DNA of 32,000 bases from positions 1 to 32,000 of the forward strand of contig NZ_SODD01000008.1 in NCBI RefSeq assembly GCF_004365815.1. The letters are read 5' to 3'. Positions within the stretch are counted from its first letter, which is position 1. Every line of letters begins with the position of its first letter. Source of the DNA: Breznakia blatticola (GTDB lineage: Bacteria > Bacillota_I > Bacilli_A > Erysipelotrichales > Erysipelotrichaceae). The notes under the pieces are model-generated. The model was not told where the DNA came from, did no database searches, and saw only the letters and a list, made by a program, of their open reading frames with translations. Of this stretch, positions 1 to 32,000 are shown one piece after another. The translations under genes were made by a program, and so were the position numbers.

Positions 1-439
1 TACCATCACAAGAAATGCTTTAAAGACACATAAATTATTCAGTACTTATCAGTGATTTATCGAGACTTGGTATGCACTGGTTGAATTAAGCCAAATAATT
101 ATTAATCCTAAAAATGTTTCCTTATTCAAGTTAGCTTATTCAAATAAATCGTAAAAAAGGGCTGTAACGAAATAGATTGATTTATAATCTATTGAAGTTT
201 ATCAGACTCTTTTTTTCGTTTTAGTGTAAATATACGAAAATACCATTCCTGATAAACAACACAGAAACTTTGTTTACAATATGCCTGTATTTGTTTTGCA
301 CTGAATGATAATTGAATTACACTTTATCATCTTATAGTGTCGATTGAGTAATTACACTCTTGATATAGATATTTGTGCATATTTATAAGAGATTTTTCTA
401 CAATGAATATGAAATTCTATAGCATAATTAAAAATGAAT

Positions 440-478
440 ATAAGAAAAGATGATCTATCAAAGGATAAATCATCTTCA
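440..478 (-). terminator. Putative intrinsic terminator downstream of ponA
   Basis: Read on the minus strand just after the stop at 486. An 8-bp stem (447-454 pairs with 469-476, AAGATGAT/ATCATCTT) has a 14-nt loop and is followed by a T-rich tract. Confidence 0.5.
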
Positions 479-485
479 TATGTGA

Positions 486-3362
486 TTAGTCTGCTTTTTT
501 AGTACCTACAGCAATAATATAAGATTTAGATGCATCTAAGATGTCACCAACTTTTATTGTTGTAGCTTTACCCATCGTACCCATTTTTGCTGTTGGGTCT
601 TCTACGATGACATAGTTTTTCACATCTGGGAAGTTTGCACTCATATATGTATCAACTCTAGCTTTTACTTCAGTAGCTGTAAGTCCTTCTTGGAATAGAT
701 TTAGAAATTCAGTTCCTACTGGAGTTGCTTTTTTATCAACAGTTACTGAAGCACATACTTCTTTTGATTTTGTGTCAGTTTTTGAATATTGATAGAATCC
801 GCAAACTTCAACAGTATCACCATTTTTAGCATTTGATGGTAACTTTTCGTATACACCTTTATCAGATGTACCAGTAAATGTTTCGATGGCTGTACCATTT
901 AGTTTTACTGTAAATTTATACTGTACGACTCCAAAGATAAATGACTTATCAAACCACAGTTTACCAGTTTTTGTTATACCTTTTGCAGTCATAGATTTTG
1001 TATGACTCTTTTCTTCTAGTGCACTTGCATCAGGATATGCACTCATTGCATATTCTACTTTACCATCTTTGTATGTAACGGTAATTGATGAAGGATCACT
1101 TAGTGGGTCTGCTGCAATTGCTTTTAGATTACCAGCATATTTCTTTAAGATATACGCTTTTGTATCATTGTTTGCTGTTGTTGCATATGGCCAAGTACCT
1201 TTTGTATAACTAATACTTGATACATCAGCAGGTTGTGCAAACATTTCTTTTGATGCGTCTTCACCATTATTCGTAATATGGTCTAGCATGGTTCTAGCAA
1301 TACGACCTTCTAAATTCCAATTGTAAAGTTTATATTCATCTAGATAGTTGTCTTCTCCAGGCACACCTTTATCATATCCAGCCCAAACGGAAACTGTATA
1401 TTTGTCAGTATATCCAACAATCCATTTGTCCTTTCCTGCACCTTTTGGATATTTAAGTGTTGGGTCATCATCCTCATAAGATGAAGTTCCTGTTTTGGCA
1501 TAAATGCGATATCCTGAGTTAGTGAATGAATTAATATTTCCCCAACCTTCATCTACAGCACCTGCTAACATATATGACATTAGCCATGCTGCTCCTTCAG
1601 AATATACATCAGTTTTTTCAGTTTTTGCTTTATATGTTTTTATTGTTGTATCTTGGAATTTTACTTCTTTTACCGAGTATGGAGTTACACGTTGTCCTTT
1701 ATTGGCGAATGTAGTGTATGCTTCAGCTAATTGTAGTGTTGTCATACGTAAATCTCCACCACCAATAGAATATCCCATTACGAAGTTTTCAACGACATCT
1801 TCTGGAATACCAAGTTTTCTCATGTAATCTTGTACACCGTCAATACCAATTGTATTTACAAGTTCCTGTAAGGTTTTGAATGCAGGGACGTTAAGCGAGT
1901 GGTTAATTGCTTCACGTAAGTCTAAGTCACCTCTAAATTGATCATCTGCATTCCATAGAATATCAGTGTCAGTATAGGCTGTTGGACCATCTTCAATAAC
2001 ATGTTCTGTTGAATATCCTAAGTTATCAAATGCTGCAGCATATTCAATAATTGGTTTTGCAGTTGATCCAGGTTGTTGGTCTAAATCCCATGCACGGTTT
2101 TTTGTGATATCCCCGCGTCCACCACCGAAAGCGAGTATTTCACCGGTTTGATTGTTCATTAATGTGAATCCCGTTTGATAACGTTCATCGTATTGTTCAT
2201 TGATATTAAATGGAGTACCTGTATAATCGACCGCTTCACTATTACAGATGCTATCTGCAAGTTGCTGTGACTCGATATCCATTGTTGTATAAATATCCAT
2301 TGGTGTTGTATATGGATCATATCCAGTTTTCTCAAGTACTTCATTTGCAGCGTACGTAATAAAACTTTGGTATTCATCTACCTGAAATTGTGCAGCACCA
2401 CTTAATTGAAATGATAAATCTTCAGATACAGCAACTTTGTACTCTTGTTCACTGATATATCCGTGATTCAACATTTGATATAGCGTGTCATTACGACGTT
2501 CAATTGCTGCATCGTAATGGTTAACAGTAACTACAGCAGTTTGTTGGCCTGCTTCATTGAGAATCGGCTCACCATTTTCATCAACCTGTGCATATGATGT
2601 TACACCATTATACGGGTTGTTTGTGGCAGGGGCGTTAATTACACCAGCTAAGAAAGCGGCTTCTCCTAAATTGATATCACTAACCGATTTACCAAAATAG
2701 TATTCTGCACCTTTTTCAATCCCTCGAGCAGGACCTCCAAAGTTAATCTTATTTAAATAGTTTTCTAAGATATCGTTTTTGCTTTCTTCTGCTTCAAGCT
2801 CCATCGAATTAAAAATCTCTTGAATTTTCCATTCGATTTTCGTTAATGTATTCGCTTCATTTTTTTCTTCTTCTGTTAATTGAAGCATGTTTGCATTATC
2901 AACAAGTTGCATAGTTAATGTAGAACCACCTTGGCGGATTCCACCAGCTCCAACGTTGATGACACCTGATTTAATAAAGCGGGGTAAGTCAAATCCGTTA
3001 TGTTCAAAATAACGAGAATCTTCTACCGCTAAGAATGCATCAATTACATTATTTGGAATTTCCTCTAATTTTACGTTTTCACGAATTCCATCTCCCATGG
3101 AAAGGGTTGTTATTAAACTTCCATCAATCGCAAACATGCGGGTTGAAGCATTCGCTGTTAATTCACTGCGGTCATTTTGCTTCTTTGATAAGATGTCTTG
3201 CAACATCACAAAACCTGTTACACTTACAAGCATCATCCCAGCTAGGATAATGATACAGATCGTATTAACGACACGACGTCCAGTTAATTTTGATTTTGTT
3301 TTTGTTTTTTGACCATTACTTGGTTTTGACCTTTTTGGCGTATTTATTTTTTTATTTGCCAT
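486..3362 (-). CDS. ponA: Class A penicillin-binding protein (bifunctional glycosyltransferase/transpeptidase, PBP1A-like), 958 aa
   Basis: ORF call trimmed from 3398 to the ATG at 3362, which has AAGGAGG 6 nt upstream. N-terminal basic tail plus one TM anchor. GT51 motifs EDSRYFEHNGFD and GGSTLTMQ. Transpeptidase motifs STAK, SLN and KTGTS. Long beta-rich C-terminal extension. Sits downstream of recU as in B. subtilis. Confidence 0.95.
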   Translation of the reverse strand: MANKKINTPKRSKPSNGQKTKTKSKLTGRRVVNTICIIILAGMMLVSVTGFVMLQDILSKKQNDRSELTANASTRMFAIDGSLITTLSMGDGIRENVKLEEIPNNVIDAFLAVEDSRYFEHNGFDLPRFIKSGVINVGAGGIRQGGSTLTMQLVDNANMLQLTEEEKNEANTLTKIEWKIQEIFNSMELEAEESKNDILENYLNKINFGGPARGIEKGAEYYFGKSVSDINLGEAAFLAGVINAPATNNPYNGVTSYAQVDENGEPILNEAGQQTAVVTVNHYDAAIERRNDTLYQMLNHGYISEQEYKVAVSEDLSFQLSGAAQFQVDEYQSFITYAANEVLEKTGYDPYTTPMDIYTTMDIESQQLADSICNSEAVDYTGTPFNINEQYDERYQTGFTLMNNQTGEILAFGGGRGDITKNRAWDLDQQPGSTAKPIIEYAAAFDNLGYSTEHVIEDGPTAYTDTDILWNADDQFRGDLDLREAINHSLNVPAFKTLQELVNTIGIDGVQDYMRKLGIPEDVVENFVMGYSIGGGDLRMTTLQLAEAYTTFANKGQRVTPYSVKEVKFQDTTIKTYKAKTEKTDVYSEGAAWLMSYMLAGAVDEGWGNINSFTNSGYRIYAKTGTSSYEDDDPTLKYPKGAGKDKWIVGYTDKYTVSVWAGYDKGVPGEDNYLDEYKLYNWNLEGRIARTMLDHITNNGEDASKEMFAQPADVSSISYTKGTWPYATTANNDTKAYILKKYAGNLKAIAADPLSDPSSITVTYKDGKVEYAMSAYPDASALEEKSHTKSMTAKGITKTGKLWFDKSFIFGVVQYKFTVKLNGTAIETFTGTSDKGVYEKLPSNAKNGDTVEVCGFYQYSKTDTKSKEVCASVTVDKKATPVGTEFLNLFQEGLTATEVKARVDTYMSANFPDVKNYVIVEDPTAKMGTMGKATTIKVGDILDASKSYIIAVGTKKAD

Positions 3363-3933
3363 AAGAATCCTCCTTAAAGTATACTGCGTCCACCACATCT
3401 AAATATTTCAAACGTGGTGTATATGATTCATCAATTAAATATCCATGGGTTTGCACCTTTTTATAGGATATGGATTTATGTTGCTTTTCTTCATTGATGA
3501 TATATTCTGCATCAAGTAGATATGTCTCATTATACGCAATAAATCGTATAACTAGAAATGCAATTCCACCATGTTGCTTTACCGCACGTAAATGTGCGAT
3601 CTGGTGTTCATGAATATTGCGGAAGGCAAAAGAAGTTTTACTTGTAGTTTCTTTTGCTTCAAAGTCAATATACGTTGATCGATAAATCCCATTGTAATCA
3701 GTTGTACTTGGTGTTTTATAATAGGCTTCCACGATTTTTGCAGCGGTTCGTTTTGGATAGTCTACACGTACGATTTGTACAGGTGTCGGTTTCTTATAAA
3801 TTAGAGCACGACCTGTTTCTTTATAGAACGTATTCGAATCATTTAAATCTTTTTCCAAATTCATTCCTCTTTGATTACTTGTTGAGGAAATACTTTGAAC
3901 TGCTGGTTTTTTCTTTGTTGGATAGTTTATCAT
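3352..3933 (-). CDS. recU: Holliday junction resolvase RecU, 193 aa
   Basis: RecU-type core (YIDFEAKETTSKTSFAFRNIHEHQIAHL). AGGTGA Shine-Dalgarno before the ATG at 3933. The 3' end overlaps the ponA start by 11 nt, giving the conserved recU-ponA operon. Confidence 0.93.
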   Translation of the reverse strand: MINYPTKKKPAVQSISSTSNQRGMNLEKDLNDSNTFYKETGRALIYKKPTPVQIVRVDYPKRTAAKIVEAYYKTPSTTDYNGIYRSTYIDFEAKETTSKTSFAFRNIHEHQIAHLRAVKQHGGIAFLVIRFIAYNETYLLDAEYIINEEKQHKSISYKKVQTHGYLIDESYTPRLKYLDVVDAVYFKEDSYGK

Positions 3934-4044
3934 AATTTCACCTATTCTATATTATACACGAAAAATGCAAGGACAGTTATTAAAAAATGAGTGCACACAC
4001 TTGCTTTTTAATGTATAATTTGCGAAACTGAAGTAGGTGATATT

Positions 4045-4356
4045 ATGGAAAGATACAATTTGACGATTAAAGACATACTAGACAAGCAATTTCATGTGGA
4101 TATGAAAGGGTATGCAACTGGTGAAGTAGATAGTTTTTTAGATAAAATTATTGAAGATTACGAAGCATATGGTGCCTTTATTGAAGAACTTGGGCAACAT
4201 TTACATCGTTATGAAGATGAAAATAAAAAACTACAAGCGAAAATCAAAGAGCTTGAAGCACAATTAAATTATGAATGTGATAAACAAAACCAAGTAGATT
4301 ATGTGGATTTGTTGAAGCGAATTTCAAATTTAGAAGCAGAAGTATTTAAAAGATAA
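4045..4356 (+). CDS. gpsB: Cell-cycle/divisome protein GpsB (DivIVA-domain protein), 103 aa
   Basis: N-terminal DivIVA domain (LTIKDILDKQFHVDMKGYATGEVDSFLDKIIEDYE) followed by a coiled coil. AGGTGA SD. Divergent from recU and directly upstream of rnpB, as in B. subtilis. Confidence 0.9.
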   Translation: MERYNLTIKDILDKQFHVDMKGYATGEVDSFLDKIIEDYEAYGAFIEELGQHLHRYEDENKKLQAKIKELEAQLNYECDKQNQVDYVDLLKRISNLEAEVFKR

Positions 4357-4692
4357 CGCAGGGTAATCGCTGCTTGCAAAAGTAGAGGAAAGTCCATGCT
4401 CGCACAATCTGTGATGATTGTAGTGTTTGTGCTAGATAAAAAAATAAATCTAGGTAGCGAAAGCTAACGGCTGACAAAATCCTAAGGGCAACTATGGATG
4501 GCGTCTTTAAAAGTGCCACAGTGACGATGCTTTATGGAAACGTAAAGACTGGAACGGGTAAACCCCACAAGCGAGAAACCCAAATATTGGTAGGGGAACT
4601 CTAGCGAACGAACCGAAGTTCAATAGGGACACGTAAGTGTAGATAAATGGTTACCACTCTTCGGAGTACAGAACATGGCTTATATGCGTTAT
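4353..4692 (+). ncRNA. rnpB: RNase P RNA (bacterial, Firmicute/type-B-like)
   Basis: Conserved blocks match B. subtilis rnpB: GGGTAATCGCTGC, GAGGAAAGTCCATGCTCGCAC, AAAGTGCCACAGTGACGA, GGTAAACCCC, AAGCGAGAAACCCAAAT, TTGGTAGGGGAAC and ACAGAACATGGCTTA. The P1 helix is ATAACGCA (4353-4360) paired with TGCGTTAT (4685-4692). Ends are approximate, within about 5 nt. Confidence 0.9.
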
Positions 4693-4697
4693 TTACA

Positions 4698-4724
4698 AGG
4701 GAAACTCCGGTTTCCTTTTTGTTT
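4698..4724 (+). terminator. Intrinsic terminator after rnpB
   Basis: GGGAAAC (4699-4705), loop TCCG, GTTTCC (4710-4715), then TTTTTGTTTT. Confidence 0.7.
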
Positions 4725-4782
4725 TACTTATCCAACTTAAGTTGCTATAATAGTGTAGAGTATGCATATTTCGAGGTGTGAT

Positions 4783-5745
4783 ATGAAAGAAATTGGACAA
4801 CAATTAAAGGATATAAGATTAAAGAAAAAATATACATATGCGGATATTGAAAAGATGACAAAAATGCGCCCTGATCAAATTGAGGCGATTGAGAATGGAG
4901 ATTTCGATTTTTTCGAAAATGATATTAGTTATCTTAGATTTTATGTGCGTAAGTATGCGGAAGTATTAGGTGTGAATTTCGATGATATTCGTGATGCTTA
5001 TGATACAAGCGTTGAAGAATACACACAAACATTATCAATGAAAGCCATCCAAGAGCGTGAAGAATTGGATCAAAACATTAAACAAAGACGTGAAGTACCA
5101 AAGGCTCATACCTATACAGAGCCACCAGTTAGCGCAAATAAAGATTTAAAATCAATTCGACAAAACGTGAAACAATCATCTCGTTTCCGTAAAAGCAAAG
5201 TAGATATTTCACTGATTTCATTATTAGTGATTGTCGTTGTGATTGTTGGAGTGATTATTTTTGCGGTGTTTAACAATGTATTTGCACCAGATGATTCAAG
5301 TGCAAATAATGACAAGCAAAGTGAAGTAACACCGACACCAACACCAGAAAAAGATAATGGTGATACAGATGAAACAAAAAAAGAACAAGAACAAGAAAAA
5401 AACAGTGTTGTATTTACGCAAGTAAATCCTTCAACATATGATATTACGGGTGTAAAACTTAACGATCCTTTGGAATTAGATATTCGTTTAGAAAATGGAA
5501 CAGAATCTTGGATTCGTGTATATCTTAATGGACAAGAAGTGATTATTGGTGATGTTTATAACAGCACAAGTAAAATTGTTTATACAGGAACTGCAGGTGC
5601 AAATGACATCTATACGATTAATTTTGGAAACTATGCAGATCAAAAAGTAAGTATATATATCAATGGGACAAAAATGACAATTGATCCTAGCGTTGCCGCA
5701 AATGGAAACGTATTAGATATAACACTTAATGTGAAAGGTCAGTAA
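4783..5745 (+). CDS. rodZ: RodZ-like cytoskeleton/morphogenesis protein (HTH + TM + DUF4115-like C-terminal domain), 320 aa
   Basis: ORF call trimmed to the ATG at 4783 (GAGGTG SD 4 nt upstream). XRE-type HTH (IGQQLKDIRLKKKYTYADIEKMTKMRPDQIEAIENG). Single TM (ISLISLLVIVVVIVGVIIFAVF). T/P/E-rich linker and a beta-rich C-terminal domain. Occupies the B. subtilis ymfM position upstream of pgsA-cinA-recA. Confidence 0.8.
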   Translation: MKEIGQQLKDIRLKKKYTYADIEKMTKMRPDQIEAIENGDFDFFENDISYLRFYVRKYAEVLGVNFDDIRDAYDTSVEEYTQTLSMKAIQEREELDQNIKQRREVPKAHTYTEPPVSANKDLKSIRQNVKQSSRFRKSKVDISLISLLVIVVVIVGVIIFAVFNNVFAPDDSSANNDKQSEVTPTPTPEKDNGDTDETKKEQEQEKNSVVFTQVNPSTYDITGVKLNDPLELDIRLENGTESWIRVYLNGQEVIIGDVYNSTSKIVYTGTAGANDIYTINFGNYADQKVSIYINGTKMTIDPSVAANGNVLDITLNVKGQ

Positions 5746-5747
5746 CT

Positions 5748-6326
5748 ATGAATTTACCTAATAAATTATCATTGTTTCGGGTGGTATTAGTTCCAATTAT
5801 TGTTTGTGTTTATGTAATTGACATGAACTTAGGAAACATACATATCATGGATACATTACTTCCAGTGAAAAATGTAATTGCATTGCTTATCTTTGCAGTT
5901 GCATCATTTACTGATTTTCTAGATGGCTATATTGCAAGAAAATATCAGTTAATAACAAGCTTTGGAAAATTTATCGATCCGATTGCAGATAAATTATTAG
6001 TGAATACACTATTTATTCTGCTTGCAGTTAGTGGACAAGTAAGTGTTGTGCCTGTTGTAATTATGATTTGGCGTGATACCTTAGTTGATGGAATGCGTAT
6101 GATGGCAGCACAAAAAGGTATCGTCGTAGCTGCAGGTATTTGGGGGAAATTAAAAACGGTATTACAAATGTTTGCCATTATCTTTGTCCTACTTGCAAAT
6201 GTTCCATTTGTTGCTGTAGGAATTCCAGTAGATCAAATACTTGTTTACGCAGCAACCCTTGTTTCTGTAATTAGTGGAATCAAGTATTTCATGGAAATGA
6301 AAGAATTTATCTTGGAGAGTAAATAA
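5748..6326 (+). CDS. pgsA: CDP-diacylglycerol--glycerol-3-phosphate 3-phosphatidyltransferase, 192 aa
   Basis: CDP-alcohol phosphatidyltransferase motif DFLDGYIARK...GKFIDPIADKL. Multi-TM protein in conserved synteny. Confidence 0.93.
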   Translation: MNLPNKLSLFRVVLVPIIVCVYVIDMNLGNIHIMDTLLPVKNVIALLIFAVASFTDFLDGYIARKYQLITSFGKFIDPIADKLLVNTLFILLAVSGQVSVVPVVIMIWRDTLVDGMRMMAAQKGIVVAAGIWGKLKTVLQMFAIIFVLLANVPFVAVGIPVDQILVYAATLVSVISGIKYFMEMKEFILESK

Positions 6327-6784
6327 TGAAGGAACTTGTTGCTAGACTACAACAACATCAACTTACTATCGCCACCGTCGAGTCACTCACTGGTGGCTTG
6401 TTATGTGCTAAGATAAGTGAAGTGCCAGGAGCAAGTAAAGTTCTTAAAGGTGGTTTTGTCACCTATATGAGTGAAGTAAAAGAGCATGTCTTGGGTATCG
6501 ATCCTAATTTGATTGAAACTTATGGAGTAGTAAGTAAAGAGTGTGCAAAGGCTATGGCAATACAAGGTGCAAAACAGATCGAAGCAAACATTGTACTGTC
6601 ATGCACTGGAAATGCTGGACCAGATGTACTAGAAGGAAAAGCTGTAGGTTTAGTAGATATGGCAATTTATTACGATAAAGATGTATATGTATTTGAAGAA
6701 ATATTTCCAGGAAACCGTAATGAAGTAAGAGAACAAGTATGTGCATATTTAGCGCATAAAGTTTTAGATATTCTAGGAAAATAA
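6326..6784 (+). CDS. cinA: CinA C-terminal-domain protein (nicotinamide-nucleotide amidase PncC-like), 152 aa
   Basis: Motif [39 protein letters not shown] stop/start overlap with pgsA. Sits immediately upstream of recA. The N-terminal MoCF-type domain of full-length CinA is absent. Confidence 0.85.
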
Positions 6785-6821
6785 GAAAACCAGACAAATA
6801 TATAAGAAACAGGAGGAAATC

Positions 6822-7856
6822 ATGGCAACAAAAAAAGTAGATGATAAAAAAGCAGAAGACAAAAAAGATGCCTTACTAAGTGATGCAATAAGTGCGATTG
6901 AAAAACAATTTGGTAAAGGTTCAATTATGAAACTTGGAGATCGTGCAAATGTTTCAGTAGATGCAATCAGTTCGGGAAGTATTAAACTTGATGAAGCATT
7001 AGGTATTGGTGGATATCCAAAAGGAAGAATCATTGAAATCTATGGTCCAGAATCAAGTGGGAAGACAACTTTAGCGCTACATGCAATTGCTGAGGTACAA
7101 AAAAAAGGTGGACGTGCTGCATTTATTGATGTTGAAAATGCCATTGATCCTTTATATGCAAAAAATCTAGGTGTAAATATTGATGAACTTGTTTTATCAC
7201 AACCAGATTCAGGAGAACAGGCATTAGAAATTTGTGAGATGTTAATTCGTTCTGGTGCAATTGATCTAGTGGTAGTCGATTCAGTTGCTGCTCTTGTTCC
7301 TCAAGCTGAACTTGATGGGGAAATGGGAGATTTGCAAGTCGGTTTACAAGCGCGTTTAATGTCAAAAGCAATGCGTAAATTAGCTGGTGTCATGAACAAA
7401 AGTGAATGTACAGCATTATTTATTAACCAACTTCGTGAAAAAGTAGGAATCATGTTTGGAAACCCAGAAACAACACCTGGTGGACGTGCGTTAAAATTCT
7501 ACTCTTCTGTACGTATTGATATTCGCCGTAGTGAAGCGATTAAAATTGGAACGGAAGTAGTTGGAAATAAAGTAAACATTAAAGTTGTAAAAAACAAAGT
7601 TGCACCTCCATTTAAAGTTGCACAAGTGGAAATTATGTATGGAGAAGGAATCTCATTTGTTGGAGAAGTTCTTGATTTAGCTGTAGATCATGACATTGTG
7701 CAAAAAAGTGGTGCATGGTTCTCTTATAAAGGGGATAAAATAGCACAAGGTAAAGAAAGTGCGAAAGCATATTTAAAAGAAAACAAGGATGTGATGGAAG
7801 AAATCTCACAACTTGTTCGTGAAGCAATTCGTCCAAAAGAAGAAGCTGCTGCGTAA
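6822..7856 (+). CDS. recA: Recombinase RecA, 344 aa
   Basis: Walker [10 protein letters not shown]. Canonical RecA blocks ([60 protein letters not shown]). AGGAGG SD. Confidence 0.98.
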
Positions 7857-7870
7857 TTGAATATAAAAAA

Positions 7871-7906
7871 GATGAAGTTTCGTTAATTGAAACTTCATCT
7901 TTTTTT
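7871..7906 (+). terminator. Intrinsic terminator after recA
   Basis: Perfect 11-bp stem GATGAAGTTTC/GAAACTTCATC with a 7-nt loop, followed by a T7 tract. Confidence 0.8.
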
Positions 7907-7958
7907 ACTCTATAAAGAAACTATGGTAAAGTGAAATTACATTAAGGAGGACACAATC

Positions 7959-8012
7959 ATGAAAAAACGAATACATATCACAAAAAATAACGGAGGAAAA
8001 GATACACAATAG
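7959..8012 (+). CDS. 17-codon upstream ORF (MKKRIHITKNNGGKDTQ), possible coupling or leader ORF for the GNAT gene
   Basis: Strong AAGGAGG SD 8 nt upstream of the ATG. The stop codon abuts a hairpin that sequesters the downstream gene's SD. No homology claim is made. Confidence 0.3.
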   Translation: MKKRIHITKNNGGKDTQ

Positions 8013-8029
8013 CCTCCACGAAGGGAGGC
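8012..8029 (+). promoter_or_regulatory. RBS-sequestering hairpin in front of the GNAT gene
   Basis: GCCTCC (8012-8017), loop ACGAAG, GGAGGC (8024-8029). The 3' arm is the SD (GGGAGG) for the TTG start at 8034. The 5' arm begins at the last base of the uORF stop codon. Confidence 0.4.
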
Positions 8030-8033
8030 AAAT

Positions 8034-8597
8034 TTGAAAATTAAAACAGATAAAATTGTATTACGAACAATTGAAGCAAGTGATATTGATGCATTATATA
8101 AAATTGCATATCAAGGAGATTTGGAGTGGATGAAATGGAATGGTCCATATTTCAAAGATCCAATGTATACCTATGAAGAATTTAGTCAGAAGATTGCACC
8201 AAGTACATATGTCAATTGCAAGGATTGTATGTTGGTGGAATATGAAGATAGAATCATCGGTCTAGTTACCTATTATTTTGATGATGGTAAACTTGCTAAA
8301 TGGCCAGAAGTAGGGATTTTACTTTATAGTAAAAAGGATTGGAACAAAGGGTTAGGTACGCACATTCTAAAGTTATGGATTCAATATGTGTTTACTAGTT
8401 TACCTGATATTGAACATGTTGGTTTTACTACATGGTCAAAAAATGTAGGAATGGCACGTGTAGGAGAGAAAGCAGGTATGCAACTGGAAGGAAGGATTCG
8501 TAAGGTACGCTACTGGGAAGATATGTACTGGGATTCTTTAAAATTTGGAATTTTAAGAGATGAATATGAAATAATTGAGCATCAAGTAGAAATGTAA
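8034..8597 (+). CDS. GNAT-family N-acetyltransferase (RimJ/RimL-like), 187 aa, TTG start
   Basis: Typical GNAT layout (KIVLRTIEASDIDALY ... IGLVTYYF ... WNKGLGTHILKLWIQYVF ... NVGMARVGEKAGMQLEGRIR). The next in-frame ATG lies inside the fold, so the TTG at 8034 with a GGGAGG SD is the only workable start. Confidence 0.85.
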   Translation: MKIKTDKIVLRTIEASDIDALYKIAYQGDLEWMKWNGPYFKDPMYTYEEFSQKIAPSTYVNCKDCMLVEYEDRIIGLVTYYFDDGKLAKWPEVGILLYSKKDWNKGLGTHILKLWIQYVFTSLPDIEHVGFTTWSKNVGMARVGEKAGMQLEGRIRKVRYWEDMYWDSLKFGILRDEYEIIEHQVEM

Positions 8598-8608
8598 AGG
8601 AGCAATTT

Positions 8609-8959
8609 ATGGCAAATCAAAAAGTATTTCAAATGGATTTTGGCAAGATTTATGAAATGTATATCCAAAAAGTAGAACGTAAAGGCAGGACAAAAAAAGA
8701 ATTGGACACGATTACGATGTGGCTTACAGGATATAATGAAGCAAATCTAAAAAAACAATTAGATAGTCATGTGACAGTAGAAGAGTTTTATACATTTGCA
8801 CCACAGATTCATCCAAATGCAGTGAAGATAACAGGTAGTATTTGTGGGGTGCGCATTGCAGATATTCAAGACCCTCTCATGTTGAATATTCGCTATTTAG
8901 ATAAACTTGTTGATGAGCTGGCTAAAGGTAAAGATATTGAGAAAATTCTAAGAAAATGA
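8609..8959 (+). CDS. DUF2200-family protein, 116 aa
   Basis: N-terminal signature recalled for DUF2200 (FQMDFGKIYEMYIQKVERKGRTKKELDTITMWLTGY). AAGGAG SD. Confidence 0.8.
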   Translation: MANQKVFQMDFGKIYEMYIQKVERKGRTKKELDTITMWLTGYNEANLKKQLDSHVTVEEFYTFAPQIHPNAVKITGSICGVRIADIQDPLMLNIRYLDKLVDELAKGKDIEKILRK

Positions 8960-9126
8960 GAGAAAGTCATATTGATATGGACCACTTTATTCAAAATGCA
9001 CCAGCAATTCATCCAAATGCGAGTATGATTCAAGGTGTCATTGGAAATCAAAAAGTTGAAGATATGGAAGAATCTATACTAAAAACAGTTAAGCAACTGG
9101 AAATCATGTTGAATGAATTGAATTGA
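8956..9126 (+). CDS. 56-aa ORF paralogous to the C-terminal half of the preceding DUF2200 protein (mini-paralog or duplication remnant)
   Basis: ATGA start/stop overlap with the DUF2200 gene. NAPAIHPNASMIQGVIG...LNEL aligns with FAPQIHPNAVKITGSICG...VDEL. The two copies share a 14-nt DNA identity, ATTCATCCAAATGC. Too short to appear in the ORF track. Confidence 0.45.
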   Translation: MRESHIDMDHFIQNAPAIHPNASMIQGVIGNQKVEDMEESILKTVKQLEIMLNELN

Positions 9127-9207
9127 ACCGCTTTCACTTATCTTACGATCATAAGGAAAAAGGAGAAGAACAGAAATTGTTTTTCTCTTTTTTGAATCGT
9201 TAAATCA

Positions 9208-9236
9208 TTGCCGAAATCTTGAATTAGATGTATTAT
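9208..9236 (+). promoter_or_regulatory. Candidate sigma-A promoter for rny
   Basis: TTGCCG (9208-9213), 17-nt spacer, TATTAT (9231-9236). Pattern match only. Confidence 0.35.
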
Positions 9237-9289
9237 TATATATGGGTATCATTACTCAGATTATTACAACAAGAAAAGAGGAGAAACAT

Positions 9290-10840
9290 ATGGATGTAAC
9301 TACAATCCTCTTGTCTGGTGTTATCGGTTTAATTATTGGAATTGCTATTATGGCAATCGCTGGTAAAATGGGGCTTACAAAAAGTGAGCAACAAGCCAAA
9401 TTGACAATACAAGAAGCTGAGTCAAAAGCGGAATCAACAATCAAACAAGCTGTGCTTGAGGGGAAAACGCAGGCTCATGAATTGAAACTTAATGCAGAAA
9501 AAGAAATTAAAGCTCAAGAATCTAAATTATTAGAAAAAGAAAACAGTTTAATTCGTAAAGAAGACAGTCTCAATTTTAGGGATGAGGCTTTAGTGAGCAA
9601 AGAAGTACAATTAGAAAAGAAAAATACGCAATTAAGTGAGAGAATGTCAGCATTAGACAAGAAAGAAGCAGAATTAGAAAAACAAATCGACTCACAAGTC
9701 GAAGAGTTAGAGAGAATTGCAGCAATGACAAGTCAACAAGCAAAAGATGAGTTATTCTCAATTATTGAAAAACGTATGGATAATGAAGTATTATCTTACA
9801 TTAAAGAACGTGAGGATGAAGCAAAGAGTACAGCTGATGAAAAAGCTCGTAATATAATCGCATTGTCGGTACAACGTTTATCGCAAGAAGAAGCAGCTGA
9901 CCGTATGGTAAGCGTAGTAAACCTACCTTCTGAGGAAATGAAGGGACGTATTATCGGGCGTGAAGGACGTAATATTAAAGCAATTGAACAAGCTACAGGA
10001 GTAGATTTAAATATTGATGATACACCTGAAGTAATTACACTTTCTTGTTTTGATCCAATTCGTCGTGAAGTTGCTAGACAAGCACTTGAAAGTTTAATTA
10101 AAGATGGACGTATTCAACCAGGACGTATTGAAGAAGTCGTACGCAAAGTACGTAAAGACATGGATCAAAGTATTCTTAAAGCAGGAGAAGATGCAATTTT
10201 CCGTTTAGGAATTGGAAAAATGGACAAAGATATGATTCGTCTTATCGGAAAACTGAAATATCGTTATTCATACGGACAAAATGCATTACAACATTCAATG
10301 GAAGTTGCTGAACTTACAGGAATGATGGCTGCTGAACTTGGATTAAATCAAGTTCTTGCAAAACGTGCAGGTTTGTTACATGATTTAGGAAAAGCAATCG
10401 ACTATGAAGTAGATGGTTCACATGTAGAACTTGGATATAAGTTTGCTAAAAAACATGGAGAAGATGAAGTTGTATTAAATGCAATTCAATCACACCATGG
10501 AGATGCAGAGCCAAAATACTTAATTAGTAACCTTGTATATGCTGCAGATACATTAAGTGCAGCACGTCCAGGGGCACGTAAAGAACAAATGCAAAACTAC
10601 ATCAAACGCTTGGAAGACTTAGAACGTATTTCAAAATCATTTGATGGTGTAGAAAGTACGTATGCAATTCAAGCAGGACGTGAAATTCGTGTATTTGTGG
10701 CTCCAGATCAAATTGATGATTTGAAAGCTGTAAAATTAGCACGTGAATTAAAAGATAAGATTGAAGCTGAACTTACATATCCAGGACAAATTAAAGTTAC
10801 TGTTATCCGCGAAACAAGAGCTAACGAAATCGCAAAATAA
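9290..10840 (+). CDS. rny: Ribonuclease Y, 516 aa
   Basis: ORF call trimmed to the ATG at 9290 (GAGGAG SD). N-terminal TM, long coiled coil, KH domain (GRIIGREGRNIKAIEQATGVDL) and HD domain (LLHDLGKA...QSHHGD). Confidence 0.95.
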   Translation: MDVTTILLSGVIGLIIGIAIMAIAGKMGLTKSEQQAKLTIQEAESKAESTIKQAVLEGKTQAHELKLNAEKEIKAQESKLLEKENSLIRKEDSLNFRDEALVSKEVQLEKKNTQLSERMSALDKKEAELEKQIDSQVEELERIAAMTSQQAKDELFSIIEKRMDNEVLSYIKEREDEAKSTADEKARNIIALSVQRLSQEEAADRMVSVVNLPSEEMKGRIIGREGRNIKAIEQATGVDLNIDDTPEVITLSCFDPIRREVARQALESLIKDGRIQPGRIEEVVRKVRKDMDQSILKAGEDAIFRLGIGKMDKDMIRLIGKLKYRYSYGQNALQHSMEVAELTGMMAAELGLNQVLAKRAGLLHDLGKAIDYEVDGSHVELGYKFAKKHGEDEVVLNAIQSHHGDAEPKYLISNLVYAADTLSAARPGARKEQMQNYIKRLEDLERISKSFDGVESTYAIQAGREIRVFVAPDQIDDLKAVKLARELKDKIEAELTYPGQIKVTVIRETRANEIAK

Positions 10841-11634
10841 TGAGAATTTTATTTGTTGGTGATATTGTAGGATCGGTCGGTCGAAACATGGTAATCAACA
10901 ATGTAGCTCGTCTTAAGGACGAGCTACAATTAGATTTAGTGGTTGCCAATGGAGAAAATAGTGCACATGGTAAGGGGATTACCCGTAAGATTTACCACGC
11001 TTTGCTTAATGCAGGTGTGGATGTAATCACTATGGGAAATCACACTTACTCTAAAGATCCAATCTTTCAATTTATTGATGAGGCAGAACAATTAGTTGTG
11101 CCAATGAACTTAAATCCAGATGATCGCGGACAACACTACAAAGTCGTTGAAGTCAATGGATATAAAGTTTGTATCTGTAATGTAATGGGTGAAGTGTTTA
11201 TGATTGAAGTGAATTCTTCGCCATTTGATTGTATGAAAGAAATTCTTCGTAATGTAGAAGCGGATTTCTATTTTTGCGACTTTCATGCAGAAGCAACAAG
11301 TGAAAAGCTTGCCTTTGCTTATTATTTCAAAGATGAAATACATGCTGTCATAGGTACGCATACACACGTACAAACCGCAGATAACCGTATTATTGGTAAA
11401 TGTGCATACATTAGCGATGCTGGGATGTGTGGAGCATACGAAAGCATTATTGGGCGTGATGTAACAGAAGTATTAACACGCTTTACAACAGATGAAAAAA
11501 CACGCTTTACTGTGGCGGAAGGTGAAGGAATGTTAAATGCAGTTGTTATCGAATTTGATGAAGCACAAAAGTGTGCAACTTCAATTAAACGATTGCAGAT
11601 TCTTCCTGAAAAAGGAGAAATATATTCTGAATAA
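10840..11634 (+). CDS. ymdB: YmdB-family metallophosphoesterase (2',3'-cyclic-nucleotide 2'-phosphodiesterase), 264 aa
   Basis: MRILFVGDIVG...VVANGENSAHGKGIT...GNHT...GTHTHVQTADNRI. ATGA-type overlap with rny, giving the conserved rny-ymdB pair. Confidence 0.9.
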   Translation: MRILFVGDIVGSVGRNMVINNVARLKDELQLDLVVANGENSAHGKGITRKIYHALLNAGVDVITMGNHTYSKDPIFQFIDEAEQLVVPMNLNPDDRGQHYKVVEVNGYKVCICNVMGEVFMIEVNSSPFDCMKEILRNVEADFYFCDFHAEATSEKLAFAYYFKDEIHAVIGTHTHVQTADNRIIGKCAYISDAGMCGAYESIIGRDVTEVLTRFTTDEKTRFTVAEGEGMLNAVVIEFDEAQKCATSIKRLQILPEKGEIYSE

Positions 11635-11699
11635 CAGTTATAATTGACTAACTTCATAGTTAGGTGATAACATGGGAATGTCATAAAGGAGGACTTTAC

Positions 11700-11873
11700 A
11701 TGCCAGTAAAAATTAATTTAGATACTTGTATTGGATGTGGTGCTTGTGTTGGATCTTGTCCAGTTGAATCACTTTCAATGAATGACGATGGAAAAGCAGT
11801 ATGTGACGAAGCAACTTGCATCGACTGTGGTGCTTGCATTGGTACATGCCCTACTGAAGCCATTACTCAATAA
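11700..11873 (+). CDS. 2x[4Fe-4S] ferredoxin, 57 aa
   Basis: ORF call trimmed to the ATG at 11700 (AAGGAGG SD). Two CxxCxxCxxxCP motifs: CIGCGACVGSCP and CIDCGACIGTCP. Confidence 0.9.
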   Translation: MPVKINLDTCIGCGACVGSCPVESLSMNDDGKAVCDEATCIDCGACIGTCPTEAITQ

Positions 11874-11890
11874 TTAATAAAGTCAAAAAT

Positions 11891-11920
11891 AGTGGATTCC
11901 TATGGAGTCTGCTTTTTTTG
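11891..11920 (+). terminator. Intrinsic terminator after the ferredoxin gene
   Basis: 10-bp stem AGTGGATTCC/GGAGTCTGCT (includes G-U pairs), loop TAT, then a T7 tract. Confidence 0.6.
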
Positions 11921-11953
11921 TGTTTCCTAGTTGGTATTTTCACAAGGCAAGTG

Positions 11954-11981
11954 TTGGCAAATGACTTAGATGTGTTATAAT
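11954..11981 (+). promoter_or_regulatory. Candidate extended -10 promoter for miaB
   Basis: TTGGCA (11954-11959), 16-nt spacer, TGtTATAAT (11973-11981). It lies only about 10 nt from the miaB ATG. Confidence 0.5.
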
Positions 11982-11990
11982 GCTAACGAT

Positions 11991-13427
11991 ATGAAAAAGA
12001 ACGACTATAAATTACCAAACTTGAAAGATGCGCAAAAGCGCACCAAACAACAAGTAAAAATTGAAAAAGAATTATTTGAAGTACCAGTAGAAGTGAAAAA
12101 CCTTGGTGTGGATCGCAAATTTTACTTGCGTACTTATGGATGTCAAGCTAATGAACGTGATGGAGAAACCATTGCGGGAATTCTTGAACAACTACACTTT
12201 ACACAAGTGGATACGCCAGAAGAAGCAGATTTTATCTTATTGAATACATGTGCAGTTCGAAAAAATGCAGAAGATAAAGTATTAGGAGAACTAGGATCTT
12301 TAAAACGTTTGAAGCAAACTAACCCAGATTTAATTATGGGGATGTGTGGATGCATGGCGCAAGGAGAAGAAATTGTGGATATTATCTTAAAGAAATATCC
12401 CCATGTGGATTTGGTGTTTGGAACACATAACATACACCGTTTACCAAAATTGTTATATCAAGCCATGATGAATAAAGAACGTACAATCGAAGTATTCTCA
12501 CAAGAAGGTGAAGTGATTGAAAACTTACCTGTGAAACGCTTTGGAACACACAAGGCATGGGTGAATATTATGTATGGATGTGACAAATTCTGTACGTATT
12601 GTATTGTGCCTTACACACGCGGTAAAGAAAGAAGCCGTACGATGGAAGATGTACTTGCTGAAATTCAAACATTGATTGATGAGGGCTTTAAAGAAGTAAC
12701 ACTACTAGGTCAAAATGTAAATTCTTATGGAAAAGATTTGGGTATTGATGGCGGATTTGCACGTTTATTAGAAGAAGTTGCAAAAACGGGTATCCAACGC
12801 ATACGATTTACGACAAGTCATCCTTGGGACTTTAGTGATGCAATGATTGATGTCATTGCGGCATATGATAACATTATGCCATTTATTCATTTGCCAGTAC
12901 AATCTGGTGATAGTGATATGCTAAAAATCATGGGACGTCGATATACGATTGAAGAGTATCGTACATTGTTTGATAAATTAGCAAGCAAGATAAAAAATGT
13001 TGCTTTCTCAACGGACATTATCGTAGGTTTTCCAAATGAAACAGAAGAGCAGTTCCAACGCACGTTGGATATTGTAGAATACTGTCAATTTGATAACGCC
13101 TTTACGTTTATCTATTCACCTCGTGAAGGTACACCAGCTGCTAAGATGCAAGATAATGTACCAATGGAAGTCAAACAAGACCGTTTGAATCGATTGATGG
13201 AAAGAACGAACCACTATGCGCGTTTGAAAAATGAAGCATGGAAAGGTAAAACTTGTAAAGTGCTTGTTGATGGTCCAAGTAAAAAGAATAAAGATGTATA
13301 TTCAGGATACACGGAACAACAAAAACTAGTGAATTTTACAACAGATCAAAAGATCAAAGCAGGAGATATTGTAGATGTAGAAATTACAGATGCAAAAACC
13401 TGGTCATTAAATGGAAAGCAAGTCTAA
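11991..13427 (+). CDS. miaB: tRNA-i6A37 methylthiotransferase MiaB, 478 aa
   Basis: MTTase N-terminal domain (FYLRTYGCQANERD, NTCAVR). Radical-SAM motif CDKFCTYCIVP. C-terminal TRAM domain. The start at 11991 is chosen because the called ATG at 11970 lies inside the predicted promoter. Confidence 0.92.
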   Translation: MKKNDYKLPNLKDAQKRTKQQVKIEKELFEVPVEVKNLGVDRKFYLRTYGCQANERDGETIAGILEQLHFTQVDTPEEADFILLNTCAVRKNAEDKVLGELGSLKRLKQTNPDLIMGMCGCMAQGEEIVDIILKKYPHVDLVFGTHNIHRLPKLLYQAMMNKERTIEVFSQEGEVIENLPVKRFGTHKAWVNIMYGCDKFCTYCIVPYTRGKERSRTMEDVLAEIQTLIDEGFKEVTLLGQNVNSYGKDLGIDGGFARLLEEVAKTGIQRIRFTTSHPWDFSDAMIDVIAAYDNIMPFIHLPVQSGDSDMLKIMGRRYTIEEYRTLFDKLASKIKNVAFSTDIIVGFPNETEEQFQRTLDIVEYCQFDNAFTFIYSPREGTPAAKMQDNVPMEVKQDRLNRLMERTNHYARLKNEAWKGKTCKVLVDGPSKKNKDVYSGYTEQQKLVNFTTDQKIKAGDIVDVEITDAKTWSLNGKQV

Positions 13428-13448
13428 AATGGACTTGTTTTCTTTTGC
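13419..13448 (+). terminator. Weak terminator-like hairpin at the miaB stop
   Basis: CAAGTC/GACTTG 6-bp stem with the stop codon in the loop, followed by TTTTCTTTT. Confidence 0.4.
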
Positions 13449-13488
13449 CTTTGTGGACAATGAATTAGAAAAAGGATAGAATATATAC

Positions 13489-14304
13489 ATGAGTAAGATG
13501 GATTATAAAGTTGGCTTTATCGGCTGCGGAAATATGGGTTCTGCAATTTTAAAAGGAATGCTTCAAGCAAGCCTTTTTGATGCAAACAATATTTATGTAT
13601 ATGCAGCAGATGAAACACAACACGAGAAGTTAAAAAATGAATTTGGAATACGTATTGCAAAAGACAATAAGGAAATTATGGAGCTTTGTGATTTTGTAAT
13701 ACTGGCAGTAAAACCGATTCATTTTCCAAGTGTTATTGAAGAAATTAAAGATGTGTATACATCAGATAAAGTCATTGTCAGTATTGCAGCTGGTATGATG
13801 ATTGATAAGATTCGTAAGTTATTTGAACAAGATGTAAAGGTTGTACGAATTATGCCAAATACACCTGCATTAGTAAATGAAGGCGCAAGTGGAATTTGTG
13901 CAAGTGATAACATCAGTGTTCAAGAAAACCAAGTCGTAACATCAATTTTTTCAGCATTGGGTGTAACTGTCCAAATACCCGAAGAAAAGATGCACGGTGT
14001 AGTTGCTGTAAGTGGTTCAAGTCCTGCCTATGTATTTATGTTTATTGATGCATTGATTCAAGGTGGAATGAAACAAGGACTATGTTATGAAGATGCGCGA
14101 TTACTTGCAAGTCAAAGCGTACTTGGAGCAGCAAAGTTGGTTCAAGAAAGTGAAGACTCTTTGGATCAATTGGTTAAAAATGTATGTAGTCCAGGAGGGA
14201 CAACGATAGAAGCAGTTCATGTCCTGGAAGATAAACAGCTAAAAGACATCGTAATGGAAGCGATGGAGGCATGTGCAAATAAGTCTAGAAAGATGAGTGA
14301 GTAA
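13489..14304 (+). CDS. proC: Pyrroline-5-carboxylate reductase, 271 aa
   Basis: Rossmann motif VGFIGCGNMGSAI. RIMPNTPALV. C-terminal SPGGTT signature. Confidence 0.93.
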   Translation: MSKMDYKVGFIGCGNMGSAILKGMLQASLFDANNIYVYAADETQHEKLKNEFGIRIAKDNKEIMELCDFVILAVKPIHFPSVIEEIKDVYTSDKVIVSIAAGMMIDKIRKLFEQDVKVVRIMPNTPALVNEGASGICASDNISVQENQVVTSIFSALGVTVQIPEEKMHGVVAVSGSSPAYVFMFIDALIQGGMKQGLCYEDARLLASQSVLGAAKLVQESEDSLDQLVKNVCSPGGTTIEAVHVLEDKQLKDIVMEAMEACANKSRKMSE

Positions 14305-14306
14305 GT

Positions 14307-15203
14307 ATGTTACAAACACAGAACTTAAAACATAACGGTGATGAGCGGACCAAAAAGTTCGTTAAGAATATTGCATTTATCATTGCAGGATGTTTTATCT
14401 CTTCTTGTGGGATTTCATTTTTCTTAACTCCAGTGCATATATATTCCAGTGGGATTTTAGGAGTTGCGCAAATTGTGCGTACCCTTTTGGCAGATGTTGG
14501 TATTGTATTTCCCTTTGAAATTAGTGGGATTATCAACTTCTGTTTCAATATTCCATTATTTATTTTAGCGTATACAAAAATCTCAAAACGATTCTTCTCG
14601 TTGACTTTGCTTTGTATTGCTATGCAGACAACTTTTTTATCTATTATTCCCGTACCCTCTGCACCTGTCGTTCATGATGCACTGGCATCTTGTTTAGCCG
14701 GTGGGTTTATTGCTGGGTGTGGAACTGGAATAATGCTTCGAGCTCATGGTTCAAGCGGTGGACTTGATATTGTTGGGGTCTATCTATCCCAACGAAATCC
14801 AAACTTTAGTGTGGGGAAGTTATCATTGATGGTAAATACTTGTTTATTTATCGTTTGTGCGATCTTGTTTAATATCGATACAGCGATTTACTCAATGATT
14901 TACTTGGTGGTATCAACCTTTGTGATTGACAAGGTTCACTATCAAAACATCAATATGACAGCGATGATCTTTACAAGAAATAAAGATATTGTTGATTTTA
15001 TTACGCATGAATTACATCGTGGTGTAACCTACTGGCAAGGGGTTGGTGGTTACACAGAAAAAGAAACCTATGTACTTATGACAGCAGTGAGTAAAGATGA
15101 AGTGCATTTCTTAAAACATCAAATTAAGAAAATTGATCGTCATGCCTTTATCATATTCTCTGAAGGATTAAGTGTCAGTGGAAATTTCTTGAAACATCTA
15201 TAA
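14307..15203 (+). CDS. YitT-family membrane protein (DUF161 repeats + DUF2179 C-terminal domain), 298 aa
   Basis: Multi-TM N-terminal part with GSSGGLDIVG. The soluble C-terminal domain GVTYWQGVGGYTEKETYVLMTAVSKDEV is typical of YitT proteins. Confidence 0.85.
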   Translation: MLQTQNLKHNGDERTKKFVKNIAFIIAGCFISSCGISFFLTPVHIYSSGILGVAQIVRTLLADVGIVFPFEISGIINFCFNIPLFILAYTKISKRFFSLTLLCIAMQTTFLSIIPVPSAPVVHDALASCLAGGFIAGCGTGIMLRAHGSSGGLDIVGVYLSQRNPNFSVGKLSLMVNTCLFIVCAILFNIDTAIYSMIYLVVSTFVIDKVHYQNINMTAMIFTRNKDIVDFITHELHRGVTYWQGVGGYTEKETYVLMTAVSKDEVHFLKHQIKKIDRHAFIIFSEGLSVSGNFLKHL

Positions 15204-15214
15204 GAGGGAAACTA

Positions 15215-16921
15215 ATGAAAAAATTATTAAACGTATTACTTGTCTTCGTTATGGCATTTACACTTGTTGCATGTTCTTCTGATGAAGAAGTAAGTACAAC
15301 TGGACTGTCAAATGATAACGAAAACAAAGAATTTACAAAATATGTAGATTCAATGATTGATGAAGTCTTTGATGAAACAGACTATAGCTTGAATTACTTT
15401 TTAGCAGATAAAGAAAAATTTGGATATAGTGATGATGTTCTATATGAACAAAGCATTCCTACATTTGAAGACTTTAAAGTATCACAAGAACAAGGTGATG
15501 CAGTATATGAAAAAATCAAGAGTTTCAAGCGAGATGACTTGAGTGAGCAACAACAATTGACATATGATGTACTCTTAGATGCATATGAACCAGTAAAAGA
15601 TATTCCATTAGAAGATTTATACTACCTTACTACTAATGATTTGGACTATAACCATGGAGCACCAGGTAATATTCCGTTTAACTTTTATTTCTATACATTC
15701 CGTAATGAACAAGATGTGAAATCCTATTTAAATCTATTAGAAACAACGGAATCATATTTTGGAGAACTTATCGCATTCGAACAAGTTCGACAAGATAAAG
15801 GTTTTGGAATGCAACCAATGCATATTGCCAAAACAAAAGAAGTTGTTGAAACATATGTAAGTGGAGATCATTCATTCCTTATTGATTCATTTAAAACAAG
15901 AATCGATGAAGTTGATGGTATATCCAAAAAAGATAAGGCAGCATACATTAAGAAAAATGAAGAGTTAGTAAATGGAACTTTACAAACAGCTTATACAAAT
16001 TTAGCAACTGGACTTGATAACTTACAAGTCAAAGCACTCGATCAAGGTATGGCTCAATATGCAAACGGAAAAGAACTGTTTGCGAAACAAATTAAAGATA
16101 CAACAGGTATGGATATTGAAGAATATCGTACATATGTGAATGATATGGCTACACACTACTTAAATGAAGCACAAGAAAACTATTCGAACATTAGTTTCGC
16201 TAGTAGTGTTTACACGAAATTGAAAGATCCGAATGAAGTATTAGAAGACTTAAGCAAAAAAACAAAAGATGATTTTCCTGCAGTAAGAGATTTAGAGTAT
16301 GAAATGGAAATCGTACCAGAATCAATGCGTAAAATTTTAGGAAATACTGCAGCTGCATACTTTGTTAGTCCAATTGATGAAGTACATACAAAAGAAAGAA
16401 TGATCTTAAATGGAGACTTTACCGGAGAAGATTTTTCAACGATTGCCCATGAAGGATACCCAGGTCATATGTACCAAAAACAATACTACAAAGAACAAGA
16501 ACAACCATTGATTCGTTCGCTTTTAGATTACAGTGGATATACTGAAGGTTGGGCAAATTATGTGCAATTCTTTACAACGAAATATGCACTTAAACCAGAA
16601 GCCGCAAAAGCAAATGATTTAGCAGAAAGATGGCAATATTGTTTAATCTTACAAGCGGATTTAGAAATCAATTATGATGGAAAAACAAAGGAAGAAATGA
16701 TGGAGTCACTTAAGATCTTTGGAGATATTGATGAAATATATTCAACCCTTGCAGTTTCACCTGGAATTTTCGCAGAATATTATGTAGGTGGTCAAAAATT
16801 CATCGATTTATATGAAAAATATGATGATGTTGATCCTAAAAAATTCCATGAAGCGATCCTAAAAGTAGGACCAGCACCGTTCTCAGTTGTTGAAGAATAT
16901 GTAGAGAAAGCCCTTAAATAG
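15215..16921 (+). CDS. DUF885-family lipoprotein (putative metallopeptidase-like), 568 aa
   Basis: Lipoprotein signal peptide with lipobox LVAC-S. DUF885 hallmark HEGYPGHMYQ near the C-terminal third. Confidence 0.85.
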   Translation: MKKLLNVLLVFVMAFTLVACSSDEEVSTTGLSNDNENKEFTKYVDSMIDEVFDETDYSLNYFLADKEKFGYSDDVLYEQSIPTFEDFKVSQEQGDAVYEKIKSFKRDDLSEQQQLTYDVLLDAYEPVKDIPLEDLYYLTTNDLDYNHGAPGNIPFNFYFYTFRNEQDVKSYLNLLETTESYFGELIAFEQVRQDKGFGMQPMHIAKTKEVVETYVSGDHSFLIDSFKTRIDEVDGISKKDKAAYIKKNEELVNGTLQTAYTNLATGLDNLQVKALDQGMAQYANGKELFAKQIKDTTGMDIEEYRTYVNDMATHYLNEAQENYSNISFASSVYTKLKDPNEVLEDLSKKTKDDFPAVRDLEYEMEIVPESMRKILGNTAAAYFVSPIDEVHTKERMILNGDFTGEDFSTIAHEGYPGHMYQKQYYKEQEQPLIRSLLDYSGYTEGWANYVQFFTTKYALKPEAAKANDLAERWQYCLILQADLEINYDGKTKEEMMESLKIFGDIDEIYSTLAVSPGIFAEYYVGGQKFIDLYEKYDDVDPKKFHEAILKVGPAPFSVVEEYVEKALK

Positions 16922-16931
16922 GGCTTTTTTT
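16907..16931 (+). terminator. Intrinsic terminator after the DUF885 gene
   Basis: AAAGCCC/GGGCTTT stem spanning the stop codon, followed by a T-run. Confidence 0.7.
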
Positions 16932-17039
16932 AATGCTCAAAAGATAAAAATTATAAAATATACATTTCTCAAGCGTATGGTGCGACAAGGAGTGAAACTA
17001 TCGTTTACAATAAATGTGTAAAAAAAATGCTTATCCTAC

Positions 17040-17067
17040 TTGAAATATGGGAATTGTGTGGTATAGT
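17040..17067 (+). promoter_or_regulatory. Candidate promoter of the PTS operon
   Basis: TTGAAA (17040-17045), 16-nt spacer, TGgTATAGT (17059-17067, extended -10). Confidence 0.55.
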
Positions 17068-17081
17068 AAGAGTGTAAAGAG

Positions 17082-17093
17082 TGGTATATACCA
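17082..17093. promoter_or_regulatory. Perfect 12-bp palindrome TGGTATATACCA, candidate GntR/HutC operator
   Basis: Self-complementary and contains the GTnTAnAC core typical of HutC-subfamily operators. It lies between the -10 box and the IIB SD. A half-site copy, GTGGTATA, overlaps the -10 box 23 bp upstream. Confidence 0.5.
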
Positions 17094-17109
17094 AGAAAGG
17101 GGAACGAAA

Positions 17110-17412
17110 ATGACAAATATTTTGCTAGTCTGTACAGCAGGAATGTCAACAAGTGCTCTTGTAAAGAAAATGCAAGAAGCAGCAACTGAAATGGGTGTGG
17201 AAACAAACATCTGGGCAGTTGGAGATGCTGACAGTGAAGATGCAATTAAGCAAGCTGATGTAATTTGCTTAGGACCTCAAGTTCGTTATTTAGAAGCAAA
17301 AATGAAAGAACGCGTAAATAACGAAAAACCAGTAATGGTTATCGACATGGCAGCTTATGGAACAATGAATGGTAAAAAAGTTCTTGAAAGCGCTTTAGCT
17401 TTAGTTAAGTAG
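17110..17412 (+). CDS. PTS Lac/Cel-family EIIB component, 100 aa
   Basis: ORF call trimmed to the ATG at 17110 (AAGGGGA SD). Active-site context ILLVCTAGMSTSALV with the phospho-Cys. Confidence 0.92.
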   Translation: MTNILLVCTAGMSTSALVKKMQEAATEMGVETNIWAVGDADSEDAIKQADVICLGPQVRYLEAKMKERVNNEKPVMVIDMAAYGTMNGKKVLESALALVK

Positions 17413-17493
17413 TTTTATTAGGGTGAGTAAATCGGTAGGAAAAGTGAAGATCGATTTATTACATAGTATTGATTCATTTAAAAGGAGAGGAAC

Positions 17494-18906
17494 ATGAAAG
17501 GTTTTACAAACTGGATGGAGCAACATTTTGTTCCAGTCGCAGCGAAAATTGGTTCGCAAAAACACTTAGTTGCAATTCGTGATGCGTTTATCGCAATTAT
17601 GCCAATCACAATGGCAGGAGCATTTGCAACATTACTAAACGTATTCTTTAGAGATTTACCAAACGAATGGTGGGGAGCAGGAAACAGTTTCGTTTCAAAC
17701 TCATTCGTATCTGGAATTATTGGAGTTAACGGTAACGTTTGGTGGGGTACATTAGCAATCTTATCAATGGTATTCGTATTTGCTCTTGGTTACCAACTTG
17801 CAAAAGTTTACAAAGTTCCAGCATTAGCTGGTGGGGTAGTTGCTTTTGCAGCATTCATTACAGTTACACCACAATCTGCATTTGCAGCAATTGACTTAGG
17901 GGAAACAGTTTTAGGTGCTGATGCACTAGAAATTTTCAAAACAGCTGGATTAACACTTGGTACAGCAGATGCTGGAGGAACTGTTATTTCTGGAATTGGA
18001 GCTTGGGGAAATCTTAACTGGTCGTACCTAAACGCTGGTGGATTATTTACAGCATTAATCGTTGGGTTAGTAACTGGAGTTATTTACTGTAAATTAATGT
18101 TAGCTAAAATTACAATTAAATTACCAGATTCAGTACCACCTGCAGTATCGAAAGCATTCGCATCAATTATTCCTGGAGTAATCGCAATTTACATTGCTGG
18201 TATCGCTGCTTACTTAGTAAACTTATGGACTGGTTCTTCAATTGGAGATCTTATCTTCGAAAACGTACAAGCACCATTCTTAGCGTTATCTCAAGGATTT
18301 GGAGCAGTAATCATCGTAGTTATCGCAGTACAATTATTCTGGTTCTTTGGAATCCACGGAACAAACGTACTTGCACCAGTATTAGATGGTGTATACTTAA
18401 CAGCTACTACTGAAAACAACGTTGCACACACTGCTGGAAAAGCAATGGAATACATGTGGACTCGTGGATCATTTGATGCATACGTTTGGATGGGTGGAGC
18501 TGGATGTTCAATTGCCTTAATTATCGCAATCTTCATCTTCTCAAAACGTCAAGAATCAAAAACAATTGCAGCACTATCTGCACCAATGGGATTTTTCAAC
18601 ATTAACGAACCAATCGTATTTGGTATGCCAATCGTGCTTAACCCAATTTACTTCATCCCTTGGATGTTAGTACCAATTGTACTTACAATCATTGCATATG
18701 CAGCTACAGCAGCTCAAATTGTTCCACCTGTATATGTACCAGTACCTTGGATTATGCCTCCAGTAGTTTATGCAATTCTTGCAACTGGTGGTAATATATT
18801 AGCGGGTGTATTAGCACTTGTTAACCTTGTAATAGGAGTTGTTATTTGGGGAATCTTCGTTCTTATCGGTAACAAAGTTGATTTAGCTGATACAGAAGCT
18901 GAATAG
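17494..18906 (+). CDS. PTS Lac/Cel-family EIIC permease, 470 aa
   Basis: N-terminus FVPVAAKIGSQKHLVAIRDAFIAIMPITMAGAF is characteristic of cellobiose/lichenan-type IIC. Polytopic membrane protein with a GGAGAGG SD. Confidence 0.93.
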   Translation: MKGFTNWMEQHFVPVAAKIGSQKHLVAIRDAFIAIMPITMAGAFATLLNVFFRDLPNEWWGAGNSFVSNSFVSGIIGVNGNVWWGTLAILSMVFVFALGYQLAKVYKVPALAGGVVAFAAFITVTPQSAFAAIDLGETVLGADALEIFKTAGLTLGTADAGGTVISGIGAWGNLNWSYLNAGGLFTALIVGLVTGVIYCKLMLAKITIKLPDSVPPAVSKAFASIIPGVIAIYIAGIAAYLVNLWTGSSIGDLIFENVQAPFLALSQGFGAVIIVVIAVQLFWFFGIHGTNVLAPVLDGVYLTATTENNVAHTAGKAMEYMWTRGSFDAYVWMGGAGCSIALIIAIFIFSKRQESKTIAALSAPMGFFNINEPIVFGMPIVLNPIYFIPWMLVPIVLTIIAYAATAAQIVPPVYVPVPWIMPPVVYAILATGGNILAGVLALVNLVIGVVIWGIFVLIGNKVDLADTEAE

Positions 18907-18919
18907 GACTTAACATTTT

Positions 18920-18946
18920 AAGGAGGATATTCAATCCTCCTTTTGC
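18920..18946 (+). terminator. Terminator-like hairpin between EIIC and EIIA
   Basis: AAGGAGGAT (18920-18928), loop ATTCA, ATCCTCCTT (18934-18942), followed by a short T-run (TTTT). Possibly a partial terminator or an RNA-stability element. Confidence 0.45.
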
Positions 18947-18967
18947 ACTAATTATAGGAGGTTAGTT

Positions 18968-19279
18968 ATGGAAGGATTAGAATTAGTATGTTTTCAAATC
19001 ATTTCAAATGTTGGGGGAGCTAGAAGTTGCTTTATTGAAGCAATCCAACATGCGAAAGCTGGGGAATATGAAAAAGCACAAGAATCGATCACTGAAGGAG
19101 AGAAATTCTTCACAGAAGGACATCACGCACACGCAAAATTGATTCAACAAGAAGCTAATGGAGAATTGGAAAAAGTAACATTATTGTTACTTCATGCAGA
19201 GGATCAATTAATGAGTGCTGAAGCATTCAAGATTTTAGCAAACGAGTTTATTGACGTATACAAAAGATTAGATAAGTAG
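18968..19279 (+). CDS. PTS Lac/Cel-family EIIA component, 103 aa
   Basis: Three-helix-bundle EIIA pattern: IISNVGGARSCFIEAIQHAKAGEYEKAQ ... HHAHAKLIQQEA ... LLLLHAEDQLMSAE. Confidence 0.92.
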   Translation: MEGLELVCFQIISNVGGARSCFIEAIQHAKAGEYEKAQESITEGEKFFTEGHHAHAKLIQQEANGELEKVTLLLLHAEDQLMSAEAFKILANEFIDVYKRLDK

Positions 19280-19292
19280 TAAGGAGTAAAAG

Positions 19293-19508
19293 ATGATTAA
19301 AATTTCGTGTCCGATGAAACAAGACTTTATTATTGAAATTGTTGAAGGAATTGATAAATACAAATATACTTTTGAAAAAAAAGAAGGTATTAACTTATTT
19401 TTTGCAGTAGATGCACAAGATATGGAAGATGCAATCGCTACAGCGAAAGCAGCAATTAAAGCAACAGAGATTGGTTCCGTTTTATACTTTTCAGTTTCGG
19501 TTGCATAG
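19293..19508 (+). CDS. Hypothetical small cytoplasmic protein, 71 aa
   Basis: AAGGAG SD and tight operon packing after EIIA. I could not assign a confident family from the sequence alone. Confidence 0.6.
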   Translation: MIKISCPMKQDFIIEIVEGIDKYKYTFEKKEGINLFFAVDAQDMEDAIATAKAAIKATEIGSVLYFSVSVA

Positions 19509-19537
19509 TATATAATAATAGAAGTTAGGTGGTAAAC

Positions 19538-19696
19538 ATGAAGAAAGAAAATGCATTAGTACTTTTAGGATTAGGTTGTTTGTTAATTTGCTTTTATCCG
19601 CTGATGGGAAATAGTATACCAATGTTAGTTAGTGGTGTTGTCATCGCAGGGTATGGTGCCTTTCAATTGTTTAAAAACAGAAAGAAGGATAAATAA
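19538..19696 (+). CDS. Hypothetical 52-aa two-TM micro-protein (MKKENALVLLGLGCLLICFYPLMGNSIPMLVSGVVIAGYGAFQLFKNRKKDK)
   Basis: AGGTGG SD 7 nt upstream. TAATG overlap with the next gene. Two hydrophobic helices and a basic C-terminus. Below the ORF-track size cutoff. Confidence 0.5.
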   Translation: MKKENALVLLGLGCLLICFYPLMGNSIPMLVSGVVIAGYGAFQLFKNRKKDK

Positions 19697-20142
19697 TGGA
19701 AGCAACTAGATTGATGCGCGGTAAAAAGGAAACGTGTTATAAACTTTTTATGGAGTCGATATTAGCAGATATCAATGCAAACAGCGAAGATGGTAAGCAA
19801 TATACAGAAAGTGATTTACATTCTGGATTTACTTATTACAAGCAATTAAAAACAAAGATGGGACAAGAAGGACGTGTTAAGGTAGAATTGACTGAACTTG
19901 TACCAAATGAAGTATATGTTGCAAAATTCTTTAGTGCGCAAGGTGTTAATACGGTATCGTATCATCTTGAAGATGAAGATGAAGATCTTTTTGCTCTTAC
20001 TTATGAAGAAGATTTTATTTCTGATAAAACAAGCAAAAACTTGAATTTTAGTTTAATGAATAAATTATTCTCTCGTTCAAGTAAAAAAAAGATGGATCTT
20101 ATGTTTAACCAACTTCAAACATTACTAGATAGTAAAGAATAG
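19696..20142 (+). CDS. DUF3284-like protein, 148 aa
   Basis: Size, the N-terminal CYKLFMESILADI pattern and the position inside a Lac/Cel PTS operon next to DUF871 fit my recollection of DUF3284. This is not a searched hit. Confidence 0.65.
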   Translation: MEATRLMRGKKETCYKLFMESILADINANSEDGKQYTESDLHSGFTYYKQLKTKMGQEGRVKVELTELVPNEVYVAKFFSAQGVNTVSYHLEDEDEDLFALTYEEDFISDKTSKNLNFSLMNKLFSRSSKKKMDLMFNQLQTLLDSKE

Positions 20143-20165
20143 TGGTTAACACTATTCTTTTTTTA
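20134..20165 (+). terminator. Intra-operon intrinsic terminator between the DUF3284-like and DUF871 genes
   Basis: 11-bp stem AAAGAATAGTG/CACTATTCTTT spanning the stop codon, loop GTTAA, then a T-run. Confidence 0.7.
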
Positions 20166-20184
20166 AAAGAAAGGGAAGAAAAAG

Positions 20185-21273
20185 ATGGCTCGATTAGGAA
20201 TATCTGTATATCCAGAACATGCACCTTTAGAAAAAAATAAAGCGTATATTAAAGATGCTGCTGAATGTGGATTTACAAGAATCTTCACTTGTCTATTAAG
20301 TGTTGAAGGAAGAACAAAACAAGAAATATTAGAAGAATTTAGAGAAATGATCGATTATGCACATACATTCAACATGGAAGTAATTTTAGATGTTGCACCA
20401 TTTGTGTTTGAAAAGTTAGGTGCAAGTTATGATGATCTATCATTTTTTAAAGAAATGCATGCTGATGGAATTCGTTTAGATGAAGGATTTGGTGGGCAAA
20501 AAGAAAGCCTTATGACGTACAATAAAGAAGGCTTAAAAATCGAAATTAATGCAAGTTTTGGAAATGGATATATTGATAATATTATTTCTCATTATCCAGA
20601 CAAAGATAAAATGATTACTTGTCACAATTTTTATCCACAAAGATACACAGGTTTAAGTGAAAAACATTTCAATTTATGCAATAATATGATTAAGAAACAC
20701 GGCTTAAAAATTGCAGCCTTCGTTTCTAGTCAAGCAAAGGGAACGTTTGGGCCTTGGCCAGTGAACGAAGGATTGTGTACACTTGAATCACATCGTGATT
20801 TACCAATTGATGTGCAAATGCGTCACTTGGTAGCGACAGGTATGATTGATGATGTAATTATCGGAAACCAATTTGCTACACGTGAAGAATTAGAAACTTG
20901 TGCGAAAATTCAACCAGGTTTATTGACGTTTAAAATTGATTACGAAAAAGAATTGCATCCAACAGAACGCAAAGTAATTTTTGAACATGAACATTATGTT
21001 CGTGGAGATATGAGTGAGTACATGGCACGTTCGACGTTTCCACGTGTAACGTATGCAAGTGAAAGTGTACCACCAGAAAACACAAGGGACTTACGTCGTG
21101 GGGATGTAATCGTTGTTAATGATAACTACTCACGTTACAAAGGTGAGTTACACATCGTATTAAAAGATATGCCAAATGATGGGCGCAAGAATGTTATCGG
21201 ACGAATTCCTGATAATGAAATGATGTTACTTGATTACATCGAACCTTGGAGACCATTCGGTTTTATGGAATAG
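20185..21273 (+). CDS. DUF871 / MupG-like 6-phospho-sugar hydrolase (6-phospho-N-acetylmuramidase family), 362 aa
   Basis: N-terminus LGISVYPEH followed by a TIM-barrel-like region and a C-terminal beta domain, as in DUF871 proteins. Encoded with a PTS and a GntR regulator. Confidence 0.8.
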   Translation: MARLGISVYPEHAPLEKNKAYIKDAAECGFTRIFTCLLSVEGRTKQEILEEFREMIDYAHTFNMEVILDVAPFVFEKLGASYDDLSFFKEMHADGIRLDEGFGGQKESLMTYNKEGLKIEINASFGNGYIDNIISHYPDKDKMITCHNFYPQRYTGLSEKHFNLCNNMIKKHGLKIAAFVSSQAKGTFGPWPVNEGLCTLESHRDLPIDVQMRHLVATGMIDDVIIGNQFATREELETCAKIQPGLLTFKIDYEKELHPTERKVIFEHEHYVRGDMSEYMARSTFPRVTYASESVPPENTRDLRRGDVIVVNDNYSRYKGELHIVLKDMPNDGRKNVIGRIPDNEMMLLDYIEPWRPFGFME

Positions 21274-21300
21274 CATTTTTGCTTGAAGGGGGGAGAACGC

Positions 21301-21969
21301 ATGGATGTTCCTGTTTATAAGAAAATCCAACAGGAAATGCTGGAAATGATAAAAGATTTACCACCCAATTCACCAATTCCAAGTGAGCGTGATCTCACGA
21401 AACGTTTTGATGCAAGTCGAATGACGGTGCGCAAAGCAGTTTCGGCATTGGTTGATGAGGGGTATCTATATCGTGACAGTAATCGGGGAACGTTTGTTGC
21501 TGATAGCACCCTTCATAAAAAGAATACATTGATTAACACAGAAGATATAGATAGTCTTACATATAAGATGATTTATTTCGATGTGAAAGCGAGTTCAGGT
21601 GATGATGTACAAGCAGCTTTACGAATAAGTGATGATGAACCAGTGGTTCGAATGATTCGCTTAGTAAGTAAAAATGAAGTGCCACAATGTATTGAAGAAA
21701 TATATATTCGTCGCTTAAATTTAAGTGATGAAGAATTAAGAAATCTTCCAAATTGGAAAGATTTCAATCGCTTGTATAGTGAAGGAAGTTTAACTTCACG
21801 TTTTAAGCCGGTGATGGTACCACCACAATATGCACATATGTTAGCGGTTCGCGTAAACGAACCAATCATCCTTGTCGAAAACATTGTGAATCGTATTAGT
21901 GGGGAACCAGTCATCTTTATGAAGGTGTACAACAACCCAGCAGAAAAAGTCATTGAAATCGTAACATAG
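21301..21969 (+). CDS. GntR/HutC-family transcriptional regulator (wHTH + UTRA domain), 222 aa
   Basis: ORF call trimmed to the ATG at 21301 (GGGGGGAG SD). PLYKQI-like opening VPVYKKIQQEM. PSERDLTKRFDASRMTVRKAVSALVDEGYLYRDSNRGTFV. UTRA-sized C-terminal domain. Confidence 0.9.
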   Translation: MDVPVYKKIQQEMLEMIKDLPPNSPIPSERDLTKRFDASRMTVRKAVSALVDEGYLYRDSNRGTFVADSTLHKKNTLINTEDIDSLTYKMIYFDVKASSGDDVQAALRISDDEPVVRMIRLVSKNEVPQCIEEIYIRRLNLSDEELRNLPNWKDFNRLYSEGSLTSRFKPVMVPPQYAHMLAVRVNEPIILVENIVNRISGEPVIFMKVYNNPAEKVIEIVT

Positions 21970-21973
21970 TCTA

Positions 21974-22002
21974 AAGACCGCTCTATAATGGCGGTTTTTT
22001 TG
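21974..22002 (+). terminator. Intrinsic terminator after the GntR gene
   Basis: ACCGC/GCGGT stem (21977-21981 pairs with 21991-21995) followed by a T7 tract. Confidence 0.55.
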
Positions 22003-22057
22003 TATATATTAGGAATTTTGAGTGATTTTGTGAATAGAGTATTGAAAGGAGTTTTCT

Positions 22058-22231
22058 ATGAAATATTTACATATCATATATCAAGTAAGTAGTTGGCTAG
22101 CCATTGGATTGGGATTACTTGTAACATTTAAAATTCTTCCACTTGATTTTACAAGTGTGATTTTCTTTTTCACATTTATTATGTTTGTTTCTTTGATATT
22201 GATGCGAAAACAAGATCATCATGATTCGTAA
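22058..22231 (+). CDS. Hypothetical 57-aa two-TM micro-protein (MKYLHIIYQVSSWLAIGLGLLVTFKILPLDFTSVIFFFTFIMFVSLILMRKQDHHDS)
   Basis: GAAAGGAG SD 7 nt upstream of the ATG. The 3' end overlaps the ABC exporter start by 11 nt, and that start has no SD of its own, which implies coupling. Below the ORF-track cutoff. Confidence 0.55.
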   Translation: MKYLHIIYQVSSWLAIGLGLLVTFKILPLDFTSVIFFFTFIMFVSLILMRKQDHHDS

Positions 22232-24377
22232 AAAGAAGTATGCATGTGTATTGCAGCGCGATGACTATGATTGTGGTGTTGCAGCATTAGCAAGTGTATT
22301 GCAACATTATGGATATACCTATAGTTATGAAGCATTACGTGAACAGTTAGGCGTTCAACTTCAAGGAACAAGAGTTCATGATTTGGTAGATGTTTTGCAC
22401 TCTTATGGATTTTTAGCACAAGCAGTTCGTACGAGTGTATCAGATTTACATAATGATATGATCTATCCTATTATTTTACAGGTTAGTAATTCACAAGGGC
22501 AGTGGCATTATATCTTACTTTATAAAATCACAAGAAAAGAAGAATACATTATTGCAGATCCAATTGCTGGTGTAAAAAAGATATCCAAGGAAGAATTGGA
22601 AACTATCTTTGGTGGGATTGTCATTGTATTAGTAAAAGAACATGATGTAAAACTAGCAAGTGTGAAAAGTCAGTCAATGTTTGGTTTGTTTGCGAATTTG
22701 ATGTTGCCATATAAGAAACTAATTTTACAAGTTATCTTTATGTCCATCTTTTTGACTGTGTTTGGCATTGTATCATCTCTTTGCTCAAAGATTGTGATGG
22801 ATGAATTAATTCCCTACAACAAAGGACAATTGCTAGTTGTGTATTTGGTATTCTTCTCGTTTGTCTTGTTGCTACAAAATACATTATCAGCAGCAAGAGA
22901 ACATGTCTTACTTTTCTTTTCAAGAAAGATTGATATTCCTTTATTACTTGGTTATTTCAAGCACGTTCTGTATCTATCATTTAGTTATTTTAAAAATCGC
23001 AAAGTGGGGGATATCCTAACGCGATTTCAAGATGCAATTACGATAAAGGAAGTGTTTTCAAATGTAGCGATTTCCTTATTGATGGATTGTGTCTTGGCGA
23101 TTTGTTCTTCAGTGATTTTATTTACGATGAATCGCACGTTATTTTCTATTTTGTTTGTGATTGTATTATTGAATATTGTCTTAATCTATGTCTTTAAGAA
23201 ACCATATAAGGCGATTAATATGAAGCAAATGGAAGCTAATTCGCAAATGAATGCAACATTAATTGAAACCTTGCAAAATATGGATACAGTGAAAGCGCAA
23301 AACAATGAAAAGCAACGTTTACTTGCAATAGAAAAAGCTTTTATTAAAACACTGACCATTAACTATAAAGAAGGAAAATTATCTATTCTACAATCTTTTT
23401 TATCCAATAGTATAAATGGACTAGCAAACTATATTTTTCTAGGTGTAGGTGCATACTACATCATGCAACAGAAAATGAGTATTGGTGATTTGTTGGTGTT
23501 TCAAACACTATCACAATATTTTATGGAACCGATACAAAGTTTAGTTTCCTTGCAGCTACGGTTTCAAGAAGTTGGAATTTCCATTGATCGGCTTCGAGAG
23601 TTAATGGAACTTGATAGTGAGGAAATGCAAGATGTAGCAATTACACAGTTTACATTAGATGCACCAATTGTATTTCATGATGTAAGTTTTGCATATGGAA
23701 AACAAGATTACCTATTTAAACAATTACGCTTTACGATTCAGCCTGGTCAAGTTATTGGGCTTGTTGGTGAAAGTGGTGGTGGGAAGACTTCACTTGTTCG
23801 TTTATTACTTCGCTATTATGAAGTAGAACATGGATCAATTACTATTGGTGATTATGATATTAAAGATTTGTGTATGCATGAATTGCGAAAGAAAATTGCA
23901 TATGTACCACAAGAAGTACAGTTATTCTCTGGGACATTATTAGATAATTTGAAACTTGCTAAACCAGATGCATCATATGAAGAGATTGTTCGAGTATGTA
24001 AACAAGTAGGAATACACGAATGGATTGATGGATTGGAAAAGCGGTATTTAAGTATGATACAAGAAGGTTCAAGTAATATTTCCGGAGGACAAAAACAACG
24101 AATTGGAATTGCTCGAGCCTTGCTTAAACAACCAGATATTTTTATCTTTGATGAAGTAACGAGTAATTTGGATAGTAAAAGTGAAGCGATGATTACAGAT
24201 ATTATATTTAATCAACTTGAAGGTTACACAAGAATACTCATTGCACATCGTCTATCTACAATTCGGTCGTGTGATGTAATTCATGTACTCAACCAGGGAA
24301 AAATATTGGAAAGTGGAAGTCATGAGGAATTATATACACGAAAAGGCTTATATTATCGTATGTTAGAAAAAACATAA
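22221..24377 (+). CDS. Peptidase-C39-domain ABC exporter (bacteriocin/peptide cleavage-export type, ComA/LagD/LcnC-like), 718 aa
   Basis: N-terminal C39 domain with Q12, catalytic C18 (QRDDYDCGVAAL), His (GQWHYILLYK) and Asp (IIADP). Six-TM ABC membrane domain. Walker A GESGGGKTS, signature ISGGQKQRIGIARAL, Walker B IFIFDE, H-loop IAHRL. Confidence 0.95.
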   Translation: MIRKKKYACVLQRDDYDCGVAALASVLQHYGYTYSYEALREQLGVQLQGTRVHDLVDVLHSYGFLAQAVRTSVSDLHNDMIYPIILQVSNSQGQWHYILLYKITRKEEYIIADPIAGVKKISKEELETIFGGIVIVLVKEHDVKLASVKSQSMFGLFANLMLPYKKLILQVIFMSIFLTVFGIVSSLCSKIVMDELIPYNKGQLLVVYLVFFSFVLLLQNTLSAAREHVLLFFSRKIDIPLLLGYFKHVLYLSFSYFKNRKVGDILTRFQDAITIKEVFSNVAISLLMDCVLAICSSVILFTMNRTLFSILFVIVLLNIVLIYVFKKPYKAINMKQMEANSQMNATLIETLQNMDTVKAQNNEKQRLLAIEKAFIKTLTINYKEGKLSILQSFLSNSINGLANYIFLGVGAYYIMQQKMSIGDLLVFQTLSQYFMEPIQSLVSLQLRFQEVGISIDRLRELMELDSEEMQDVAITQFTLDAPIVFHDVSFAYGKQDYLFKQLRFTIQPGQVIGLVGESGGGKTSLVRLLLRYYEVEHGSITIGDYDIKDLCMHELRKKIAYVPQEVQLFSGTLLDNLKLAKPDASYEEIVRVCKQVGIHEWIDGLEKRYLSMIQEGSSNISGGQKQRIGIARALLKQPDIFIFDEVTSNLDSKSEAMITDIIFNQLEGYTRILIAHRLSTIRSCDVIHVLNQGKILESGSHEELYTRKGLYYRMLEKT

Positions 24378-24388
24378 GAAAGGAATTT

Positions 24389-24871
24389 ATGAAACATATA
24401 AAAATTAGTGAACATGCATCATTACAATTACAACAATTAATTACTGAACCGATTCATCAAATACAAGTGTATGAATTTGAACGATATCTGCAACAATTCA
24501 TCAATCGTATCCAACTTCAACAAGTCGATGTTCATGGTCCATTAATTCATAAATTGTGTGGAAGTACATTTACAGATGAAGGTGATTTATTGTTGGATTA
24601 TACGTTGATGATGCAAACAAACACTATACATGAATCATTTTCAACCATTCAGCAAATCACGCTTGAAGATTGCTTGTGTGTAGAATTTTGCGACCATCCA
24701 AGATTTTTTGATTTATCACATCAAAAGTTAAGTGTGTATTTGTATGAACATGAATATGCTAGCACTGGAGAACTATATACATTGTTTTATGAGAATAGTG
24801 AAGAACGAATTCATGCAGTGATGTATGTTCCTTTAGAAGGAATAACACATGAAACTATACAACGTACATGA
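24389..24871 (+). CDS. Hypothetical cytoplasmic His/Cys/Gln-rich protein, 160 aa (GyrI/SbmC-like fold suspected)
   Basis: GAAAGGA SD. Sits between the exporter and the adaptor, and overlaps the adaptor gene by 23 nt. No signal peptide or TM. The predicted pattern looks like a duplicated beta-alpha-beta-beta module. CxCx3CxH cluster (C95, C97, C101, H103). Confidence 0.7.
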   Translation: MKHIKISEHASLQLQQLITEPIHQIQVYEFERYLQQFINRIQLQQVDVHGPLIHKLCGSTFTDEGDLLLDYTLMMQTNTIHESFSTIQQITLEDCLCVEFCDHPRFFDLSHQKLSVYLYEHEYASTGELYTLFYENSEERIHAVMYVPLEGITHETIQRT

Positions 24872-26060
24872 TTTGAAGTTTACACGCTTTTTCTTTGATC
24901 GCAAACCGCCAAAGTATATATGGATTACTTTGCTTGTGACTGTATTGTTTACGAGTCTTATTGCTTGGGGTTCATGTTTTCTTTTGAAACCCTATGTTGT
25001 CTATGGACAAGGCAATATCGTCGCAAAAGATAGTCATTATGTAACTAGTAATGTACAAGGTGCTGTTATCTCAATAGAAACAAGTGAAGGTGAATATGTA
25101 GAAAATGGCGATATCTTATTTGTTGTTAGTGATGGGAAAAATGGTAGTGAAGTAGAAGCTTTACTCGAGCAATACAATCAAGCAAAAGAAAAACTATCCA
25201 TTATGGATTTATATGAAAGTTCATTGCGTGAGAAGGTAAATCATTTACAAAATCATGGATTGCAACAAGAATACTATGGAAAAGTCGAATACTATTTACT
25301 ACAAGTAAAAGAAGAACAAATCTCACGAAAACGAGTAGAAGAAAGTTTATATCAAAAAAATCAAAAGCTTTCCCAAGAGCAAAAAACTCTTGCAAGCATC
25401 AGTGATCCTATGGAAAAGGAGGGAAAGCAAAGTAGTGTAGAAGCTTTGCAAGACGAAGTAAAACAGCTGCAGCAAGAACTACAAAACATTCCACAAAGTG
25501 ATAAACTATTTTATCAATTCATCAGTGAGTTAGGTACACAAAGAACTCAAGTAGAAACCCAAAAACAAGAGTTAGAGGGAAATCATTTACTAGCATCAAC
25601 AAATGAATCAACCTATGTGATTCGTGCAACTAGTGAAGGATATGTACACTATTTAAATCCTATGTACGAAGGAGTAAGCATTCAAGCAAATGGAGTAGTA
25701 GCAAGTATTAGTAAAGATGAACCAAATCGTTGGGTAGTGGAAACGTATGTCGATGCAAATGATATAGCAAAGATTAAACTTGGTGATCCAGTGTTCATAC
25801 AACTACATGGTTTGAATGAACACCTTTATCCAAATATACCAGGAATGGTAGTGAGTATTGATCAAGGCACGTTGCAACAAGAGACAAGTAATGGACAAGT
25901 TCTTGTATATCGGATGATTGTTATGATGGACTATGCAAAGGTCAAAGACACAAAGAGTTTTAAACAATTAAAAAAATCGATGCCAGTAACCTGTAAAATT
26001 GTTTATGAAGAAGAAAGCTATTTAGACTATGTATTATCCTTACTCAACTTTACATCATAG
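24849..26060 (+). CDS. HlyD-family secretion adaptor / bacteriocin export accessory protein (ComB/LcnD-like), 403 aa
   Basis: N-terminal TM (YIWITLLVTVLFTSLIAWGSCFLL). Lipoyl-like segment (GAVISIETSEGEYVENGDILFVV). Long Q/E/K coiled coil and a C-terminal beta-barrel region (GDPVFIQLHG...). Confidence 0.85.
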   Translation: MKLYNVHDLKFTRFFFDRKPPKYIWITLLVTVLFTSLIAWGSCFLLKPYVVYGQGNIVAKDSHYVTSNVQGAVISIETSEGEYVENGDILFVVSDGKNGSEVEALLEQYNQAKEKLSIMDLYESSLREKVNHLQNHGLQQEYYGKVEYYLLQVKEEQISRKRVEESLYQKNQKLSQEQKTLASISDPMEKEGKQSSVEALQDEVKQLQQELQNIPQSDKLFYQFISELGTQRTQVETQKQELEGNHLLASTNESTYVIRATSEGYVHYLNPMYEGVSIQANGVVASISKDEPNRWVVETYVDANDIAKIKLGDPVFIQLHGLNEHLYPNIPGMVVSIDQGTLQQETSNGQVLVYRMIVMMDYAKVKDTKSFKQLKKSMPVTCKIVYEEESYLDYVLSLLNFTS

Positions 26061-26065
26061 AATTG

Positions 26066-26090
26066 AAAGAATCTTAGGATTCTTTTTTTT
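26066..26090 (+). terminator. Intrinsic terminator after the exporter/adaptor operon
   Basis: AAAGAATC/GATTCTTT stem, loop TTAG, followed by a T8 tract. Confidence 0.8.
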
Positions 26091-26135
26091 CGAGGTGAAT
26101 ATAATGATGAGCACCTTGCTTAGAAAGGAGGAACT

Positions 26136-26471
26136 ATGGAACTTGTATTACCAAAACACTATGTTGCAGTAGATAACAAATTGGAACATTTTGCACAAGG
26201 GTATTGGACGCATACTGGACATGCGCAGTGGACGTACACAATAACAAAGACCGATTGTAAAAATATCTCTTGGTGGTTGAGTGTTGGCTCAACGGTCTCA
26301 AGTGCGATTGCATATTTTTGTGCGGCTGCTGCACCGTATGCTAGTGCAATATCAACTGTGCTAGGTGGAGCTGCAAAAGTATTTAAATCAGGTGCGAACG
26401 GAAATGGAATTCGTGTGTATTTCCACACAATGGCTTGGGGAAGAACCCCTCGATGGGCAAGTTATCTATAA
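26136..26471 (+). CDS. Hypothetical Trp/Ala/Gly-rich 111-aa protein with a central hydrophobic hairpin and a cationic tail (candidate exporter cargo or membrane-active protein)
   Basis: Strong AAGGAGG SD 6 nt upstream of the ATG. Bracketed by two good terminators, so probably monocistronic. Internal VLGG at residues 75-78 (GG codons at 26364-26369). No family recognised. Confidence 0.7.
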   Translation: MELVLPKHYVAVDNKLEHFAQGYWTHTGHAQWTYTITKTDCKNISWWLSVGSTVSSAIAYFCAAAAPYASAISTVLGGAAKVFKSGANGNGIRVYFHTMAWGRTPRWASYL

Positions 26472-26475
26472 GCCG

Positions 26476-26505
26476 GAAACCAGAGAAATCTGGTTTTTCT
26501 TATTT
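26476..26505 (+). terminator. Intrinsic terminator after the 111-aa ORF
   Basis: AAACCAGA/TCTGGTTT stem, loop GAAA, followed by TTTTTCTTATTT. Confidence 0.7.
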
Positions 26506-26541
26506 ATGAAAATATTTACATGAAAGAAAATGAAAATACTG

Positions 26542-26570
26542 TTGACACAATGAAACATACGTCATATAAT
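26542..26570 (+). promoter_or_regulatory. Consensus sigma-A promoter of the his operon
   Basis: TTGACA (26542-26547), exactly 17 nt spacer, TATAAT (26565-26570). Confidence 0.75.
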
Positions 26571-26576
26571 AATTCT

Positions 26577-26836
26577 AACAATAAACGATGATAAGAAATA
26601 GTAACGTATCTAAAAAGCGTAGAGACTTCTTGGTTGGTGAAAAAGAAGATTGGCAGATTCGTGAACACGTCTTGGAGTTATGAAGGTGAAATAAGTAGTC
26701 TTCATCGGTGTCCCTGCAACCGTTATCTTGCTAGAGTATGATAGTACTCGAAGAGGTTGGTGCTGTGAAGTATCAATAAAAAAAGGTGGAACCACGTAAG
26801 TTAAACTTTCGTCCTTTGGATGGAAGTTTTTTTTGT
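26577..26836 (+). promoter_or_regulatory. T-box riboswitch leader, His specifier (CAC)
   Basis: GA/K-turn CGATGA. Specifier loop AAATAGTA ... GAA-CAC-G (CAC at 26666-26668) closed by ACGTATC/GATTCGT. AGAGA and GGTGAAA distal motifs. F-box CCGTTA (26720-26725). T-box AAAGGTGGAACCACG (26783-26796). Terminator AACTTTCGTCC/GGATGGAAGTT followed by T8 (26804-26836). Confidence 0.85.
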
Positions 26837-26853
26837 ATATAAAGGAGGATCAT

Positions 26854-27978
26854 ATGAATATATTTAGTGTACCATCAGGAATGCGTGATTTAGTATTGAC
26901 TGAGGCGAAAAAGAAAAGACAACTACAACAAGAAATTGAGAAAACATTTCGATTATGGGGATATGATGAAGTCATAACTCCAGGAATTGAATACTATGAG
27001 ACATATGCTGTCGGTTTTCAAAATATAAAGGAACAAGACTTTTATAAATCTATGGATGATCATGGGCGTATTGTGACATTAAAAGCTGATATGACAATTC
27101 CAATTGCACGTGTTTGTGCCACGAAGTTTAAAGACGTTAGTGGACCACTACGTTTTTCATATAGTGCTAATGTATTCAAATCACACGAAACATTATCAGG
27201 AAATAAAAATGAAATTACGGATTGTGGAGTAGAACTGATTGGTCTTGCTGAACCTGAAGGAGATATTGAAATACTTGTAACTGCACTAGATGCACTAAAA
27301 GTAGTAGGTACACAGGATTTCACCTTTGAAATTGGTGATGTACGTTTCTTTAAAGAAGCCTGTAAAGCAGCAAATTTAAGTGATGAACAAATGGAAGTAT
27401 TAGCAGATTTGATTGATCGTAAAGCACTAGTTGACTTAAAAAATTACGTAAATGAACTAGCAATAGATGAAGCTTATGCAACATTCTTTACAGAGATGAT
27501 TTGGTGGAGTGGTCCAGTAGATGTATTAGATATGGCACAACGTTTTGCTTTCAATGATGAATTACTTGCTGTCATTGATAATTTACGAAGTGTATATCAA
27601 ACACTAGAAACACTAGGATACAAAGATGTTGTTTCTTTTGATTTGAGTAAGATTGGAAACTTGAATTACTATACAGGTATTATTTTTGATGCCTTTGTTG
27701 AAGGGGTTGGATTACGTGTGCTTTCTGGAGGACGCTATGATGATTTACTTGAACGTTTTGGAAAAGCAAGTCCAGCTGTTGGATTTTCAATCAAACTTGA
27801 TCAATTAATGGAAGCTTACACTTATGAAGAGCAAGCAAAGAAAGTAGAAATTGAATATGGTCGTGATGCACTTGTGGAAGCCATTGCATTGCGTAAGACA
27901 TATGATGAAAATACAATTGTTGTATTGACACCCAATACATCAATTACAGGAGTTAAAGTAAAAGGAGAACAGTTATGA
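26854..27978 (+). CDS. hisZ: ATP phosphoribosyltransferase regulatory subunit HisZ, 374 aa
   Basis: ORF call trimmed to the ATG at 26854 (AAAGGAGGA SD). HisRS-paralog opening PSGMRDLVL...WGYDEVITP, RFSY and GGRYDDL. Lacks an anticodon-binding domain. Overlaps the short-form hisG. Confidence 0.9.
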   Translation: MNIFSVPSGMRDLVLTEAKKKRQLQQEIEKTFRLWGYDEVITPGIEYYETYAVGFQNIKEQDFYKSMDDHGRIVTLKADMTIPIARVCATKFKDVSGPLRFSYSANVFKSHETLSGNKNEITDCGVELIGLAEPEGDIEILVTALDALKVVGTQDFTFEIGDVRFFKEACKAANLSDEQMEVLADLIDRKALVDLKNYVNELAIDEAYATFFTEMIWWSGPVDVLDMAQRFAFNDELLAVIDNLRSVYQTLETLGYKDVVSFDLSKIGNLNYYTGIIFDAFVEGVGLRVLSGGRYDDLLERFGKASPAVGFSIKLDQLMEAYTYEEQAKKVEIEYGRDALVEAIALRKTYDENTIVVLTPNTSITGVKVKGEQL

Positions 27979-28619
27979 TTTCAATTGCATTAACGAAAGG
28001 TAGATTGCAAAAGCAAAGTGTAAAGATGCTAGATGCTTGTGGTTATGGTATTGAAAACTTACAAAAAGATACACGTCAACTTGTAATTCAAGATACGAAA
28101 AAAGATATTGAATACTTTTTAGTAAAAGCAGCAGACTGTGTGACCTATGTTGAACAAGGTGTTGCAGACTTAGGTTTTGTTGGTAAAGATACACTATTAG
28201 AATCAAGAAATCGTTTTTATGAGTTACTTGATTTGGAACTAGGAAAATGTGGATTTATCGTAGCTAGTTTGCCAGGTAAAGATCCATTCACAAAAACTGG
28301 ACACATTAAAATAGGGACAAAATATCCAACAGTCGCAAAAACATACTTTAAACAATGTGGTCTTGATGTTGAAATCATTAAAATTGAAGGTTCAGTAGAA
28401 CTTGCACCGATACTTGGCTTATGTGATGCGATTGTGGATATCATGGAAACAGGAACGACACTAAAAGAAAATGGTTTAGTTGTTTTGGACCGTATTTGTG
28501 ATATTAGTGCACGTGTCATTGTGAATAAAGCAAGTTTTCGTTTGAAACGTGATGAAATCATGCAGGTACTTACGGATTTGCAAAAGGAGGTAAGAAATCG
28601 AAATGTTGAAGCAAATTGA
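27975..28619 (+). CDS. hisG: ATP phosphoribosyltransferase, short form, 214 aa
   Basis: IALTKGRL opening, DLGFVGKD, and DIMETGTTLKENGL. Confidence 0.95.
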   Translation: MISIALTKGRLQKQSVKMLDACGYGIENLQKDTRQLVIQDTKKDIEYFLVKAADCVTYVEQGVADLGFVGKDTLLESRNRFYELLDLELGKCGFIVASLPGKDPFTKTGHIKIGTKYPTVAKTYFKQCGLDVEIIKIEGSVELAPILGLCDAIVDIMETGTTLKENGLVVLDRICDISARVIVNKASFRLKRDEIMQVLTDLQKEVRNRNVEAN

Positions 28620-29895
28620 TATACAAGATAAAGCTGCTTTTAATGAATTATTGCAAGCACGTTCGATGGAAATCGACCCAAATATTACAGCATCTGTCTT
28701 AGATATTTTACGTGATGTAAAAAAACGTAAAGATGAAGCATTAAAAGAATATACAAATAAATTTGATGGTGTATCTTTAGATTCCTTTACTGTTAGTAAA
28801 GAAGAAATCGATGAGGCATATGCTAACTGTGATCCAAATTTGATTGCCATACTAGAAGAAGCAAAGAAAAACATTACATTTTATCATGAAGCGCAAAAAC
28901 GCCAAGGATATGAGTTAGAAAAAGATAATGGTGTGTATATGGGACAACGCGTGATTCCATTAGAGAAGGTTGGAATTTATGTACCTGGAGGACGTTCACC
29001 TTACCCAAGTACTGTACTTATGGATGTGATTCCTGCAAAAATCGCTGGCGTTAAAGAAGTAATTATGGTCTCACCACCAAATAAAGAAGGAAAGATCAAT
29101 CCTGTGATTCTAGCAACTGCAAAAATCGCTGGCGTGGATACGATTTATAAAGTTGGTGGTGCACAAGCAATTGCAGCACTTGCATATGGAACTGAAAGTA
29201 TTCCTCGTGTAGATAAAATTGTAGGTCCAGGTAATATTTACGTAGCCGAAGCAAAAAAACTGGTATATGGACAAGTGGATATTGACATGGTTGCAGGGCC
29301 AAGTGAGATTCTAGTAATCGCAGATACCAAAGCAAATCCAGCATATATTGCAGCAGATTTAATGAGTCAAGCAGAACATGATCCAATGGCAAGTAGTATT
29401 TTAATTACAACAAGTAAAACTTTGGTAGATCAAGTTGAACAAGAATTAGCCAAACAAATGAAAGATATGCCTAGAAAAGATATTATCGAGACATCATTTA
29501 ACGCATACGGGTATACGATGGTTGTAACTAGTGTTGAAGAAGCGATTACCTATTCAAATGCGATTGCACCAGAACACTTAGAGTTAATGGTAGAAGATGC
29601 AAAAGAATATTTACCACTTGTTACAAATGCAGGAAGTGTCTTTTTGGGATATTACAGTTGTGAAAGTATTGGAGATTACTTCGGAGGGACAAATCACGTA
29701 CTTCCAACCAATGGAACCGCTCGGTTTTATTCACCATTAGGGGTTCACAGTTTTGTGAAAACAAGTTCATATTTGTATTATCCAAAAGAAGTATTGTTAG
29801 AAGAAGGAAGGAAAATTGCAACATTTGCAATACAAGAAGAATTATTTGCACATGCAAATGCAGTTGAGGTTAGATTAGATAATGAAAAAGATTGA
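28603..29895 (+). CDS. hisD: Histidinol dehydrogenase, 430 aa
   Basis: YVPGG...YPSTVLM, MVAGPSEILVIAD, SQAEHD and APEHLEL motifs. AAGGAGG SD. Confidence 0.95.
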   Translation: MLKQIDIQDKAAFNELLQARSMEIDPNITASVLDILRDVKKRKDEALKEYTNKFDGVSLDSFTVSKEEIDEAYANCDPNLIAILEEAKKNITFYHEAQKRQGYELEKDNGVYMGQRVIPLEKVGIYVPGGRSPYPSTVLMDVIPAKIAGVKEVIMVSPPNKEGKINPVILATAKIAGVDTIYKVGGAQAIAALAYGTESIPRVDKIVGPGNIYVAEAKKLVYGQVDIDMVAGPSEILVIADTKANPAYIAADLMSQAEHDPMASSILITTSKTLVDQVEQELAKQMKDMPRKDIIETSFNAYGYTMVVTSVEEAITYSNAIAPEHLELMVEDAKEYLPLVTNAGSVFLGYYSCESIGDYFGGTNHVLPTNGTARFYSPLGVHSFVKTSSYLYYPKEVLLEEGRKIATFAIQEELFAHANAVEVRLDNEKD

Positions 29896-30898
29896 TGCAT
29901 ATGAAGCAAATCAACAACAAGGATTGTTGTTGAATGCAAATGAAAATCCAAAAAATATCGATGCCGACATCCTGGAATCCATTATTGAAGATATAAAGAA
30001 TATTGATTTTAATCGTTATCCAGACAATGATGTTACAATGATTAGAGAAGCATATGCAAGCTATATTGGGGTTGATGCAGATCAAATTATGGTTGGTAAT
30101 GGAAGTGATGAAGTTTTAGGATTACTAATTCACTTACGTTTAGGATCGAATAAAACTCTTTATACACTTGAATACGATTTTTCAATGTACGACTATTATG
30201 CAACATTGCAAGATGCAAACATTGTACGCTTTCCTTTGAAAGTAGAAGACACATTTGATGTTGATTCATTTATTCAACTTGGAAAGAAAGCGAATCCGGA
30301 TTTGATTTGTTTTTCAAATCCAAACAATCCAACAGGACGTTGTATTGAAAAAGAAGATCTTATAAAAATTGTAGAGGCATTTGCGAATACATATGTCATT
30401 ATTGATGAAGCATATGCAGAATTCAGCGATAGTTCTATGATTGATCAAGTGGATGTATACAAAAACTTACTAGTGACTAGAACACTATCTAAAGCATTTG
30501 GTTTAGCTGCCATTCGTTGTGGAATGATGATTGCACACAAAGAAACGATGGAAACATTACAGACGTATAAAGTGCCCTATAATGTAAATACATTAACTCA
30601 AGTCGTGGCTACTAGAGTCCTCCAACAGAAAGAACGTGTGCAAGAAAATATTGAACAAATCAAACAAGCTAGAGATGTTATGTATGAGGATTATGGACGT
30701 GATAAACCAAAGAATGTTACACTATATCCATCATGCGCAAACTATTTCTATGGCACAAGTACAAATAAAGAGAAGTTGTTACAACTAATGGATGATGCAC
30801 AAATCATCATTCGTAATTTCAAAGATGAATATTTTAGAATAACCGTAGGTTCAAATGAAGATAATAAGAAAGTTATGGATATCTTACGAAAGGTATAA
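29882..30898 (+). CDS. hisC: Histidinol-phosphate aminotransferase, 338 aa
   Basis: Class-II aminotransferase pattern (LNANENP, GNGSDE, NPNNPTG, IDEAYAEF, RTLSKAFGLAAIRCG with the PLP Lys). Sits within the his operon. Confidence 0.9.
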   Translation: MKKIDAYEANQQQGLLLNANENPKNIDADILESIIEDIKNIDFNRYPDNDVTMIREAYASYIGVDADQIMVGNGSDEVLGLLIHLRLGSNKTLYTLEYDFSMYDYYATLQDANIVRFPLKVEDTFDVDSFIQLGKKANPDLICFSNPNNPTGRCIEKEDLIKIVEAFANTYVIIDEAYAEFSDSSMIDQVDVYKNLLVTRTLSKAFGLAAIRCGMMIAHKETMETLQTYKVPYNVNTLTQVVATRVLQQKERVQENIEQIKQARDVMYEDYGRDKPKNVTLYPSCANYFYGTSTNKEKLLQLMDDAQIIIRNFKDEYFRITVGSNEDNKKVMDILRKV

Positions 30899-30907
30899 GG
30901 TGAAAGT

Positions 30908-31492
30908 ATGAAACGTATTGCGAGTAAGAAAAGAGATACAAAAGAAACACAAATTGAAATGTCAATCAATCTAGATGGTAGTGGTACATGTGATATTGAT
31001 ACAGGTGTTGGTTTTTTTGATCACATGCTGACGTTGTTTGCATTTCACTCAAATATCGATTTACGCTGTAAAGCAAAAGGAGATTTATATGTAGATGATC
31101 ACCACATGATTGAAGATTGTGGAATTTTGCTTGGTGAACTAATCCAAGATGCTTTAGCAGATAAACGTGGAATCGCACGTTATGGAAGTATGCGTTTAGT
31201 AATGGATGAAACATTATGTACAGTGGATTTGGATATTAGTGGACGTCCATATTTGGTGTTTAATGCATCATTTACACGTGATAACATCAACAATTATTCA
31301 CTAGAAATGACCAAAGAATTCTTCTATGCACTAGCCATGCAAGCACGACTTACATTGCACATCAATATTGCGTATGGAGATAATGATCACCACAAAGTAG
31401 AAGCGATGTTTAAAGGGTTTGGGCGTGCATTGAGACAGGCAATTCGTGTTGAAGGTACAGCAATTCCTTCGAGCAAGGGAGTGATTCAATGA
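30908..31492 (+). CDS. hisB: Imidazoleglycerol-phosphate dehydratase, 194 aa
   Basis: RDTKETQI opening, GVGFFDHML, DDHHMIED and GDNDHHKVEA motifs. Confidence 0.95.
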   Translation: MKRIASKKRDTKETQIEMSINLDGSGTCDIDTGVGFFDHMLTLFAFHSNIDLRCKAKGDLYVDDHHMIEDCGILLGELIQDALADKRGIARYGSMRLVMDETLCTVDLDISGRPYLVFNASFTRDNINNYSLEMTKEFFYALAMQARLTLHINIAYGDNDHHKVEAMFKGFGRALRQAIRVEGTAIPSSKGVIQ

Positions 31493-32000
31493 TAGCGATT
31501 ATTGATTATGGGTTAGGAAATCTACATAGTGTAAAAAATGCTTTAGATACACTAGGTGCGAAAACGATAATTACGTCGGATCCATACGAAATCGAACGTG
31601 CTGATGGGGTTATTTTACCTGGTGTTGGTGCATTTGAAGAAGCGATGCAAAATCTAAATAAACGAAACTTGATTGATGTTGTGTATCAAGTTGTAAAAAA
31701 CAAAACACCACTATTAGGTATTTGCTTGGGTATGCAGGTTATGTTTGAAAGAGGATATGAAGGCCAAATTACAGACGGGTTTTCTTTCTTTAAAGGAGAA
31801 GTTACACGTATCAAAGTGGATGGAAAAATTCCACATATGGGTTGGAATCAACTTGAATATACACAAGATGATGTGCTTATTGATAAAGAACAAGATGCAT
31901 ATGTGTATTTTGTACACAGTTTTGTTGCTACAAACTATGATGAAGATGATCTAGTTGCGTATAGTATGTATGGGAATGCAAAAATTCCTGCGTATTTTCA
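31489..32000 (+). CDS. hisH: Imidazole glycerol phosphate synthase, glutamine amidotransferase subunit HisH (3' end truncated by the window edge)
   Basis: ATGA overlap with hisB. MIAIIDYGLGNLHSVKNAL, LPGVGAF, the nucleophile-elbow LGICLGMQ and HMGWN. The frame is open to the end of the window and is not in the ORF track because it has no stop codon. Confidence 0.9.
   Translation, partial: MIAIIDYGLGNLHSVKNALDTLGAKTIITSDPYEIERADGVILPGVGAFEEAMQNLNKRNLIDVVYQVVKNKTPLLGICLGMQVMFERGYEGQITDGFSFFKGEVTRIKVDGKIPHMGWNQLEYTQDDVLIDKEQDAYVYFVHSFVATNYDEDDLVAYSMYGNAKIPAYF

Follow-up and report, generated by a model that had tools for sequence, protein, structure and literature searches.

What does a peptide exporter with an apparently intact C39 protease export when no double-glycine prepeptide is encoded beside it? 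The question is raised by a cassette of five genes within the 32-kb stretch of DNA analysed here (the window), which the original prediction had described as a C39-ABC/HlyD peptide export cassette with a five-gene architecture unlike any described. The ORF list of the window and a terminator scan bore out the claimed ORFs, overlaps and flanking terminators, and all five genes lie on the + strand:

21973-21999, + strand: intrinsic terminator closing the PTS/MupG/GntR operon upstream, the left cassette boundary (terminator scan; fold -11.2 kcal/mol, z = -3.5)
22058-22231, + strand: gene for a two-TM-helix protein, 57 aa (ORF list; two hydrophobic segments predicted)
22221-24377, + strand: RtgA-like peptidase-containing ABC transporter (PCAT), 718 aa (C39 protease domain, six TM helices, ATPase domain)
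24389-24871, + strand: RtgX-like cytoplasmic protein, 160 aa, predicted GyrI-like fold (AlphaFold2, Foldseek, BLASTP)
24849-26060, + strand: RtgB/ComB-like HlyD-family adaptor, 403 aa, TM-anchored at its N-terminus (HlyD_3 6.6e-13; TIGR01843 1.7e-27; TIGR01000 2e-13)
26065-26094, + strand: AT-rich hairpin with a U8 run after it, in the gap between adaptor and cargo genes (fold -11.5 kcal/mol, z = -2.8)
26136-26471, + strand: gene for the predicted 111-aa cargo
26136-26201, + strand: Rtg-type cargo signal sequence, 22 aa, MELVLPKHYVAVDNKLEHFAQG (N-terminal motif intact; Gly-Gly end degenerated to Q-G)
26202-26471, + strand: predicted mature cargo, 89 aa, about 9.7 kDa (composition, AlphaFold2 model, conservation)
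26475-26498, + strand: intrinsic terminator, the right cassette boundary (terminator scan; fold -11.4 kcal/mol, z = -3.1)

The cassette and its exporter

With a strong RBS (AAAGGAG), the 57-aa gene runs 11 nt into the exporter gene; the overlap between the 160-aa gene and the start of the adaptor gene is 23 nt. A promoter scan found no convincing sigma-70 promoter upstream of the 57-aa gene; downstream of the cassette, a perfect TTGACA-17-TATAAT promoter (26542-26570) precedes a T-box leader (26579-26819). The hairpin at 26065-26094, absent from the output of the consensus terminator scan, is possibly an attenuator or a weak terminator. The same order of all five genes was found in three lineages besides the window, in keeping with the proposed co-occurrence of the 57-aa, 160-aa and 111-aa genes with this exporter clade. 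When the five genes were compared with those of MTC7, pN was 0.10-0.19 and pS 0.61-0.86, a signature of purifying selection on every one of them. Since gene order is conserved and pN is well below pS, we regard all five genes as real.

In the 718-aa protein, Pfam models identified Peptidase_C39 (2.9e-30), ABC_membrane (3.4e-39) and ABC_tran (5.2e-30). The protein shares its domain order (C39, six TM helices, nucleotide-binding domain) with two structurally characterised PCATs, Clostridium (Acetivibrio) thermocellum PCAT1 and pneumococcal ComA (PDB 4RY2, 8HF4). The Gln/Cys/His/Asp catalytic set of these proteins aligns as well, with Q12, C18, H96 and D113 of the window PCAT matching the corresponding PCAT1 residues. 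These residues were kept in all lineages compared, and the C39 protease looks active. Thus, the Pfam domains and the PCAT1 alignment substantiate a peptide export cassette with intact C39 residues. The best NCBIfam model for the PCAT, TIGR01193 ('peptide cleavage/export ABC transporter'), scored 499 bits against a cutoff of 523.85. To our knowledge, neither PCAT1 nor ComA has a GyrI-like partner. They also differ from the window system in their substrates, in which the GG leader is standard and lacks a distal motif at the N-terminus (PMC7018657).

As originally noted, the window lacks a canonical LSxxELxxIxGG prepeptide, and neither a regulator nor a gene for a four-helix immunity protein is present. 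The leader pattern E[LIVM]xx[LIVMFY]xG[GAS] occurred in 0 ORFs of 25-160 aa in the whole 32-kb window, and no histidine kinase, response regulator, Rgg gene or Rgg/SHP regulator was found there.

Relationship to the pneumococcal rtg locus

The rtg locus was described in Streptococcus pneumoniae by Wang, Medlin, Nguyen, Disbennett & Dawid (mBio 2020; PMC7018657). Its core consists of the PCAT RtgA, the GyrI-like RtgX and the adaptor RtgB, followed by GG peptides; rtgX is entered as a 'GyrI-like hypothetical protein', the constructs are named 'rtgAXB', and the frequency of rtgX (21.1%) equals that of rtgB (18.6% + 2.5%) (PMC7018657). A genome-wide DNA scan for MEL[VI]LPNNY returned 33 loci, nearly all from Streptococcus, plus one from Solobacterium and one from Eubacterium. 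The exporter was captured in nine of these (streptococcal or Eubacterium), and all nine showed the order PCAT, X, adaptor, GG peptide. The window PCAT, X and adaptor proteins matched their counterparts in each. For the PCAT, identity to the streptococcal rtg-type and Eubacterium proteins was 48-52% (709-724 bits, seven full-length copies), as against 497 bits for PCAT1 and 377 bits for ComA, and for the adaptor it was 31-36% (E 1e-73 to 6e-93). At the sequence level, these comparisons show that PCAT, X and adaptor are homologous to, and in the same order as, their counterparts in rtg-type loci.

BLASTP matched the 160-aa protein to the ORFs between PCAT and adaptor at E 8e-22 to 9e-20 for the seven full-length ORFs, and at 1.6e-14 to 8e-22 over all nine rtg-type loci, two of which align only partly; identity was 26-30%. 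A homologous X gene occupied the same position in 13/13 loci from Streptococcus, Eubacterium and Erysipelotrichaceae. No Pfam or NCBIfam model matched the protein, the Pfam GyrI-like model included. Its AlphaFold2 model (pLDDT 92.9, pTM 0.86) consists of two beta-alpha-beta-beta repeats, and the top 49 Foldseek matches in the PDB all appear to have the GyrI-like or the related SOUL/HEBP fold, with CTR107 (E 7e-7), Rob-C, BmrR-C, CtaZ, STM3175 and SbmC among them. The predicted structure thus bears out the earlier suggestion to look for a GyrI-like protein: the model shares the duplicated fold of the stand-alone proteins CTR107, SbmC/GyrI and CtaZ (closthioamide), the GyrI-like domain of STM3175 (albicidin resistance) and the C-terminal domains of BmrR and Rob (TM-scores 0.58-0.64, Foldseek E down to 7e-7), at a sequence identity of only 8-15%. 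We know of none of these proteins being encoded between a PCAT and its adaptor. Several of them bind a toxic natural product and thereby protect the cell (PDB entry titles). The 160-aa protein is 'His/Cys-rich', as had been claimed, in the literal sense of 11 His and 4 Cys; since C95 alone among these is invariant across the family, the richness is not a conserved property.

The 111-aa gene, previously taken for an unrelated extra, would supply the missing cargo. Its product starts MELVLPKHYV and pneumococcal RtgC MELVLPNNYV, with MELVLP and Y9-V10 identical, and RtgG shares the start MELVLP..YV. A profile made only of streptococcal Rtg leaders gave the 111-aa ORF an E of 1.8e-4 and the next non-cargo ORF an E of 1.6 (725 ORFs), and ranked the cargo ORFs of four lineages first. 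Cargo and exporter genes were linked on 4/4 contigs examined. Judged by its leader, the gene is the cargo of the cassette, with an Rtg-type signal sequence and predicted secretion.

The cassette also resembles rtg in its tight or overlapping junctions along the order PCAT, GyrI-like gene, adaptor, cargo, in a cargo that is large for a GG peptide (mature parts of about 70-105 aa), and in the small two-TM immunity-like gene within the locus. Unlike rtg, it has no RtgR/RtgS (Rgg/SHP-like) regulator and a single cargo gene instead of several; its leader is one residue shorter and ends in Q-G instead of G-G; its two-TM gene is upstream, running into the start of the PCAT gene, whereas in rtg it follows the cargo; its mature cargo comes from another, very rare family; and its host is not a streptococcus but an insect-gut-type member of the Erysipelotrichaceae, of the Breznakia group. 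We consider it likely that the cassette is a regulator-less, single-cargo version, or distant relative, of the rtg-type PCAT secretion system. It is unusual in detail and not a new kind of system. The claim of an undescribed architecture does not hold, since PCAT, GyrI-like protein, adaptor and cargo make up the rtg core (PMC7018657) and both sequence and gene order agree in nine loci. Because the 160-aa and 111-aa proteins belong to an rtg-type system, the result that the original prediction had placed first among those speaking against it has largely been obtained, rtg itself being only partly characterised. Its observation is confirmed, and its interpretation as a whole is partly supported.

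The predicted secreted protein

The mature cargo has a pI of 9.7, 6 Trp and 35% Gly+Ala+Ser. Its AlphaFold2 model (pLDDT 72) comprises a beta-hairpin, a helical hairpin and then beta strands, and found no fold match in the PDB. Of the five cassette genes, that for the cargo is best conserved (84-85% identity to MTC7). Its family is rare: an HMMER search of 1.84 billion representative proteins gave only 8 matches at E<=1e-3. Pfam and NCBIfam models found no match to it, GarQ_core (E 0.085) being at chance level. Colicin V is a large double-glycine-leader bacteriocin (class II or microcin class IIa) with an 88-aa mature protein. Like such bacteriocins, the window system has a short N-terminal leader, a C39 ABC exporter with a HlyD-type adaptor, a Gly/Ala-rich mature protein of roughly 90 aa, and a small membrane immunity protein encoded alongside, putative in the window; it differs in that its cargo shares no sequence or fold similarity with them and its leader is Rtg-type without Gly(-2).

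Homologues of the 57-aa protein (54-60 aa) occur at the same position in MTC7, L004 and L007, with pN 0.18 and pS 0.61 against MTC7. No Pfam or NCBIfam family matched it, and no streptococcal locus compared had a gene in its place upstream of the exporter. Two-TM ORFs of 59-68 aa, similar in size and topology, adjoin the cargo genes of L010 and streptococcal rtg loci, and the rtg authors call small two-TM genes of this sort immunity-like (PMC7018657). The 57-aa protein is therefore a candidate immunity or accessory protein.

The 89-aa protein is probably secreted and bacteriocin-like, and may be antimicrobial. It could conceivably, though we think this rather unlikely, serve instead in signalling, adhesion or colonisation, with the 57-aa protein as a transporter accessory and not an immunity factor. 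Indeed, inhibitory activity was not found for any rtg GG peptide, the authors only speculating about bacteriocins, and the rtg locus was linked to colonisation fitness (PMC7018657); the GG peptides BriC and VP1 have non-bacteriocin roles, and neither the fold of the cargo nor any bacteriocin family model beyond the chance-level GarQ_core hit ties it to known bacteriocins. However, its basic, Trp-rich and Gly/Ala/Ser-rich composition and amphipathic helical hairpin are usual for membrane-active class II bacteriocins, its relatives are tandem paralogues with small two-TM genes in a typical bacteriocin/immunity arrangement, and no receptor or regulator is encoded nearby.

The leader and a proposed mechanism

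Rtg signal sequences read MELVLPNNYV..EEMMYLDGG (PMC7018657 Fig S3B), and C39 proteases are described as needing GG, GA or GS to bind and cleave (PMC7018657 introduction). The Q-G end of the window leader departs from this rule and weighs against a confident call of cargo cleavage, or even of export. Position -2 is Gln in the window cargo and Gln, Lys or Glu in sister lineages, and the conserved Pro lies 16 residues from the last Gly in window-clade leaders versus 17 in Rtg. An exhaustive HMMER search found relatives (P0008, P0009, P0012, P0013) with a canonical GG at the aligned leader end. In P0008, '...EEEEMQYIDGG' is followed directly by 'YWTHVGHAEWTYT' and so joined to the same mature domain as in the 111-aa cargo; in distant relatives, GG stands immediately before the same mature start, YWTH. 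L004 encodes a 95-aa cargo paralogue whose leader is in exact Rtg register and ends in GS. Residues 1-19 of the cargo are predicted by AlphaFold2 to be disordered. Conservation is 72% in the N-terminal motif, 35% in the rest of the leader and 62% in the mature domain, a pattern that fits Rtg biology, as leader positions -22 to -18 matter far more to pneumococcal RtgAB than -15, -12, -7 and -4 do (PMC7018657).

Loss of Gly(-2) in 5/5 lineages of the window's clade could also mean that the 111-aa protein is a former GG peptide with a relic leader, now neither cleaved nor exported and acting inside the producer or in its membrane (e.g., as an immunity or membrane protein), while the PCAT serves a cargo encoded elsewhere. 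Rtg-type ORFs in which the site is broken ('YLDGEGW') and a very hydrophobic stretch rich in Gly and Ala comes next are present in streptococcal loci as well, the position of the 111-aa gene behind a hairpin and U-run would allow separate transcription, and the central helical hairpin of the cargo model is hydrophobic. We nevertheless judge this improbable: Gly(-1) and MELxLP are conserved, though useless in a protein that is not exported, a Kyte-Doolittle scan of the cargo gave no TM segment (GRAVY 0.06), and the retained C39 residues, the lack of another GG-type ORF in the window and the cargo-exporter linkage all speak for export. Another reading, a generic ComAB/BlpAB/LcnCD-type locus for a class II bacteriocin with the 160-aa gene as an unrelated passenger and a likeness to rtg limited to PCAT and adaptor, would agree with the TIGR01193 and TIGR01000 matches and the clear homology to PCAT1 and ComA, but is very improbable given the far closer rtg-type PCATs, the constant place of X, and a distal leader motif reported not found in ComAB/BlpAB substrates (PMC7018657).

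Returning to an rtg-type system, we infer the following for secretion, the site of cleavage, antimicrobial action, immunity and what X does. The 111-aa precursor would be made with its 22-aa Rtg-type signal sequence, whose distal motif MELVLP..Y would direct it to the RtgA-like PCAT, much as pneumococcal RtgAB selects its substrates by the region -22 to -18 (PMC7018657). The C39 domain would then cut off the leader after the invariant Gly22, and the cationic, Trp-rich 89-aa protein would be exported by way of the ABC core together with the RtgB-like adaptor. The RtgX-like protein, translationally coupled between PCAT and adaptor, would be a cytoplasmic partner of this machinery that most likely binds the hydrophobic precursor or its leader or, alternatively, protects the producer, and the 57-aa two-TM protein would be the likeliest immunity factor. 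The mature product would most likely be a membrane-active bacteriocin directed against related bacteria.

Organization and conservation of the cassette

By homology, the cassette appears to extend the rtg-type PCAT system of Streptococcus pneumoniae, in a variant form, to a new bacterial class, and is distinguished by a degenerate single-glycine leader, the lack of a dedicated regulator and a new cargo family. The five plus-strand genes claimed in the original prediction were all recovered from the ORF list, each in exactly the position predicted, and a terminator scan located hairpins with U-runs at both boundaries:

22058-22231, +, 57-aa gene, overlapping the exporter start by 11 nt
22221-24377, +, 718-aa PCAT gene
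24389-24871, +, 160-aa gene (X), overlapping the adaptor start by 23 nt
24849-26060, +, 403-aa adaptor gene
26136-26471, +, 111-aa cargo gene
21973-21999, left-boundary hairpin with U-run
26065-26094, third hairpin, between adaptor and 111-aa gene (fold, -11.5 kcal/mol)
26475-26498, right-boundary hairpin with U-run
26542-26570, +, perfect consensus sigma-70 promoter (TTGACA-17-TATAAT) upstream of hisZ
26579-26819, +, T-box leader upstream of hisZ (123 bits)
26803-26829, +, T-box terminator upstream of hisZ

Ribosome-binding sites are strong for both the 57-aa and the 111-aa genes. A TATAAT hexamer at 26099-26104 (+), 32 nt 5' of the cargo start codon and directly after the third hairpin and its U-run, could provide the cargo gene with a promoter of its own; it has no good -35 element upstream. 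The T-box leader upstream of hisZ places the his operon under T-box control. The remaining content of the window is housekeeping (PBP1, RecU, RNase P RNA, PgsA, CinA, RecA, RNase Y, YmdB, MiaB, ProC, YitT, DUF885, the PTS/MupG/GntR operon and the his operon); its bacterial RNase P RNA, of class B (276 bits), lies at 4355-4687 (+), directly 3' of a DivIVA-domain gene. As predicted, neither a histidine kinase nor a response regulator was found; an Rgg gene is likewise absent from the window. The claim that a canonical GG prepeptide is missing is literally correct, a regex scan of the window having found no canonical GG-leader ORF.

Breznakia is a genus of Erysipelotrichaceae, and a protein labelled 'unclassified Breznakia' at NCBI shares 99% identity with the 111-aa protein. 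The co-occurrence check proposed with the original prediction had a positive outcome, the five genes being found in identical order at three other places: in Erysipelotrichaceae bacterium MTC7 (L001-L003), on a more diverged Breznakia-type contig (L004/L005), whose 160-aa protein is the Breznakia sp. PF5-3 protein P0005, and in a still more diverged lineage (L007). In all five genes, non-synonymous differences are far below synonymous ones, the cargo gene being the most conserved, and selection on every gene is established. Between the window and L007, identities are 30-51% for the cassette and 41-61% for flanking genes, i.e., a similar divergence, so that the block seems to have long belonged to the lineage and not to be a recent island. 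Recent acquisition is also unsupported by the GC content of the cassette, which is only slightly under that of the flanks, and by the shared backbone, since the L007 cassette directly follows ProC-YitT-DUF885, genes that the window carries further upstream. Relative to MTC7, the cassette (68-85% identity) is somewhat more diverged than its flanks (83-97%). When L007:2057-9976 was compared with window 13489-26471, the window had a PTS/DUF3284/MupG/GntR operon between DUF885 and the cassette, and the inserted element may be this operon rather than the cassette. On the 3' side, the cassette is followed by the his operon in the window and by a DAPDH gene in L007.

Exporter, adaptor and GyrI-fold protein compared with the rtg locus

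The 718-aa protein matches Peptidase_C39, ABC_membrane and ABC_tran, each above the Pfam gathering threshold, and the 403-aa protein matches HlyD_3 (Pfam). Among NCBIfam models, the exporter matched TIGR01193 (peptide cleavage/export ABC transporter) best, and its score of 499 bits falls slightly short of the cutoff of 523.85. The C39 residues read as intact in the original prediction (Q12, C18, H96 and D113) do align with the catalytic motifs of PCAT1. The architecture, which had been thought undescribed, is already published as the rtg locus, consisting of the PCAT RtgA, the adaptor RtgB and several GG peptides with a highly conserved common signal sequence (PMC7018657). Wang et al. (2020) also list 'rtgX, GyrI-like hypothetical protein' in 21.1% of strains (Table 2, PMC7018657), which equals the frequency of rtgB (18.6% intact plus 2.5% disrupted), and 'rtgAXB' fragments are named in their supplementary methods (PMC7018657). 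In pneumococcus, small immunity-like genes lie 3' of most peptide genes, and there is an Rgg/SHP-type regulator pair, RtgR/RtgS (PMC7018657).

When 185,579 species-representative genomes were scanned, DNA encoding MEL[VI]LPNNY was found at 33 loci, ~29 of them in Streptococcus, one in Solobacterium (Erysipelotrichaceae; L033) and one in Eubacterium (L038), as well as two or three chance matches. The window proteins were compared by BLASTP with all ORFs of the fetched loci, nine of which captured the exporter, and the order PCAT, X, adaptor, GG peptide was identical in the loci with a captured exporter. The PCAT is 48-52% identical over its full length to those of streptococcal loci bearing MELVLPNNY peptides, and scored 709-724 bits against seven full-length rtg-type copies, as opposed to 497 against PCAT1 and 377 against ComA. 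The adaptor is 31-36% identical (E 1e-73 to 6e-93) to rtg-type adaptors, which occupy the same relative position 3' of the PCAT. The 160-aa protein matched the ORF between PCAT and adaptor in 9/9 loci (26-30% identity, E 1.6e-14 to 8e-22) and was aligned with such ORFs over its full length (alignment A6); with the four Erysipelotrichaceae lineages included, X lies between PCAT and adaptor in 13/13 loci. We regard the homology and synteny of the machinery as established.

A word-indexed search of 5.8 billion proteins gave only four clusters of relatives for the 160-aa protein, in a search that returned 2-4 clusters per family and missed the streptococcal RtgX homologues later found by direct BLASTP. 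Pfam, including its GyrI-like model, matched neither the 160-aa protein nor its relatives at E<=10, and none of the RtgX-like proteins from streptococci either. An AlphaFold2 model from a five-sequence alignment (pLDDT 92.9) shows E-H-E-E / E-H-E-E-(E), a duplicated beta-alpha-beta-beta unit, and its best 49 Foldseek matches in the PDB are apparently all of the GyrI-like or the related SOUL/HEBP fold. Among them are CTR107/Rho-tag (E 7e-7, TM ~0.6), SAV2435, the C-terminal domains of Rob and BmrR, EcmrR, CtaZ (closthioamide), STM3175 (albicidin resistance) and SbmC. On this model X has a GyrI-like fold, for which the original prediction had proposed a check, and we count the fold among the established points. 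Metal binding by a 'His/Cys-rich' protein was rejected, C95 alone being invariant and the His residues being unconserved in the streptococcal proteins. A cytoplasmic binding role for X is putative.

The cassette thus resembles rtg in the order of PCAT, GyrI-like X, adaptor and cargo, and in the distal MELVLP motif of the leader, but differs from it in several respects. Streptococcal loci have an Rgg/HTH gene upstream, whereas the Breznakia cassette is without an Rgg/SHP regulator, and neither in the window nor in L007 is it flanked by an Rgg or HTH regulator. The window has a single cargo (L004 has two), its leader ends in Q-G without Gly(-2), and the mature cargo belongs to a rare, unannotated family. 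In streptococcal rtg loci, a 62-68-aa two-TM ORF follows each peptide gene, while the 57-aa gene of the window lies upstream of the PCAT gene and overlaps its start. By size, topology and linkage only, the 57-aa protein is a candidate for immunity.

The fetched streptococcal loci contained two further features. ORFs of ~100 aa with a perfect Rtg N-terminal leader carry 'YLDGEGW' in place of 'YLDGG', followed by very Gly/Ala-rich hydrophobic sequence; their G-x-G ending resembles that of the Breznakia-group cargos. They lie at L019:6357-6662(-), L023:1592-1897(-), L024:5309-5614(-), L028:6013-6318(-), L043:4073-4378(+), L047:3198-3539(+) and L048:4541-4819(-). The RtgB-like adaptor of Streptococcus sp. 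LysM4 is divided between two ORFs (L018:3626-5023 and L018:5621-5962, both +) and is probably a pseudogene, a parallel to pneumococcus, in which rtgA/rtgB are reported to decay often (PMC7018657); an IS200-like transposase ORF, recognized by eye from the sequence, follows the first GG peptide gene of this locus.

The predicted 111-aa cargo and its leader

The 111-aa protein, taken in the original prediction for an unusual extra gene, is kin to canonical GG-leader proteins and has an Rtg-type leader, and we consider it the predicted substrate of the exporter. Pfam and NCBIfam assigned no family to the 57-, 160- or 111-aa proteins or their homologues; a GarQ_core match was at chance level (E 0.085, 13 bits for a cutoff of 33). 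When the family profile was run exhaustively with HMMER against 1.84 billion representatives, only 8 proteins matched at E<=1e-3. P0010 and P0011 were rejected as long repeat proteins with compositional matches, in which no Pfam stretch passed alone. The informative relatives have canonical double-glycine leaders fused to the same mature domain, and the kinship of the cargo with GG-leader proteins is established.

Leader ends of cargo relatives and the equivalent region of the window cargo
P0008: leader end ...LPKRYDEIEEEEMQYIDGG, mature start YWTHVGHAEWTYT
P0009: leader end ...LPTNYVEIEQEEMMYLDGG, mature start AYC
P0012: leader end ...VDISEDEMMDINGG
P0013: leader end ...VDVDQDEMEYVDGG
Window cargo: MELVLPKHYVAVDNKLEHFAQG, then YWTH

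The window leader ends in F-A-Q-G and those of sister lineages in GQG, GKG or GEG, with Gly(-2) replaced; neither Gly-Gly nor GA/GS occurs at -2/-1 of the window leader, and canonical GG is confined to the more distant relatives. The leader is also one residue under canonical length, Pro and the last Gly being 16 residues apart instead of 17, and a cut after Gly22 would put Pro at -17, not -18. Cleavage after Tyr23, which would keep Pro at -18 and place G-Y at -2/-1, is less likely because the GG of P0008 directly abuts YWTH and the hydrophobic -4/-7 positions fit the Gly22 register only.

The distal motif is MELVLPKHYV in the window cargo and MELVLPNNYV in RtgC, whose signal sequence is MELVLPNNYVDLEQEEMMYLDGG (Fig S3B, PMC7018657). 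Secretion was assayed by HiBiT tagging in that work, and RtgAB was reported to choose its substrates via the -22 to -18 region, P(-18) included, and to depend far less than ComAB/BlpAB on the hydrophobic residues at -15, -12, -7 and -4 (PMC7018657). In the Breznakia-group cargos, conservation is 72% in the N-terminal motif, 35% in the rest of the leader and 62% in the mature domain, as would be expected if the distal motif carries recognition. A leader-only profile of 15 distinct streptococcal leaders, searched against the 725 ORFs of the window, L001, L004 and L007, ranked the cargo genes first and found the 111-aa ORF as the sole ORF of the window; the Rtg type of the leader is established.

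Best ORFs found with the streptococcal leader profile
L004 95-aa paralogue: E 1e-6
Window 111-aa: E 1.8e-4
L007 111-aa: E 6.5e-3
L001 111-aa: E 0.05
Next best ORF, non-cargo: E 1.6

On L004, an additional 95-aa gene (4448-4735, +) separates the adaptor gene from that of the 112-aa cargo and encodes a cargo paralogue (hhalign E 3.8e-5). The leader of this paralogue, MELIMPNNSLEMNANEMAYVDGS, keeps the exact Rtg register and is canonical save for a GS ending, so a single PCAT would have to deal with a canonical as well as a G-K-G site.

The predicted mature cargo has 89 aa (9.7 kDa, pI 9.7), six Trp and 35% Gly+Ala+Ser. Its AlphaFold2 model (pLDDT 72) has a disordered leader, a beta-hairpin, a helical hairpin and C-terminal strands, and the fold had no match in the PDB (best E 0.39). 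In its physico-chemical properties, the mature cargo resembles a typical membrane-active class II bacteriocin, and such an activity is putative. Some relatives have neighbors of their own. Metagenomic L010 (824-1818, +) carries two tandem 117-aa cargo relatives with canonical leaders (…YVEIEQEEMMYLDGG), followed by a 59-aa two-TM ORF that overlaps the second of these genes at its stop, a typical bacteriocin/immunity layout. About 340 bp 3' of canonical-GG P0008 (L008:909-1181, L009:874-1152) begins a non-PCAT ABC ATPase (VGYVGPNGAGKSTTIKML...), at which the contigs end and which may belong to an immunity-type ABC transporter. The contigs of the canonical-GG relatives are too short to reveal an exporter.

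Possible processing at a single glycine and the scope of the Rtg system

The main weakness of reading the 111-aa protein as cargo is the missing Gly(-2), which is regarded as necessary for C39 cleavage (PMC7018657). Either this PCAT class tolerates x-G leaders or proteins bearing them are no longer processed. The second alternative would make the 111-aa protein a former GG peptide that is neither cleaved nor exported; it draws some support from those streptococcal Rtg-type ORFs that also carry a broken site, 'YLDGEGW', but we judge it quite improbable at this locus. We favor the 111-aa protein as cargo, with predicted export through the PCAT and adaptor and predicted cleavage after Gly22.

A broader proposal, which we put forward tentatively and hold to be doubtful, is that PCAT exporters of a distinct Rtg class (Bacilli, Erysipelotrichia, Clostridia) cannot do without a third, cytoplasmic component, an RtgX-type GyrI-fold protein that reads the distal MELxLP or chaperones the ~90-aa hydrophobic cargo. 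With recognition thus shifted to the motif, the loss of Gly(-2) from Breznakia-group cargos could leave them open to processing at a single-glycine x-G. If true, the accepted specificity of C39 peptidases would widen.

Descriptions of the rtg system have so far been limited to pneumococcus. The A-X-B triad is old, RtgA, RtgX, RtgB and the MELxLP motif being common to Streptococcus, Eubacterium, Solobacterium and Breznakia-like Erysipelotrichaceae, and RtgX is therefore a part of the system rather than a passenger. A distal motif that outlasts the Gly-Gly site offers a natural experiment on how this PCAT class recognizes and cuts its substrates, and searches for 'LSxxELxxIxGG' miss whole classes of PCAT substrates. 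Having a single cargo and a single candidate immunity gene and lacking a regulator, the minimal cassette is simpler than the highly variable pneumococcal locus and thus a simpler object for working out the roles of the Rtg cargo and RtgX. Though not categorically new, the locus extends a poorly understood system and marks RtgX as a conserved component of it.

Follow-up and report, generated by a model that had tools for sequence, protein, structure and literature searches.

The rtg locus of pneumococcus encodes the RtgAB transporter, secretion by which is directed by positions -22 to -18 of the signal sequence, including Pro-18, and which is less dependent on the hydrophobic residues at -15, -12, -7 and -4 than other peptidase-containing ABC transporters (PCATs) (Wang et al. 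2020, mBio, PMC7018657). The locus also includes rtgX, listed as a 'GyrI-like hypothetical protein', and an rtgAXB construct was used as the unit in that study (PMC7018657). With regard to the function of the cargos, the authors go no further than to 'speculate that they are bacteriocins', and rtg peptides persist in many pneumococci that lack a functional RtgAB (PMC7018657); our literature search found no newer functional work on these peptides. In published structures a very narrow peptidase cleft accounts for Gly-Gly specificity, and PCAT substrates in genomes have been found almost entirely through leaders ending in GG, GA or GS.

We have examined the first 32,000 nucleotides of a Breznakia blatticola contig (NZ_SODD01000008.1; hereafter the window), in which a C39-ABC transporter gene and an HlyD-like gene are directly followed by the gene for a 111-residue protein. 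The features of the locus are as follows.

22058..22231, forward strand: 57-aa small hydrophobic protein, seemingly with two membrane spans, overlapping the start of the ABC gene
22221..24377, forward strand: RtgA-like PCAT, 718 aa (Pfam and PCAT1 alignment)
24389..24871, forward strand: RtgX-like GyrI-fold protein, 160 aa, between the ABC and HlyD-like genes (AF2 and Foldseek)
24849..26060, forward strand: RtgB-like HlyD/AprE-type accessory protein, 403 aa (Pfam and TIGRFAM)
26065..26094, forward strand: hairpin followed by U8, 3' of the HlyD-like gene, a GC-poor weak terminator or attenuator
26100..26105, forward strand: TATAAT hexamer, a possible -10 of the cargo gene without a good -35 (read from the sequence)
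26124..26131, forward strand: Shine-Dalgarno sequence AAAGGAGG, 4 nt 5' of the ATG
26136..26471, forward strand: cargo ORF, 111 aa, ATG start
26136..26201, forward strand: residues 1–22, degenerate rtg-type leader MELVLPKHYVAVDNKLEHFAQG (homology to rtg signal sequences)
26202..26471, forward strand: residues 23–111 and stop codon, conserved core and predicted mature protein (alignments, AF2 and dN/dS)
26364..26369, forward strand: codons of G77-G78, proposed as a cleavage site in an earlier note on this DNA and judged here to be no processing site
26468..26505, forward strand: intrinsic terminator of the cargo gene (terminator scan and fold energy)

The ORF, its Shine-Dalgarno sequence and the two flanking hairpins, all described in the earlier note, are present in the sequence. 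The downstream hairpin (26468–26503) folds at -13 kcal/mol (z = -3.8), and none of 200 shuffles folds equally well; the upstream hairpin (26065–26086) folds at -11.5 kcal/mol (z = -2.4 against shuffles) with the U8 next to it, and is missing from the terminator scan because its stem is GC-poor. We note that this U8 hairpin stands between the cargo gene and the exporter genes, which counts against the explanation of the locus developed below. Both the upstream hairpin (26065–26094) and the GAAAGGAGGAAC of the Shine-Dalgarno sequence are kept in the orthologous locus of Erysipelotrichaceae bacterium MTC7, which reads TATAAG at the position equivalent to 26100–26105; the TATAAT in the window, which was not reported by the promoter scan, is a possible candidate for a -10 element. 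Intact cargo ORFs are found in five distinct orthologues (the window protein, P0003, and those of Breznakia pachnodae, Breznakia sp. PF5-3 and MTC7), and the window protein is 99% identical to a protein of an unclassified Breznakia. The core has a dN/dS of 0.019 relative to the MTC7 orthologue and of 0.18 relative to that of B. pachnodae, and on these comparisons we take the 111-residue protein to be the product of a real, constrained gene.

Comparison of the N-termini shows that the window protein, which begins MELVLPKHYV, carries a variant of a published double-glycine signal type, a feature that the earlier note overlooked. The leader of its canonical relatives, MELVLPxNYVEIEQEEMMYLDGG, matches nine pneumococcal rtg signal sequences (Fig. 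S3B, PMC7018657), for example that of RtgC, MELVLPNNYVDLEQEEMMYLDGG (PMC7018657). Residues 1–6 of the window protein (MELVLP) are identical to those of RtgC, E, K, M, T, V and W, and the leader retains the ELVLP motif that occupies -22 to -18 in the rtg signals (with Pro at -18) as well as the final Gly; because it is one residue shorter, its Pro lies at -17 when counted from Gly22. The departure is at the other end, where there is a Gln at -2 and the sequence reads FAQG followed by YW rather than ending in GG, GA or GS. The leaders of the other four orthologues end in YGQG, VGEG, VGEG and VGKG, such that all five conform to [G/A]-[Q/E/K]-G with Gly22 invariant, and GG, GA and GS are absent from this junction throughout the Breznakia clade. 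Two close relatives with a homologous core, P0004 and P0011, read EEMQYIDGG and EEMMYLDGG respectively, each followed at once by YWTHVGHAEW, and thus have a canonical 23–25-residue GG leader directly ahead of an invariant YWTH that corresponds to the G22/Y23 junction in the window. Since these end in DGG and the window leader in Q-G, the window protein is best regarded as a homologue by descent and not as a strict GG peptide.

The two ends of the leader have evolved very differently, with a dN/dS relative to MTC7 of 0.035 for residues 1–9 and a nearly neutral 0.82 for residues 10–21 (12 codons), a segment in which the peptidase-docking function could have been lost. The leader is probably unstructured, as AF2 assigns it low confidence (mean pLDDT of 52, 46 and 59 in successive 10-residue blocks, and below 50 at residues 1–3 and 15–21). 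Searches of Pfam and NCBIfam with the 111-residue protein returned nothing from the NHLP or Nif11 families, in agreement with the earlier note, which had seen no resemblance to them. No other ORF in the window has an rtg-type leader, and in Helcococcus ovis six cargos at two loci carry the canonical 23-residue leader in front of unrelated cores. Taken at the level of sequence, the export signal is very probably this 22-residue N-terminal rtg-type leader, without a Gly-Gly.

The predicted mature core has 89 residues (9.7 kDa, pI 9.7, six Trp). A core-only profile scores 141–163 bits against P0002, P0003, P0004 and P0011, of which P0004 and P0011 account for 141–145 bits. The AF2 model of the whole protein, which has a moderate pLDDT of 73.7 and is based on a 14-sequence alignment, has strands at 23–27 and 31–36, helices at 38–61 and 66–88, and strands at 92–99 and 102–110; the highest Kyte-Doolittle hydropathy over 19 residues is 1.49, which falls short of the level customary for transmembrane segments. 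The HMM and structure searches that had been suggested for this protein yielded neither a curated family nor a structural match: sequence and profile searches of Pfam, NCBIfam and the PDB gave no usable family for the protein or its relatives, and the best Foldseek match of the model to the PDB and BFVD has E = 0.17, with coiled-coil and helical-hairpin proteins (FemX, EsxA) among the matches. The window protein does not match PF10439 (Bacteriocin_IIc) at E ≤ 1, and P0004 scores 18.8 bits against a threshold of 27.1. All relatives retrieved for the core come from a small number of Erysipelotrichaceae genomes and from metagenomic contigs. Several candidate similarities were discarded. An N-terminal hairpin of the garvicin Q/lactococcin A kind is insignificant (NF033837 GarQ_core, 12.9 bits against 33, E = 0.085, residues 20–39 only); the large repeat proteins P0006 (1665 aa) and P0007 (887 aa), from the exhaustive search, match a short beta-hairpin only and were treated as spurious; and the 95-aa P0014, encoded at locus L001, is not significantly similar as a paralogue would be (core-only profile E of about 6e3 at Z = 1e6), sharing with the 111-residue protein no more than the leader and some short motifs.

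The transporter has the ABC membrane and nucleotide-binding domains as well as the catalytic residues of a PCAT (Pfam Peptidase_C39, 2.9e-30; ABC_membrane, 3.4e-39; ABC_tran, 5.2e-30). It scores 499 bits against TIGR01193, under the cutoff of 523.85, and 462 bits against NHLM_micro_ABC1, for which the cutoff is 853; the latter is generic PCAT similarity. Alignment to the PCAT1 and ComA structures puts Gln12, Cys18, His96 and Asp112 at the catalytic positions (E = 5e-20 for PCAT1), with Val and Val at the groove positions equivalent to A55 and I59 of PCAT1, and the peptidase appears competent by motif. Peptidase domains from loci with GG-less and GG-bearing cargos were compared for signs of a widened S2 pocket; they retain their catalytic and groove residues and show no pattern that follows GG loss.

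The 160-aa protein has at least 162 homologues, mostly of 155–160 aa and many of them annotated at NCBI as 'AraC family transcriptional regulator'; the sole sequence-level evidence for its nature is a sub-threshold match to DUF5085 in two of the homologues. Its AF2 model (pLDDT 93.7) has the duplicated beta-alpha-beta-beta arrangement of GyrI, Rob-C and BmrR-C, and Foldseek matches it to GyrI-like CTR107 (2e-6), Rob, CtaZ, STM3175, BmrR and SbmC; all 22 PDB matches at E ≤ 1e-3 are GyrI-like or SOUL-type. The 403-aa protein matches Pfam HlyD_3 (6.6e-13) and, under their cutoffs, TIGR01843 (1.7e-27) and TIGR01000 bacteriocin_acc (2e-13), and its orthologues carry PF26002 (Beta-barrel_AprE). The window thus has an RtgA-like PCAT, an RtgB-like accessory protein and a GyrI-like protein of the RtgX kind, as in the rtg locus. 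Neither Pfam nor NCBIfam has a match for the 57-aa ORF. Its counterparts at the same position are 54–57-aa genes at loci L001 and L004–L006 and a 54-aa ORF at L019, and at L013 a similar 55-aa ORF lies directly 3' of the cargo homologue P0011; the alignment is weak (18–31% identity). On this weak similarity it is a candidate immunity protein. The window has no immunity gene 3' of the cargo and no dedicated regulator near it.

The order C39-ABC, 155–160-aa GyrI-fold protein, HlyD/AprE-like protein and cargo recurs at L001, L004–L006, L011 and L016/L017; L019 has ORFs of corresponding sizes in the same order, and the short contig of L013 retains the end of an HlyD-like gene directly before the cargo. 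Both orthologues and distant relatives of the cargo therefore lie immediately downstream of this cassette in independent contigs, and no other cargo for the exporter was found in the window or at the MTC7 and B. pachnodae loci. The suggestion in the earlier note that the 111-residue protein is a C39 cargo is supported by this linkage and by its being the only leader-bearing ORF in the window, and it is very probably the cargo of the adjacent exporter, as judged from gene content and alignments.

We propose that the window encodes an rtg-type exporter cargo with a degenerate N-terminal leader and a secreted, bacteriocin-like product of 89 residues, an explanation to which, as a whole, we assign a probability of about 0.62. 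The 22 residues of the leader descend from the rtg signal and would be recognised by the transporter chiefly through the N-terminal motif, as for pneumococcal RtgAB. The unfolded chain would then be threaded and the leader cut off at or beside Gly22, freeing a basic, Trp-rich protein predicted to fold as two beta-hairpins on either side of a small-residue helical hairpin. The product is presumably a bacteriocin; it might act on competing bacteria as an unmodified, membrane-active protein, and the 57-aa hydrophobic protein encoded at 22058–22231 might protect the producer. The step at Gly22 is not assured, as the leader ends in Q-G and the cleft is very narrow; loss of the Gly at -2, together with the near-neutral docking segment, means that cleavage would need an altered tolerance of the peptidase or some other handling. 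Also counting against the explanation are the lack of an immunity gene 3' of the cargo and of a regulator near it, the low hydropathy, and the moderate confidence of the AF2 model, to which no structural analogue was matched.

Three other explanations bear on where, or whether, the protein is cleaved and what it does. The earlier note proposed that the C39 domain cuts after G77-G78, making residues 1–78 a long leader, hydrophobic in part, and freeing a cationic peptide of 33 residues that contains Trp. The composition on which this was based is correct: G77-G78 is the sole GG of the protein, with a V at -4 and an I at -7, and the 33-residue tail has five basic and no acidic residues (pI 11.1). 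The tail also includes NGIRVYFHTMxWGRTPRW, the most conserved part of the subfamily and the only segment to which the 57-aa P0010 aligns. However, with nine Gly among 111 residues, shuffled sequences contain 0.65 GG on average and at least one in 50% of cases, and V and I at these spacings are expected within an Ala/Val/Ile-rich helix. The dipeptide reads GF, GY, GL, GV, AL or TV in relatives, and the canonical GG leader of P0004 and P0011 lies at the N-terminus; of the homologue survey that had been suggested, adjacency of the cargo to an exporter cassette was confirmed elsewhere and conservation of the GG was not. The site is also in the middle of the predicted 66–88 helix, in a single predicted domain in which the N- and C-terminal beta-hairpins pair, and the residues on its two sides co-evolve as one strongly constrained unit, residues 23–78 being conserved as strongly as the tail and quite unlike a leader. 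By all of these comparisons the internal GG is a chance feature, and cleavage there, with its 78-residue leader and 33-residue product, is highly improbable.

It is conceivable that there is no cleavage at all, and that the exporter recognises the N-terminal motif of a protein that is either exported with its leader or retained in the producer membrane as a toxin, immunity or regulatory factor; the fallback position of the earlier note, an uncleaved membrane-inserting toxin or immunity factor, would be consistent with the lack of a GG in the window leader. The uniform absence of GG, GA or GS at the junction in the Breznakia clade would fit, as would the narrow cleft, for which a Gly at -2 is held necessary, the near-neutral docking segment, the lesser reliance of RtgAB on the hydrophobic positions and the retention of rtg peptides by pneumococci whose RtgAB does not work. 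However, the invariance of Gly22 and the strong constraint on the N-terminal motif indicate a leader that still functions, the peptidase has kept its catalytic residues and groove, and retention of the exporter is not accounted for by any second cargo at the loci of the window, MTC7 and B. pachnodae; we consider an uncleaved protein unlikely. Alternatively the protein could be exported and processed and yet serve in signalling, adhesion or colonisation with no antimicrobial role. Rtg peptides have no established function, GG peptides have also been tied to biofilm formation, colonisation and signalling, no clear immunity gene adjoins the cargo gene in the window, and the protein matches none of the curated bacteriocin families of Pfam and NCBIfam. 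An 89-residue folded, Trp-rich, basic protein is nevertheless unlike peptide pheromones, neither a receptor kinase nor an Rgg regulator is nearby, small hydrophobic ORFs with seemingly two spans, typical of immunity genes, lie 3' of relatives, and the Helcococcus loci, with many cargos behind one leader, resemble bacteriocin arsenals. A purely non-antimicrobial role seems to us rather improbable, and we favor the secreted, bacteriocin-like protein.

A larger proposition, which we advance tentatively and with some doubt, is that a whole PCAT cargo lineage, the five orthologues, has dropped the Gly-Gly motif under strong purifying selection beside a catalytically intact C39 exporter. If so, then either the peptidase domains of rtg-type exporters can cut leaders that have Gln, Glu or Lys at -2, or export needs no more than the distal N-terminal rtg motif and cleavage is dispensable; either outcome would alter the rule by which PCAT substrates are predicted. 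Having descended from canonical GG peptides and lost the Gly at -2 with core and exporter intact, the locus offers a natural test of the GG rule, and the handling of its GG-less cargo would reveal what share of PCAT recognition resides in an N-terminal motif of the RtgAB type. The comparison also extends the rtg system, previously described in pneumococcus alone, outside the streptococci, points to the GyrI-like RtgX as a widespread and routinely mis-annotated third component, and adds an uncharacterised family of 89-residue cores without a structural analogue to the candidate protein bacteriocins of insect-gut Erysipelotrichaceae. The main correction to the previous reading is that its attractive internal GG is a chance feature.

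Among described systems, the window has most in common with the pneumococcal rtg peptides (RtgC, E, G, K, M, T, V and W), which have the same MELVLPxxYV leader type and a locus with a PCAT, a GyrI-like protein, a ComB/BlpB-like accessory protein and downstream cargo without known function; the likeness is one of leader and gene set. The window differs in its host, an Erysipelotrichaceae, in having a leader of 22 rather than 23 residues with A-Q-G in place of D-G-G and with the acidic EQEEMMYLD segment lost, and in having a single cargo and no Rgg/SHP regulator. The class II double-glycine bacteriocins (Blp pneumocins, lactococcin A and garvicin Q) similarly have a ribosomal unmodified precursor whose N-terminal leader is about 22 residues long, a dedicated transporter of the C39-ABC type with an accessory protein, small membrane proteins as partners, and a product that is basic, contains Trp and is rich in small residues; however, the mature part of the window protein (89 residues) is roughly double the customary length, its predicted structure is a folded alpha/beta domain, and it has neither the GG motif nor a PF10439 match. 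CtA, the cargo of PCAT1 in Clostridium thermocellum, is about 90 residues long, and thus a polypeptide-sized cargo handled by a homologous peptidase domain. Its leader ends in G23-G24, where it is cut by the PCAT1 peptidase domain; unlike the window protein it has a canonical GG and no rtg N-terminal motif, its core has no sequence similarity to that of the window, and PCAT1 works without GyrI-like and HlyD-like partners. The NHLP/Nif11 cargos use the same exporter class, but the leader of the window protein is short and N-terminal rather than roughly 78 residues long.

Both the leader (residues 1-22) of the 111-residue cargo and the exporter cassette upstream of it are homologous to the pneumococcal rtg locus, in which RtgA is a C39-ABC transporter (a peptidase-containing ABC transporter, PCAT), RtgX is GyrI-like and RtgB is HlyD-like (Wang et al. 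2020, PMC7018657). The open reading frame is real and encodes the protein quoted in the earlier note, and the hairpins reported to bracket it are present on both sides, the downstream one being the stronger.

22058-22231, + strand: small, hydrophobic 57-aa ORF, candidate immunity gene
22221-24377, + strand: C39-ABC transporter, 718 aa, upstream of the cargo
24389-24871, + strand: GyrI-like (RtgX-like) protein, 160 aa (AF2 pLDDT 93.7)
24849-26060, + strand: HlyD-like protein, 403 aa, upstream of the cargo
26065-26086, + strand: upstream hairpin (-11.5 kcal/mol, z = -2.4), then eight U
26124-26131, + strand: Shine-Dalgarno AAAGGAGG, 4 nt 5' of the ATG
26136-26471, + strand: cargo ORF, 111 residues
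26364-26369, + strand: sole Gly-Gly of the cargo (residues 77-78), Val at -4, Ile at -7
26468-26503, + strand: downstream hairpin (-13 kcal/mol, z = -3.8)

Upstream (17047-21969) lie genes for PTS IIB/IIC/IIA, a DUF3284 protein, a MupG-like 6-phospho-N-acetylmuramidase and a GntR/UTRA regulator, an order retained in all Breznakia-clade loci. On the 3' side, a perfect sigma-70 consensus promoter (26542-26570; TTGACA, 17 nt, TATAAT), a T-box leader (RF00230, 123 bits, 26579-26819) and then a terminator hairpin (26803-26829) precede hisZ (26833) and the his operon. The constancy of neighbour order in this clade places the exporter cassette at a fixed chromosomal site between the PTS/MupG operon and the his operon.

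A word-indexed search recovered only two relatives of the cargo: P0001, a 'hypothetical protein' of an unclassified Breznakia (99% identical), and P0002, whose N-terminal 22 residues differ considerably, with Gly22 and the following YWTH invariant. About 20 more proteins came from an exhaustive profile search, which covered 1.84 billion representatives, and from a profile word search; none of them is annotated, and none exceeds a Pfam or NCBIfam threshold. In Pfam and NCBIfam searches the cargo falls outside PF10439, the GarQ family and the NHLP/Nif11 families, in agreement with the earlier view that it does not resemble the last of these. Among 185,579 species-representative genomes the core family (YWTH...NGIRVYFHTMxWGRTPRW) occurs in only three, each from Breznakia or a related member of the Erysipelotrichaceae, and it is also present in a few metagenomic contigs. 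Two of the relatives, P0004 and P0011, match the window core unambiguously (141-145 bits with a core-only profile) and begin MGLMLSLPKRYDEIEEEEMQYIDGG/YWTH... and MEMTLRLPNNYVEIEEEEMMYLDGG/YWTH..., respectively; since these homologous cores carry a GG leader directly before YWTH, the family's leader is of the classical double-glycine type, with a cleavage site that corresponds to G22/Y23 of the window protein.

The earlier note had instead proposed C39 cleavage at the internal G77-G78, releasing a 33-residue tail. Its description of the composition stands, with a single Gly-Gly, the Val and Ile at -4 and -7, and a tail of five basic and no acidic residues. A Gly-Gly at 77-78 is, however, unremarkable: the 111 residues include nine glycines, and shuffled copies contain a mean of 0.65 Gly-Gly pairs, with at least one in half of them. 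The position is variously GG, GF, GY, GL, GV, AL or TV across the family (GF in P0002, 54% identical), and in the AF2 model it falls in the middle of the second predicted helix, 66-88. Homologues do sit behind C39 exporter cassettes, as that proposal anticipated, but the internal Gly-Gly is not kept; the proposed site is refuted, and we regard cleavage there as very improbable.

A 23-residue leader, MELVLPxNYVEIEQEEMMYLDGG, heads quite different cores, being found in several metagenomic proteins and, as MELVLPQNYVEIEQEEM[E/M]YLDGG, on six distinct cargos in two Helcococcus ovis loci (L016 and L017). The pneumococcal rtg GG peptides have this leader as their signal sequence: RtgC reads MELVLPNNYVDLEQEEMMYLDGG, RtgG MELILPNNYVDLEQEEMMYLDGG, and seven others are listed with them (Wang et al. 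2020, PMC7018657, Fig. S3B). Secretion through RtgAB is favoured by leader positions -22 to -18, Pro-18 among them, and RtgAB is less reliant than ComAB/BlpAB on hydrophobic residues at -15, -12, -7 and -4; the rtg peptides have no established function, bacteriocins being a possibility (PMC7018657). The H. ovis cargo genes (94-126 aa, five per locus) lie scattered, among many small unannotated ORFs, in the stretch that separates the PCAT gene from the GyrI-like/HlyD-like pair; they suggest an extensive rtg-type arsenal beyond the streptococci.

The order C39-ABC, GyrI-like, HlyD/AprE-like, cargo recurs in Breznakia sp. PF5-3 (L001, L002, L020), a GenBank Breznakia assembly (L004), a metagenomic contig (L011) and both H. 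ovis loci; in B. pachnodae (L019) the ORFs correspond in size and order, and on a short contig (L013) the cargo directly follows the end of the HlyD-like gene. This order and the rtg-type leader uphold the assignment of the cargo to the adjacent exporter. In the pneumococcal gene table rtgX appears as a 'GyrI-like hypothetical protein', and constructs handle rtgAXB as one unit (Wang et al. 2020, PMC7018657). The RtgX-like family numbers at least 162 members, about 155-160 aa long (median near 155), from Streptococcus, Erysipelothrix, Helcococcus, Facklamia and bacilli, often named 'AraC family transcriptional regulator' by NCBI; a length of about 155 aa leaves no room for an AraC DNA-binding domain besides the GyrI-like fold. 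The AF2 model of the 160-aa protein matches CTR107 (2e-6), Rob, CtaZ, STM3175 (albicidin-resistance), BmrR and SbmC, and the closest of these (CTR107, CtaZ, STM3175 and SbmC) act by binding or sequestering toxins or small molecules; the model suggests that, as part of rtg-type exporters, it may serve in the cytoplasm to bind cargo or for self-protection.

The window peptidase aligns to the PCAT1 and ComA structures with Gln12, Cys18, His96 and Asp112 in place and hydrophobic groove positions. Orthologous cargos accompany markedly different peptidase domains (window 22221-22670; L019 3875; L001 5488), with motifs DCGVAAL... and WHYILLYK in the window and Erysipelotrichaceae bacterium MTC7, and DCA.AA... 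and HFVV.H.I in B. pachnodae and PF5-3; this may be ordinary divergence or adaptation to altered leaders. Regulation also differs: pneumococcus has an Rgg/SHP pair and L011 a LytTR response regulator and histidine kinase ahead of its cassette (2474-4419), whereas the window has no dedicated regulator, its GntR gene (21283-21969) being grouped with the PTS/MupG genes next to it. The regulatory module seems to have been swapped between lineages.

The window leader, MELVLPKHYVAVDNKLEHFAQG, retains the rtg N-terminal motif and final Gly, but it is one residue shorter, its position -2 is Gln, and the acidic stretch EQEEMMYLD is gone. Orthologues in MTC7 (YGQG, 85% identity), B. pachnodae (VGEG, 60%), P0003 (VGEG) and PF5-3 (VGKG) also lack the Gly-Gly, so that its loss is a trait of the lineage rather than an error; some 30 other rtg-type leaders in this comparison end in GG, save one with GS. 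Between the window and MTC7, 10 of 22 leader residues and 7 of 89 core residues differ (Fisher p = 1e-4), and Nei-Gojobori dN/dS is 0.019 for the core, 0.035 for leader residues 1-9 and 0.82 for residues 10-21 (only 12 codons, dS saturated). These comparisons place the core under purifying selection, strongly constrained together with the distal motif, while leader residues 10-21 drift. In L001 an extra gene pair (9448-9916) lies between the HlyD-like gene and the 112-aa cargo homologue, encoding a 95-aa cargo (P0014) with an rtg-type leader ending DGS and a 56-aa hydrophobic ORF; a single exporter in PF5-3 would serve one canonical GS-junction cargo and one G-K-G cargo.

We infer that the RtgA-like transporter recognises the cargo mainly via MELVLPxxY, and that the cargo would be exported and its leader removed at or near Gly22. 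In other PCAT substrates the corresponding leader segment docks as a helix on the peptidase, and a very narrow cleft is reported to account for Gly-Gly specificity, so cleavage at a Q-G junction cannot be assumed. As the chief alternative, a leader without GG may have ceased to be cleaved, the cargo being exported uncleaved or retained in the producer; with Gly22 invariant among the orthologues and the distal motif constrained, we consider this unlikely. Under removal at or near Gly22, the 89-residue product might be a membrane-active antagonistic protein, with immunity perhaps given by the small hydrophobic protein, which appears to span the membrane twice; counterparts of the 57-aa ORF, 54 aa long, sit at the equivalent position in PF5-3 and B. 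pachnodae, and one of 55 aa that resembles it lies directly 3' of P0011.

Residues 23-111 would form a 9.7 kDa product of pI 9.7 with six Trp. AF2, from a 14-sequence alignment (pLDDT 73.7 overall, 81-89 across residues 31-90), predicts strands 23-27 and 31-36, Ala/Ser/Gly-rich helices 38-61 and 66-88, and strands 92-99 and 102-110; low confidence suggests that the leader is probably unstructured. The hydropathy maximum, 1.49, is slightly below the usual transmembrane threshold, and the model has no counterpart among solved structures or predicted viral ones. A C41-C62 disulfide could form, although C62 is absent from P0003, P0004 and B. pachnodae.

For PCAT specificity, the loss of Gly-Gly in a constrained cargo lineage is a modest puzzle, though one that can be tested. 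The window system is homologous to the pneumococcal rtg locus and would work alike; its cargo has the N-terminal motif and locus of rtg-type GG peptides but not the Gly-Gly, and we therefore term it a GG-less derivative of these peptides rather than a GG peptide.
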